A DNA stretch of 53,173 nucleotides from a virus (Duplodnaviria > Caudoviricetes), in the IMG/VR virus record IMGVR_UViG_3300005077_000024, positions 1 through 53,173 of that record; one strand, given 5' to 3'. Made by a program: the position numbers and the translations under genes. Under the pieces are notes generated by a model, which was not told the origin of the DNA, did no database searches, and saw only the letters and a list, made by a program, of their open reading frames with translations. This document shows, piece by piece, positions 1 to 53,173 of this stretch (its first letter is position 1; each line of letters begins with the position of its first letter).

Positions 1-197
1 GCCAGGCGTGGTTCGTGTTCGGGCGTGGACACGACCACAATGAGGCGCTCGATCACATCTGCGTACTGGGTGTGACCAAGGTACCAGGTCATTTGGTCGT
101 ACACGTACTCCCAGTCGTCAAGTGAACCCTGTGCTTGCACATCCAAGAAGGCATGTCCGGGTTCGTGGGTCTCGAGATACTTTGCTACGTGGTGCAC
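1..197 (-). CDS. Hypothetical protein, runs off the left edge
   Basis: GTG at 197-195 preceded by GGAGG; open frame MHHVAKYLETHEPGHAFLDV... to position 1. Confidence 0.5.
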   Translation of the reverse strand, partial: MHHVAKYLETHEPGHAFLDVQAQGSLDDWEYVYDQMTWYLGHTQYADVIERLIVVVSTPEHEPRL

Positions 198-240
198 TTT
201 GTCCTCCTGTTTGGACTGAGTATGGGGTTGGAAGTCGATA

Positions 241-402
241 ATATATATATCACGTAAAACATGATACTAAAATCAATAATGAAAAATTGAAGTTATTATT
301 ATTATTATAATTAATACTGCTAGGAAATTATTATTTTCCTAATAATAATAACTCAATAACTGCCTTCTTTCTTTATAACCGTGTTTCTCGTGATATATAT
401 AT
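241..402. repeat. AT-rich nested imperfect palindrome; candidate origin or terminus element
   Basis: Perfect 14-bp inverted repeat ATATATATATCACG (241-254) / CGTGATATATATAT (389-402); inner AGTTATTATTATTA / TAATAATAATAACT; central TAGGAAA-N7-TTTCCTA. Confidence 0.75.
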
Positions 403-438
403 TTTGGACGCCCTCCCGGACGTTCAAGTACGTGCCAA

Positions 439-834
439 CTACTGCAGATCATCCACGTCTTTCTCGTACACCTCTCGCAGAAACTTGTCGAACTGCTCCT
501 GCGTGATCCAGTCGTAGGCGAGTGCTCGCACCAGACTCTCGCGAGACGCGGTCTGATACGCCTCCAACGCGGGAGACGTCAGCGGTTTCGACTTCGCCGG
601 GCGCAGTGGTTCGGGCGGGATCACGCACGGTACTTCGACCGTGCTCTCATCCACCGTCCACGTCACGCGGACCTTATCACCCGACCGCTCTGCGACTGCC
701 ACGATGACTCCGTCTACCTCTGCATAAGCGCAGTCGACACTCGGATTGGTAAAGACGTCACTGACTGCACTCAATACTGTCTTCACTGTGTAGTGCAGAC
801 AGTAGTCATTATTGCAGACCATCTCAACCTTCAC
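439..834 (-). CDS. Hypothetical protein
   Basis: 131-aa ORF with GGAGG upstream, in line with neighbouring - strand genes. Confidence 0.7.
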   Translation of the reverse strand: MKVEMVCNNDYCLHYTVKTVLSAVSDVFTNPSVDCAYAEVDGVIVAVAERSGDKVRVTWTVDESTVEVPCVIPPEPLRPAKSKPLTSPALEAYQTASRESLVRALAYDWITQEQFDKFLREVYEKDVDDLQ

Positions 835-924
835 CTACCACCTCCATTACCGACTATCAAAAACGTGTCCGTGCGGCAGAAACAGAACAAGCGGTGGTAC
901 ATCATTGTACCACCGCTCGTTCTA

Positions 925-1281
925 CTACTTCACGCCGAACTTCTTGCGCGCCTCCGCGAGTGCGGTCTCGTTGCGGGCCTTCGCGACCGCGCGTTCGTCC
1001 ACAATCTCGATACCGTTGTCTTTGCAGAACTTGTCGAACATCTGCACCTTGGACTGCGGTACACGCGCCACGCGCCGGGTGATGTCACCTTTGGACTTGG
1101 TCGTGGTCGAGGTCTTGGACGCGCGTGCCTCCAGGTAGGACTTGCACCCCGCCTCTGTCGGCACGACTGCGCCGGTCCTGATGAGTGTCCGGGCGTAATC
1201 GACCGAATTGATCCCAATACGCACCGCCACCTCTGCCGCCGTCAAAGTACCGTTCACAACAGACTTGGTTGTCATAATCAC
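925..1281 (-). CDS. Small basic DNA-binding protein (Xis/MerR-like HTH), paralog of 52575..52946
   Basis: LTAAEVAVRIGINSVDYARTLIRTG HTH-like pattern; C-terminus IVDERAVAKARNE..LAEARKKFG aligns with the paralog; GGAGG RBS. Confidence 0.7.
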   Translation of the reverse strand: MIMTTKSVVNGTLTAAEVAVRIGINSVDYARTLIRTGAVVPTEAGCKSYLEARASKTSTTTKSKGDITRRVARVPQSKVQMFDKFCKDNGIEIVDERAVAKARNETALAEARKKFGVK

Positions 1282-1289
1282 GTGCCTCC

Positions 1290-1576
1290 AAACACGTGTT
1301 GCATTGTATTGCGCGCGTTGTGTCGCGCGCGTGCGTGCTGTGCAATTACAACACGTTCACGCGCGCGTAATGGGCGCACGCGTTGTGTCGCGCGCGCGCG
1401 TTGCGTACGCGCGCGTGACACAACATACAATACGCATATACAGTTTGTAATGTTCACGATACACAACATATCGTGATATTATTATATCACGATACAATCG
1501 AATTGTCAAACGTATATCACGCGCGCGCGACACGCGCGACACGCACCGACGCACCCACACATTACGCACACACGCG
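1290..1576. repeat. Alternating purine/pyrimidine (CG/CA/TG) tract with hairpins
   Basis: Runs of CGCGCGCG and CACA/TGTG; inverted repeat GTTGTGTC (1382-1389) / GACACAAC (1417-1424) enclosing CG repeats. Confidence 0.8.
1481..1509 (-). promoter_or_regulatory. Leftward sigma70 consensus promoter
   Basis: On - strand TTGACA-17 nt-TATAAT with extended -10 TG; the -10 lies inside the palindrome TATCGTGATA-N6-TATCACGATA. Confidence 0.85.
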
Positions 1577-1593
1577 GGAACCGGGTGCAGAAG

Positions 1594-1640
1594 GGTACGG
1601 TGGACTAGGGGGGGACAGGCTGGCAGGTACGGTGGACTAG
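1594..1640 (+). repeat. 15-bp direct repeat GGTACGGTGGACTAG x2
   Basis: Exact copies at 1594-1608 and 1626-1640 (32-bp period). Confidence 0.85.
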
Positions 1641-1753
1641 AGAGCGCTTAGTAGGGTAAAAATTCTCCCAACTCCCTCCCCCTCTCTCCCTCCCCATCTC
1701 TCTCCCTCCCGCGCCCAAGTATTGTTAACAAATTAAATCACAGGAAATCTAAC

Positions 1754-1782
1754 TTGACACGTCAAGGCAAGTATGGTATAAT
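1754..1782 (+). promoter_or_regulatory. Rightward sigma70 consensus promoter for the virion arm
   Basis: TTGACA (1754-1759)-17 nt-TATAAT (1777-1782) with extended -10 TG; the -35 overlaps the palindrome CTTGAC-AC-GTCAAG. Confidence 0.85.
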
Positions 1783-1802
1783 AATACCAGAGGTTTCTGT
1801 GT

Positions 1803-2240
1803 ATGTCAACCGCTCTCCAAGACACTATCCGAGACAGTCTGGTCGAGACTGGTGGCAACGTGCGCGCCACCGCCATGAGACTGGGTGTCTCTGAGGAGTA
1901 TGTTCGTCAGCAGAAGGAGGTCGTACCGGCTCCTGGCCCTGTGCCGACGAACCCAGCCGTATACCGGCTCTTGGACTCTACGGTCAAGTCTCTGCAGGCA
2001 TCAGTCGACGCCGCAGAACTAACAGGTAACCAACTGGTCAGACTGCTCGGTCTGCTGCTCGACTACGACGCGCGTGTGCAGACCATGTCCCGGCCGCTCA
2101 TGTCTGTGAACAACACTACTCAGACAGTTAACATGTTGGTCCAGCGCATGGACTCACTGACGACCGAGGAACTAAAAAGTCTGGCCCGTGCCAAGCCGCA
2201 GATTGAAACGCACGTACAGGTGATTGACGTTGATGTTTAA
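1803..2240 (+). CDS. terS: Probable terminase small subunit
   Basis: N-terminal HTH (NVRATAMRLGVSEEYVR), helical middle, directly upstream of and overlapping terL. Confidence 0.65.
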   Translation: MSTALQDTIRDSLVETGGNVRATAMRLGVSEEYVRQQKEVVPAPGPVPTNPAVYRLLDSTVKSLQASVDAAELTGNQLVRLLGLLLDYDARVQTMSRPLMSVNNTTQTVNMLVQRMDSLTTEELKSLARAKPQIETHVQVIDVDV

Positions 2241-3945
2241 CGAAGATCTCACTCAGGCTCAGGCAGTACAACTGGCCGCTCGTGCAGCACTGGCGAGACG
2301 GAGCCTTTTGGACTACTGTTGCTTGATCAATCCGAAGTACAAAACGCCGCCGCACATCAGAATGGCAGCGGAGCACTTCGAGGCGGTCGAGCGGGGTGAG
2401 ATTCTGCGTCTGATGGTGTTCATGCCACCACGCCATGGTAAGTCGGAACTTTATAGTGGCATGGCACCATCGTGGTTCATTGGGCGGGACCCAGACCGGA
2501 AGGTCATTCTAACCAGTTACGCGGCCACACTCGCGGAGACGTTCTCGATACAGAACAGAGACACGATCCAGTACAATCCGATGTGGCCTGTCATTTTTCC
2601 AACGGTGACTATTTCGCCTACAGTCAGAGCGGTCGACAAGTGGGCGGTCACCGGTCAGCGTGAGAGTCTACTCGCAGCCGGCGTAGGTGGGCCGGTCACG
2701 GGCTTCGGTGCTCACCTGCTCATTATCGACGACCCTGTCAAGAACTACGAAGAGGCGTGCTCGAAGGCAAACCAGGAGAAGCAGTTCAACTGGTACAAGA
2801 CCACAGCACGCACGCGGTTGCAGCCGGGGGCGGCGATCATCATTATCATGACCAGGTGGGTGGAGGACGACCTAGCAGGAAGGATTCTGGACAGTGAAGA
2901 GGGAAGTGACTTCACCATACTACACCTCCCGGCCAGGAGCTTGGGCGTTGAGAGCGATTACCCGACGGGGGTTCCTAGTGAAATCGCCGAGAGCACGGCG
3001 TTCCCGGACGCGCTCGGGCGCCGTAAGGATGAGCCGCTATGGAAGGAGATGGGCTTCGACACAGCCTTTCTCGATAGTGCTCAGAGATCCATGCTCCACG
3101 ACTTCCACGGTCTCTACCAGGGAATGCCGAGCACCCCTGCTGGTGAGAAGTTCAGACGGACTGACTTTCAGGTTGCTCCAGCGCCGGCAGAGTGGGAGTT
3201 GCTCAGGCGCGCACGGTCGTGGGACCTCGCCTGGACGGAGAGTACTGAAGCGGACTGGACGGTCGGACTACTCGCTTCTCTGTGGGTTCACGACGAAGAC
3301 TGGCTTGTGCACATCGACGATATTGTCCGAGCGCGTACAGAGGACCCCGCAGGGCTCATACTGGAAACCGCGGGAGCAGACGGCTCTGAGGTAGAGGTTG
3401 TGATGGAGACGGTCGCGCTCCAGTCGAAGGCTTTCAGGAGCGTCCGGCGGGACGAGCGCATGTGGAAGCACCGCATGACCGGCGTTCGGCCGCACGTCGA
3501 TAAGCTGATACGCGCCCAGCCTGCTATGAGGCTCTCACGCGGTGGGCGTGTGTATGTAGAGCAGGCTGGCTGGACGAAGGACTTTTTGGATGAGTTAGGG
3601 GTGTTCCCGAACGGCCGCTACGACGACCAGGTGGATGGCTACACGCAGTTAATCAACCACTGGCAGACAGTTCTGGACGCGCTGCTGTGGAAGAAAAAGG
3701 TGGCCCGTGCCGTCCCGAAGCCGCGTGACATACCGTTTGAGTTTCGAGTAGTACAACCTAAAGCCCGTGATGGGCTCGTATGGCAGGTGAGAGGAGTGTA
3801 CCGTGGACCCAGCAATGATGGGGATGGCAGGGCCGGGGGCAGGGCTAGCAGATTCACCGTTGCCCGAGGAGATGGCTCCAGTCGATCCGATCGAAGAGAT
3901 GAGGAGCCGGTTGGACAGCCTGGAGGCGCGTCTGAGTGCTCTTGA
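2233..3945 (+). CDS. terL: Terminase large subunit (Terminase_6 / 6C type)
   Basis: Walker A MPPRHGKS, Walker B LLIIDDPVKN, MTRW..DDL, RSWDLA nuclease motif, FPNGRYDDQVD; ATG 2233 preferred over TTG 2224. Confidence 0.95.
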   Translation: MFNEDLTQAQAVQLAARAALARRSLLDYCCLINPKYKTPPHIRMAAEHFEAVERGEILRLMVFMPPRHGKSELYSGMAPSWFIGRDPDRKVILTSYAATLAETFSIQNRDTIQYNPMWPVIFPTVTISPTVRAVDKWAVTGQRESLLAAGVGGPVTGFGAHLLIIDDPVKNYEEACSKANQEKQFNWYKTTARTRLQPGAAIIIIMTRWVEDDLAGRILDSEEGSDFTILHLPARSLGVESDYPTGVPSEIAESTAFPDALGRRKDEPLWKEMGFDTAFLDSAQRSMLHDFHGLYQGMPSTPAGEKFRRTDFQVAPAPAEWELLRRARSWDLAWTESTEADWTVGLLASLWVHDEDWLVHIDDIVRARTEDPAGLILETAGADGSEVEVVMETVALQSKAFRSVRRDERMWKHRMTGVRPHVDKLIRAQPAMRLSRGGRVYVEQAGWTKDFLDELGVFPNGRYDDQVDGYTQLINHWQTVLDALLWKKKVARAVPKPRDIPFEFRVVQPKARDGLVWQVRGVYRGPSNDGDGRAGGRASRFTVARGDGSSRSDRRDEEPVGQPGGASECS

Positions 3946-4069
3946 GGGGAGTTCACCTCTGGGAGCTGAGCCGAAGCCGTCGAGCGTGGCTGGTATGGGT
4001 ATGGAAGCCGGTGGCCCTGTTGGGCCGTTCAAACGACGGACGCCACCTCCGCCTCCTGCGAGGAGATAA
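3803..4069 (+). CDS. Small Pro/Met-rich coiled-coil protein
   Basis: GAGGAG RBS; EEMRSRLDSLEARLSALEG heptads; stop abuts the portal RBS; overlaps the terL tail. Confidence 0.6.
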   Translation: MDPAMMGMAGPGAGLADSPLPEEMAPVDPIEEMRSRLDSLEARLSALEGSSPLGAEPKPSSVAGMGMEAGGPVGPFKRRTPPPPPARR

Positions 4070-4070
4070 C

Positions 4071-5855
4071 ATGGCCCTGCCAAAGTCCGTGAGTGACATA
4101 AAAGAGAGGGTGCAGGAAGCGCGGAACATCTACCGGGACCGTGACCAGTTGGTACTTCTCACTCGAGAGATGTACCGGATGGTGAAGGACCGGAAGTCGA
4201 CCTTCCTGGGTACCTCTGAGTGGAGGAGCAGTGTCCATGAAGACTACTGGCAGTCTTCGAGTCGGCCGCACAACGCAGTAGATGTAGCCACAGCGGTGCT
4301 CGCAGGACATCCACCACAGTACAAGGTGACCGAGCCTGGAGCGGTCGGCACTTCTGTATGCTCACGGGCGGAAAAGTTTTTGCACGGCGTGTGGCGGGCC
4401 AACAGTCGGATGCAGCACTATGACTTGTACCGCCGCCTGATCCACCGGACTGTGCTAGACGGAGCCGCGGGCATCCGGGTGACCTGGAACGTGATGGCAC
4501 CGGATCCGATGATCATCGAAGATGAAGAGGGGTATCCGGTAGCATACTACCCACGCAACAAGGTTCCTATTGACATCCGGATTGTGAAGTGGGATCAGTT
4601 GTATCCTATGGGGCACCCCACCCATGACACTCCGTTCAGTGAACTCCTGCAGGTGAGTGCCAGGACGCTGGAGAGTGTCAAGGAAGAGTGGGAAGAGATC
4701 GAAGGTGCGAAGATCCCCAAGGTGAAACTGGACCGCAACCAGACGGGTGAGTACATAGAGTGGTGGGGGTACGAGGACGGTGAGGTCCACTACATGGTGA
4801 CGTTCGAGAATGAGGTCGTCATTCCGAACAAGCCGGTCCCCTATAGAAGGATCCCCTACATCATCAGCACCTTCAAGGAAGAGGATGAGGACGATAAGGT
4901 GTTCGGCCGCGTGCCGTTCCTCTACCCTGTTATCCCTGCTACCGAAAAAGAGGAGTACCTGCGAAGCCGGATGTTCCGCCAGTTGGACATGATTCTGAAC
5001 ATGCTTCCCTACCATACTGGTGGCACTCCTACAGGGATCTCTGGTCAGTGGGGTGAGGTCCTGGAGTTCCCGGACGACAAGGAGAAGATCGCCTACCCGA
5101 TGCCACCTCCGAGCACACCGGATGCCTGGAAAGTCTTGGAGGACACTATTCGGCAGCAGAGTCAGGGGACGTTCTCAGAGACCATGTTTGGTGAGGTCAG
5201 CACGCGCATGAGTGGCTATGGCCTCTCCCAACTGATCGGCGCGGATACTCTGCGGACTGACACGCCGCGTGCTAACCTGGAGTTGACCTTCTCTGCCGTG
5301 GGTGATCTGATCTTCGACATGCTTCGGTGGTTCTCACCTGGCCACCGTATAGCGGTTACCATCCGGTCCAAGCAGGGGGAGATTGCTGCCAAGTTGGCAG
5401 GCTTCGAGACCGAGACTCTGGTGCTCGAGACCTTCCTCAAGCCGAAGCAGTCGAGTGATGAGGTCCGGCTGGCTACCGTCGGTGCTCAACTGTCAGCGCT
5501 GCCACAGCGTCCAGTGTCGATGGCGTACATACTGGAGAACTACTTCGGCATAGCCCAGCCGGAGGATGAGATCCATGCGGTACTTCAGGACGAGGCGCTG
5601 CGTGATCCTCTGGTCCGGCTGATTGCCATGGCCGAGACCCTGAAAGATGCTGATAGTCCCTACATGCCGCTCATCGCCATGCAGGTCATGATGGCTCTGC
5701 AAAAAGTCACTGCAAGTGGGGCACCAGGGACGATTCCAGGTATGGGAATGGGGATGCCTCAAGCGGCTCTCGGGAACCCTACACAGGGACCTGAGCCCGG
5801 CGAGGTTGGAATGACACCTGAGGCCGCTATGTATGGTGGCCCTAGAGGAGAGTAA
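4071..5855 (+). CDS. Portal protein
   Basis: Follows terL, ~594 aa, helical; PYRRIPYII and SGYGLSQL segments typical of podovirus portals; Pro/Met-rich tail; AGGAG before ATG 4071. Confidence 0.8.
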   Translation: MALPKSVSDIKERVQEARNIYRDRDQLVLLTREMYRMVKDRKSTFLGTSEWRSSVHEDYWQSSSRPHNAVDVATAVLAGHPPQYKVTEPGAVGTSVCSRAEKFLHGVWRANSRMQHYDLYRRLIHRTVLDGAAGIRVTWNVMAPDPMIIEDEEGYPVAYYPRNKVPIDIRIVKWDQLYPMGHPTHDTPFSELLQVSARTLESVKEEWEEIEGAKIPKVKLDRNQTGEYIEWWGYEDGEVHYMVTFENEVVIPNKPVPYRRIPYIISTFKEEDEDDKVFGRVPFLYPVIPATEKEEYLRSRMFRQLDMILNMLPYHTGGTPTGISGQWGEVLEFPDDKEKIAYPMPPPSTPDAWKVLEDTIRQQSQGTFSETMFGEVSTRMSGYGLSQLIGADTLRTDTPRANLELTFSAVGDLIFDMLRWFSPGHRIAVTIRSKQGEIAAKLAGFETETLVLETFLKPKQSSDEVRLATVGAQLSALPQRPVSMAYILENYFGIAQPEDEIHAVLQDEALRDPLVRLIAMAETLKDADSPYMPLIAMQVMMALQKVTASGAPGTIPGMGMGMPQAALGNPTQGPEPGEVGMTPEAAMYGGPRGE

Positions 5856-5856
5856 C

Positions 5857-7215
5857 ATGGTACAACTGAGACCTCCTGCAGCACCAAGTTATAGCGCCCC
5901 TCGGTCCGGCCCGCCACCCGAGGAACAGCAGGGTCCACCGTCGGGGGCTCAGCAGACCGGGCGGTCTGTTGGGACTGGAATGGGTCTGGTGGGGACCTTC
6001 TTGAAGGCGATTGGCACGGAGATGATGAAGCAAGGCCTTCTGGAGGCTGGTACCCTAGGTGCCCGGACTGCTTCAGATCTTGGGGGTGCTGCCCAAGATT
6101 GGGGTGTAGGTGCTGCGCGTCTTGGCAGCACCGCGGGGCAGTTTGTCCAGGGAGTCGGAGCAGGGCTGAATCCACCACCTGCAGCCTCTACAACCGCTCA
6201 TAGGGTGCTGCAGGCTCAACCCCAGCCGCTTGCCTACCAGGCCCGGCAGTACACCCCGGGTGCGGGTGGGAACTCCCCACAGGCGGCAGGTACTGGGATA
6301 GGGAATCCGGGAGGCAGCCGACCTTCTGATCTCGGCACTCAGGGGATGGTCGTCGGAACTATCCAGTCAGGTCCCTTCCAGCCTGGATGGTCCAACCCAG
6401 CGCCGCGTACAGGGCGGCGTGTGGTCCAGCCTCAGGCCTTGGTCGGCCCACCAATGGGTGTAACCACTGGTGACCCTGGAACCGCACGGCGCGGACGGCA
6501 GGTAGGGATGACTGGGTTTGAGCCAGTACCCGAGGTTGCTCCACCACCGGCCTCAACAAGGGCCCACGATGTGGGAGGCTTTGGAACTCCTAGGTACTCT
6601 CGAGCTGGGGTGTACATTCCACCTGCGGCTGGTGGGGCTGCTCCGGCTGGCGGTGGGGGTGGGTACGGTGGCCGTGAGACGGGGGCCCCGGTTGGCGCAG
6701 GTGCAGGCACAGGCATGGGCACCGGCGGCGGGACTGGAACTGGTGGTGGTGGTACAGATACAACCGCTGCTGAAGACTCAAGTGGTGTAGATTGGGACGT
6801 GGCCAGCCAGTACTGGCAGGGTACCCAGGAGGACTTCAACAACTGGGTGTCCCAGTACAAGGTCGAGCACGGCGGAGCGAACCCGTGGGACGGGACAATG
6901 GTCGATCCCACCGAGACGCTGATCGAGAACATCGCGGCACTTCAGTGGGGGCAGCAGTTCCAACTCGCATGGGGACGGCCGCCGAACGAGAAGGAATACC
7001 AGCGAGCCTGGTACACAGACCGCTTCGGCCTGGGGCAGTATCGAAGAGCCGGACAGGCAGGCGGTGCTCTGGGTGCTGGGTGGGGGGCTGGCTTTGCTGA
7101 TCGGTGGGGACCCAACGGTTGGGGAGAGCCTTGGTACAACCCTCCCAGTGGAGCGAGTGGCCGGCCAGGACCTGAGAGGATGCCCTACAGCGGACCTCAG
7201 GGGCAAGGGAGGTAG
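5857..7215 (+). CDS. Gly/Pro-rich protein with Trp-rich C-terminal domain; possible ejection protein
   Basis: GAGGAG RBS before ATG 5857; low-complexity, disorder-like composition; upstream of the giant gene. Confidence 0.6.
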   Translation: MVQLRPPAAPSYSAPRSGPPPEEQQGPPSGAQQTGRSVGTGMGLVGTFLKAIGTEMMKQGLLEAGTLGARTASDLGGAAQDWGVGAARLGSTAGQFVQGVGAGLNPPPAASTTAHRVLQAQPQPLAYQARQYTPGAGGNSPQAAGTGIGNPGGSRPSDLGTQGMVVGTIQSGPFQPGWSNPAPRTGRRVVQPQALVGPPMGVTTGDPGTARRGRQVGMTGFEPVPEVAPPPASTRAHDVGGFGTPRYSRAGVYIPPAAGGAAPAGGGGGYGGRETGAPVGAGAGTGMGTGGGTGTGGGGTDTTAAEDSSGVDWDVASQYWQGTQEDFNNWVSQYKVEHGGANPWDGTMVDPTETLIENIAALQWGQQFQLAWGRPPNEKEYQRAWYTDRFGLGQYRRAGQAGGALGAGWGAGFADRWGPNGWGEPWYNPPSGASGRPGPERMPYSGPQGQGR

Positions 7216-7913
7216 TGATGCCAGTCTTTCCTCCAACCGTGAAACCTAACTATAGACAGCCTTCGTGGGCCGTTCCGTGGGAGCCACCCAAGAAGCCCAA
7301 TGTGGGGGATGTGCCGGCGAACGTTCTGTACGGTACCTACCACCTGGCGATGCCGTACCTGGACCCTGAGACCCAGAAGAGCTCAGCGTCCTGGCTGGCT
7401 ACTCAGGCACCGAAGAGGTTCGGTAAGTACATGGAGCACCCATGGAGAACCTCACCTGAAGCGTCTCAGCCACAAGCGCCAGGGGAGTCTTACCTGACTG
7501 TCGACCGCCTGAACAAAGCGCTGGAAGCACTGGACCCGCGCAACGTGTTCAACACGATCACTGGCCGGCAGATAGCATCACCTGGGGCTGAAGAGCGGGC
7601 CTACAACTACTTCCAGGAGCAGGGTGGAGGCGCTCCGCTGGCCTGGTTGAGAGCCTACCTGCAGACAGCAGCAGATGCTATGCCGGATGCTCAAGGCAAG
7701 TTGAAGCCACGCTCTGTTAGGTTTGGGGCACTCTCCCACTTGCAGACTCTGGAGCAGGAAGTCCAACAGAACCAGGCGCTGCTGCCATACCTGACCCTGG
7801 CCCAGAACCTGGTGAACCCACTCCTGCAAGGGCAGGCACCCGAAGGTGGTGGAGTGGGGTATACCCGAGCGGCTCCCGTTCCGAAGTTGGAGAAGAACCC
7901 GTGGCTGACATAG
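7215..7913 (+). CDS. Hypothetical protein, possible internal virion protein
   Basis: 232-aa ORF with GGAGG RBS, coupled to the upstream stop. Confidence 0.7.
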   Translation: MMPVFPPTVKPNYRQPSWAVPWEPPKKPNVGDVPANVLYGTYHLAMPYLDPETQKSSASWLATQAPKRFGKYMEHPWRTSPEASQPQAPGESYLTVDRLNKALEALDPRNVFNTITGRQIASPGAEERAYNYFQEQGGGAPLAWLRAYLQTAADAMPDAQGKLKPRSVRFGALSHLQTLEQEVQQNQALLPYLTLAQNLVNPLLQGQAPEGGGVGYTRAAPVPKLEKNPWLT

Positions 7914-8092
7914 TCAGTATGGTGGATGCGTACACCAAAGCACTGGGTACCTGGCAGAAGGTCTTCGGTGGGGCTAAGCCCAAACCACCGAAGGTTGAAG
8001 AACTGCCAGAACCTGCTGCTATTCCGCGACTACCGGATTTCGTGGTGAGAGATTATGTCCAAGATTGGACCGCCGCCGACCGTCGATATTGA
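7901..8092 (+). CDS. Possible small hypothetical protein
   Basis: GTG with GGAG upstream; fills the gap before the giant ORF and overlaps it by 38 nt. Confidence 0.4.
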   Translation: MADIVSMVDAYTKALGTWQKVFGGAKPKPPKVEELPEPAAIPRLPDFVVRDYVQDWTAADRRY

Positions 8093-11000
8093 AAAAGAGC
8101 GGCCCGTGCCCCCGCCACCGCCGGCGGCTCCTACGGACAAAGTGATGCTGGTTCCTCCTCCCGGGACTGGGGGGAATGGTAATGGCGGCCTACGCCCACC
8201 GCCACCTCCCCCCAGTCCAATAACGAAGGCGAGGCTGGGACCTCCACCTGAGGACTGGACTCCTACCCGTACTGCATTGACAGCGCCGGGCAGTCCTCCT
8301 ATATCTACACCCGAGACGGGGACTACTACTACCACTGCTCCTACTGCTGGTGCTGAGGGACCTCCGTCTATTCTTGGAGAAGAGGTTCCAGTAGGGACCT
8401 CGGAGACCCCAGAGTTTGAGGTCCAGCCTCCTACGGTCGTGCCTGCGGATATAGTACCCAAGCACCCACGCGACCTGGGGTTCCCGGACGTAGAGTCCAA
8501 GAACCCTCTGGAAAAGTGGGCCTACGAGGGTTGGACCCAACTAGACCAGGCCTGGTGGGGCTACATCCAGGAACATGCTACCCGACGGTGGGAGCAGTTT
8601 TTGGCTGTCAAGGATGAGCAGCGTGCCTATGAACCCATCACCCCGGCATCCTTCGGTGATGTAGTTCTTAACGTCTTGGAGCATCCTATTACGCGCAAGT
8701 TGAACGCGGCCCTTGCGCTGTGGAACGTACCCGCAGAGGCTGAGGAGGTTCTTCTCGGTAGTGCCTTCTACAACCAAGAGCGGGACTGGATGGGTGTGCG
8801 TACTCCTGCGGAGCAGCGTGCGTGGGCTGCTTCTATGTTCGTTACATACAGTGGCCCAGAGGCAAGGCGTGATCTGTACAAGAGGATCCGCGCAGAAGGG
8901 GATAACGTCACCGATGCGCGTATCGAAGAACTGGCTGCTGATGTAGTAGAAGAGTACGGCAGCATGTGGAAAGAGATGGTCGGCCAGGTGGCCTTTGACC
9001 CTCTCCAGATTGTGGACATGGTTTCTGGCTCTGTAAGCAAGTTGACAAAGTTGGCAGCGTTCGAGAGGGAAGTCACTACACTAGATCTGCGGCCTACTCA
9101 GGAGTTGAGGAAACTGTGGGTAGAAGCAGGTACTCGTGGTGGTCAGTTTAGATACGAGATCAATGCTCTGGACAAGGCCAAGGCTGCGGTGATGCCGAGG
9201 CTACCGGAGACTATGCGATACCAGGCCCTGGGTGAGGCGTCCCAGGTGGTGGAGAACGAAGCAGGCCAAGTACGCCATCTGGTTGAAGCCAGGCTGAGGA
9301 GAGCTGGTCTAGAGCGAGGTACTCCTGAGTGGGTGGAGGCGTTCAACCGGGAGTACAGCAACACCATGGGTGGTGTGATGGCCCAGTGGACACGCCTAGC
9401 AGATGACGACCCAGAGATAGTCCGCCAGGCGGCTGAGGCATTCCAGGAGACTGTTCTGGGGCGGGTGCCCTCAAGTAGGGCCGGCAGACGTGCAGCTATC
9501 ATCCTCAAAGAGATGCTTGTTGATGATGAGGGTAACATTGGGGACTTGACCAAGATGCTAGACCTCGGCAAGCGCGAGGGCTGGCAGGCTGCAGAACTCG
9601 CAGATGCGTGGGGGGCCAAAGCCCAGAAGGTCATGGAAAAGCTTATTCCAGACCCTCCTGGGATGTGGGGCGCCACACGAGCAGTGCAGGCTATCTTGCG
9701 GAAGCGCCAGCCTATTGACAAAGTGTTCTCCCGCTTGTACATGGGGATGAGTATTGGCTACCCTGTCCGCAATATGATGGACAACATAGCAAGAGGCTTC
9801 CTGGAAGGGTTTGCTGATGGAGCCTCTGAAGCACGCATGCGGGCTCTCGATGAGATCGTAGGCAGCCGCGTAAGGGTAGCTCACAAGGGTATCGGACCTG
9901 CGGGTACACAGGAGCGCCCAGGGTTTACTACTCTGGGTATCTGGCTGGGTAACAAAGGGGAAGAGATCTCCTCAGCCCATATCGTCCATAGTGCTCGTGA
10001 GTTTGCTATTAAGCATCTGGCTCCAAAGGCTTTGCTCGAGGTTGAAGTTCCAGCTAGTGCCTCTGCGGAGATGCGCCACTGGCTGGATGCTCGGATGTCT
10101 AGAATCTCGAGACTCGGACCTCAGGATGTAGAAGTACTCAGAGACGAGATTATGGACTACCTGGGGCATCTGGGTGTCAAAAAGGATGCCCAGGTGACCA
10201 TGCGCCCATGGGCTCAGCCGGGGTCTGACCTTGAAGAGTTGCTAGGTAATGTTCCTGGGTTACAGGAGGATATCGAACGTGCAGCACGCGAGGCTGGGTC
10301 TGACCAAAAACTGTACGTCCGCAAACTACGAGAACTACAGCGGAAGTACGGCCAGCGGGTCAAGCAAGTCACCGAGGCAGTTCAGGATGTCCCGATTGGA
10401 CCTGCAAAGGGAACTATGGCAGGTACCGCTACGCGGCAGGCCGGTGCCATCATCACCAACGAGCAAGAGCTTGAGGAGCTTGCAGCTCAACTGGCAGCGC
10501 ACGAGGCTAGTATCTACCGGTCCCGTGCTATGGCCATGGCCTCGGCACTCACTGGCCCCCAACCGCAACTTGCGCTGAAGCAGATCCAGGAGTTCGAGGC
10601 GAAGTGGCTCTCTACTGCCTCGGAGATAAAAGGTCGGCAGGTGGAGTTGTGGGGGAAAGCCCTCAAGGGTGATCTCACAGTTCAGGAGTACAAAGAGCAG
10701 TTGCTGAGGATGTATGCCTCAGCACACAACTTTGTGGATGATGGTTACAGTAAGGCTATTGCAGACCTCTGGTCAGGCTACAGGGTAGTCAACCAGGTGG
10801 ACGAAGCAGGGCCGCTCAGTGTACTAGCCAGAGCCTTGGGTGAGGAGTTTGCTGCTATTGGCAAGTACTCAGTCAAGGTGCCAGGAGAAGAAGTTGCGGC
10901 AGATGCTTCTGTGCTGTATGCACGTCTGCAACTCCACGAGATCAAGGGGAGCCCCAGTCTAACCAACTTCCTGAAAAAGCACCATGGTAAAGGACTAGAG

Positions 11001-14000
11001 CAGTTCACACCTAAGGAGAGGTTTGAGCTACTCAACTCTCTCAGACAGGCTCGTGGGGCTGAACCTTTCGAGAATGGTACGGCTCTGATGGAGCACTACC
11101 GCCAGCGGGTCCGTGTGGGTGAGGCTTTGGCACGGAAGCCCTTTTTTGAGCCTATGCGTCCTGTGCCTCTGAGGCCACAGGGCTACGAAATGGGGGACGC
11201 TGAGTGGTATGGCAAGGGGGTGCTGTGGCAGCGACCTCCTACTGGGGACCCAAGCAATCTCTACTCTTGGCTTACTCCTACTACAGAGACTTTGGTAGAC
11301 CATCCTAAGGCACCTGGTGGTGGTTCAGGTGCTGCATGGGAGGCCTGGTACAGGAAGCAGCCTGGGGTCACTCAGGAAGAGATGGAGTTTACTGGACTGC
11401 AGGACTATCTTGCCCTCCATAAGGGGGACAAGTTGTCCAGGGATGACATCAGGAACTTCCTAGATACTCACCGCCGGAACTTCAAGTTGGTAGGGACCTC
11501 AGGGTATAAGCCGTGGTCCCTATTCCCATCTGCTTCAGATAGCTACGAGATAGTGCTGTTTAGCCAGCCTGGTATGATAGGTTCTGCCTCCGAGGTCCAC
11601 TGGGCGACCAACTCACCTGTCGTATTCCATACACGGTTCCAGAGAGTAACCGATCTTGATGGTAGAAGGTTGCTTGCTGTAGATGAAATGCAAAGTGACT
11701 GGCACCGGGCTATGGAGAGCTCCCCTCTACTCACTCCTGACCAGAAGCGTCTGGTTGAAGAGATGGGTGGACGTAACCTCCCTAATATAGCTTTAAGTCA
11801 TGAAGAGATGTACGCCGCACGTGGGGTACGTATAGAGGGAGATTCCATCACAGTAGATGGTATAGGTACCCTGGGGGTGAAACGCAAAGACTCTAGGTAC
11901 TGGAATCAGGATGGATTTCTACGTACAGCCCAGGCGTATGTAGCCGAGAGGATGCTCCTCCCTACACCTCCTGAACTCAAGCCCAGGGTGGTTATGTCGA
12001 TAGAAATGGAGGAGCCCTTTGACATCTTCGACGCTACTATCCGGCTTACATATCCGGATGGTACGTGGAAGGATGCTAACATGTACCAACTCCATTCTAT
12101 AGTATCTAGGTACTATGAGGTCTCCGGCAAGTTCAGCAAAGTCGGGTCCGCAGAGTTGTTCCCCTGGCCAGACGGTAAAGTGTCGGTGCTGAGTTACGAT
12201 AATACCGGGATGCCTAGATTGCATCTTGAGAAGGTGGACCCTGACTACGCTATCAAGTTTGCAGAGGCACTCTCTCTTCTGAACAGGCTCGAGCCCGCTC
12301 CGTGGGCTGACAACGCTTGGAAGAATGTTGGTCTACGGTACCTCTTGGAGAGAGCGGCTGGTGAGGGCCTCGATGGGGTAGTTATTACCCCTGGCAGAGA
12401 GCAGGTGCTTCGCTATCTTCCCACTAGGGCTAATGGATGCACCCACGTTACCTACTACAAGACACAAGGAGACAAGTATAGGGTCGACTACGCATACCGC
12501 CCAGGGTGGGAAGATGTAGTCTTCAGGACGCTAGACTGGAAGCAGCTAACAGAGTTCCACCCAGAGGTCGACCCGACGAAGATCCAGGGGAGTACGGTAT
12601 TCGACCGCCTGGAAGCAGGGGAGCGGGTCACTCTCACAATAGATGAGGTTGCTGAGGCTCTGGTCAACTCAGACTACTTCATTACCCAGCACGACACTGA
12701 CCTCAAGAAGATGGCCGGTGGCCTGGAGTACCAGTACGACAGGGACATCCCAAGCAGGCTTGCCAAGATAGCCAAGAAGATGGGTATGGAAGTAGAGGAC
12801 GGGATCCTCGCTGGCCCCGAGGACCTCGCCCGTCAAGGTGACCCAAACCAGTTAGTACAGTTCAAGGGGGTTTACTTCACCCCTGAGGCCAAGAGCACCC
12901 TTAAAGAAGTTAACTTCCCAATGTGGCAGACCGCTGGTCCCAGGCCAATGGCGGATCTGCTTACACCTAACGCTGAGTTGGCTTTGCGCGGAAAAACGCC
13001 GGGCCGTGCCTCAGGTGAAGTGTGGTTGAAGTGGTTCCATAACCAGCCAGGCCGGCTGGAGCGAGAACTGCGAATTAGTGGTATGGAGGACTTTCTCAAG
13101 GAAGCCAAGGGAACTCTCACCGAGGCAGAAATTCTTGAGAACATCCGGGCCCGCACAGTACGGACGGTGGCTGTCACAGTACCTACTGGACCTACTCGAC
13201 GGCATGGACTGTACCTTGAGTATACAACTTGGAAGGGCATGGCAGGCAGTTACCGGGACTACGAGGAGGTTCTCTTTACTGCCCCAGATCTGAAACCAGT
13301 TCCAGATTATGGTAGTGCCCACTGGCTTGACGAGCCACAGCCTGACCCTGCACAGATTGCTGCCTTCGAGGAGTGGAGCCGTAAGCACGGCCAGGAATTT
13401 GAGTATCTGTACGAGTATTGGCACAACCATCCAGCACCTTTGAGTTCAAGGGGTATGAGTGCTAGGGAAGCTCTCGACGGGTACATGCAGGAGAACAATG
13501 CACCAGATGGTTTCGAGAGGTGGTGGTACGAATCCACCACTGGTGAGTTAGCTGAACCTGATGTGGACGTTGAGCTGGAAAACCTAACCGAGACGGAGGT
13601 TCTGGCCCACGCACGCTCGACTAAGGTGTGGGATGGTGAGGGTGGCCGGTGGAAGGTGCTGGAGGAGACCCAGTCAGACTACCATCAGAGGGCTGTTGGA
13701 GTCGAGGGTGGTGGTTACATCCCTGAGACCCCTGCAGAGGTGAGTGCTGCAGAGTCTACTGGGCAGGCACTTGTAGAACGGGCCAGCTCTCTCAGAACTA
13801 CCTTGAGAGACAACCGTGTGCTTGGCCTCTTCACCGAGCGTGTTGCAGATAGAGAGCAGACGGTTCAGGAAGTTATTAAAGCTTTGGAGCGCCTAGGTGT
13901 GTACTACACACCTACTCCTGGTACTAGTCTTTCTTGGGAGGTTAGGTTAGGCAAGAACAAGGCTCTAGTAGCCACTATGCCTATAACCTCCTCATGGGAG

Positions 14001-17000
14001 CCAGACTACCCACTGATGCCTTCTCTGCCCCCTGTTATTGGTGACTGGTCTGAAGTGGAAGTTATACTCCCTCAGAACCATACTCGAGGAGCCCTCTCTC
14101 TACTGACCGATCGCTTTCTAGGGAACCGAGTAAGGTACAGGTACCAGGGACGGGAACTGAGCATCGGTGAGTTGCGGAATGTCTTCGAACCTCTCAACAC
14201 GAGGTTGTGGCCTCCGCGAGCTCGGATACTCTCTACCAAGCAAGGTGATGTGGCACTTGTGCCTGTGCATGATGTACTTCATGCTGTCCCTGCAGAGAGT
14301 CTGGCAGGGATTCCGCAAGAGCGGTGGGGCCTAATCCGGGAAGAGCTGCGCACCACCCCACCTTCACAGCCAGTAGAAAGGGCTGTATGGGACAGGACCT
14401 GGCCCGAGTTAGGCTTGCGCTGGATGCTCATGCGGGCTGCTGAGGATGGTGACAAGGGCATTATCATTATCGACTCTGCTGAGCACTTCCGGCGGTATGG
14501 CACGGAAGAGAGCAAGTTTTTCCAGACACTCTACGACAAGACTCTGCCTAAGGAGTTGGAGCGCATTGGCAAGCGGTATGGCGTCACGCCTAAGAAGGTG
14601 GCGGTGCAGCCATACAATGACGAGATCCAGGCCAAGTTGCAGCAGGAGGCAGTAGCAAAAGGTGACAAGGCCCTCAAGACTAAGGTACTTCCGCAGGAGT
14701 ATCTGGGTCTGGAGATCACCCCAGAGATGCGCACCGACCTGCTAGGTAAGAAGCCGCTGCCTCTGTTCCAGACCGTAGAAGGAGAACTTGTTCCTCCGCC
14801 CCAGCGGCTCAATGCCTTAGTCGGTCCCCAGACAGTTTGGTGGACAGACCGCCATGACTTTATGCTGTATGGCACCTATGAGCAGGCCCGGGCGGCACAG
14901 CTTCCACGGGCCGCTAGGAACTACACCTTCTGGGTAGAGCCTGGCACTAACCGTACTGTGTGCACTCGTGGCAGCAAGTTCCACAGTGCTGATAGGTTAG
15001 GGCTGCCTGAAGGTACCCGGTTAGCAGAAGGGGCCCATGTTGGGGACAAACTCATCATCAGGCCTCACAACAGAATCTGGAGGGACTTCCGGGCTAAGGA
15101 GCACGATCTGGGGTTCTTGGACATCCTGCTTAACTTCGAGGATGCTCCACCCAATACCTATGTAGAGTGGGGAACTTTAACTCCCCAGCCTCTAGAGCAC
15201 TTTGTTACTAACACCGCAGAGGCAGTGGGAGAGCCCTACACCTTCAAGCAGATGGAGAAGGACATCTACCGGTACACCCACTCTACTGAGCAGACCAAAG
15301 CGCTAGTAACAGTTGCTCGGTGGTATGCGGGTGCACGGGCTCTCGCAGGCCTAGAGAGTGGCAATGCGTGGTTGCGCGAGTTCCTGTCTGGTATTACTAC
15401 CGGTGACGGAGTGACCAGCCTTCTCAAGCTTGCGAACTTCGATGCTGCAGTTACAGCGCTATCTGGGAGTACACCTTATAACCGCTGGATGCTTCTCAGG
15501 CAGTTTGACTACACAGAGCCTGCTACTATTCTCCATGAGATTCTGCACCAGGTCTTTGACTCTGCTCCACTTGCGTCTAAGCGGACTCTGCTGGAAGAGT
15601 TTACCCGGATGTACCCGGGCCTGAGCTACTATGATACAGTAGAGTACATAGTCGAGACTTTCGCTGCCGAGAGGTTAATGAGGTACCGGCTGGACTACGA
15701 CTCCTTCAAAGACAAAGTACCTCTCGTGGCTAAGGACTTGTATGACGCTCTGTATGTCATAGCCAAGACTTCCGACGATATCTCGGAGCGGGTGGCTATG
15801 CACACTCTGCGGAAGCCCAGCAGGGCAGCACGGGAGGTAATGCAGAAGCTCTTCCTGGGTGGCATGCTTGGACAGGAGACGCGAACTGTAGGTGGAGCAA
15901 CTACTAACACTATACCTTTCTTGTTCCAGTCTGAGGATGCCTACCGGGTATTCGACTCCAACATAGAGCGTGCTCTGGTCAACCCCAAAAATCCGGGCCG
16001 TGCCGATGGCCTGGCTTGGCTTGCCTGGCTGAAGAAGCAGCCAGGTGTGACTGCTCGTGAGTTGAACCTTACAGGGTTGGAGGACTTTCTTGATGTGCGT
16101 GAGGGGGTTCCTCTTACCAGGGCAGAGGTTGTAGAGGCTGCTAAGAGAGGCAGGCCTGAGGTTCATATTATTCAAGAGCCTGCAGTCCACCACGAGTTTT
16201 CCATACGGGACTACCAGGCTTTTACTTCTTGGCCTTTGATGCAGAACCACTACCGCGAGGTAGGCTTCTCGATGCCAAAGGAGTATCTAGTCCCTAACAT
16301 CAGTACCCAGTACCACTGGGAGCCTGACAGCAAGATCGTCTTCCATGTCCGTATGAAGGATGCCTATGATGCTCAAGGGCGTAAGATTCTTCTTGTGGAA
16401 GAGATCCAAAGTGACTGGCACAAACTGGGAGAGCAGTACGGCTACAGAGACTCTGTGCCTAAGGGTGTAACCTATGCCGGTGACCCTCCAGTATCCCGGG
16501 CGATCTGGCAGAAAAACTACCCTACCGTGGGCCTCCGCTATGCCTTACGTGAAGCGGTTGCTGGTGGCTATGACGGGGTTGCTATCACTGGTGGCATCGA
16601 GCAGTTCAAGCGGTACTATGCCGTTGACATGGAGGGTATAACCAAACTCACTATCATAAGGGATGATATACTGTATGGCAAGGCTGGGGAGACTTGGTAC
16701 CGTCTGATTACAGAACAGCGGCCTGGATACTTGACTAGCAACCTTACTCTAATGGATGATGCTGACCTTGAGTTCTTTGTCCATCTGACATCCTCTCAGA
16801 AGGACACTCTCCGTGCAGGCAAGCTACTAGTCTTTGAGGGTGATGAGTTAGTCGAGTTGATCCGGAGCCGTGCTCGTAGAATCTACGGGAGCGAGAAGCT
16901 GGCCCACTTCCAGAAGATGTACGATGAGGACTACCCAGAGCGCCTCCGGAAGCTGGCTACTGAGTATGGGCTGCAGACCGAAAAGGTGGTTCTCAGGCCA

Positions 17001-20000
17001 GCGCCGAACATTGTGTCTGATGTAGAAGGTACAGTCACCTACTTGACACCTGAAGCCAAGCAGCAGATTAAGAGCGTCAAGCCCTTGCTGTTTCAGTCGG
17101 ACCAAGCACCTCCAGCCTTGCGTGCTGTGGAAGAAGGTAAGGTCAACAAGCAGTACGTAGTCTCTTTGCGAGATATGGCTTTGCAAGAGACTAGTACCTT
17201 TGCTAAGTTAGGGGACATGATCGCAGAGATCCTCAAGCCAAAGGCCAAGGTCATGTACCTGAGCGGAACCGACGAAGGCCTGGTGGTAGTAGGCCGACCG
17301 GAGGCTCAGGCTATCTGCTTGCAGACTGTGAGTGCGTTTGACCTGCCTATGGATACTAAGGTAGTATGGTACACCTACCTTAGTGACACCCACACCGACC
17401 AGTTCACTATGCGGTCTGGAACTCTTGAGGAGTTGCTCGAAGATCCCTTCGGCAAGCCTGAGTTAGTAGCTCCTCCATCTAACTTGGCTCCTGTGTCAGA
17501 AGCCAAGGTTGAGTCTAAACTGGCTGTGATGGAGGCAGAGGGGTTCTACAACATAGGTGGGGAGAGTGAAAAGATCCTCCTGCCGGACAGCGTTCTAAGC
17601 CCGTCGGAGAACGTCTACCACTTTGTGTATGACCCAGACAGTGGTACTATTCTGTTCGGCTCTCTGGGCAGGTCCCGGGAGCAACTACAGCAGGATGTGA
17701 GGGCTCTTAGGGAGTCTGCAGCTCTGATAGCTCCGAAGCCTGAGGCTGTGTCTGAGGTTCCTACAGTTGCTGGTATGTGGGTGGACGGTCAGTTGATAGT
17801 AGAGGCTAGGTCCAAGGAGCTGACCGCCCTGTTGAAGAAAGCGGGCTTTCCTAATGCTACCGAGGTAGTAGACCTCCGCAAGGATACTATTAAGCCCCTA
17901 GGTGCTACTGAGGCAGTCGCCCGACGCAAGAAGGCAAAGACTCTACCAGAGGAGGCTCCTCCTCCACCAGTAGCAGTAGAAGAGCCTGCGCCGTCAGTCC
18001 CTGCAAGCGTAGTGGCGTCAGAACCTGACTATGGTAGCATTCTACAAGAGGAGGCCATCTGGACCTCTGTTTACGGTCCACTCAGTAGGCTGTGGGGTAC
18101 CGGCAAGACTACTGCAGAGGCAGTCAGAAGCAAGTGGAGGACTGACCTTCCAGGTAACCTGTGGGTCTACCAGACTAAGCCTAGTGGTGTAGTAGTACAG
18201 AGTTCGTGGGAAGACCGGTTCAGTGCCATAGACGCAGCGGTCAAGCATGGCTTCCCAGCAGACGTCCCTGCTGTATGGGTGGGTGAGTTGGATGGGGTCA
18301 GATACCAGAAGTCTGGCACGCTACAGAAGCTGGCGACTGGGGAGGATCCTCTACCTGCACCTAAACCAGAGCCTGATGTAGGGTTCCCGCCGAAGACCAA
18401 AGTGGTTGACCTGGATGAAACAAAGTCCACCTTGGAGCAGGTGGCTGAGGGGTCAGCCACCAGGCCTGTAAAGTCCCAGCAGCCTATTGCTGAGGAGATT
18501 CCTCCAGCCCTGGATCCCAGTCTGCTGAGTACCGTGCCCAAAGGATCACGGCTTCCTTTTGAGGACTACGCCGACGAAGAGCAGTTGCGTGGATTGCTCC
18601 TACCAGATGGCAGCATGGCTATTGTAACACCTGGACCTCATAATGTAGCAGATGGAACAGGTGTAGAGCACATAGCAATTATGCAGCTTCTGAACGTGTC
18701 TGAAGGTGAAGTCCTCCAGTTCCACATGGACGTCACGAAGAACAAGATAGCTTACCTGTTTGTGGACTCCACCCACCCGGTAACAGGTCCGGAGCTTCAG
18801 CCCTTCTTGGATGCTGGTGTTCCGAAAGATGTGAGAGTGGTGCGTGCTGTCCATGACATAGTAGAAGAAGGAGAGCTGGGTGACATAGTAGCAGGCCGAG
18901 GTTGGGAGCCAGAGGTCCGTGCGACCCCAGCAGAACCCCGGCAGCCTTCTGCTGGATACCTGTGGTCGGACGAAGATGGAGAGCTCATTTACAGCACCTT
19001 CGACCAGATGCAGAGTGCGGCTCAACTACCACAGTGGCCTATGGTCTCGATGAGGAAAGTAGGGAAGCAGATCACGTTCACTCGCGGGGCCATGCACTCA
19101 GGTACCAGTGATGAAATCGTCCGCGGGGTATTCCGTCTAGATGGAAGACTAGTGATTACACCTGGGATGAAGACCTTCAAGACACCCTTCAACGATCCAC
19201 AGGTGCAAGAGTACCTGGAACTGCTGACGAAGAGCCCTGGGGTGCCAAGGACTGCAGTGATTGAGTGGCCCGGGACCCCTCGACTCCCACTGTTTGGGGA
19301 ACCACCAACGCCGGCAGTCCCTCTGAGGCCAAGGGCAGTTGAACTACCTCCACCGCCTGCACCACCTGTGATCACAGCCAGCCGGAAGCAGTTCTGGGAG
19401 GAGGTTGGGAAGGTAGGGAAACCAGTCAGAGTTGAACTGGGTGAGATCACTGCAGTGCTAGACCCTGTTGAAGTCCGGAAGGGCTACACAGGTGTTACTA
19501 TTATACCTGGCCAGCCAACGGTCGTACACGGCGAGGTCACGACAGACGATCTGCGCAGGTTGCAGGACTGGGGATGGCCAACTAACTCACCTGCAGTACT
19601 GGAGAGTCTGGGTAGAACAGGGAAGCTGGGGGACCTCCTCTTCGACTTGCGTCCACGGGAGCCCTTTACACGAACCCAGTTCGTAGACTCTCTCATCACA
19701 GACTTCAGGCTGAGTACAGATAAAGTCCAAGATGCTATGGCTATCATGGACCGTCTAGCCAGTGCCTGGGCTAAGGACTATAATGCCAAGCCGGCTGACT
19801 GGTGGATTACGTTCATCCAGAGTGTGCAGAGACAGGTCCCAGCCGAGTGGAAGTACCTACTGGAAAAAGGGCCCGTGAAGAAAGGCGGCGTGTGGTTCGA
19901 CCCTGAGGATGCACGGGCCGTCATTTTTGCCTTCCAGAAGGCGGACCTGTCTACAGTCTTCCATGAGGTAGGGCACATCCTGCGCAGGCAGTTGCGCGAT

Positions 20001-22409
20001 GAAGATACTCGGATTATTGAGTCTTTCTTTGGTGTGCAGAAGGGGGTGTGGACCGAGGCTCAGGAAGAGTCCTTTGCAGACCACTGGAGTGCCTATCTGA
20101 TGTCCGGTAAGGCTCCTACACCAGAACTGCAGTCTGTGTTCGAGCGGCTCAAGCACTGGTTGACTGAGATCTACTCAGCCTTACTGGGTAGGGCTCCAAG
20201 GCCTGACATGCCCACAGAGATCCGGTCGGTGTTCAACCGTCTGCTTACTGGAGAGTATGGTGGTGTAGAAGAAGCCGCTGCTAGAAGCAGATGGTACACA
20301 GAAGACGCTCTGAAGGAGGCAGCTGACGGTGCGGTTTCTCCTGCTAACCTCAATAAGGTAGGCTTTCGCTACTACCGGGATGCCGATGGGTCCGTTAAGT
20401 GGACTAGCATGCCTGGGAGTGGGGAGGTTACCAAAGACCAGTTTGAGTCCTGGATGTTAGCAGAAGGAAAGATGCTGGAGAACAGCCTCGTGCCAGAAGC
20501 TCAAATGGCTCGTAGAGCCTCGAAGGCAGCCAGGGTTGCTCCAGACATGCCGATACCTAGTTCAGAGGATGCAGCTCGGCGTAATGGATATACAGCGGCC
20601 CAGTTGATAGATCAGGTGATTGCTCAGTCCGATGCGATGCTTGATATACCAGCCGCAGCTGTCCCTTCAGAGCGTGGACTGCCAGATGAGTGGGAGAGGT
20701 TTATCAACCAACTCCACGGCAGGTTGTCTGAGACATACATGGTAGCGTCTAAGTACGCTACTGCAGCTCGGAATGAGTTGCTGCTAGACTACGGAGACCG
20801 GCGAGTTATGGATCCCTTCCTCCAACTGGTCTTCCCGTGGGGCTACTGGCACTCTCGGGCGGTTCCTAGTTGGATGTGGATTCTAGCACGCCACCCAGCC
20901 GCAGTCGCTGTGTACGCACGGTTCCGGCAGACAATGGAGAAGATGAATGCTGGTGACCCTGAGATCCCAGAGTGGGCCCGTGGCCAGATCCCTCTGCATC
21001 TGCCAGGCATGCCAGAGCCCGTTCTGTGGGATATGGAGTCTACTCTGGTTCCTGTGCAAAGTATCTTCGACACCTTCGACGACCCAGACCGTGAGAAGGA
21101 CGGGTTCGGCCGCGCGGTGGCTGCCTTGGGTAAGTATGGACCCGCTACGCATCCACTGCTTATGGCTGCGTATGCTGCCGAGCGGTGGCTGCTGCATGGT
21201 GACACAGAAGCCTCACGGTCGTTTGGCTACCTTGGGCCTTCTTCACGAGCGTTTGCTAGCGTTACAGGTTCCCCGGTGGAGCCTTGGTTATGGCTACGTG
21301 AACCTCAGACAGGTCAGGTGCAGCCGTTTACAGGTGGAACGAAGTGGCAGTTAGGGAAGGCAGGGAGATACTCAGCAAGACACCTACCGCAGGAATATGC
21401 GGTCGAAGCGGCTGCTACTAGGTACGGGCCTGTGTTCGAGCAGGCGCTTACTAAGGTGCGAGAGATGCAGCGGGCACCGATCCTACTGAGTCTCCTGACC
21501 GGCCTGCGGCTCACGCCGCGCCCTGGGTGGGAGAAGGATCTTACTGTGCTGTCTGCACGGTACGCATCTAACCTGGACAAAGGGATGACCAGCCAGCAAG
21601 CAGCAGAGGATGTACTGTCAATCGCCCCCTGGCTAAGTACCGCCTGGATGGCATATGACACAGACCGTGAGAGGACCGCGGCGCTGGCTTATGATGTGTT
21701 CGACCGTATGCCACCCGGAGCCCCTACCGAGGACTTTCTTACAGCGGCGGGGCTGTCAAGGGCAGCACGAGACCAGTTTTATGCAGACAAAGGAGACCTA
21801 ACGGGATGGACTAGAGCTGACTATGAGGCGTTCATGCGCGGTGTGGTCAACCTAGCACAACTTCTGAAGTGGCCAGCCTCTGCTACTATGAAGGAGTGGG
21901 AGAAGGCCCGGAAGGTGCGTGGGGACCTTATTGACCAGGCGAATAAGGAGTACCCGGAAGCCCAGCCAGCACAGCAAGAGTACTACCGGCTGAAGGCTGT
22001 AGGGGATACTGCAGGGGCAGACGCCCTTGCGCAATCATCCAACTTGTACAACTACTGGAACTGGCTGAACGAGAGAACGCTCGAGGACCCACTACTACTC
22101 AAGTACTACGCAGACCCTGAAGATGTTGACCGGATGGCCAAGACAATCATGTACCGAACTGCACAAGCTACCTGGGCTAACATACTAGAGATACAAGATG
22201 AGTACTACAGAACTGGACAGCAAAAATCCTTCCTGCGTGCCCATCCTGAACTCATTGAGTACTGGAAGTGGAAGGGACCTGCGTTAGAGCAGATCACTGC
22301 AGCACTGGCGGATGCCCGGAAGCAGGCGGGTGCTGGTGCTGTAAAGCCACCATTGAAGTCACCTGCACAACCTAACCTGGCGCAACGCGCCGCTATGCAA
22401 GAGTGGTAA
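8055..22409 (+). CDS. Giant (4784 aa) polyvalent-type, probably ejected virion protein
   Basis: Uninterrupted 14.3-kb ORF; three E-x-QSD[WY]H modules; HEILH (~15534) and STVFHEVGH...ESFA..W..YL..GKAP (~19962) zincin-like motifs. Confidence 0.85.
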   Translation: MSKIGPPPTVDIEKERPVPPPPPAAPTDKVMLVPPPGTGGNGNGGLRPPPPPPSPITKARLGPPPEDWTPTRTALTAPGSPPISTPETGTTTTTAPTAGAEGPPSILGEEVPVGTSETPEFEVQPPTVVPADIVPKHPRDLGFPDVESKNPLEKWAYEGWTQLDQAWWGYIQEHATRRWEQFLAVKDEQRAYEPITPASFGDVVLNVLEHPITRKLNAALALWNVPAEAEEVLLGSAFYNQERDWMGVRTPAEQRAWAASMFVTYSGPEARRDLYKRIRAEGDNVTDARIEELAADVVEEYGSMWKEMVGQVAFDPLQIVDMVSGSVSKLTKLAAFEREVTTLDLRPTQELRKLWVEAGTRGGQFRYEINALDKAKAAVMPRLPETMRYQALGEASQVVENEAGQVRHLVEARLRRAGLERGTPEWVEAFNREYSNTMGGVMAQWTRLADDDPEIVRQAAEAFQETVLGRVPSSRAGRRAAIILKEMLVDDEGNIGDLTKMLDLGKREGWQAAELADAWGAKAQKVMEKLIPDPPGMWGATRAVQAILRKRQPIDKVFSRLYMGMSIGYPVRNMMDNIARGFLEGFADGASEARMRALDEIVGSRVRVAHKGIGPAGTQERPGFTTLGIWLGNKGEEISSAHIVHSAREFAIKHLAPKALLEVEVPASASAEMRHWLDARMSRISRLGPQDVEVLRDEIMDYLGHLGVKKDAQVTMRPWAQPGSDLEELLGNVPGLQEDIERAAREAGSDQKLYVRKLRELQRKYGQRVKQVTEAVQDVPIGPAKGTMAGTATRQAGAIITNEQELEELAAQLAAHEASIYRSRAMAMASALTGPQPQLALKQIQEFEAKWLSTASEIKGRQVELWGKALKGDLTVQEYKEQLLRMYASAHNFVDDGYSKAIADLWSGYRVVNQVDEAGPLSVLARALGEEFAAIGKYSVKVPGEEVAADASVLYARLQLHEIKGSPSLTNFLKKHHGKGLEQFTPKERFELLNSLRQARGAEPFENGTALMEHYRQRVRVGEALARKPFFEPMRPVPLRPQGYEMGDAEWYGKGVLWQRPPTGDPSNLYSWLTPTTETLVDHPKAPGGGSGAAWEAWYRKQPGVTQEEMEFTGLQDYLALHKGDKLSRDDIRNFLDTHRRNFKLVGTSGYKPWSLFPSASDSYEIVLFSQPGMIGSASEVHWATNSPVVFHTRFQRVTDLDGRRLLAVDEMQSDWHRAMESSPLLTPDQKRLVEEMGGRNLPNIALSHEEMYAARGVRIEGDSITVDGIGTLGVKRKDSRYWNQDGFLRTAQAYVAERMLLPTPPELKPRVVMSIEMEEPFDIFDATIRLTYPDGTWKDANMYQLHSIVSRYYEVSGKFSKVGSAELFPWPDGKVSVLSYDNTGMPRLHLEKVDPDYAIKFAEALSLLNRLEPAPWADNAWKNVGLRYLLERAAGEGLDGVVITPGREQVLRYLPTRANGCTHVTYYKTQGDKYRVDYAYRPGWEDVVFRTLDWKQLTEFHPEVDPTKIQGSTVFDRLEAGERVTLTIDEVAEALVNSDYFITQHDTDLKKMAGGLEYQYDRDIPSRLAKIAKKMGMEVEDGILAGPEDLARQGDPNQLVQFKGVYFTPEAKSTLKEVNFPMWQTAGPRPMADLLTPNAELALRGKTPGRASGEVWLKWFHNQPGRLERELRISGMEDFLKEAKGTLTEAEILENIRARTVRTVAVTVPTGPTRRHGLYLEYTTWKGMAGSYRDYEEVLFTAPDLKPVPDYGSAHWLDEPQPDPAQIAAFEEWSRKHGQEFEYLYEYWHNHPAPLSSRGMSAREALDGYMQENNAPDGFERWWYESTTGELAEPDVDVELENLTETEVLAHARSTKVWDGEGGRWKVLEETQSDYHQRAVGVEGGGYIPETPAEVSAAESTGQALVERASSLRTTLRDNRVLGLFTERVADREQTVQEVIKALERLGVYYTPTPGTSLSWEVRLGKNKALVATMPITSSWEPDYPLMPSLPPVIGDWSEVEVILPQNHTRGALSLLTDRFLGNRVRYRYQGRELSIGELRNVFEPLNTRLWPPRARILSTKQGDVALVPVHDVLHAVPAESLAGIPQERWGLIREELRTTPPSQPVERAVWDRTWPELGLRWMLMRAAEDGDKGIIIIDSAEHFRRYGTEESKFFQTLYDKTLPKELERIGKRYGVTPKKVAVQPYNDEIQAKLQQEAVAKGDKALKTKVLPQEYLGLEITPEMRTDLLGKKPLPLFQTVEGELVPPPQRLNALVGPQTVWWTDRHDFMLYGTYEQARAAQLPRAARNYTFWVEPGTNRTVCTRGSKFHSADRLGLPEGTRLAEGAHVGDKLIIRPHNRIWRDFRAKEHDLGFLDILLNFEDAPPNTYVEWGTLTPQPLEHFVTNTAEAVGEPYTFKQMEKDIYRYTHSTEQTKALVTVARWYAGARALAGLESGNAWLREFLSGITTGDGVTSLLKLANFDAAVTALSGSTPYNRWMLLRQFDYTEPATILHEILHQVFDSAPLASKRTLLEEFTRMYPGLSYYDTVEYIVETFAAERLMRYRLDYDSFKDKVPLVAKDLYDALYVIAKTSDDISERVAMHTLRKPSRAAREVMQKLFLGGMLGQETRTVGGATTNTIPFLFQSEDAYRVFDSNIERALVNPKNPGRADGLAWLAWLKKQPGVTARELNLTGLEDFLDVREGVPLTRAEVVEAAKRGRPEVHIIQEPAVHHEFSIRDYQAFTSWPLMQNHYREVGFSMPKEYLVPNISTQYHWEPDSKIVFHVRMKDAYDAQGRKILLVEEIQSDWHKLGEQYGYRDSVPKGVTYAGDPPVSRAIWQKNYPTVGLRYALREAVAGGYDGVAITGGIEQFKRYYAVDMEGITKLTIIRDDILYGKAGETWYRLITEQRPGYLTSNLTLMDDADLEFFVHLTSSQKDTLRAGKLLVFEGDELVELIRSRARRIYGSEKLAHFQKMYDEDYPERLRKLATEYGLQTEKVVLRPAPNIVSDVEGTVTYLTPEAKQQIKSVKPLLFQSDQAPPALRAVEEGKVNKQYVVSLRDMALQETSTFAKLGDMIAEILKPKAKVMYLSGTDEGLVVVGRPEAQAICLQTVSAFDLPMDTKVVWYTYLSDTHTDQFTMRSGTLEELLEDPFGKPELVAPPSNLAPVSEAKVESKLAVMEAEGFYNIGGESEKILLPDSVLSPSENVYHFVYDPDSGTILFGSLGRSREQLQQDVRALRESAALIAPKPEAVSEVPTVAGMWVDGQLIVEARSKELTALLKKAGFPNATEVVDLRKDTIKPLGATEAVARRKKAKTLPEEAPPPPVAVEEPAPSVPASVVASEPDYGSILQEEAIWTSVYGPLSRLWGTGKTTAEAVRSKWRTDLPGNLWVYQTKPSGVVVQSSWEDRFSAIDAAVKHGFPADVPAVWVGELDGVRYQKSGTLQKLATGEDPLPAPKPEPDVGFPPKTKVVDLDETKSTLEQVAEGSATRPVKSQQPIAEEIPPALDPSLLSTVPKGSRLPFEDYADEEQLRGLLLPDGSMAIVTPGPHNVADGTGVEHIAIMQLLNVSEGEVLQFHMDVTKNKIAYLFVDSTHPVTGPELQPFLDAGVPKDVRVVRAVHDIVEEGELGDIVAGRGWEPEVRATPAEPRQPSAGYLWSDEDGELIYSTFDQMQSAAQLPQWPMVSMRKVGKQITFTRGAMHSGTSDEIVRGVFRLDGRLVITPGMKTFKTPFNDPQVQEYLELLTKSPGVPRTAVIEWPGTPRLPLFGEPPTPAVPLRPRAVELPPPPAPPVITASRKQFWEEVGKVGKPVRVELGEITAVLDPVEVRKGYTGVTIIPGQPTVVHGEVTTDDLRRLQDWGWPTNSPAVLESLGRTGKLGDLLFDLRPREPFTRTQFVDSLITDFRLSTDKVQDAMAIMDRLASAWAKDYNAKPADWWITFIQSVQRQVPAEWKYLLEKGPVKKGGVWFDPEDARAVIFAFQKADLSTVFHEVGHILRRQLRDEDTRIIESFFGVQKGVWTEAQEESFADHWSAYLMSGKAPTPELQSVFERLKHWLTEIYSALLGRAPRPDMPTEIRSVFNRLLTGEYGGVEEAAARSRWYTEDALKEAADGAVSPANLNKVGFRYYRDADGSVKWTSMPGSGEVTKDQFESWMLAEGKMLENSLVPEAQMARRASKAARVAPDMPIPSSEDAARRNGYTAAQLIDQVIAQSDAMLDIPAAAVPSERGLPDEWERFINQLHGRLSETYMVASKYATAARNELLLDYGDRRVMDPFLQLVFPWGYWHSRAVPSWMWILARHPAAVAVYARFRQTMEKMNAGDPEIPEWARGQIPLHLPGMPEPVLWDMESTLVPVQSIFDTFDDPDREKDGFGRAVAALGKYGPATHPLLMAAYAAERWLLHGDTEASRSFGYLGPSSRAFASVTGSPVEPWLWLREPQTGQVQPFTGGTKWQLGKAGRYSARHLPQEYAVEAAATRYGPVFEQALTKVREMQRAPILLSLLTGLRLTPRPGWEKDLTVLSARYASNLDKGMTSQQAAEDVLSIAPWLSTAWMAYDTDRERTAALAYDVFDRMPPGAPTEDFLTAAGLSRAARDQFYADKGDLTGWTRADYEAFMRGVVNLAQLLKWPASATMKEWEKARKVRGDLIDQANKEYPEAQPAQQEYYRLKAVGDTAGADALAQSSNLYNYWNWLNERTLEDPLLLKYYADPEDVDRMAKTIMYRTAQATWANILEIQDEYYRTGQQKSFLRAHPELIEYWKWKGPALEQITAALADARKQAGAGAVKPPLKSPAQPNLAQRAAMQEW

Positions 22410-23047
22410 AGGAGATCACAGTGGACACGTCGGTAATCGCTCCAGTGCCTGCGGGAGTAGAAGGGCAAAACCCCTCCACCCCAGTGACACCTGCGGAGCA
22501 AGTCACCGAAGATACCAGTGAGTTGCTGCCTACCCCAGAGGCGGTAGCTCCTCAGCCGGAGCGGGCTTACGATTGGCAGCGGGCTTACCAAACGCTCGCT
22601 GCCCAACACGCAGAGACCCAACGCCGGCTGGACCAGATGGAAGAGGCTGGGCTATCAGAGGAAGAGGTTACTAGGCGGCGCTTTGAGCGTGACCGGCAGG
22701 CTCTGCAGGACCAGCAGCGTCAGATGGCTGAGTTGATGTATGCTACTGACCTGCATGCTCTGTACTCCAAGTTCGTGCCGGCAGCGGCTATCAAAGGGGC
22801 TGATCCCAGTGAGTGGCAGACGTCCGTTCTCAGCTACATGCAGAATGAGAACGCGAAACTGCGGAAGCAACTGGAGACCCTGCGAGGAGCCAAGCCTGGA
22901 GAGACCGCTCAGAAGGTCACAGCCGGTGGGCCTACTACACCAGCACCGACCAAGAGTGCCTGGGACCTCACTCCAGAAGAGCGTGAAGCTCTGCTTGCGA
23001 AGGCCCGCATGGGCCGGCTGAAGGCAGAGGACCTACCTACGGGATAA
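22403..23047 (+). CDS. Probable capsid scaffolding protein
   Basis: Acidic Pro-rich N-terminus, coiled coils, immediately upstream of the major capsid gene. Confidence 0.7.
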   Translation: MVKEITVDTSVIAPVPAGVEGQNPSTPVTPAEQVTEDTSELLPTPEAVAPQPERAYDWQRAYQTLAAQHAETQRRLDQMEEAGLSEEEVTRRRFERDRQALQDQQRQMAELMYATDLHALYSKFVPAAAIKGADPSEWQTSVLSYMQNENAKLRKQLETLRGAKPGETAQKVTAGGPTTPAPTKSAWDLTPEEREALLAKARMGRLKAEDLPTG

Positions 23048-23057
23048 GGAGTTTACG

Positions 23058-24071
23058 ATGGCTACAACCTATGGAGCGCTTACCTATGAGCAGCGCTCGT
23101 TCTACGAAAGTGTGATGCTGCAGCGTGCGAAGCCGGCCTTGACCTACTTCGCGCTGGCGCAGAAGGGCTACTCGGTCGCGGTGCCTGAGCACCAGGGCAT
23201 GACTATCGACTGGCGTCTGATGGCCGCCCTTCCGGTGGTAACTGACTCTCTGACTGAGGGCCAGGTGCCTGACCCACATGATGTCTCCATCAGCCAGGTG
23301 ACTGCGACGGTCGCGGCCTACGGCGCCTACGTGCGCTACACACGTGAGGCGGCTATGGCCGGCATCGACAACCTGGCCGCAGCGACCTCTGAAGCCCTGG
23401 GTGAGCAGTCCGGCGACAGCCTCGACCAGCTCACACGTGACGTCCTGGTGGCCGGCTCAGTGGTCCAGTATGCGAGTTCGGCTACCCAGCGTGACCAGGT
23501 CACCGCTGCGATGGACATGACCGCGGCGGAGATCTGGGAGGCAGTGACCACCCTCAAGGTGGCCAAGGCCCAGCCCCTGGAAGATGGCCTGTTCGTCGGT
23601 ATCGTACATCCATATACGGTGTACGATATGTTCACTGATAGCACGATCCAGAACCTGATGTTCTACTCGAAGGACAGGGGTGAGCGCAATCCCCTGACCC
23701 GCGGGTACATCGGTGACTGTCTGGGCGTGCGCTGGTACGAGACGGCGAATGCGAAGGTCTGGGCCTCCGCCGGTTCGGGCTCTGCGAATGTGTACGGTAC
23801 CTTGATCCTGGGCAAGAACGCCTTCGGTATCGGTGGTCTGGCTGGGTTCATGCCCGGCAACGTCCCGACACCGAGCAGCCAGGTTCAGGGTGATGCGAAC
23901 ACGCTGAAGGAAGTCCGGCCGCTGCGCCTGATCAGCAAGGACTTCGGCAGCGCCGGCGCCGACGACCCGCTGGAGCAGAAGGCGTCTCTCGCGTGGTACA
24001 CGACCTACGTGACCAAGATCCTGCGGAACCCGTTCATGGTCCGCATCGAGCATGGTTGCACCAAGGGCTAA
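23058..24071 (+). CDS. Major capsid protein, N4-gp56 family
   Basis: LTEGQVP, YGAYVRYT, GIVHP, GDCLGVRWYET, TLILGKNAFG, GADDPLEQ, MVRIE motifs; strong AAGGAG RBS. Confidence 0.92.
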   Translation: MATTYGALTYEQRSFYESVMLQRAKPALTYFALAQKGYSVAVPEHQGMTIDWRLMAALPVVTDSLTEGQVPDPHDVSISQVTATVAAYGAYVRYTREAAMAGIDNLAAATSEALGEQSGDSLDQLTRDVLVAGSVVQYASSATQRDQVTAAMDMTAAEIWEAVTTLKVAKAQPLEDGLFVGIVHPYTVYDMFTDSTIQNLMFYSKDRGERNPLTRGYIGDCLGVRWYETANAKVWASAGSGSANVYGTLILGKNAFGIGGLAGFMPGNVPTPSSQVQGDANTLKEVRPLRLISKDFGSAGADDPLEQKASLAWYTTYVTKILRNPFMVRIEHGCTKG

Positions 24072-24120
24072 TAGCCCAGTTGAGTTGTTCAACCTGTAGA
24101 AAGCGCAGAAGGAGTATACC

Positions 24121-24531
24121 ATGGCGCGCTATCCGAACCGAACCATCCCTATCATCCTGACTGAGTTGGCGGTGATCACCGCCGCCGATGGTAAGGATCT
24201 GGTGACCATCCCCTTCTCGTGCACCATCTTCGACGTGCACATGAAGGTCGGGACTACCGGGTCTTCCAGCGGCAACAATGATGTGACTGTGTACTACACG
24301 GCCCCGACAGGCGGGGTCACTTCGAGTGGTGATCTGTGGACTGTGGCTTCCGGCGTCGGCCGCATCGCGTACAACGCGTCGGTCAAGTACTTGCGCTGGG
24401 CTGCTGCATCCTGCGCGATCACCAAGCTGGAAGCTGGCGGGACGTTGTCGCTGAACGTGGATGCGGTCGCAGGCGCGGGATCTCCCGCGGACCTGACGGT
24501 CATCCTCAACGTCTACCCGGCGGCGGCGTAG
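24121..24531 (+). CDS. Probable capsid decoration/cement protein
   Basis: Beta-rich 136 aa directly after the MCP; C-terminal LEAGGTLSLNVDAVAG..PADLTV pattern. Confidence 0.6.
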   Translation: MARYPNRTIPIILTELAVITAADGKDLVTIPFSCTIFDVHMKVGTTGSSSGNNDVTVYYTAPTGGVTSSGDLWTVASGVGRIAYNASVKYLRWAAASCAITKLEAGGTLSLNVDAVAGAGSPADLTVILNVYPAAA

Positions 24532-24550
24532 CGGGTAAAGGAGGCCAACG

Positions 24551-25165
24551 ATGACGCGCGACATCGTGGCAGCCTTGAAGGGGTCGGCTGTCACTGCAGA
24601 CAAGCAGAAGGCAGCCGATCCCACCCTTGACTCCCTGCTGTCCCGCATGGAAGCCATCGAAGCACAGATGCGCCTCCAAGCCGGGAAGTTGGCAGCAGCG
24701 GAGGAAGAGAACGCGCGGTTAGCCGAACTGCTCCGCGATGAGGCGGAGCAGAAGGCACGCGCAGTCGAGGCACTAAAGGTCGCCCAAGCGGAGGCGATCA
24801 AGTTGAGAGAGCGCCCACCACTCTCGAAAGAAGAGCAGCAGCAGACTCTCAGAGAGGTCCAAGCACAGGCGCACGCCCAGCACCAGAGGAAGAGAGCTCA
24901 GTTCCAAGAGGCACTGAAAAATAGCCTCCGTGCAGCAGTGTTCAACCCAGGGCCTGCCGTAGTGCTGACAGTCAACGGTGTGTCTGTGACCATCGAGACA
25001 GGGAGGAACGAGGTCCCTGCTCCGTTCCTGTCTGCCTGGGAGACCTACCAAGAGGACCTCCTAGTGGCCGAGCAGCGGGATGCTATAGTGCGCGGTGGTA
25101 ACGTGTCCTACGGGGTCTTGGACAACTGGGTGGCTCAGGGGCGTGTGGACGTTCCTACCGTCTAG
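24551..25165 (+). CDS. Coiled-coil hypothetical protein
   Basis: GGAGG RBS; long heptad region then a small beta domain (LTVNGVSVTI..GRNEVP). Confidence 0.7.
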   Translation: MTRDIVAALKGSAVTADKQKAADPTLDSLLSRMEAIEAQMRLQAGKLAAAEEENARLAELLRDEAEQKARAVEALKVAQAEAIKLRERPPLSKEEQQQTLREVQAQAHAQHQRKRAQFQEALKNSLRAAVFNPGPAVVLTVNGVSVTIETGRNEVPAPFLSAWETYQEDLLVAEQRDAIVRGGNVSYGVLDNWVAQGRVDVPTV

Positions 25166-25177
25166 GGAGGTTGTATA

Positions 25178-26266
25178 GTGGCTACACTAGCAGAGATCAG
25201 GCGTAGTATAGGGGCTCGCACGGGCCAGCCCTTTTTCCGACGGGCGGGTGCTGGCTACATGACAGCAACCGGCGGGACGACCCTGACGTTGATCGACACC
25301 AACTTCCTTCTGCAGGCGGACGATTACTGGAATGGCCAGAGCGTCTATGTATGCACCCAGCAGATGAGCCGGGTCATCAACGACTTCGTCCAGACTACGA
25401 AGACTATCTCGTGGCTGGAGCCTATCACCGCCGTAGCGGCCGGAAACACGTATGAGATCTGGTCCCAGTTCACGCCGATCGAGGTCCACAATGCCATCAA
25501 CCAGGCGCTGCGGGATGCCTGGCCGTTCTTCTTCGACCAGGTAACCACAACGCTGGCAGTGCAGGAAGGGATGGTCAACTACGCTCTATCTTCTCTGACG
25601 ACTACTCCCAAGTGGCTTGCTCAGGTGTGGCTTGAGGTTCCTTATGCGAGTTACGTCAGCACAGCAGACGCCTCGCCGGGTGCCCAGGACTACCTGAAGG
25701 ACGCCGATCAGACGTTCACAAGCGACGATGTGGGTAAGGAGATCAGAATCTACGACGGGACGAGTGCAGGAGATGTACGTACTGTCTCAGCGCTGGTGAG
25801 TTCTAGCATCCTGCAGGTGAGTGAGGACTTCACTACCACCTTGGATGCTACCAGTAAGTACCGCCTGGTGGATGTCACGACTGAGCAGCCCAAGTGGGTG
25901 TTCCTGCCGTACTGGAGGACAGATAAGAAGAACACTCCGACGTACCTGAGGCTTACAGCACCGCTTGCAGGGAGTGAAGGTCTGCTCCTGCGGTTGGTGT
26001 ATGAGGCAGAGTATGAGGCGCTCTCTGCGGAGACCGATGATACCTCATGCCCTCAGGAGTACGTGGAGCTGGCTGCTATAGCGCGCCTCTACTTGACTAA
26101 GGCAACCTCTGCACCGCCGTCCGAAGCAAAAACCTGGCCCGTGCTACAGCGCTCGTTTGCTGAGGCCGCTCAGATGTTCGCTCTGAAGAACCAGTTCAAG
26201 CATCTTGAGGGGACTATGCAGCGTTCTGTAGGACTGAGATCACTACCTAGTGACTATCCGTTCTAG
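25178..26266 (+). CDS. Probable head-tail adaptor with two inserted beta domains
   Basis: Starts MATLAEIR; INQALRDAWP helix; LSAETDDTSCPQEYVELAA C-terminal pattern typical of adaptors. Confidence 0.65.
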   Translation: MATLAEIRRSIGARTGQPFFRRAGAGYMTATGGTTLTLIDTNFLLQADDYWNGQSVYVCTQQMSRVINDFVQTTKTISWLEPITAVAAGNTYEIWSQFTPIEVHNAINQALRDAWPFFFDQVTTTLAVQEGMVNYALSSLTTTPKWLAQVWLEVPYASYVSTADASPGAQDYLKDADQTFTSDDVGKEIRIYDGTSAGDVRTVSALVSSSILQVSEDFTTTLDATSKYRLVDVTTEQPKWVFLPYWRTDKKNTPTYLRLTAPLAGSEGLLLRLVYEAEYEALSAETDDTSCPQEYVELAAIARLYLTKATSAPPSEAKTWPVLQRSFAEAAQMFALKNQFKHLEGTMQRSVGLRSLPSDYPF

Positions 26267-26277
26267 AGGGGAATGAA

Positions 26278-26658
26278 ATGCAACTAGACATCATCCAGGT
26301 TCTCGTCCAAGTCCCCTTGGTGGCCGCGATCATCTGGTTTACGCTGCGAGTAGTCCGGATCTTCTTGGACTCGAACGAGCGTGCAGAGGAGAGAGCGTCA
26401 CGCTCAGTCAGTGAGTTGCGCCAGGTAATCGAGAACAACAACGCCATTCTCCAGCGTGTGTGTCTGCGTGTAGAGACTGTAGACGCAGAAGTCCAAGAGG
26501 CTCAGGCCACGAGGAAGGCGATGATAGATGCTCTCGCCAGGTTGCAGGAAGGCCTAGCCCAGATGCAGAAGGCCTCTGAAGCCCACGACACGTATGTACG
26601 TAGTCAGTGGGGGGAGCTGGCCCGGTGGAGGGAAGGGAATGCCGAGAAGCCACGTTGA
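26278..26658 (+). CDS. Single-TM plus coiled-coil protein (holin-like)
   Basis: Hydrophobic N-terminus IIQVLVQVPLVAAIIWFTLRVV followed by a coiled coil. Confidence 0.55.
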   Translation: MQLDIIQVLVQVPLVAAIIWFTLRVVRIFLDSNERAEERASRSVSELRQVIENNNAILQRVCLRVETVDAEVQEAQATRKAMIDALARLQEGLAQMQKASEAHDTYVRSQWGELARWREGNAEKPR

Positions 26659-28708
26659 AATGACCGTGAGTGGCACTACCTACCGCTTTGTGATAAACCC
26701 TGATACCTACAGTGAGGTAGATATCGTGGACTTTGCCCCTCGTACAGTAGCAAGCACACCTGCGCGGTCAGAGTTGGGCTTGTACCTGGACGTGGGGCAA
26801 GAGTCGTTTGCACACGGCTACGGTAGTGAGAGGATGGTTGAGGCACAGATGTATGGTAGGACCGGCCACCTAGTGGACACTTCCCATGGGGTGCTCACCT
26901 TGATGACCAGCCCTACTCTTCAGAGCCTTGGACTGGACCCCTACGAGTACGTTGTCAAGGTCTTCTCATACAACTATAACACGTTCGTACTCACCAACCA
27001 AGGCCTGCTCGCGATGAAGGCTAGTGGGGCCTGGCAGCGTCTTCTGGGCCCTTCTACTTCTTACAACTTCCAAGATGCACTGAGTAACGGAAAGTACCTC
27101 TTCATCACTGGAGATATTCGGATGTATGTCTGTGACCTCCGACCGCTCGCGATGGACCCTGGTGGAGGCTCCCTTCTGTCTTCCACGGGAGCGGACTGGA
27201 CTGTGGATCTGTTCAACGGAGGTGGGATCTACATCTTCGACTCTGACAACAACCAGATCAGAACTATCTCAGACACTACAGCGACCACGGTCACTGTAAG
27301 CTCTGCTTTCGCATCCGTAACTGCAGACGGCACGGCACGCTTTTTTGTGTGGGCCCAGGCCGGAGTGGCCGATAACCCTCCTGAGTACCTGGGTAAGTTA
27401 GCGGTCTTCGGTGGCTACATGTGGGGCTTCGAGTTAGAAACTGGCTACGCTCACTACTGGGCGGAGGTAGATGGATCTGACGCTGAAGGTGGGCAGGGAA
27501 ACGACCCGTCGGCCGTCCTCGTCAGTCAGCGGTGGCCTGTAAGGGCCACCGAAGTCTTCAATAATCAGTTGTGGTGCTGGTCCCAGCAGGGCGCCTGGGT
27601 AATCCTGGATGACCTCAAGGCGTACCACATGATGGACTTTACTAAGGAAGAGTCTTCGGACAACTTCCGGTCTACTGCCTTGTGGAATGGCTACCTGGTG
27701 TTCCCTGTAGGTAACACGCTCTACAAGTACAAGAGCGGCCTACAGGGCATCACTCCGCCAGACTGGATCTGGACCTGGCCTCCGCGCGGCTTTGGATCCT
27801 GGGCAGGGCTAGCTCCTCACGGCAAGTGGCTCTATGCAGTAGGGCTCGCCTCAGGAACAGACTCTGGTGAGACTTCCGAGGCCTACACCTTCGCCGGACT
27901 GTTCAGGACAGACGGCGTAGGCTGGCATAAGATCGCGGACCTCTATGCATCTGGTAAGGCAGTCACAGATCTCTCCACCGGGTTCGGGTGCTGGATGATC
28001 CCCATAGATGCTGGGGGCCCCGGGGACACCTTAACATCTGCTCTGTACTATGCCTACACAGACTCTAGCTCTGTCCAATACCTCTACAGAGTTCCGATGA
28101 ACCTCAGGGATGAATATCCTTACGCCTCCTTCCCGACTACAGGGAACCACAACTGGTACTCATCCGGGTTCGACCTGGGACTGACGCGTATCAATAAGTC
28201 ATACGCCTCAGTGAGTGTGGAGGCGGAGTTCCCTACTGGGACTTCTGCAGTATGCTACTACCGGGTGGACAACGAGACTTCGTGGACTTCTCTTGGAACG
28301 TTCAACTCATCTACCTTGGAGATAGACCTGTCAACTACGAAGGTGGGCAAGAGGTTCTTCATCAAACTGGACCTGCAAACCTCAAACTCGGCTAACACTC
28401 CAGTCATCAAGGCTGTGGTCATCAAGCAGATGGCACGGCCGGATGTGCTATATGGAACCTCGTTTGAGGTCCTGGTAGAAGATTCCCTCACTACTCCAGA
28501 CCAAGGGCAACTGGGTCTGACGGCTACCGAGATCAGAGCAAATCTAAAAACGTGCCGTGCAACAACTGTGCCCCTGACGTTCTCTAACATCTGGGGAGAG
28601 TCTGCAAGTGCATACATGTCATCACTACGTTTCATCGTGCGGGAGTACCAAGCAGATGAGGCCATCGGAGTTCAATCCATTGCTCGGGTGACGGTGGTCA
28701 ATGTCTGA
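26639..28708 (+). CDS. Probable tail nozzle / tubular protein B-like
   Basis: ~690 aa, beta-propeller-like composition, C-terminal YSSGFDLG...K...SV motif; follows the adaptor; ATG 26639 with GGAGG. Confidence 0.6.
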   Translation: MPRSHVEMTVSGTTYRFVINPDTYSEVDIVDFAPRTVASTPARSELGLYLDVGQESFAHGYGSERMVEAQMYGRTGHLVDTSHGVLTLMTSPTLQSLGLDPYEYVVKVFSYNYNTFVLTNQGLLAMKASGAWQRLLGPSTSYNFQDALSNGKYLFITGDIRMYVCDLRPLAMDPGGGSLLSSTGADWTVDLFNGGGIYIFDSDNNQIRTISDTTATTVTVSSAFASVTADGTARFFVWAQAGVADNPPEYLGKLAVFGGYMWGFELETGYAHYWAEVDGSDAEGGQGNDPSAVLVSQRWPVRATEVFNNQLWCWSQQGAWVILDDLKAYHMMDFTKEESSDNFRSTALWNGYLVFPVGNTLYKYKSGLQGITPPDWIWTWPPRGFGSWAGLAPHGKWLYAVGLASGTDSGETSEAYTFAGLFRTDGVGWHKIADLYASGKAVTDLSTGFGCWMIPIDAGGPGDTLTSALYYAYTDSSSVQYLYRVPMNLRDEYPYASFPTTGNHNWYSSGFDLGLTRINKSYASVSVEAEFPTGTSAVCYYRVDNETSWTSLGTFNSSTLEIDLSTTKVGKRFFIKLDLQTSNSANTPVIKAVVIKQMARPDVLYGTSFEVLVEDSLTTPDQGQLGLTATEIRANLKTCRATTVPLTFSNIWGESASAYMSSLRFIVREYQADEAIGVQSIARVTVVNV

Positions 28709-29243
28709 TACTCTGAAGGTAGGTCTGAAGTCACCACGGTACCTGCGTGGATACCCTCTGGCTCGGACCTACCTAGTACGGAGGTTCAAGCGTCAGGCGT
28801 ACGAAATGGCTGAGTTCCGCCAGGCTCGGCCGCGTAGGTTTGCGCGTGCCAGGGGAACTACCTACGACCGGGACGCGGCTCTGGAGCAGAAAGCCAAGCA
28901 GGGGATAGTTGGATCTCTGGAGGAGCGGATCTTCTACAAAGCACTAGAAGATCGGTGGTTCATACCAGAAGTAGACTTTACCTTCCAGGCGGCACAGCAA
29001 GGTGGGAGGGCTGAGTTGGGGGGGCTGGTAGCAGACTTCCTGTTCCCGGTTCCCTCGGTCATTGTGCAGATACAGTCTGACTGGCACGAGGGGGACTTAG
29101 AGATCTTGGAGAGGGACCGTACTCAGCAGTCAGTCCTTGAGAGTCTCGGATATGATGTACTTTACATCTGGCCTGAGACCCTTCACCATGAGGTCCTGCT
29201 CGATCAGTGGTTTGATAGAATTGCTAGGTTGTGGGGTGTGTAA
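28701..29243 (+). CDS. DUF559/Vsr-like PD-(D/E)xK endonuclease
   Basis: SLEERIFYKAL, VADFL, VQIQSDWH, ERDRTQ, LESLGYDVLYIW pattern. Confidence 0.7.
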   Translation: MSDTLKVGLKSPRYLRGYPLARTYLVRRFKRQAYEMAEFRQARPRRFARARGTTYDRDAALEQKAKQGIVGSLEERIFYKALEDRWFIPEVDFTFQAAQQGGRAELGGLVADFLFPVPSVIVQIQSDWHEGDLEILERDRTQQSVLESLGYDVLYIWPETLHHEVLLDQWFDRIARLWGV

Positions 29244-32239
29244 TGCCTACTATCATAGCCGATGTTGACCTTAATCCTCTCAGGAGAAAAGATACAGATC
29301 ACGAGGACCGGATCGAGTATCTGGAGATGCTCAACCTCTTGCCAAGGAGAAAGTCCGGAGCAGCAGGTAAGGTCCGAGACATTATCCTTTATGCAGAGGA
29401 CCTCCCTGACCACAGTCACCTAAGCGCGACTACTGGTGGACACTACCCCTGGGCGGATATTACAGGGTTTGCTGTGCCAACAGTGTCTCTTGGAACTGCT
29501 CATGCAGCCGGTACCGCAACTACGGTACTCCGGACAGACGCGACCTTTGCCGCGTTCGATGCTACTGTACCTACTACGCAAGCGGTGGGGGACAGTGCTG
29601 CAACTGGAAGCGCTGCCGTGGCGGCTAGGAGAGACCACGTCCATGGGATGCCAGCCTTTGGTACGGCTACCAATATAGCAGATGTGACTCTGACTGAGAA
29701 TGCCGGCGCCTCTGCTCTGCTTCCAAGAGCCGACCATGTGCACGCCTTGTCCCAGGCTATCGGGCCTGTCTGGACTGGGCACCATACATGGCAGCCTACA
29801 GTCGACTCTGAGAACGCATGTACTATCTTTACGAGCGACGGCACGGGCACGGTTTTTGTGGCCGACACGGTGCACAACCGGGTGGGCATTGGATCCTCCT
29901 ATCCGCTGTCACCCCTCAATGTCTGGAGTTCGACCCAGATCCCTCAAGTGATGATAGGGTATGTGCCGGACTCTGCTCTGTCTATTGGAGTGAACAGTTC
30001 GGGCACTGTAACACTTACAGCAGATGGGGATCTTGTCCTTGACCCTGAGGGCTTCTATGTACTCCCGGAGACTGCCTACACAGTCAACCTGGGGACGCTC
30101 TCTAACAAGTATCTTACTCTGCACGCTGCAGAGTTGTGGGTAGAGACGCTAGTTGCTCAATCTACTTTGGCTACTATCGGTGGAAGGATCCTCGTAGGAC
30201 CTACTTCCATTCTAACCTTAAACTGTGATAGTTCAGCATCTACTATCACAGTGAAGCACAACTCCTTCGCTTCGGGAGATATCCTTCTTCTGGAGGCTGA
30301 TGGGAAGATAGAATGGATGGTTCTTACGTCAGGACCATCAACCGTCGATGATGGTTACATCTACGACGTCTCTAGAAACCTTGACAGCACAGGTGCCAAC
30401 GATTGGTATGCCGGAGATGCGGTCTTCAACACGGGAACTACAGGGGATGGCTTCATTGACCTGTACTCTGTAGCTGGTGTGTACTCCGGATACGGGCCCA
30501 CCATTGTAGGGAACGTCCGGACTGGAACTGTCTACAGCAACATCGCGGCTAGGTGGGCCATCGGCAACCTCCACGGTGTGTATGGGTACGGAGCAACTAC
30601 ATACGGGTTCGCCGCTGGAGACCACACCACAACCTGGATCTCAGCCGATGCCACCAACGGCTTCCGTATCAACAATGGTAGCACAGTCCTGGCTCAATGG
30701 TTCACCACGGGGGCACTCATCATAGGCCAGGAGGCTGCAAGCCAGAACAATGTATACATAGCCTCCGGCGCCTTGTCTCTCAGGACCAACACGACAGAGC
30801 GGATTAAGTTGACCGCCGCTGGTGTCCTTACTATCAATGATAGTAGCGGAGCGGCTGTGTTCACCTTCAACGCAAGCACCGGCGCTGAGTTCACCCTTCC
30901 ACTAACACTGGCCACGACAGGCGGTATCTTCCAGGGAAAGGGCACGTTTGCTTCTCCAGATACCGGCCTAAAAATCTGGGCCGTGACCTCAGGTCCATAC
31001 ACTTACGGGCGCATCGGAGGCTACAACAGCACTACACTGCAGTGGTACGCAGACACCGACGGTAGGCTGTATGCAGGAGGTGGCTCTGTAGTCATAGACG
31101 CGACTAATGCTATCACTCTTAAGGCAGACTCTGACTGGGACTTTGACAACGCAGTGAACTTCACCAACGCTGCAGGTACCTGGTTCGGAAGACTCAACGG
31201 GATGTGGGTGACCGTAGGAGGAGGCGCCGGTGCAGTCAAACTAGAGGCGGATACTTCTGATGCAAGTGCCGATGCTACTGCTACGCTGAGAGCAGAGGTC
31301 GCGGGTGCTTACACAGCAGCCTCGGGTATAACTGCCTATGATGGGACTACTCTACGCAGTGCTTACATCTACTGTGGTGGAGGGAATGATGGTGAGTTCT
31401 TACTATCTAACCTGACTGTCAACCTCGGGTCTGACGTCCGCCTCAGCCGAAGTGCTGCTAATACTCTGAAGTTACATAGCGGGGACAACTTCTACCTGGA
31501 GTCAGGAGCTATAGGGGTAAAGACTTCACCGGTATCCTACTATGGGATTGGGATACTGAATGAGCAGTCGAACCAGTCAAACACCCGTGGGATCTCCCTT
31601 GTCAATAACCACACCTCCTCGGGTGGCACCTACTACGGGTCCGGAATTGTGGTTACGGCCAACGAAGAAGTCAATGTAGGCACTACTAACAGTGGTTACA
31701 TGTACGGACTGAACATCGGTGCGTGGAGGAATAACGCGGGGTCCGGCACTAACGACAGTGGCACCCTAGGAGAACTCATCGGAGCCATCATCCGTGCGGG
31801 TAACTACAACGACGCCTCTGGGGAGACACCGATTACGACCAAGGTAGCCGGTATAGAGATTGCTACCTACTGTTCCACTGGGAGCATCACCAACCTATAC
31901 CAGATTTACCTGAACGCCCACAGCGGCACTGCCCCGTCAGGATCTCGCTACGGGATCTTTCAGGCAGGGGCGTCAGAGGGCAACTACTTCGCGGGGAGAG
32001 TCGGTATCGGTGTCGGCCCCGGAACTCCCAAACTAAAGGTCTCGGGCAGCGTTGGGGTGGGAGGGGACGACGGAGGTACAGCCAGTTATGTGACGTTCAC
32101 TAATGTCACGGCTTCTGTATCAAGTGGGGTTGGCACAGTCAAGATGAACCAGGCCAACAATAGGAACAGCACCGGATGGCTTAAATTCTATTCCGGCGCG
32201 ACTGCCTACTATGTACCATTCTGGCAGACGATTACGTGA
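29243..32239 (+). CDS. Tail fibre/spike
   Basis: ~1000 aa G/T/S/A-rich; ARRDHVH and RADHVH repeats, NRVGIG repeats, C-terminal GWLKFYSGATAYYVPFW. Confidence 0.8.
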   Translation: MPTIIADVDLNPLRRKDTDHEDRIEYLEMLNLLPRRKSGAAGKVRDIILYAEDLPDHSHLSATTGGHYPWADITGFAVPTVSLGTAHAAGTATTVLRTDATFAAFDATVPTTQAVGDSAATGSAAVAARRDHVHGMPAFGTATNIADVTLTENAGASALLPRADHVHALSQAIGPVWTGHHTWQPTVDSENACTIFTSDGTGTVFVADTVHNRVGIGSSYPLSPLNVWSSTQIPQVMIGYVPDSALSIGVNSSGTVTLTADGDLVLDPEGFYVLPETAYTVNLGTLSNKYLTLHAAELWVETLVAQSTLATIGGRILVGPTSILTLNCDSSASTITVKHNSFASGDILLLEADGKIEWMVLTSGPSTVDDGYIYDVSRNLDSTGANDWYAGDAVFNTGTTGDGFIDLYSVAGVYSGYGPTIVGNVRTGTVYSNIAARWAIGNLHGVYGYGATTYGFAAGDHTTTWISADATNGFRINNGSTVLAQWFTTGALIIGQEAASQNNVYIASGALSLRTNTTERIKLTAAGVLTINDSSGAAVFTFNASTGAEFTLPLTLATTGGIFQGKGTFASPDTGLKIWAVTSGPYTYGRIGGYNSTTLQWYADTDGRLYAGGGSVVIDATNAITLKADSDWDFDNAVNFTNAAGTWFGRLNGMWVTVGGGAGAVKLEADTSDASADATATLRAEVAGAYTAASGITAYDGTTLRSAYIYCGGGNDGEFLLSNLTVNLGSDVRLSRSAANTLKLHSGDNFYLESGAIGVKTSPVSYYGIGILNEQSNQSNTRGISLVNNHTSSGGTYYGSGIVVTANEEVNVGTTNSGYMYGLNIGAWRNNAGSGTNDSGTLGELIGAIIRAGNYNDASGETPITTKVAGIEIATYCSTGSITNLYQIYLNAHSGTAPSGSRYGIFQAGASEGNYFAGRVGIGVGPGTPKLKVSGSVGVGGDDGGTASYVTFTNVTASVSSGVGTVKMNQANNRNSTGWLKFYSGATAYYVPFWQTIT

Positions 32240-32252
32240 TGGAGGCTTGAGG

Positions 32253-32534
32253 ATGGGCTTTCTTGACAAACTTGCATGTGAACTTCCGGCTGGCGTCGAG
32301 CGGCTGGAAATCACTCTCCGGCGTGAGGACGTAGACGCTAATGGGGTGACTAGGGTTGACTACGGAGCTCAGTTTGACATTATCATCGTCTATGACGACG
32401 GAGCCAAGCGGTCGATAGCTGGGAACCTCGTTCCGCACCTGACCGCTGCTCAGGTCACATGGCTGAAGAATCTGATGAACTCATTAGTCCAAGAAGTCAA
32501 CGACCGTATTGCTGCAGTAAGGGAGGCTCAATGA
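32253..32534 (+). CDS. Hypothetical protein, possible fibre-associated
   Basis: ATG 32253 with GGAGG; follows the tail fibre. Confidence 0.65.
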   Translation: MGFLDKLACELPAGVERLEITLRREDVDANGVTRVDYGAQFDIIIVYDDGAKRSIAGNLVPHLTAAQVTWLKNLMNSLVQEVNDRIAAVREAQ

Positions 32535-32974
32535 AGCTGTACGAAGTAGTCGAAGGGAACGCAGCACTCGGCACTCTTGTCAACAAAGAGATGCCCGGAT
32601 GGGTAGCATTTCGGATCGCCCGCGCCATCAAGGGGATGCAGCCTATCCTGCAGACCTTCGAGGCCCAGAAGGATGCCCTGGTCACCAAGTACGGAACGGA
32701 CGGACAGATTACAAGAGACGACCTGAACTGGAAGGAGTTTGCGGATGAACTGAACCAGATCCTGGATGAGGAAGTGACGTTCGAGTTTACACCCGTTGCA
32801 CTTGAGCATCTGGGTGCCATCACACCTAGAGCCGTACTTGCTCTGGGCTGGTTTATTCAGGAGAGTGAGAATGAAGATGAAGGGAGTAATAGCAATCGTC
32901 GCCGGGCTACTTCTGGTACTGGCAGCACTGCAAGTACTCGGGATGGCTCCAAGCGCCGCGCAAAGCCCAGGTGA
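32531..32974 (+). CDS. Hypothetical protein (DUF1617-like, often downstream of tail fibres)
   Basis: AFRIARAIK...FEAQKDALVTKYG...F..ELNQILDEEV pattern; ATGA coupling. Confidence 0.6.
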   Translation: MKLYEVVEGNAALGTLVNKEMPGWVAFRIARAIKGMQPILQTFEAQKDALVTKYGTDGQITRDDLNWKEFADELNQILDEEVTFEFTPVALEHLGAITPRAVLALGWFIQESENEDEGSNSNRRRATSGTGSTASTRDGSKRRAKPR

Positions 32975-33317
32975 GGTGGACATATACTCCTTCTACGCTG
33001 AGGGGGTACTGACCACCGGTACGGTCTACGCAAGCAGGGTCATGGCCTGGCCAGAGGGGAGCCAGAAGGCGTACATCCAGTATAACATGGTGTGTACTGC
33101 CAACTACACCTTGTCTCTCCAGACCTGGCAAGGCTACCAGAAGCCGACTCTTACTACCACAACCTGGACCCAGATCACTACAGATACAGCAGCATGTGTA
33201 GCTCCTGGGTCGTCGATCTCGAAGACCGTTACGCGGATGTGGAACGTCATCACGGCATCAATCCAGTCCGCAGGAACGCTGACGGCTGATGCCCAACTGC
33301 GATTTAGTTATCCATAG
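32871..33317 (+). CDS. Signal-peptide-bearing beta protein
   Basis: MKMKGVIAIVAGLLLVLAALQVLGMAPSAA|QS Sec-type leader; AGGAG RBS. Confidence 0.7.
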   Translation: MKMKGVIAIVAGLLLVLAALQVLGMAPSAAQSPGEVDIYSFYAEGVLTTGTVYASRVMAWPEGSQKAYIQYNMVCTANYTLSLQTWQGYQKPTLTTTTWTQITTDTAACVAPGSSISKTVTRMWNVITASIQSAGTLTADAQLRFSYP

Positions 33318-33326
33318 GAGGAGAGT

Positions 33327-34055
33327 ATGGACGTAGTCCAGATCAGCAGCAGTCTCGGAAAAAGTGCGGCCCGTGTAGCCTTGCTGAGATATCAAGGGCT
33401 CACGGCACAATCGACTGAGGAGGAGATCTACCTGGATGATCTCCGGCCGATGGATGATCCCACACTCCAGTACTATCCGAGGATGTCTACACTTGCCGAG
33501 GCCCAGGCCCTCTTCAAGTTTGGAGTCAACCGGTCCCTTGGATGGGATGCTTGCCCAGAGGGGCAAGCCTGCTGGAAGTTGATCGGGGTGCAAATCAGAA
33601 CCGGCATCGCTGCGTTCATCCCTCTCGTCGTCGGTCCTAATGCGCTCCCCGATGACCAGATCCTGGTCTTCCTGTACTGGCCCGGTGCACCTGACCTGGA
33701 CCCTACCGCGAAGCCGCGCTACTTCGAGAAGGCTGTTGGTGGATGGACGGACAGCAACGGTGTGGTCGGGTTCGCATACGGAACCGGTGGGCTGATCGGG
33801 GCCACCGGAGGCCCATACGCGAACTGGGTAAGCGCAGCTCCTCCTGGCCTGCAACCACAGTACTCAGATGCGCTGACCAATCTGGGCTGGCTGGGGGGCA
33901 CGGACCATTTTTGTCCTTCTGGTGTGTGGCAGTATCTCGTCAAGGGGTTGACCCCACCGGTTCCGGATCCAGGGACTACACCGACGGGGTGCACCCAGGC
34001 TACTGCTGCCGTCCTTGAAGCAATCGCTAAGGCCTTGAAAGGAGGCACGTTGTGA
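33327..34055 (+). CDS. Hypothetical protein in the endolysin position
   Basis: GGAGG RBS; WPGAP...GWTDSNG.VGF.YG.G...GGPY..WV...SD.LTNLGWLGGTDH domain. Confidence 0.7.
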   Translation: MDVVQISSSLGKSAARVALLRYQGLTAQSTEEEIYLDDLRPMDDPTLQYYPRMSTLAEAQALFKFGVNRSLGWDACPEGQACWKLIGVQIRTGIAAFIPLVVGPNALPDDQILVFLYWPGAPDLDPTAKPRYFEKAVGGWTDSNGVVGFAYGTGGLIGATGGPYANWVSAAPPGLQPQYSDALTNLGWLGGTDHFCPSGVWQYLVKGLTPPVPDPGTTPTGCTQATAAVLEAIAKALKGGTL

Positions 34056-34363
34056 GCCAGGAAGTATGGATGGTCGCGGCTGGTGTAGCCGCATCGCTTG
34101 TCACCACCCTTGCCGTCTGGATTGCCAGCCGGCTGGGGGTCACGCTGAGTTCGGCTGCATCTGCGTACCTGACCTATGCAGTGTGCTTGATCTGTGCGAT
34201 CGCCGCCAAGTTGGTGTCAGGTACCGGGTTCCCGACAGGTGAGATAGACGTGGTTGCCCCGGCTCTCGGGATCTGGTTCGTCGAGGTCCTGGGCACCGCT
34301 ACACTGTTCTACAATACAGTCACCAAGAAGACTACGCGCTTGGTCGCAAGGAGTACAGAATGA
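34052..34363 (+). CDS. Three-TM holin-like membrane protein
   Basis: Three hydrophobic segments and a basic C-terminus (KKTTR); GGAGG RBS. Confidence 0.6.
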   Translation: MSQEVWMVAAGVAASLVTTLAVWIASRLGVTLSSAASAYLTYAVCLICAIAAKLVSGTGFPTGEIDVVAPALGIWFVEVLGTATLFYNTVTKKTTRLVARSTE

Positions 34364-34800
34364 AGATCTTCGTCTCGGTCGTTCTCGCGGCAGCCCTGCT
34401 GGTGGGGGTCCTGGTAGGGGTGCCGGCCTCGGCTCAGGGTGAGCCTCAGGTCATCCCGATCTTTACCACGGCGGATGCTACCACCGGCGGGCTCACTTCT
34501 GACGGCACCCAGTGGCGCTTCGACTACGTCCGCAACAGCGTGGACTTGTTCCTGGACTACGACGTATCCGGTGAAGCCGTGGAGGAGACGGCGCTCGAAT
34601 GGGTCCTGGAGGTGAGCCCTAACAACACGGACTGGTTCAGCCACTCTGTGTCATCCACCTTACAGACCGCGTGGTGGACCGCCACTACTACCGTGTTCCC
34701 CAACGTGAACATCGAAGGGAACTACTTCCGGGTGAGGACCTCTGCCCTATCGACTACGATGGCGTACACGCCTACCATGATGGCGGTGCTGAAACCGTAG
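34360..34800 (+). CDS. Signal-peptide-bearing beta protein
   Basis: MKIFVSVVLAAALLVGVLVGVPASA|QG leader; LEVSPNNTDW and YFRVR jelly-roll-like motifs. Confidence 0.7.
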   Translation: MKIFVSVVLAAALLVGVLVGVPASAQGEPQVIPIFTTADATTGGLTSDGTQWRFDYVRNSVDLFLDYDVSGEAVEETALEWVLEVSPNNTDWFSHSVSSTLQTAWWTATTTVFPNVNIEGNYFRVRTSALSTTMAYTPTMMAVLKP

Positions 34801-34809
34801 AGGTGAACC

Positions 34810-34956
34810 ATGCCTCGAAAGCACGGTACGTCTAAGCAGGTAGTAAGCGACAATATCGCAGAGTTGGTGAAGGCAGGGTATACACAGAAGCAGGCGGTAG
34901 CGATCGCTTACAAGTGGCTGGCAGAAGACAGAAAGAAGAAAGGCGCTCGTCGTTGA
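34810..34956 (+). CDS. 48-aa basic phage protein ([33 protein letters not shown] family)
   Basis: Translated by hand: [48 protein letters not shown]; GAGGTG RBS. Confidence 0.8.
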
Positions 34957-34970
34957 GCGCCTTCTATTTA
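34940..34970. terminator. Probable bidirectional intrinsic terminator at the arm convergence
   Basis: Stem AAGGCGCTC / GAGCGCCTT, 6-nt loop, A-rich 5' flank and T-rich 3' flank. Confidence 0.7.
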
Positions 34971-35087
34971 CTTCAGGATCGTGTAGAAGAAGACCACCAG
35001 AGCAGTAAAGGTGGCCCCAGCCAAGAAGGCCAACCCCAGCAGGACTGCTTCTTCTAGCCGGTTAGTTTGCTTCCGCATTTCCAGCAT
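34968..35087 (-). CDS. Small membrane protein (39 aa)
   Basis: MLEMRKQTNRLEEAVLLGLAFLAGATFTALVVFFYTILK; GGGGG upstream. Confidence 0.45.
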   Translation of the reverse strand: MLEMRKQTNRLEEAVLLGLAFLAGATFTALVVFFYTILK

Positions 35088-35138
35088 ACGTCCCCCACAC
35101 GCCACGCCTTGCACGTAGCGCACCAACGCCTAAGGTCT

Positions 35139-35477
35139 CTACTCACCGTCTTGTCCCATCCTCTTCCGGTATGATGCAAGCTTCTTGTCTGTCATGGACC
35201 CCAGCTTCTTAACCACCTGCTCCTCCAGGTTGAAGTCCATCACGATGGCCGTCACCATTGCCATGAACACCGTGTCCCCTATCTCTTCCTTCAGTAGGTC
35301 AAGGTCAGGGTCCTGAGGATTGTTCCGGACGTAGGCTTTCTGGCGGAGGCACTGGTCCAGGGCCTCACCGGCTTCAGTCACCATGAACGACACCGCGTCC
35401 TGGATGTTAGGTAGGACGAACTCCTCCATAGCCACCCAGGCACTTACCTTCATCCTAATGTACTGCTGCAGGTCCAC
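35139..35477 (-). CDS. MazG-like NTP pyrophosphohydrolase
   Basis: TEAGEALD ... LKEEIGDTVF (ExxE / EExxD) signature. Confidence 0.85.
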   Translation of the reverse strand: MDLQQYIRMKVSAWVAMEEFVLPNIQDAVSFMVTEAGEALDQCLRQKAYVRNNPQDPDLDLLKEEIGDTVFMAMVTAIVMDFNLEEQVVKKLGSMTDKKLASYRKRMGQDGE

Positions 35478-35646
35478 GTTGCGCCTCCATTGCTGTAATT
35501 ACCGGCCGGACGTTGGCCAGGGCGACCATCAGCTTATCTAACGCCTCTGCGTTGAGGTCGATCCACACCTTGTGTTCACCTTCGTGAAACACCAGGCGGA
35601 TCTTCGCTTGGTCGGGGATCAACTCCACGTCCATCTGAACTGCCAT
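35455..35646 (-). CDS. Hypothetical protein
   Basis: ATG 35646 with AGGAGG RBS, coupled to neighbours. Confidence 0.6.
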   Translation of the reverse strand: MAVQMDVELIPDQAKIRLVFHEGEHKVWIDLNAEALDKLMVALANVRPVITAMEAQRGPAAVH

Positions 35647-36041
35647 CAGTCCCTCCTTTCTAGTAGTGATACTACCACTCTGCCAGGTCCGATATCCTGG
35701 AACGTCCACCAATCGACCTCGATCACATAGTTCTTCTCCTCCCTAGCCTTGACATGATGTGGTGTAGCCACGTCTACCACATAGCACAGCACCCGCGGAT
35801 GGTCCTCAGGGAAGATCAAGACGTACTGGTCTATGTGGTTGTCGTTCAGAGCACAGAGACACTTAGGAACGTGACCGTACCACGGATGTAACTGGTCGTA
35901 CTCCCTGATCCTACGGGCCATGACCTGCTGCATCAGCCCCGGAGCGTATGCGGTAACATACCCTTCAGTATGCACCGGAAGCGCTGGCACCGCCTCAAGA
36001 GGGCTCATGAACCACAGGAGCAGAAACAGGACATCCGACAT
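35646..36041 (-). CDS. RlpA/expansin-like double-psi beta-barrel protein with N-terminal hydrophobic segment
   Basis: GYVTAY...CLCA...V.I...CYVVD...VIEVDWWTF resembles DPBB lytic-transglycosylase-like folds; GGAGGAGG RBS before ATG 36041. Confidence 0.55.
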   Translation of the reverse strand: MSDVLFLLLWFMSPLEAVPALPVHTEGYVTAYAPGLMQQVMARRIREYDQLHPWYGHVPKCLCALNDNHIDQYVLIFPEDHPRVLCYVVDVATPHHVKAREEKNYVIEVDWWTFQDIGPGRVVVSLLERRD

Positions 36042-36273
36042 CAACAGCCTCCTCCGCAGCTTTCGAGAGAGCATCCACTAGGTCCATAGCACTGGCCACA
36101 GCCATGAAGGCCTTTACCGTAGAGCCTTGGGCTGTGAAGGACACCCGGATTGGGGTGCTATCCCTTGCCGGGCAGTCCCAGTCAACCACTATAGACTCCT
36201 CTGGAGAGAACACGAACCGGACGGTCTTGCCAGCAACCTGACTAACCACCGCTCCCCTCCAACGCCAGCCCAA
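35995..36273 (-). CDS. Hypothetical protein (start probably near 36249)
   Basis: ORF within the operon; GGAGGGG RBS near an internal GTG. Confidence 0.5.
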   Translation of the reverse strand: MGWRWRGAVVSQVAGKTVRFVFSPEESIVVDWDCPARDSTPIRVSFTAQGSTVKAFMAVASAMDLVDALSKAAEEAVDVGCPVSAPVVHEPS

Positions 36274-36460
36274 ACAAGACCACGATGAGAGTGACCATGA
36301 GGCCCAAGATCAGAAGCCCTTTGCCTAATGGTATAGTCCCAGTCACCAGCCCCTTGAGCATCCACCACAGCGGAACCAGCAGAGCGAGAGCAGGAAGCCC
36401 CACACAGACCATCCGCTGTGTCGGGAGGAAGACTTCACCTGCGAGCACTGGAAGGTTCAT
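36242..36460 (-). CDS. Two-TM small membrane protein
   Basis: Two hydrophobic stretches; packed operon. Confidence 0.55.
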   Translation of the reverse strand: MNLPVLAGEVFLPTQRMVCVGLPALALLVPLWWMLKGLVTGTIPLGKGLLILGLMVTLIVVLFGLALEGSGG

Positions 36461-36462
36461 CG

Positions 36463-36570
36463 TCAGCAGCCTGCCAGAGCCAGGACAGTCACAACCACAG
36501 CGAACCCGAGAAACACAAAAACGTGGGCCCGTGCACAGTTGTAGTGAAACTGCGGATCAACGATCTTCAT
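36463..36570 (-). CDS. Small membrane protein (35 aa)
   Basis: ATG 36570 with AGGAGGAGG RBS; hydrophobic C-terminus. Confidence 0.5.
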   Translation of the reverse strand: MKIVDPQFHYNCARAHVFVFLGFAVVVTVLALAGC

Positions 36571-36794
36571 TTGCCTCCTCCTACACGTATGAGGTACACC
36601 ACTGCACAGAACATCACAAACCCCACGGCAACACCCAGGGTCCCCAGGAGACCAGAACATGAGGATGCTCTGTCAGTCTCCTCGTCCGTCCGCGGCCGGG
36701 TCATCATGTGGTAGATAAAGGGGACACCGAAGACGAGCGTCACCATGACAGCCCCTACCAGGTATCCCAAGCGGTCTGGCTCCTCACCGTTCAT
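36567..36794 (-). CDS. Two-TM small membrane protein
   Basis: AAGGAGG RBS; two hydrophobic helices. Confidence 0.6.
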   Translation of the reverse strand: MNGEEPDRLGYLVGAVMVTLVFGVPFIYHMMTRPRTDEETDRASSCSGLLGTLGVAVGFVMFCAVVYLIRVGGGK

Positions 36795-37134
36795 GTAACA
36801 GCCTCCTTAACTCCGCTATGATATGGGAACCCAGTCTGTGAACTCTGTCTTTGAGGTACTCCCAGGTACCTTGTGTGACCCAGGTGGGTGGATGGTAGTA
36901 CGTGATGTGCATGTGTTCCGCCTTCTCGATCTTCCATACGAAGGCCATAGTAACGACCCGCTCCAGAGGGTCGGGCCCGTTCTGTAGGACGGTCGTCAGG
37001 TTAACCACGTGAGGCCCCTGGTTCAGGATGATAGGAAGTAGCTTCTCTCCGGCTTCTACCAGCAGCTTCCTCCTTGCATACTCCAGGGCTTCCAGATTGG
37101 TGTCTGCAAGGATGTACTTGGAGATGCGGCACAT
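36784..37134 (-). CDS. Hypothetical protein
   Basis: ORF in the operon; start chosen from the GGGGG RBS. Confidence 0.6.
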   Translation of the reverse strand: MCRISKYILADTNLEALEYARRKLLVEAGEKLLPIILNQGPHVVNLTTVLQNGPDPLERVVTMAFVWKIEKAEHMHITYYHPPTWVTQGTWEYLKDRVHRLGSHIIAELRRLLHER

Positions 37135-37144
37135 CACACCCCCT

Positions 37145-37618
37145 TCAGTCGCTGACATCGAGGGCCTCCACGAACGCATCGTACTCCTGCACGTCCTTCA
37201 TGACAAGGCTCAGGTCTACAGTCCAGTCGTGTAATCCATGGATTGCAGACATCAAGGCCGCATCGGCACAAGCATCCTCTGCTTCAGCCTCAGTCCACCC
37301 GTTGACTGTCTGCAGGTGCTCCAGCAACTCCACAGGGCGGAACTCGTTGGTGAGATAGGTCCCTATGTGAGTTGCGGCGTGGCATATGCGGCACAGCACC
37401 CGCAGAGCCATCAGGCGTTGCACGGGGGGAGACATTTTTGGGAACCACTCCCACTCCTCGTGAACTTCCAGGCCTTCCTCTGCCCCACAGCAGTCGCACT
37501 TGCTGTCTGCCGCCGCGAGCGCCTTTGCTCGCAGGTACGGCCAGACCGCCGGATAGGTTGTCCGGACGTTCTGTTTCTTTGTAGTCTTCGGTATAAGCTG
37601 AACCTTGATCTTGTTCAC
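37145..37618 (-). CDS. HNH endonuclease-like protein
   Basis: CDCCG...LEVHEEW...LRVLCRICHAATH. Confidence 0.85.
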   Translation of the reverse strand: MNKIKVQLIPKTTKKQNVRTTYPAVWPYLRAKALAAADSKCDCCGAEEGLEVHEEWEWFPKMSPPVQRLMALRVLCRICHAATHIGTYLTNEFRPVELLEHLQTVNGWTEAEAEDACADAALMSAIHGLHDWTVDLSLVMKDVQEYDAFVEALDVSD

Positions 37619-37691
37619 TCTACCTCCTGTTCAGACTAATGGCCCAGGCTAGTAGCCCGGCTATGACACACACCAACGCAAACAGCTCCAT

Positions 37692-37835
37692 CTATCCCTC
37701 TCTTACCTTCAGCACGGCGATGTAGCGCTGCTTGTGCTCCGGGCACTCGACCGGCCACGCACTCAGCGGGTAGACGATCTTGCACCCACACTTGTAGGTT
37801 ACTTCAACCAGAGGCTCAGGTGTAGATTGGGTCAA
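37692..37835 (-). CDS. 47-aa Cys/His mini-protein, paralog of 37816..37962
   Basis: Hand translation from TTG: MTQSTPEPLVEVTYKCGCKIVYPLSAWPVECPEHKQRYIAVLKVREG. Confidence 0.6.
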   Translation of the reverse strand: MTQSTPEPLVEVTYKCGCKIVYPLSAWPVECPEHKQRYIAVLKVREG

Positions 37836-37962
37836 CTGAGCTCACCCCCTCTCCGTGGGTAGCACACTTCAGGGGCCACCCCTTAGAGCCAGCTATGACC
37901 TGGGTGCATCCACACTTGTAGGTGACCTTTACTCCCTTCAGGGACTTCCTTTCCTGTGCCAT
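37816..37962 (-). CDS. 48-aa Cys/His mini-protein
   Basis: MAQERKSLKGVKVTYKCGCTQVIAGSKGWPLKCATHGEGVSSVDPIYT. Confidence 0.65.
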   Translation of the reverse strand: MAQERKSLKGVKVTYKCGCTQVIAGSKGWPLKCATHGEGVSSVDPIYT

Positions 37963-38102
37963 CAGAAGATCTCCGACAGGTCGATCACCACGTAGTCTGG
38001 TTCCATGTACTCGTCTGGTGGGACTGTCACAATGATCTGGCACAGAAAGAATGCACACAGGCCCAGGATCAGGATACACAGGTACATCTTTCCGAGGTTC
38101 AT
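37962..38102 (-). CDS. Small membrane protein (46 aa)
   Basis: AGGAG RBS; one TM helix then an acidic tail. Confidence 0.55.
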   Translation of the reverse strand: MNLGKMYLCILILGLCAFFLCQIIVTVPPDEYMEPDYVVIDLSEIF

Positions 38103-38212
38103 GAGAATTCTCCTGCTGTCTGGTTCTTGCACACCCGGCACCGCCATACACCCCGGAACAGTTCCCAGAGTGTCCGCCTCTTGCAGTACACGCAATACCG
38201 ATTGTCAAGCAT
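38099..38212 (-). CDS. 37-aa zinc-ribbon mini-protein
   Basis: MLDNRYCVYCKRRTLWELFRGVWRCRVCKNQTAGEFS; GGAGG RBS; coupled at both ends. Confidence 0.6.
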   Translation of the reverse strand: MLDNRYCVYCKRRTLWELFRGVWRCRVCKNQTAGEFS

Positions 38213-40736
38213 TCTCTACCTCCCTTAGACTGACCTCCTTGAGTGAGCCCCACCTAACCCCCATCTCTGCCTCCGCCTTCCACGGGATCTCAGGGTAGAT
38301 GCTCCGGCCAGTATCCTCTAGAGCCTTAGCCGCGATGTGAGCTGCCTGCCACTCCAGTCCAGGTGGTGCCTCCATAATGATACTGTCATGTACCGTGATG
38401 ACTGGATACACACCGATGCTCCTCAACTCATCCCCACAAGACGCTAGGGCCAGCATGGTAACGTCACTCGCCGCACCTTGTGTAGGGTAGTTGATAGATC
38501 CCTTCCGCACTGCGTCCGCGTTCTGGCTTAGCATGAGAGGGAAGTGGAACCTCCGACCGAGTCTCGACTCTAGGTAATGTTGTCTCTTTGCAATCTCCAG
38601 ACTCTCCTTTCTGTACTCGACCAAGCGCTTGAAGTCCGTGTTGAACCTACCTACTAACTCGCGAACTACGTGACGTGGTACCTGGAATACCTGGGCGCTG
38701 GACTGCTCACTCCCGCCATACATGTAGGAGAACACAAAGCGCTTTACATCATAGCGGTTCTGCTTGGTCCAGGTCTTACCAAACATCCGCTCGGTCACTG
38801 CCGTGTGGAAGTCCCGACCTTCACGGTATGCCTGCATCAGCAACTCATCCCCGGACATACAAGCTACCACACGCAGCTCCCACTGACTTCCATCTACTGC
38901 CACCATCATCCAGTCAGGGGGAACTACAAGACAGTCACGGATCATCTTGCCGTAGCCTGCCTCCTCACTATCATCCACATGTGGGATAGTCTGGATGGCT
39001 GGGTCGCGAGCACTCAAGCGGCCGGTCACGACACTGAACTGCAACCAGCGTGGGTGGACTCGGTAGGTGTCAGTCCCCTCATCGTAGCGAGCCATGGACT
39101 CCAGATTGAGGATGTACGATGAAAGCATCTTGGTAGTACGTCTGTATGCACGCAGAGTAGCTACCGCAGGGTGCATGTCCTTGATAGCATCAAGTGCTGC
39201 CTTAGCAGTCGACCTGGGTGTGAGCCCTGCGATAGTACACTTGGGTGCCTTCAGAATGTCATACACAAACTGGGAGCACTGCTGGGTGCTCCCTGGCTTA
39301 GTAATGACACCACCAGTCTCCTCAGCAATCTGGCCAGTAAGTGCGTCCGCCTCCTTGCGGAGTAGCGCCTTGGACTCACTCAGGAAGTCCATGTCTACGA
39401 CCACACCACGGTACTCCATCCTGGTGAGTTCATGGGCCACAGGGATACTCACACGCTTATAGAAGCGCTCGTACTGGCCTGTAGCCGTAAGAAGATCTCT
39501 GAACTGGAACGCTAGCATGAGGTTGTAGTGGAGGTCTTTGGCCAGGTAACTAACCAACTCCGCTCTGGGAATGGCACCGAAGTTCTGAGTCTTGGTCTTC
39601 AGCCAGCGCTTGTTAGCACTCTCGTAGTCTGGGGCGTCGAAGAAGAACGTTACCAACTCCTTCAGGTTCCGAGCCCAGTTCTCATCATAGACGTGAGAGG
39701 CTAAGATCGTATCCCATCCGAACTTCGGTGGCACCTTCAACTGGTACCACATGAATAGCGTGTCGAACTTCATATTGTGACCGCCGAGACGCTCACCATT
39801 GACTTCCACAAACTTGAGCAGCCACTCTCTGAACTCATCTGTGTAAACTAGCTCAGTCGGGACTACCCATGAGATAGTACCACACACACGGGCGTCACAA
39901 CCTACTACAGCAGGCACTCCTATACCTACTAGTAGTATGAGATCCCACATCCAGTCGACCTGACCTGTCTCCAGGTCTACCACCAAAAAATCCTGGCCCG
40001 TGAAGATCTCGGCGTCTGGGGCTGGCAGCTGGCTGACGCTAGTGATGACTTCTGGCTGGTTAACCTCAGGCCACTCCTTGACCCCACTACATGCCTTATG
40101 CACTCCATGCAAGAAGTGGCTTCCCTCCTTCAGTACATCGTCCGGCTTGGTACGTAGGATAGCAGCAGGATGTGGTATAGCCAGACAGTAAGGGTCCCCC
40201 TGGTGGAGCTCTAGTGCAGCCTGGGCCTCCTGGATCTGACTTCTCCGTATAGCCAAGAGTTCCAGGTCCTCAGGCTCTGGTGTAAGTCGGTAGTCTTCTA
40301 GTATTGCAGCATACCTCTCAACCAGAGGCTGCTGCCACTGGTACTGCATAGTTATGTATAAGGCGTCCTGTGCCATACGTCCCATAGCAATCCGTGGCAC
40401 GGCCCAGTATTTTTCTATCTCAGCATCCAGCCTGGGGCGGCAGCACTGCATAGCAATGTTGTACTGGTCCCATGGAAGAGCTTGATGTGGCCAGCAGGCT
40501 ACTGCGTTTGTCCAGAGCAGTTCCTCATCGTTGACCTTGCAAGCGCGCACGGCTGCGCGTATGAGTTTACCAGTAGGACCTACGAAAGGTCTGCCAAGTA
40601 CTGCCTCTGTCTGCCCAGGAGACTCACCTATCATCAACAGTTTGGGCTCCACCGACGGCACTGTCGGTGGAACACAAACGTTGAGGGTGCTTCTCAGAGG
40701 GCAGTGCTCACACTGTGCCCCAGGAAGTTTACCCAC
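38205..40736 (-). CDS. polA: Family A DNA polymerase with N-terminal family-4 uracil-DNA glycosylase domain and 3'-5' exonuclease
   Basis: UDG: CEHCPL, IGESPG, GRPFVG, TNAVAC, HPAAILR; exonuclease: DLET, GHNMKFD, YLAKD; polymerase: TGRLS, DGSQWELR, KRFVFSYMYG, QGAASD, TVHDS. Confidence 0.95.
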   Translation of the reverse strand: MGKLPGAQCEHCPLRSTLNVCVPPTVPSVEPKLLMIGESPGQTEAVLGRPFVGPTGKLIRAAVRACKVNDEELLWTNAVACWPHQALPWDQYNIAMQCCRPRLDAEIEKYWAVPRIAMGRMAQDALYITMQYQWQQPLVERYAAILEDYRLTPEPEDLELLAIRRSQIQEAQAALELHQGDPYCLAIPHPAAILRTKPDDVLKEGSHFLHGVHKACSGVKEWPEVNQPEVITSVSQLPAPDAEIFTGQDFLVVDLETGQVDWMWDLILLVGIGVPAVVGCDARVCGTISWVVPTELVYTDEFREWLLKFVEVNGERLGGHNMKFDTLFMWYQLKVPPKFGWDTILASHVYDENWARNLKELVTFFFDAPDYESANKRWLKTKTQNFGAIPRAELVSYLAKDLHYNLMLAFQFRDLLTATGQYERFYKRVSIPVAHELTRMEYRGVVVDMDFLSESKALLRKEADALTGQIAEETGGVITKPGSTQQCSQFVYDILKAPKCTIAGLTPRSTAKAALDAIKDMHPAVATLRAYRRTTKMLSSYILNLESMARYDEGTDTYRVHPRWLQFSVVTGRLSARDPAIQTIPHVDDSEEAGYGKMIRDCLVVPPDWMMVAVDGSQWELRVVACMSGDELLMQAYREGRDFHTAVTERMFGKTWTKQNRYDVKRFVFSYMYGGSEQSSAQVFQVPRHVVRELVGRFNTDFKRLVEYRKESLEIAKRQHYLESRLGRRFHFPLMLSQNADAVRKGSINYPTQGAASDVTMLALASCGDELRSIGVYPVITVHDSIIMEAPPGLEWQAAHIAAKALEDTGRSIYPEIPWKAEAEMGVRWGSLKEVSLREVENA

Positions 40737-41406
40737 AGTAGGACTCCAGTTCTCGGATGCACTCTAGCACCGGCAGATCGAACTGGGTGTCATAGTGCTC
40801 CAGGTCATGAACCATCTCTGGAGGTCTGACCTCCCAGGCCCGTCTGCCGTTCTCGACTGCCACGAAGGGCCACGCCGTGTCCACACTCCTGATAGTCGGA
40901 TAGCGCCGGGCCAGATACTTCAGCTCGAAGGCGTCCACGAACCCCAGCAGGTGGATCCGTGTGGCCGGTGGCAGAGCGTCGATGATGGTCGCTCTACTCA
41001 CCCGAGCGAACTTGCTCACCCCGATAGTCATTCCTGGCATGGCGTACTCGGCACCCTTCAGGTCGTGGACTACGTACATGTACCCTATCTGAGGCAGGTC
41101 TGGGTGGTGCAGGAACTCGATGGCCTGGTGGAGTGTGCCCATGGCGTTGCCGATGCGGTCGGGTAGCACCGCCTCGTTCGGACCCAGGCGGTGGATGGCC
41201 TCTCTCAACTGGTCGTGAGTGAGGCATTGGTTCTCAGCGGCACCGTTGTCCAGGATGATGTGGGCACCGTGATCCTGCTCTTGCTTGTAGAAGTCCACGT
41301 ACCAGTCATACTTCAGCACGAACTGGGCCAGCACCAGATGCACTGAGCGCCCAGCAACAAGAGGCAGTGCGGACTGAACTGCGGGTGGAATCACAGCGAG
41401 TTTCAT
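40729..41406 (-). CDS. Minimal TGT/DpdA-like transglycosylase (TIM barrel)
   Basis: IILDNGA, VLPD, IHLLG, IRSVDT motifs of the queuine tRNA-ribosyltransferase-like fold; adjacent to yhhQ and queF-like genes. Confidence 0.75.
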   Translation of the reverse strand: MKLAVIPPAVQSALPLVAGRSVHLVLAQFVLKYDWYVDFYKQEQDHGAHIILDNGAAENQCLTHDQLREAIHRLGPNEAVLPDRIGNAMGTLHQAIEFLHHPDLPQIGYMYVVHDLKGAEYAMPGMTIGVSKFARVSRATIIDALPPATRIHLLGFVDAFELKYLARRYPTIRSVDTAWPFVAVENGRRAWEVRPPEMVHDLEHYDTQFDLPVLECIRELESYCG

Positions 41407-41407
41407 G

Positions 41408-41857
41408 CTAGGCCCCTGGTCCGAGTTTCATGGGCAGCGGTTTCTGAACCGGAGTGTCAGAGTCTGGTCCCAGCACCTTGACCGGGGACTTCTCGTCTCC
41501 GGGTGGTGCCTCTCCTCCGTAGCCCAGAGCCTTGAGTACCCCTTGCAGATACGCTGCGTAGTTGATCAAGTCCGGTACTTCGTCAAGGATCTTGTCCACC
41601 AGGGTCTGGACGGAGTCTGGATCCTGGAAGTTCGTGAGGTCCGTCGTGGTGCTCAGCCGGTTGGCTCGGTCCTTCAGTTCGTCGATGAAGCGCAGGGGGA
41701 ACGCCCCACGGAGCCAGATCGGTACACTGCCTCGGTCGTACTTGTCGAACCCGCGGTGCGCCCGGATCCTTGCCTGCTCCAGTGCCTCATCATAGCCTGT
41801 CTCAAACTTCTTCTGTTCTCTCTCGAAGAGTGTGTGTTCTTCTTCTGACATCCACAT
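41408..41857 (-). CDS. Nucleotide-modification-associated domain 1 (Nmad1/DUF1599-like, all-alpha NTP-PPase fold)
   Basis: KY...KDRANRL...DEVPDLINYA signature; AAGGAG RBS before ATG 41857. Confidence 0.65.
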   Translation of the reverse strand: MWMSEEEHTLFEREQKKFETGYDEALEQARIRAHRGFDKYDRGSVPIWLRGAFPLRFIDELKDRANRLSTTTDLTNFQDPDSVQTLVDKILDEVPDLINYAAYLQGVLKALGYGGEAPPGDEKSPVKVLGPDSDTPVQKPLPMKLGPGA

Positions 41858-41898
41858 AGTAGTCTCCTTGGAGGCAGCACCCCATTGTGCTGCTGTAG

Positions 41899-42540
41899 TT
41901 AGTTGGCTGTGATCACAGATCCCTCTGCCTTCTTGAACCATCCAACAACTGCATACGTCAGAGGGGTGGCCGCGACCTCGTAGAGTATCTTGAACCCAGC
42001 CTGTGCGGCTATCATCCCAGGGATGACCTCCCACGGCACAGTTAGTGCAAACGCAGCGGTGATGAACACGATGCTGTCCAGGCCTTCCCCTACCACAGTT
42101 GAAGTAATGGTTCTGCTCCACAGCCACTTGCCACGGGTCCACCGCTTCATCAAGACCAGCACGTAGGCATTGGAGTGCATACCCACCAGATAACCACAGA
42201 AGGACGCGGCCAGCAGGCGTGGTGTGAACCCTAGCACAGTCTGGAATGCTTCTTGTCCGGTCCAGAACGGTGGGTAGTTCAGCTGGAGCGTAACCCAGAA
42301 GAAGAAGACGGCAAAGGCGTTCGCTGCAAAGCCGAGCCAGATCAACTTCTTGGTGCGCTCTATGCCATACACTTCAGGCACCACGTCTCCGATGATGTAC
42401 GTGATCGGGAAGAGCCACACGGCACTCGTCAGTACGATGCCGAATGGAGCCTCCCACAACTTGCCGGCGATGATGTTGCTCACAGTCAGCGCCATGCAGA
42501 ACAGGACCGCCAGGGGTGTGAAGTACTTCATGATACACAC
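41899..42540 (-). CDS. yhhQ: Queuosine-precursor (preQ0/preQ1) transporter, YhhQ/VUT family
   Basis: SNIIAGK, FPITYIIGDVVPEVYG, PRLLAASF, LWSRTITST..GEGLDS, KILYEVAATPLTY. Confidence 0.93.
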   Translation of the reverse strand: MCIMKYFTPLAVLFCMALTVSNIIAGKLWEAPFGIVLTSAVWLFPITYIIGDVVPEVYGIERTKKLIWLGFAANAFAVFFFWVTLQLNYPPFWTGQEAFQTVLGFTPRLLAASFCGYLVGMHSNAYVLVLMKRWTRGKWLWSRTITSTVVGEGLDSIVFITAAFALTVPWEVIPGMIAAQAGFKILYEVAATPLTYAVVGWFKKAEGSVITAN

Positions 42541-42884
42541 GTGGCCACAGTCGGTCCGTGAACCTCCGTGGCCGCCTCGACGGTCACCTGGACGGGAGCC
42601 CCCAGGCCCAGAGCGTCTACCACCTTGGTGAAGATGTCACTGCACAGACCCTCGATAGTGGTAGGCTGCAGGGACGCCACCTCTCGCAGGTAGGTGCGGA
42701 CTGATATCAACTCCAGCAGCAGGCTGACGGGGCGGTACCAGATGGTGACCTTGGCCTCGAACGGAGCGTTGCCGATGCTACACATCACGGTGACTGTATC
42801 AGTGTAAGACACTTCACTGACCACAGTCTCATTGTCAATCACTTTCACTAGTAGACCTCCAGTCTGTCTCTCGGTATTGGACAA
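42528..42884 (-). CDS. QueF-like T-fold protein with divergent active site
   Basis: C-x5-P...VTIWYRP...LELISVRTYL...IE...I...L...VTV matches the QueF/QueF-L layout; Cys kept, QueF motif degenerate. Confidence 0.7.
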   Translation of the reverse strand: MSNTERQTGGLLVKVIDNETVVSEVSYTDTVTVMCSIGNAPFEAKVTIWYRPVSLLLELISVRTYLREVASLQPTTIEGLCSDIFTKVVDALGLGAPVQVTVEAATEVHGPTVATCVS

Positions 42885-45115
42885 TCCAGTCCTAGGCTTT
42901 GGGCCCTTAAGATATCTATTCCATAGTATCTACCTCCTTCTATCGTCTTAGGAGCCCTGAGGTATACCCCAACGCGCTCCTCCACCTGTGGAAGCAGCAT
43001 GTCTCTGTCTGGGATCTCCGGCACGAACCGCCGGATCCAGTGGAGGACACTTGTAAGGTTGACCCACAGAACCTTTTCTTGCTCATCCCACACGCAGGCA
43101 GTGAGAGCCCAGTGCTGCTCCTGCCGATACATGTGAGCCATGAGTTCCGCGAGCCTCTCCACGGGAGTAACCACACCAAGCCCAGGCGCGAACGAGTTAA
43201 GCATGGAGTCATAGATAGCATCCGCGTCTGGCTCAGCAAGCCCAGGTACGAACTCCTGGAGTGCAAGTAGTCCCAGATAGGCTACCGATGCAGCATGGTA
43301 CAGTCTGGAGTACGGCAGTCTACCCCGGAACGCTTGCTCTCCCCTAGCCAGCCACTCTCCCACTCTACTGCCTGCAGTCAGAGTCCAGCTGAGGTACTCA
43401 TGTGCGAACTTTGGGAACTCCTCTAAGCGTTTGGACACTTCACTCATAGCCCGGTTGAAGGGTGTACCTTCTAGGACATCTGTCTGTGACAGACGCACAC
43501 TTAGAGTACGCTCCCGCATAGCACTGTCCGCGAAGAGGGCCTCACCGTCTACTGCTACGGGGGCCCCCAACTCGAACCGTACTACACTCAGATCAGGCCG
43601 GCCGCGCTCCTCTGCACCACCATCATAGTTCAGGCGCAGTACCATCTGAACGTCGCCGGCGCTAGGCAGACTCATACGGAACTCTCCTATCCACACAGGC
43701 ACCGAGTTGCTAGATGCCAGTGCGGATAGAAGAGCAAACCGTGTCACGTCTGCTCCTACCGGTGGGGTGACTTGACCCACCAGTGGGAGCAGCATACGCA
43801 ACAAAGTTGTCTTGCCACTACCACGCAGTCCGTATGCAAGAAGCACTGGGTATCTAACACCGTAGGACTCTATCAAGGTCTTGAACGGTGTAGCCAACAC
43901 CCACCCCAGACACGGGGAGATCACCGAAGGCTTGTTGAGTCTTAGAAGGAGTTCCGTCAGACTGTACTTATCGTACTCCCCAGGCTCCAGCCTCAGGCTC
44001 AGGTTGTACCCCTGCTGAGGACTCCAGAACACAGAGTCCACAGCACCCAGAGCTTCCTCCCGCCCGTATACAAAAACCGGTCCCGTGCCCAGGTCGTACC
44101 TTCCAGCCTGGCGCACGAGTACGGTTTTGTGGGCAGGGCACTGTTCTACTAGATCTATCCACAAGTCAGTAGCCATCCGGTCGCTAGCTGCCCAGGTCCT
44201 AGACTTCAGTCCCCACTTGTCCATCAGGTGGTTGACCGACCGCTTAGACTCGAAGTCTTGTTGCGTAGCCATTATCTCAGCTTCTCCATCGGACCACCAG
44301 ACCTTCAGAAGGAGACCTTCATCCTTTCCTTCTGGGCTCGCTAGTCTACCTACAGGTGCAACTGCAAAGTTACTCAGCACCTTCTCGGCACGTTCGGCAC
44401 GGGCCGTTTTTGTTTGGACCTTCTCCGCGGCTTTGGCTACCGTTCGGACTGCATAGTCCTGATCTTCCTCAGCCTTACCAGACAACACAGAGAGAGCCTG
44501 GGTCACAGTCTCCTGCTGCACCCCCCACCTCAGTAAGAGGGTGGCTATTCTCCAGTCTCTCTCGGACCTGGTCTTCGTAACCTTTAGAACTGACGGATCG
44601 TAGATCTGTAGTCTGGCTATGTCATCTGGTGAGTACACCCTCTCTGGGTGGTACGCCACCAAGCGCACATCAGCGGGCGGCTTGTATTTGCTGTTGAGGC
44701 TCCCTGGCACCCTGAGGAGTCTGGTTCTCTCCCAAGTACCTTCCTCCTCACGCTGGTGTTCTGCAACTGCCTTGTTGCAGGCTTCTAGTGTGTCTGGGTC
44801 TACGAAACTATCAAGCAGCCAGTAGAAGTGAAACTTCCCAGGCCCTCCAGAAGCTACCACTATGGACGGTGGGATCAGGCTGACAGGCACGCCTTTACCA
44901 TCGTAGTCTAGCCAAACTACACCAGACCCTACCACACCTTTCTTGGTAGGGTCTGGCTCTGATCTCACAGCAGGTCCGAAGAACAGGTCTGTGCGGCTAG
45001 GGCAGACCGTCTCCAGCTCAGCCATCGTGATGAAGACTGCTGGCTGGAGAGGTCCCCACCTTACCAGTCCCGTGGAGGGGGCGCGCTCGAAGATGACTTT
45101 CAGGAAGTCTAGCAC
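42848..45115 (-). CDS. Primase-helicase (RepB-type primase plus DUF927-like P-loop domain)
   Basis: WLDYD, PSIVVASGG...HFYW, RLLRVPGSLNSK; Walker A GLRGSGKTT. Confidence 0.85.
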   Translation of the reverse strand: MLDFLKVIFERAPSTGLVRWGPLQPAVFITMAELETVCPSRTDLFFGPAVRSEPDPTKKGVVGSGVVWLDYDGKGVPVSLIPPSIVVASGGPGKFHFYWLLDSFVDPDTLEACNKAVAEHQREEEGTWERTRLLRVPGSLNSKYKPPADVRLVAYHPERVYSPDDIARLQIYDPSVLKVTKTRSERDWRIATLLLRWGVQQETVTQALSVLSGKAEEDQDYAVRTVAKAAEKVQTKTARAERAEKVLSNFAVAPVGRLASPEGKDEGLLLKVWWSDGEAEIMATQQDFESKRSVNHLMDKWGLKSRTWAASDRMATDLWIDLVEQCPAHKTVLVRQAGRYDLGTGPVFVYGREEALGAVDSVFWSPQQGYNLSLRLEPGEYDKYSLTELLLRLNKPSVISPCLGWVLATPFKTLIESYGVRYPVLLAYGLRGSGKTTLLRMLLPLVGQVTPPVGADVTRFALLSALASSNSVPVWIGEFRMSLPSAGDVQMVLRLNYDGGAEERGRPDLSVVRFELGAPVAVDGEALFADSAMRERTLSVRLSQTDVLEGTPFNRAMSEVSKRLEEFPKFAHEYLSWTLTAGSRVGEWLARGEQAFRGRLPYSRLYHAASVAYLGLLALQEFVPGLAEPDADAIYDSMLNSFAPGLGVVTPVERLAELMAHMYRQEQHWALTACVWDEQEKVLWVNLTSVLHWIRRFVPEIPDRDMLLPQVEERVGVYLRAPKTIEGGRYYGIDILRAQSLGLDCPIPRDRLEVY

Positions 45116-45130
45116 GCACCCTCCTCCTTA

Positions 45131-45556
45131 CTACTGGACTTTGTAGTAGTGCTGCACCTGAGCCTGCACCCCACGCCCCGGGGACTGCTGCGGGGTGATA
45201 TCGACGATGACACGGCGGCCGATGAACGCCTGAGCCGGGGTCCGGGGCGGAACACCTGCGGCCTCGAACGCCTCCTTGGTCTTGTCCATCCAGGAGCCCG
45301 AGAGCATCAGGTTGTCCCGCACGTACACTCCGGCGTAGGGCTCCGTCTCCAGGATGAGACCGAGCACCACCATGGGGTTGCCCGCCTGGCTCGTGGTCTT
45401 CTTGCTGCTAGTGATGGACGCCACGTACCGCCCCTTCACCGGGATCACGCCGACCGTGGAGAAGTCCACGTCGATCATCTGGTCGTCGGCACCCTCAGCA
45501 GCCTCAGCACCTTCCACTTCGTCTTCCATGTCCAGACCTTCTACGTACTCAGCCAC
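45131..45556 (-). CDS. Single-stranded DNA-binding protein (DUF669-like)
   Basis: VIPVKGRY, SQAGNPMVVL, V.DNL, IGRRVIV; acidic N-terminus; follows the Sak4-like gene. Confidence 0.75.
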   Translation of the reverse strand: MAEYVEGLDMEDEVEGAEAAEGADDQMIDVDFSTVGVIPVKGRYVASITSSKKTTSQAGNPMVVLGLILETEPYAGVYVRDNLMLSGSWMDKTKEAFEAAGVPPRTPAQAFIGRRVIVDITPQQSPGRGVQAQVQHYYKVQ

Positions 45557-45557
45557 T

Positions 45558-46379
45558 TCAGTTCTCCTTTTCAGATTGGTTGTTGGTCAGAGGTCCAGTA
45601 ATCAAGTCGAACAGTTTAGTTGCAGTAGGCTCGATCATTTCCTTCCCCAGGTTCTGGGACACCTGGTTCTTGGCGGCAAAGCGCCCGGTTGTCTCCCAGT
45701 ACAACACACTAACGATCTTCCGTCCAGTCGGATCCTCCACATCGGAGGTCGGTCCGGTGGGCCCTATTGCCCTCCGGACCATACGCCCTACTATCTCCGC
45801 AAGGCTGGGTGCCTGGCCCACGGCCTTGCCTTGCAGGAACGGACCGATGGTGGTGATGTTCGCCTTGTCGGTCTCCTGGTTCTCCTGCAGGTTGATCACA
45901 CAGTGGACTGGCAGGGTGTAGTACAGACTCACAATGTTCATCATCACGGTGAGTGACTGCCCCCACTGTGGCAGGGACAACTTCCAGTCTGAGGTCGGGA
46001 GCACAGCTTCCATGGACACACCAGCGAAGCCCGCATTGAGTCTGCGCTGAACCTCACTCAGGTGGTCGATCCCAACGGACTTGAAGACCAGACCGTCAGG
46101 GATGCCAACGGTCCTTCGGATGGGATGGTCCTTCGGCTGACCTGCCTTGAGGTACAGCCAGAAGTCATCCAGGTCCTGGCCGGTCTCGATGCGCACCACG
46201 AATGGCTCCGGCTTGTCGTCCAGGATGCTGATGGGATTGCCACCGCAGTTCAGTATTAGGATCGGTGCGGTGCGTGGGTCTCGGTTGAAGGAACCGAGGA
46301 ACCTAGTCTTGCCGGTCCCTCCCTGCCCGTAGACCATCGCCTTCAGGGTCCATCTTTCTTTCGTCTCTCTTACAGCCAT
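45558..46379 (-). CDS. AAA_24 / Sak4-like ATPase
   Basis: VYGQGGTGKT, SVGIDHLSE, WG, AKN motifs. Confidence 0.85.
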   Translation of the reverse strand: MAVRETKERWTLKAMVYGQGGTGKTRFLGSFNRDPRTAPILILNCGGNPISILDDKPEPFVVRIETGQDLDDFWLYLKAGQPKDHPIRRTVGIPDGLVFKSVGIDHLSEVQRRLNAGFAGVSMEAVLPTSDWKLSLPQWGQSLTVMMNIVSLYYTLPVHCVINLQENQETDKANITTIGPFLQGKAVGQAPSLAEIVGRMVRRAIGPTGPTSDVEDPTGRKIVSVLYWETTGRFAAKNQVSQNLGKEMIEPTATKLFDLITGPLTNNQSEKEN

Positions 46380-46545
46380 TGATCGCGCTCCTTAACTCCT
46401 CAATGCGGACGGCCATCTGGCTGCACCAGGCGAGTACCATGCTCTGCCACTCCAGCCCCTGACCGCTCTTAGGGACCTTCAGCAGACCTTCCAGAGTCTG
46501 CATCGCCCGGCGCAACTCACTAATCGCTATCCTCAGTTCGCTCAT
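46303..46545 (-). CDS. Hypothetical protein
   Basis: ATG 46545 with GAGG; helical. Confidence 0.5.
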   Translation of the reverse strand: MSELRIAISELRRAMQTLEGLLKVPKSGQGLEWQSMVLAWCSQMAVRIEELRSAINGCKRDERKMDPEGDGLRAGRDRQD

Positions 46546-47596
46546 GGTACCTCGCAGCCACGAAGTCCTGGTCAAGCTGGGCCTGCCAGTCTCCACCCAG
46601 GTCCATCAAGTAGCACACCTGCCTGGCCACACAGTAGGGGCACTTGAACCTGTTCTTGTGTGGGGTAGGTACCACACCCAACTCCATGTTGTCCACGGTT
46701 ATCTGCATGGCGTCTGCCTCCTCCCGCACAGTCCGGCAGGCAGCGGCTACCATAGCCGGTGGGGGAAGAAACGGATACCTCTCCACTACAGGCGGAGCAT
46801 TGAACTGGAGATACTCAATAGGATCCTGGTAGTCCGCCCAGACCTGAGCCTTCCTCTCTGGGGTGGCTCCCTCCAGACAACTCTCAATCGCCGCCGTGTA
46901 CTGGTCCACGGTGCATGTGACTGCAGTTTTGCCTGAGGAGCGCACGGCCTTGCTAGGCAGTCCGTTCTGCAAGATGGGGATGTTCACGTTCATCTTGCGG
47001 AGGAAGGTGTACAGTACACCTACCACGTCCGTGTGAAGCTGCTGGGCTGCCCAGAGGTACATCAGAGGCTGGAAGTCATAGTAGATGCCAGCCTTAGTCC
47101 GCTCTAGGCTCTGGCAGGTCTTGTTCTCCAGCACAAAAACCTGGCCCGTGTCCCGGCGGCGGACCAGACCGTCCCACCTGCCCGCAAACTGGAACCCATC
47201 TAAGTGCACATCGAACTCCAACTCAGTGTCGAGGAACTGCAGGTTGTAGTCCGCCCACTCACCAGGCTTCTGCTGCCACTCCACGTAGTTGCGCAGCATG
47301 GAGTAGCCTACCGACGCCTGGTCGAAGAGTTTGGTCTCCTCCTCCTCCCAGAGCGTCCCGTCAGCCGATGCCTTCTTGAGGTCCTCGAACTCCCTCCGTA
47401 CCAGGGAGATCCAAGCATCACTCAGGTCCACACCCTTGTAGTAGTGGAGGTCGAACGCTGCATGGATAAGCCTCCCTAACTGGAGGGCCGCCTCGGGGGA
47501 CCGAGGTTCTTTCTTCAGGTATGACAGAAGGTACCACTTGCGTGGGCAGGTCTGGTGGCCTTCTACCTGGGTGGCATGGATGGCTACTCTATCCAT
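46520..47596 (-). CDS. Cas4/RecB-like PD-(D/E)xK exonuclease
   Basis: CPRKW, GRLIH, E...GRWDG...LENKT, Q...Y, C-x2-C-x5-C C-terminal cluster. Confidence 0.88.
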   Translation of the reverse strand: MDRVAIHATQVEGHQTCPRKWYLLSYLKKEPRSPEAALQLGRLIHAAFDLHYYKGVDLSDAWISLVRREFEDLKKASADGTLWEEEETKLFDQASVGYSMLRNYVEWQQKPGEWADYNLQFLDTELEFDVHLDGFQFAGRWDGLVRRRDTGQVFVLENKTCQSLERTKAGIYYDFQPLMYLWAAQQLHTDVVGVLYTFLRKMNVNIPILQNGLPSKAVRSSGKTAVTCTVDQYTAAIESCLEGATPERKAQVWADYQDPIEYLQFNAPPVVERYPFLPPPAMVAAACRTVREEADAMQITVDNMELGVVPTPHKNRFKCPYCVARQVCYLMDLGGDWQAQLDQDFVAARYHERTEDSD

Positions 47597-48249
47597 GAGT
47601 AGTACTCCTTCCGCGGCCTGGGGTCCTTCATCCAGGACACGTCCGGCTCAGGCAGGGTGAGGCACTCCTTGACAGTCAGCCACTGGTTCACCAGCATGAC
47701 CTGCGGTCGGCCGCTCTTGGATGTCCACCGGAACAGTTCTGCTTCTTGCACTCTGAGTGCGACTGCAAGCGTCCCCTCAACGTCTCCAGCCACGTACTCC
47801 AGCACCTTCTCTGGGTCGCTCAACCACATGGCCGGCGCTTCGTCGCCCTTCATACCCTTCTTGCCAGGGAGCCCCTGCCCGGCGAGTGCTGCTGCCAGAC
47901 CGACAGGGTACCCTTTGACACAGGCGATCTGGAACATCATGTCTACGTGCTGGCCCATGGCCAACTGCCCGCACCGCTCTTCTTCCTGGGACTGCTCTGC
48001 CAGGATACGGAAGTCGAACCCCAGCCCGTTCCAGGTCAGCAAGGTGTATCCCTTACTCACCTGGTCTTCCAGGTAGGCTACCAAGGACTTGCAGTCCGAT
48101 GTGAACATCCTCGGAGCATAGTCTGGAGCACTCCCTGAGAACCAGAGCACCGGCTCAGGGTCCTTCTCTCGGAGTGTAGCCGCACAGGTGATGTCGTTCA
48201 CACCCGCCTGCAGGCTTGCCAGTTCGAGGTCGAACGCCAGGTACTTCAT
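47584..48249 (-). CDS. DEDD (RNase H-like) 3'-5' exonuclease
   Basis: AFDLE, TWNGLGFDF, HVDMM, YVAGDV. Confidence 0.85.
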   Translation of the reverse strand: MKYLAFDLELASLQAGVNDITCAATLREKDPEPVLWFSGSAPDYAPRMFTSDCKSLVAYLEDQVSKGYTLLTWNGLGFDFRILAEQSQEEERCGQLAMGQHVDMMFQIACVKGYPVGLAAALAGQGLPGKKGMKGDEAPAMWLSDPEKVLEYVAGDVEGTLAVALRVQEAELFRWTSKSGRPQVMLVNQWLTVKECLTLPEPDVSWMKDPRPRKEYYSWIE

Positions 48250-48347
48250 TGTGGTGCCCCCAACAGAGCGAGCGCTACGATGAAGATACCCACCGCGATG
48301 ATCGCCAGCACCGCAGTCACGTTGTCCGCGTTGTCCCACTCGTTCAT
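48246..48347 (-). CDS. Small membrane protein (33 aa)
   Basis: GAGGAGG RBS; single TM; ATGA coupling. Confidence 0.5.
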   Translation of the reverse strand: MNEWDNADNVTAVLAIIAVGIFIVALALLGAPQ

Positions 48348-48427
48348 TGTCCCCTCCTCATAACCAGCAGAACTCCCAGGCAGAAGAATGCCAAGGCTGC
48401 TGTGAATGCGTACTCTCCAGGTGTCAT
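48344..48427 (-). CDS. Small membrane protein (27 aa)
   Basis: MTPGEYAFTAALAFFCLGVLLVMRRGQ; ATGA-coupled at both ends. Confidence 0.45.
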   Translation of the reverse strand: MTPGEYAFTAALAFFCLGVLLVMRRGQ

Positions 48428-48699
48428 GCGAACTCCGCCTCTCCAAACCCGAGGGTGTCGTCGTCTTCGTCGTCCTCCTCACCCCAGGTCTGCACGACCA
48501 CACCGTCACCATCGTCCTCATCCAGGATGTCACCTTCGGACCAGAAGCTCTCCGCATCGGTCTCATCGGTTGCGTCCAGATACTCCCGGTACAGTTCAAC
48601 CAGTGGACGCAGCTCATCTGGCTTGAGGGTCACTGCAGTGCCGGCCTCTTCAGCGAGGGCCAGGGCTTTCTCAATCTTGCTCAAGGTCTCTTCGTTCAT
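48424..48699 (-). CDS. Highly acidic small protein
   Basis: 31 Asp/Glu versus 5 Lys/Arg in 91 aa by hand count; GGAGGAG RBS. Confidence 0.75.
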   Translation of the reverse strand: MNEETLSKIEKALALAEEAGTAVTLKPDELRPLVELYREYLDATDETDAESFWSEGDILDEDDGDGVVVQTWGEEDDEDDDTLGFGEAEFA

Positions 48700-48952
48700 T
48701 GCTCCTCCAGGTTACGTCTTGAACAGGGAACCGGTCCCCAGGTAGGATGTCCTCAAAAGACTCATCGTGGAACACGAGGGACGCAGTCCCTTCCACACCG
48801 TCGAAGTACGAGAACACGAACTCTGCGGTGTCTGGGAGCCCTTCGACGCACTCGACGTCTAGGGTAGCCCCCTTAGTGAACAGGCTGGGCAGCAAGACCC
48901 GGCTCAGCTTCACCACACGCAGTCTAGCCACGGCCCGGAACCTCCGCCCCAC
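48671..48952 (-). CDS. Hypothetical protein
   Basis: 93-aa ORF in the operon. Confidence 0.55.
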   Translation of the reverse strand: MGRRFRAVARLRVVKLSRVLLPSLFTKGATLDVECVEGLPDTAEFVFSYFDGVEGTASLVFHDESFEDILPGDRFPVQDVTWRSNERRDLEQD

Positions 48953-48981
48953 AGTCCAGGCAGATCCCGTCCCTCACCCGC

Positions 48982-49173
48982 TTATGCTGGCACCCTCTCT
49001 TGCTGGTCTTCTCTGCCATTGCTCGCCGCCTCCTCGGCTTCTTTCAACGTACCTGCCCAACCACAGTGGTGGCAGGAGCACTCGATCTCCCCATGCAGCA
49101 CATACCCTCCGAGTTGGATGACCGTCACGTCCGACGCACCGCACCGGGGACACTTCCTTGGTCTTCCTTTCAT
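48982..49173 (-). CDS. Zinc-ribbon protein
   Basis: CPRCG ... CHHCG; GAGG RBS before ATG 49173. Confidence 0.65.
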   Translation of the reverse strand: MKGRPRKCPRCGASDVTVIQLGGYVLHGEIECSCHHCGWAGTLKEAEEAASNGREDQQERVPA

Positions 49174-49183
49174 ACCTCTCTCC

Positions 49184-49477
49184 TTAGTAATAGATATCGT
49201 ACCGCTCAACTGTGGGGGTGTAGTCCTTGGAGCAGATATGCCCACGGGTCTCGGTGCCACACTCAGGGCATATCCGGCCCATGGACTCTCTCATCAGAGC
49301 CTCACGGCCCACGTAACGCTCGTGCTCTCCGGACTTGTAGTCGTCGAAGAGGAACCGCCCGTGGTCGTGGTCTTCAAGGTCTGCATCCCCACCTTCCTGC
49401 TTCTCCCCTAGTATCTTGACCAGACATACTAGGGACATCAACATCATGAAACCTATTGCGTAGATCATAGGGTCCAT
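49184..49477 (-). CDS. Membrane-anchored small protein with CxxC
   Basis: AAGGAGGAGG RBS before ATG 49477; N-terminal TM; CPECG...HIC. Confidence 0.65.
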   Translation of the reverse strand: MDPMIYAIGFMMLMSLVCLVKILGEKQEGGDADLEDHDHGRFLFDDYKSGEHERYVGREALMRESMGRICPECGTETRGHICSKDYTPTVERYDIYY

Positions 49478-49493
49478 AGTTACCTCCTCCTTG

Positions 49494-49569
49494 TGCCAGC
49501 GGCGGGACTCGAACACCTGCTCCTCGGAAGGTCTTTCCGCGTTCTATGCCTGGTCTAGACTACGCTGGC
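49494..49569 (-). ncRNA. Non-canonical tRNA-like element
   Basis: Acceptor GCCAGCG/CGCTGGC plus A, U8-A9, D-arm with GG, stem CGGAA/TTCCG with only a 5-nt loop (AGACC), GTTCGAGTCCC T-arm with an enlarged loop; no encoded CCA. Confidence 0.7.
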
Positions 49570-49575
49570 CTGTGC

Positions 49576-49672
49576 GGGGGGCCCCTAAGGACCCCCCTAA
49601 CCACCCCGCCGCTCTTGTCGCACGGGGCAGTTTTTGTTACAGCGAGAGGGCCGCTCCGGCCTCAGCCCTCTC
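49576..49672 (-). ncRNA. Three consecutive GC-rich hairpins 5' of the tRNA-like element
   Basis: GAGAGGGCTG/CGGCCCTCTC, CTGCCCCGT/GCGGGGTGG and GGGGGGTCC-TTAG-GGGCCCCCC; G-U pairs form only on the - strand. Confidence 0.6.
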
Positions 49673-49785
49673 TTATTAACTTGTTGCGTCGTATGTGCAG
49701 GTCACTCCATTCTGGGTTTCCGCAACGGTCCACACACGGGTCCAGTTGAATGGTTAGGGTGCCGGAGAAACCACACCTTTGGGGG

Positions 49786-50145
49786 CTAGTTGAGGGAGGC
49801 CTCTGAGGCCTTTGAGGCATCCAAGGCGTCGGTGAGGCGCTCCACTAGGACCTCGAAAGCCTTCTGAGCCGCGGCCTCGATTTCTTTCTCGTCGTGCCGG
49901 GTCACCAGGCCGCACATCGGGCATGACCTCCACAACTCGTGCTCGTGGTCCACGTCCTGGTTGAAGTTGGCGGTGTCCGCGTTCCGGTACACACACATCC
50001 CGAGCTGTGTAGTCACAGCCCCGCACGCGGTGCAAGGCCTGGAGTTCTCTGAGTATATAGCGCAGGTGTACACGTCGGTCGTGTCGTCTTCCTTCCGGAC
50101 TACCAGGTACGAACCACTGCTGAGACTTAGCAAACCCTTCTTCAT
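49786..50145 (-). CDS. Zinc-binding hypothetical protein
   Basis: CTACG ... CPMCG; ATG 50145 coupled to the helicase stop. Confidence 0.65.
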   Translation of the reverse strand: MKKGLLSLSSGSYLVVRKEDDTTDVYTCAIYSENSRPCTACGAVTTQLGMCVYRNADTANFNQDVDHEHELWRSCPMCGLVTRHDEKEIEAAAQKAFEVLVERLTDALDASKASEASLN

Positions 50146-51383
50146 CGTTCCTTCCTCCTGATGTAGTTCATAATCATTTGAGCTTCTTCCAGTTTGCGTG
50201 CGACTGTGTCTTCTACGTCTTGGTCTACTGTTTCTTCTACCATCAGTCGGTGTACTACTACTGGCTGTGTCTGTCCCTGGCGGTACACACGCCCGACCGC
50301 TTGCTCGTAGGTCTGTCGGCTGTAGCACATGTCCCACATAATCAAGTGGGACCAGGTCTGCAAGTTGTGTCCTTCAGCCAGACTACCATACGTACCTACC
50401 AAAAAGTCTGTGCGCCGTGCCTTCCGCAACTGAGACTCTATGGTAGCCGCGGTGTTGATGTACCGGGTCATGATGACTGCAGGGGGACCTCCGCTTTCGA
50501 GGTAGTCTGTAAACCACTCCAACTTGGTATTACTAGACACCCCAAAGCAAGAAGGGTCACTGGCTACTTGGTGCAGCCGAGTGAACCGTGCGAGTGCTGA
50601 TGGTATAGCGATGATGGTATCCTCTGCAATCTCGACCAGGAACTGCTTCTCCATCTTTTCGTAGAGAGCACCTTGCTGAGTACCAGACTCCAGCCAGACG
50701 TCTTCTACTGTAAGAGGGGGCAGCTCCATCCCTACAGCCTGCCGAGTACGGGATAGTAGATAGGGTGCAACCTCCTTCCTTAGCCTGTTTAAGTTCCTGG
50801 GCTCCCCGGTCTTCCGGTGGCCGTACCGGTCTACCTCTACCATGGTGTACTCATCCACGAACTTCCACCGGCTAGTAAAGGCAACTGGAGCCACCCAGTT
50901 AAGGAGGCCCCAGAGGTCTACTGGCTTGTCTGCGATAGGTGAGGCGGTCAAGCCCCACTTGTACCGTGACCGCAGATGCTTGATGGTATTAGTGCGCTGT
51001 GCTTGTGGGTTCTTTATCTTGTGGCACTCGTCTAGAATTATAACATCCCAGACCTGCTCTCGCATCCAGGTGAGTGCCGCGTCCCTTCTCTCTATGAACT
51101 GCTCGTAGTGGGCCATCACCCACGTCTGCCCGGTCTCTGTGAGGACTATAGTGAGAGCACCGGACTCATGCTCGTCTTCTATCCCCACCCGGTCCTCAAG
51201 AGTTCTCTTCCACCACGGCTTGAGGTTCTTTGGACAGATCAGTAATACAGTACTGGCCTTGACTTCTTTCGCAGCCTCAACTGCTTGGACTGTCTTGCCT
51301 AGCCCTACCTCGTCGCACAAGAGGGCTCCCGGACGGGTCGATAGAAAACGTGCACCTACTACTTGGTACTGATGTAGGATCAC
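50142..51383 (-). CDS. SNF2-family helicase/ATPase
   Basis: DEVGLGKT, ILDECH, LTASP, EGHNLQ, QAVGRVYRQGQ. Confidence 0.92.
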   Translation of the reverse strand: MILHQYQVVGARFLSTRPGALLCDEVGLGKTVQAVEAAKEVKASTVLLICPKNLKPWWKRTLEDRVGIEDEHESGALTIVLTETGQTWVMAHYEQFIERRDAALTWMREQVWDVIILDECHKIKNPQAQRTNTIKHLRSRYKWGLTASPIADKPVDLWGLLNWVAPVAFTSRWKFVDEYTMVEVDRYGHRKTGEPRNLNRLRKEVAPYLLSRTRQAVGMELPPLTVEDVWLESGTQQGALYEKMEKQFLVEIAEDTIIAIPSALARFTRLHQVASDPSCFGVSSNTKLEWFTDYLESGGPPAVIMTRYINTAATIESQLRKARRTDFLVGTYGSLAEGHNLQTWSHLIMWDMCYSRQTYEQAVGRVYRQGQTQPVVVHRLMVEETVDQDVEDTVARKLEEAQMIMNYIRRKER

Positions 51384-51798
51384 GCAAGGCCTCCGTTACT
51401 AGGTAGTACAGCACATGGCGTGCCGCATCCACAGCGTGACGCCCACCCACCAACTTGTATCCCAGTAGGCGGGTCATCTCTGTGTTGGGGAGGACCTGCT
51501 TGATGCTAGCCGGTTGACCTACCACCTTCATTGCTTGGTCGGCTGTCCAACTGCGAAGGAACCCGATCACTTCGACCGGGATGAACCGTGAGCCTGTGAG
51601 GTTCGCTTTGGGGAACTTCACGAACGTCTCGTAGACTACGGTATGTGCTCCATCGAGCACAGCCTTCAGCATGTCCAGGTCGTCCATCCACTTGAGTTGA
51701 TGCAGTTCCCACGCCAGGGGTGGGCCACTTAGTACTGCCACTCCGATGGTCTCACCAGGGTCTACACCTACTATCGGTGGGTCAACTGGGACTAACAT
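51277..51798 (-). CDS. RuvC-like Holliday junction resolvase
   Basis: VGVDPGETIGVA, VVYETF, EVIG, HAVDAARH. Confidence 0.8.
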   Translation of the reverse strand: MLVPVDPPIVGVDPGETIGVAVLSGPPLAWELHQLKWMDDLDMLKAVLDGAHTVVYETFVKFPKANLTGSRFIPVEVIGFLRSWTADQAMKVVGQPASIKQVLPNTEMTRLLGYKLVGGRHAVDAARHVLYYLVTEALRDPTSVPSSRCTFSIDPSGSPLVRRGRARQDSPSS

Positions 51799-52570
51799 GA
51801 AGTATCCTCTCCAGCACAGTTCTTCTGTTACTAGTATATACTAACGGCACAGTAGATGCGGGGTCCAGCGGCAGACAGTGTCCGTCGTAGACCAGCAGTC
51901 CATGCACGTCCCCAACGGTCTGGAGTGGGCGACCTCTTGCAGCCAGCAGAGGACACCCCTCCTCGACCCAGCCCTCCTGAGACTCCGGCGGTGGAACTGG
52001 CCAGCCAGCCTCAGCAACCAACTCCAAAAAGACTGGGTCCGTGAGACGGCGCAGTTCGGACTGGTTCAGCAGGTCAAGACGGTTGCTGTGCAGCGCAGCC
52101 TTGACTGCTGCTGGACCCCACATCCCAGCATGGATGGTGTATAGTGCAGTAGTGTCCATCTGCCTAAGAAGTAGAGTGTAGTTATGCAGGTCGATCACCG
52201 CGCGCCATAGAGGGCTCATGCGGTACCTGCATGCGGCTTCAGGTAGCGCCAAGAAGTACTCTCTCAGACCTTCTGGCAGTAGGTAAGCCACCTGCCGGAG
52301 CCTGACCGTAGCAGAGTAAGACAAGCCAGCTGCCCTGGCTACGTCTCTTAGTGAGACCTCTCTCGGCCAGCACTCCGACAGAGCGGCGGTGAGTGCGTTC
52401 ACCCGGTCCATGTCTGAAGTACCACGAGGTCTCCCTCTCCGGTGCTCAGGGCTAAGTGCCTCAAGCACACTAGCCGGTGGGATTACCGGAAGTACTCCAG
52501 TCTCAAAGACCTGGTCGAGCAGGTTAACCAGCTCGGCTTTGGTGAACGTACTCAGCCACGCACTATACAT
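51782..52570 (-). CDS. Putative DNA-binding protein (AT-hook-like RRGRPR plus HTH)
   Basis: RRGRPRG followed by SLRDVARAAGLSYSATVR. Confidence 0.65.
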   Translation of the reverse strand: MYSAWLSTFTKAELVNLLDQVFETGVLPVIPPASVLEALSPEHRRGRPRGTSDMDRVNALTAALSECWPREVSLRDVARAAGLSYSATVRLRQVAYLLPEGLREYFLALPEAACRYRMSPLWRAVIDLHNYTLLLRQMDTTALYTIHAGMWGPAAVKAALHSNRLDLLNQSELRRLTDPVFLELVAEAGWPVPPPESQEGWVEEGCPLLAARGRPLQTVGDVHGLLVYDGHCLPLDPASTVPLVYTSNRRTVLERILHVSPS

Positions 52571-52574
52571 GGCA

Positions 52575-52946
52575 CTACGCCTTCGGCTGGCCCGGCTTGC
52601 CCAGACCGAGGCGCTTGGCGGCCGCGGCCAACTGCTTGGCCTCCCGCTCCTTGGCGATGGCCCGAGGGTCGACCACCTTCACGCCGATGGACTCCAGTTG
52701 CGCCTTCTGGTCGGCGGTCAGGGTGACCAGGTACTGCTTGCCCTCTGCCTTCGGGCCTTTGGCCAGGCCGGTGCCCTTGGAGGCTGCGTACGCACGCAGG
52801 CTACCGAACGTGAAGGGCTCGACCAACTTGTCCTCGCGGACCAGAGCCGCGACGCGGGCGGGACTGATCCCCAACAGAACCGCAGCGTCCAGGCGGCTGC
52901 CCACGGGATCGGTGTCGGGGTTGGGCTGACTGTCGATAGGTGGCAT
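52575..52946 (-). CDS. Small basic HTH protein, paralog of 925..1281
   Basis: DAAVLLGISPARVAALVREDKL Xis-like HTH; AAGGAG RBS. Confidence 0.75.
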   Translation of the reverse strand: MPPIDSQPNPDTDPVGSRLDAAVLLGISPARVAALVREDKLVEPFTFGSLRAYAASKGTGLAKGPKAEGKQYLVTLTADQKAQLESIGVKVVDPRAIAKEREAKQLAAAAKRLGLGKPGQPKA

Positions 52947-53007
52947 CGTAATCTCCTTCTGCCATAAAATAGGGTTTGTGTCGCGCGTTTTGCGCTACCT
53001 GTCCTCA

Positions 53008-53036
53008 ATTGTATCATACAACCGCCGTATTGTCAA
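53008..53036 (-). promoter_or_regulatory. Leftward sigma70 promoter for the replication arm
   Basis: On - strand TTGACA-17 nt-TACAAT with extended -10 TG. Confidence 0.8.
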
Positions 53037-53173
53037 CCGTCACACGATTTTTCTAATCATCCTGCGCCGTGGGCAGACCTGTGCGACGACAGACGACTGT
53101 ATGATCCTACTACTCTGGTTTCTTCCAGGACCACCAACTTCACATTCTTGAACGCTCGATAGGCTCTCCTTAC

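Follow-up and report, generated by a model that had tools for sequence, protein, structure and literature searches.

The analysed stretch of DNA (hereafter the window, 53,173 nucleotides) comes from a virus record estimated to be 70% complete, and holds one giant gene that is flanked by the terminase and putative portal genes on one side and by the major head protein gene on the other (Table 1). Very large, multi-domain and encoded by a phage amid virion and packaging genes, the product of this gene has the character of a polyvalent protein. Searching the 4784-aa protein against Pfam returned 0 families at E <= 0.1, the ART-PolyVal, LPD, PBECR and MPTase-PolyVal models included; families of this class are carried instead by relatives that share its module or its HExxH domain, in which Pfam detects PF18760, PF18809, PF18834, PF18838 and others, a set that takes in ART-PolyVal, PBECR1, LPD22/23 and further polyvalent-protein families. 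NCBIfam gave no match for the giant protein or for four neighbouring ORFs, which are without family assignment, and the DNA of the giant gene had no match among GenBank phages. PHROG 9880 matches the protein at aa 3935-4096. No protease family was found among the head genes of the window, in a record that is about 70% complete.

Table 1. Features of the giant gene and its surroundings, with positions in the protein (aa) and in the window (nt).
Feature	Protein (aa)	Window (nt)	Strand	Description
Terminase large subunit gene		2224-3945		
Giant ORF	4784 aa in length	8055..22409	+	Polyvalent-type virion protein gene
LWQ	1057-1059	11223-11231	+	~10 residues ahead of first helix of module 1
Module 1	1060-1625 (about)	11232..12929	+	Predicted GNAT-like family member with inserts; ends FPMWQ
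MWQ	1623-1625	12921-12929	+	Ends module 1 and leads into module 2
Module 2	1626-2239 (about)	12930..14771	+	Large inserts; ends PLPLFQ
LFQ	2237-2239	14763-14771	+	Tail of module 2
Orphan region		14772..15920	+	Between modules 2 and 3; holds HEILH and ETFA
HEILH	2494	15534-15548	+	
ETFA		15654-15665	+	36 residues after HEILH
LFQ	2623-2625	15921-15929	+	Low-confidence stretch immediately ahead of module 3
Module 3	2626-3014 (about)	15930..17096	+	Shortest copy; predicted GNAT-like fold; ends KPLLFQ
LFQ	3012-3014	17088-17096	+	Tail of module 3, right after last helix
HEVGH-type HExxH domain	~3940-4070	19872..20264	+	Putative peptidase domain
HEVGH	3970	19962-19976	+	
ESFA		20067-20078	+	31 residues after HEVGH
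Major head protein gene		23058-24071		

A preliminary description of this locus had proposed that [LM][FW]Q tripeptides at module starts and ends, mostly followed by S or T, form the cleavage code of a self-processing polyprotein that carries two HExxH peptidases. The underlying observations are borne out. The giant protein contains exactly five such tripeptides, each at the border of a module, of which there are three paralogous copies. The residues that follow the tripeptides are, in order, R, T, T, S and S, so that four of the five precede S or T. The other domain boundaries of the protein are unmarked. Composition alone would predict 1.26 occurrences (Poisson P(>=5) = 0.0095, for a pattern picked post hoc), and three of the five sites represent a single inherited feature, the tail of the triplicated module. 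Elsewhere in the window, 23 other ORFs (9171 aa) contain one occurrence between them, and none of the putative portal, the scaffold candidate and the major head protein carries the motif. We also considered that the motif might derive from recombination 'linker' DNA, and rejected the idea, as the DNA around the five sites has nothing in common beyond the three codons.

The three modules, at aa ~1057-1626, 1623-2240 and 2623-3015, were recognised as paralogs by tile BLAST, by alignment A1 and by the HMM derived from that alignment. They belong to a family of 8059 representative clusters in which no Pfam model was found in any member scanned, and Pfam acetyltransferase models had no sequence match to the modules. 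Using tblastn, module 3 retrieved one weak phage match and a typical family member retrieved three phage records, all annotated 'hypothetical protein'. VIA-align superposed the module 3 model on GNAT chains with Z scores of 6.6-9.2, a range that the tool itself rates as middling, and GNAT-family acetyltransferases made up the majority among the 50 matches listed, the best of the GNAT matches being 6edw_A (Z 9.2, rmsd 3.5 over 148 residues); Foldseek results were weaker (best E 8.7e-3). From these models, the modules are predicted to have a GNAT-like fold with the GNAT core in place. The likeness to established members of this fold (TacT/AtaT toxins, NatD, the ICL2 C-terminal domain) lies in the alignment of the module 3 model, whereas an extra N-terminal helical part, large inserts and a conserved E-x-Q-S-D-W-H motif are the module family's own.

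The tripeptide at module ends is the local form of a conserved family tail, TPEMK..G-x-P-L-F-x. In a survey of 142 module tails in 150 of 4012 representatives (E <= 1e-10), 97 fit this tail pattern, with L (80), M (16) or V (1) ahead of the aromatic residue, the aromatic itself being F (86), Y (9) or W (2), and with Q (35), S (23), A (11), R (7) or another residue (21) after it. Tail windows had 14.0 [LM][FW]Q per 1000 aa, compared with 1.92 in the 45 aa upstream of module starts, 0.06 within modules and 0.29 elsewhere. Single-module proteins that lack the peptidase, and so have nothing to release, keep P-L-F, with Q in just 23% of 102 tails. The motif therefore belongs in part to the module, and L-F, being conserved where no peptidase is present, must have a role independent of cutting. 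In the module 3 model, the C-terminal LFQ lies in a block with a mean pLDDT of 70, with a beta-bridge one residue earlier; isolated beta-bridges of moderate confidence occur at model residues 35 (in the VFDS segment, which corresponds to the F-Y-S of relatives) and 412 (adjoining LFQ on its N-terminal side), and structural alignments to GNAT chains extend to residues 416-423. Burial of L and F, as well as the bridge partner, are read from the DSSP string alone. As modelled, this LFQ lies at an ordered domain end rather than in a free linker.

HExxH occurs exactly twice in the giant protein (0.11 expected), as HEILH and HEVGH, and each is followed by E-x-F-A as had been reported. Their earlier designation as zincin-like is partly borne out for the second. 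In the HEVGH-type domain, H46, E47, H50 and E81 are invariant in 11/11 aligned sequences, and the model (mean pLDDT 64.6) has two strands followed by the HExxH helix (41-53), with E81 further on, in the helix at 77-93. A conserved HExxH helix with a glutamate in a later helix identifies this domain, at the level of sequence and model, as gluzincin-like, with a putative peptidase activity. Fold comparisons with known structures were less decisive: Foldseek found no match at E <= 0.001, the best VIA-align score (Z 5.5) was to unrelated chains, possible zincin-type matches reached only Z 4.0-5.0 (3dl1, which is described merely as a putative metal-dependent hydrolase, 2l0r, 1yqy and 8sln), and the best hit of a PDB sequence profile search was to TraO (E 0.04). 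No Pfam family was found for this domain in any member scanned. A complex prediction of the HEVGH domain with a 46-residue module 3 tail scored 0.00 with controls absent, and counts neither way. For HEILH the designation is harder to sustain. Local phmmer, word-index searches and scans of viral and metagenome contigs detected no relatives of this region, and the ESM Atlas gave nothing but unnamed clusters, at 0.85. Its similarity to the HEVGH family is not significant, with hhalign aligning 28 columns at a probability of 3% and a local alignment score of 35 that 46/500 shuffles also reached. By the logic of its motif, the HEILH region is possibly a divergent zincin-like domain.

Across relatives, the tripeptide is associated with the HEVGH-type domain in several ways. 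In 35/43 distinct instances the domain comes directly after an [LM][FY]Q that stands 31-44 residues ahead of the first His (the A3 profile contains some upstream columns and could slightly favour matches having LFQ), and this fixed spacing argues that the motif is physically tied to the HExxH domain. The window's own copy has LLE (within YLLEKG, nt 19854-19871), not LFQ, 35 residues ahead of its first His, and lies 956 residues from the nearest motif site. Within module tails, Q follows the aromatic residue in 25/27 tails that precede a HEVGH-type domain vs 21/76 other internal tails (Fisher p = 2e-9), and in 15/65 terminal tails. With detected tails masked, 56 proteins with the domain (164,045 aa) contain 72 LFQ, against 9-27 for the five permuted tripeptides, and 63 module-bearing giants that lack it (188,104 aa) contain 17 LFQ. 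A second sample, of module-selected representatives of at least 1000 aa, gave 29 non-tail LFQ in 96,431 aa (33 proteins with the domain) vs 13 in 172,377 aa (68 that lack it). The ratio is thus 3.8, compared with 0.6-2.1 for eleven control patterns and 3.1 for the broader [LM][FWY]Q. At least one non-tail LFQ was present in 17/33 of the proteins with the domain vs 10/68 of those without (Fisher p = 2e-4), and a non-tail motif preceded 10/29 module starts with the domain vs 1/117 without (p = 2e-7). These association counts ignore relatedness between proteins, and a tree-aware test on independent pairs was underpowered, with just 3 supported pairs and a median p of 1.

The free LFQ sites have polar, otherwise unconserved flanks, and are kept in the related pairs P0154/P0156, P0058/P0026 and P0087/P0039. 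The residue after Q is likewise unconserved at these sites; zincins usually read the residue after the cut. An origin of free LFQ as leftover tail scars was rejected, as LFS shows no matching excess in proteins without the HEVGH-type domain (0.151 vs 0.124 per 1000 aa). Taken as a matter of sequence, the five tripeptides of the window are copies of a lineage-conserved hydrophobic-aromatic-Gln boundary motif, typically LFQ, in a polyvalent protein predicted to be packaged in the head.

The enrichment at boundaries that had been suggested as a check in homologs is found in module tails and pre-module linkers of relatives, but 7 cultured-phage giants chosen by their HExxH domain alone did not reproduce it. 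LFQ occurs there 5 times in 17,357 aa, with 0-2 occurrences for each permutation, and is missing from 4/7 of these proteins, including AF gp16. In BPP-1 Bbp10, two LFQ (aa 167, 587) and an FYQ (aa 766) fall between LPD22 (41-138), PBECR1 (643-729) and the HExxH domain (His at 797). The module-less Bbp10 and Acinetobacter phage Ab9 proteins have FYQ or FFQ 31-36 residues ahead of the HExxH His.

We favour an explanation in two layers. L-F would be an old, built-in part of the GNAT-like module, ending its TPEMK..G-x-P-L-F tail and probably clasping the C-terminus onto the N-terminal F-Y-S segment. In lineages with a HEVGH-type gluzincin-like domain, the residue after L-F would have been fixed as Q, and additional bare LFQ sites would have been placed in polar linkers, including those just ahead of module starts. 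LFQ would then most likely be the sequence recognised and cut by the HEVGH-type peptidase, and processing of the giant protein would yield an N-terminal product (aa 1-1059), the three modules separately, the HEILH piece from between modules 2 and 3, and a C-terminal product (aa 3015-4784) in which the peptidase is retained. The architecture is that of a polyprotein, with a repeated short site at junctions and a protease-like domain in the same chain. We regard the motif as real and a processing code as plausible, and give LFQ as the site cut by the HEVGH-type peptidase a little short of an even chance; here we infer the cutting itself, the scissile bond, the domain that cuts and the timing. 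As for the proposed cleavage code, Q and linker LFQ do co-occur with the HEVGH-type domain, but L-F is also kept where there is no peptidase. Also counting against a cleavage code are the shared ancestry of three of the five sites, the ordered position of the module 3 tail LFQ in the model, the LLE ahead of the window's own HEVGH domain, the unconserved residue after Q, the result in cultured-phage giants and the unprocessed packaging of the N4 virion RNA polymerase described below. Somewhat less probable is the broader proposition that a zincin-like clade not defined before uses LFQ as its cleavage code, and that giants would self-process, in the head or in the infected cell, to release a new and very widespread family of GNAT-like effectors through a specificity evolved from the L-F tail of the module; the HEVGH type may be one of the 12 MPTase clades of Iyer et al. 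2017 (PMC5512222).

The strongest competing explanation, although on balance an unlikely one, is that the motif is structural only. P-L-F would be the C-terminal clasp of the GNAT-like module, a similar hydrophobic-aromatic-Q element would open the HExxH domain, and the protein would stay whole, with its HExxH domain acting on host targets or the cell wall. The conservation of L-F in tails of proteins without the HEVGH-type domain, the bridges and the reach of the GNAT alignments in the module 3 model, and the FYQ/FFQ elements near the HExxH His of the module-less Bbp10 and Ab9 proteins are all consistent with such a role, as is the virion RNA polymerase of N4, which bears such a metallopeptidase domain and is packaged unprocessed, according to the accessible text of PMC5512222. 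However, a structural role does not explain why bare LFQ should occur in polar, unconserved linkers, nor why linker and pre-module LFQ should be nearly confined to proteins with the HEVGH-type domain; the behaviour of LFS speaks against the free sites being tail remnants, and the N-terminal LFQ of module 3 falls in a low-confidence stretch of the model.

Less probable again is that LFQ serves some other purpose as a short linear motif, either docking (to the head, portal, a chaperone or a host partner) or as the site of a different protease of phage or host, with its link to HExxH reflecting shared ancestry. The free sites do resemble short linear motifs in polar linkers, the tree-aware test could not separate the association from relatedness, a protease gene could lie outside a record that is 70% complete, and four ORFs around the giant gene are unassigned. 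Against this stand the lack of a protease family among the head genes of the window, the absence of the motif from the three other head proteins named above, and the narrow LFQ-to-His spacing. Chance combined with paralogy, whereby three sites were inherited with the triplicated module and the remaining two are coincidental, is very improbable even for a pattern defined post hoc with just two sites independent of module tails, since a module start is found no more than ~10 residues from either extra site, the background rate of the motif is low, and relatives repeat the arrangement almost exclusively where the domain is present.

Autoprocessing of polyvalent proteins has been a proposal without a known site since 2017, when Iyer et al. 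suggested that their MPTase domains release domains of these proteins, as the preliminary description had stated; the accessible portion of that paper contains neither 'LFQ' nor any interdomain motif (PMC5512222). Our literature search found no paper on cleavage at the sites described here. A three-residue candidate site that is statistically tied to one peptidase type makes the autoprocessing idea directly testable. If the motif is cut, the domain maps and stoichiometry of ejected phage effectors would become predictable from sequence. In addition, the analysis defines two families that are new relative to Pfam, the predicted GNAT-like module and the HEVGH-type HExxH domain, the latter carried by cultured podophages, BPP-1 among them, in their giant internal proteins.

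The closest known systems are the polyvalent proteins, which the giant protein resembles in its giant multi-domain form, virion-gene setting, embedded HExxH domain and the families shared by its relatives, but it matches none of the Pfam models (E <= 0.1) of the set described in the accessible text of PMC5512222. Giants of BPP-1-like podophages (Bordetella phage BPP-1 Bbp10, Pseudomonas phage AF gp16, Xanthomonas phage CP2 gp25) have the same HEVGH-type domain, and their genes come after those for the internal virion proteins and one with an endolysin annotation; Bbp10, the sole one scanned for the module, differs in lacking it. A broader parallel is with head-maturation proteases (T4 gp21, phiKZ gp175, SPN3US gp245), which recognise a short tripeptide-like site in packaged, later ejected proteins, and whose targets usually include the portal, scaffold and major head protein. 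Here, in a record about 70% complete, no head protease gene was found, the motif is missing from capsid and scaffold proteins, and the candidate enzyme lies inside its own substrate. Finally, 3C-type proteases cut eukaryotic RNA virus polyproteins after Gln, and the rhinovirus 3C site ends in LFQ. The likeness, a resemblance only, lies in a long polypeptide with a repeated Q-ending site at domain junctions and an embedded protease-like domain, whereas the candidate enzyme of the giant protein has a metallopeptidase-like motif in place of a chymotrypsin-like fold.

The giant protein (4784 aa) is encoded between genes for the terminase large subunit and the major head protein in a 53,173-base virus record with a completeness estimate of 70%. 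Its ORF had no Pfam match at E ≤ 0.1 and no NCBIfam match, the sole PHROG match being to family 9880, and the four ORFs of 639, 460, 232 and 214 aa that flank it (3936-7913 and 22403-23047), the portal-position ORF among them, had no match in Pfam, PHROG or NCBIfam. Its translated N-terminus (aa 1-130, nt 8055-8450) is of low complexity and proline-rich, with PPPP runs and one TTTT run. Across 34000-53173, the genes pass from the + to the - strand at about 34-37 kb, where the GC skew also changes sign.

Features of the window and of the giant protein
Feature	Position (nt)	Strand	Position (aa)	Remark
Terminase large subunit gene	2224-3945	+		PHROG 38, E 1e-83
639-aa ORF, portal position	between terminase gene and giant ORF	+		no family match
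Two ORFs	between portal-position ORF and giant ORF	+		no assignment
Giant ORF	8055-22409	+		4784 aa
LWQ	11223-11231	+		followed by R
Module 1			~1057-1626
MWQ	12921-12929	+		followed by T
Module 2			1623-2240
LFQ	14763-14771	+	2237	followed by T
HEILH			2494	ETFA 36 residues later
LFQ	15921-15929	+		followed by S
Module 3			2623-3015
LFQ	17088-17096	+		followed by S
PLFG	19287-19298	+	3745-3748	tail-like element
PHROG 9880 match			3935-4096	function unknown
HEVGH			3970	ESFA 31 residues later
214-aa ORF	between giant ORF and major head protein gene	+
Major head protein gene	23058-24071	+		PHROG 1357, E 1e-45

The preliminary description had placed five [LM][FW]Q tripeptides at module boundaries, noted two zincin-like HExxH motifs, and read the tripeptides as a cleavage code that frees individual effectors after injection. 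The tripeptides are borne out, there being exactly five of them (1.26 expected from composition; Poisson P(≥5) = 0.0095, for a pattern picked post hoc) and exactly two HExxH motifs (0.11 expected) in the giant protein. All five lie at the edges of three paralogous modules, which were delimited by tiled BLAST, by the module alignment (A1) and by an HMM derived from it. In the 23 other ORFs of the window (9171 aa), the tripeptide occurs once, and not in the head proteins, and the DNA around the five sites has nothing in common except the codons. A sixth tail-like element, PLFG, closes a small domain and shares P-L-F, but not Q, with the module tails; a proline-rich linker (PPTPAVPLRP...PPPPAPP) comes next. 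A short internal repeat, W-x-D...L-Y-x-T-x-x-Q...AAQLP, is found at ~14838-14910 (aa 2262-2285), about 25 residues past the LFQ of aa 2237, and at ~18960-19035 (aa 3636-3660), with a local alignment score of 53 that none of 500 shuffles matched.

A profile of the three modules detected 8059 representative proteins among 1.84 billion at E ≤ 0.001 (4012 at 1e-10, 18 at 1e-30), and viral contigs contain at least 481 module stretches; no Pfam family was found in 10 short members. The family motif E-x-Q-S-D-[WY]-H is retained in all three window modules. A model of module 3 (aa 2600-3040, flanks included; mean pLDDT 76.3, pTM 0.76) aligned with GNAT acyltransferases at Z 6.6-9.2, GNAT-family acetyltransferases making up most of the best 50 rows listed. 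Foldseek matches to the PDB were weaker (best E 8.7e-3), and those to predicted viral structures (25 at E ≤ 0.001) were all phage entries, uncultured or unnamed, several bearing names of polyvalent-protein domains. The modules thus appear GNAT-like, an assignment made from the predicted fold alone. In Pelagibacter phage HTVC028P, a module lies within gp34, amid internal virion protein genes, and the modules are likely packed, ejected enzymes.

A conserved h-D-I-T-P-E-M-K..G-x-P-L-F-x closes the module in relatives, as seen in 43 distinct tails of viral loci; of the 142 tails found in 150 representatives, 97 fitted the tail pattern. Among these 97, the aromatic (F 86, Y 9, W 2) is preceded by L in 80, M in 16 and V in 1, and followed by Q in 35, S in 23, A in 11, R in 7 and other residues in 21. 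Tails are often located at or close to the C-terminus of proteins that have no HExxH. An F-Y-S segment is conserved at the module start, its counterparts here being NLYS (module 1) and VFDS (module 3). In the module 3 model, the leading LFQ borders a stretch of pLDDT below 50, and the trailing LFQ comes after the last helix (400-408; block mean pLDDT 70), with disorder from residue 423. Isolated beta-bridges at model residue 35, within VFDS, and at 412, the L preceding LFQ, may pair, clasping the module termini together. Given the conserved tail in HExxH-less relatives and this putative clasp, the L-F at three of the five sites is an inherited and probably structural part of the module. The ground for refutation named in the preliminary description, buried structural strands, would thus apply in part. 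A structural motif without any cutting nevertheless seems to us unlikely.

What a purely structural role does not fit are the density of the motif, the link of its Q to the HEVGH-type domain and an excess of bare LFQ. Tail windows had a density of 14.0 [LM][FW]Q per 1000 aa, the stretches of 45 residues upstream of module starts (tails excluded) 1.92, module interiors 0.06 and all other sequence 0.29. Of 27 tails preceding an HEVGH-type domain, 25 have Q after the aromatic, compared to 21 of 76 other internal tails (p = 2e-9) and 15 of 65 terminal ones, and so Q goes with this domain rather than with internal junctions in general. In 35 of 43 distinct instances, the domain comes directly after an [LM][FY]Q, at -31 to -44 relative to its first His; the profile of the domain alignment (A3) takes in a few upstream columns, which could slightly favor hits with LFQ. 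Once detected tails are masked, 56 domain-bearing proteins (164,045 aa) have 72 LFQ, as against 9-27 for each of the five permutations, and 63 module-bearing giants lacking the domain (188,104 aa) have 17. After de-duplication, the LFQ sites of domain-bearing proteins lie before the HExxH domain (39), in other module tails (9), in possible undetected tails (10), immediately upstream of a module start (10) and elsewhere (39).

Among module-selected representatives of at least 1000 aa, leaving out 12 proteins chosen through the domain, non-tail LFQ numbers 29 in 96,431 aa (33 proteins with the domain) versus 13 in 172,377 aa (68 without), a ratio of 3.8 compared to 0.6-2.1 for 11 control patterns and 3.1 for the broader [LM][FWY]Q. 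At least one such site is present in 17 of the 33 versus 10 of the 68 (p = 2e-4). The association counts, including those for module starts below, ignore relatedness; in a FastTree phylogeny of 83 module sequences, domain presence changes 19 times and only 3 pairs fall on supported branches, too few for a sign test. Since a non-tail motif stands upstream of the module start in 10 of 29 cases with the domain versus 1 of 117 without (p = 2e-7), the window layout, with modules flanked on both sides, is typical of domain-bearing proteins. Free LFQ sites have polar flanks without further consensus, Q being followed by S 10, D 7, G 6 and R 6 times (n=47), and related-protein pairs retain LFQ although the flanks diverge.

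In some relatives LFQ sites are numerous: one representative protein (P0134) has at least 8, among which are a recurring N-P-D-N-P-K-I-LFQ domain end and the doublet LFQVNEMPLFQ, and another of 7058 aa (P0004) has 5. A 4698-aa relative on an IMG/VR contig (L081:734-14830) combines two modules, each ending PLFQ, with a single HENAH domain that comes after FQFQ rather than LFQ; in this protein, LYQ stands nine residues short of the C-terminus. The excess was not repeated in 7 cultured-phage giants selected by the HExxH domain alone (5 LFQ in 17,357 aa; three in BPP-1 Bbp10, none in four proteins), which also contain FYQ, FFQ and MFQ variants, two of these lying 31 and 36 residues upstream of the His. 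In Bbp10, LFQ at aa 167 and 587 and FYQ at aa 766 separate LPD22, PBECR1 and the HExxH domain, and a fourth site, LFQ at aa 886, lies within the latter. Limnohabitans phage DC33 (L089, PQ492659.1) is classified as Inoviridae, yet has a 39-kb genome and a 3125-aa giant protein with an HExxH domain, as in the podophages here; the label looks like an error.

The two HExxH regions fared differently. By sequence, the HEVGH-type domain is a real family, matched in 42 of about 650 local sequences, 12 giants (word-index search) and 47 GenBank phage records, and all 11 members of A3 have the same H, E and H and, further on, an invariant E. The domain model (mean pLDDT 64.6) shows two strands, the HExxH helix and a later helix with the invariant Glu, an arrangement that fits the minimal zincin core described in the main text of PMC5512222. 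This fold match was unconfirmed by structure search: Foldseek gave no match at E ≤ 0.001, and VIA-align reached a best Z of 5.5, with possible zincin-type rows at Z 4.0-5.0 only. A PDB sequence profile search returned no useful match, and Pfam left the domain uncovered in every member scanned. The giant protein has LLE, 35 residues upstream of the HEVGH His, at its relatives' LFQ position. For the HEILH region, local sequence, word-index and viral/metagenome contig searches detected no relatives, the ESM Atlas gave unnamed look-alikes only, and similarity to the HEVGH family was below significance. Its T-I-L-HExxH and subsequent ETFA, at a spacing similar to the HEVGH type, nevertheless follow the same motif logic, so a divergent copy is plausible.

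We tentatively favor LFQ as a processing code with the HEVGH-type domain as its reader, the most likely single explanation even if it falls somewhat short of probable. Cutting would yield an N-terminal piece (aa 1-1059), each of the three modules, the HEILH-containing segment and a C-terminal piece (aa 3015-4784) that retains the peptidase, six products in all. As the other domain boundaries of the giant protein have no [LM][FW]Q, the code would free modules and the segments between them at most, a narrower outcome than the release of individual effectors. That LFQ serves another linear-motif function, or another protease, we hold to be more doubtful than the structural alternative. Chance plus paralogy is very improbable.

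Our literature search found no paper on such an LFQ boundary motif, and the main text of PMC5512222 contains neither "LFQ" nor "interdomain". The same text does propose autoprocessing of polyvalent proteins by an MPTase, so metallopeptidase release of their domains is, as the preliminary description had it, a prior proposal. A phi24B preprint (10.64898/2026.04.10.717836) reports a 2811-aa polyvalent protein in virions, without cleavage analysis. Among known systems described in the main text of PMC5512222, P1 DdrB is processed, and the N4 polymerase is not.
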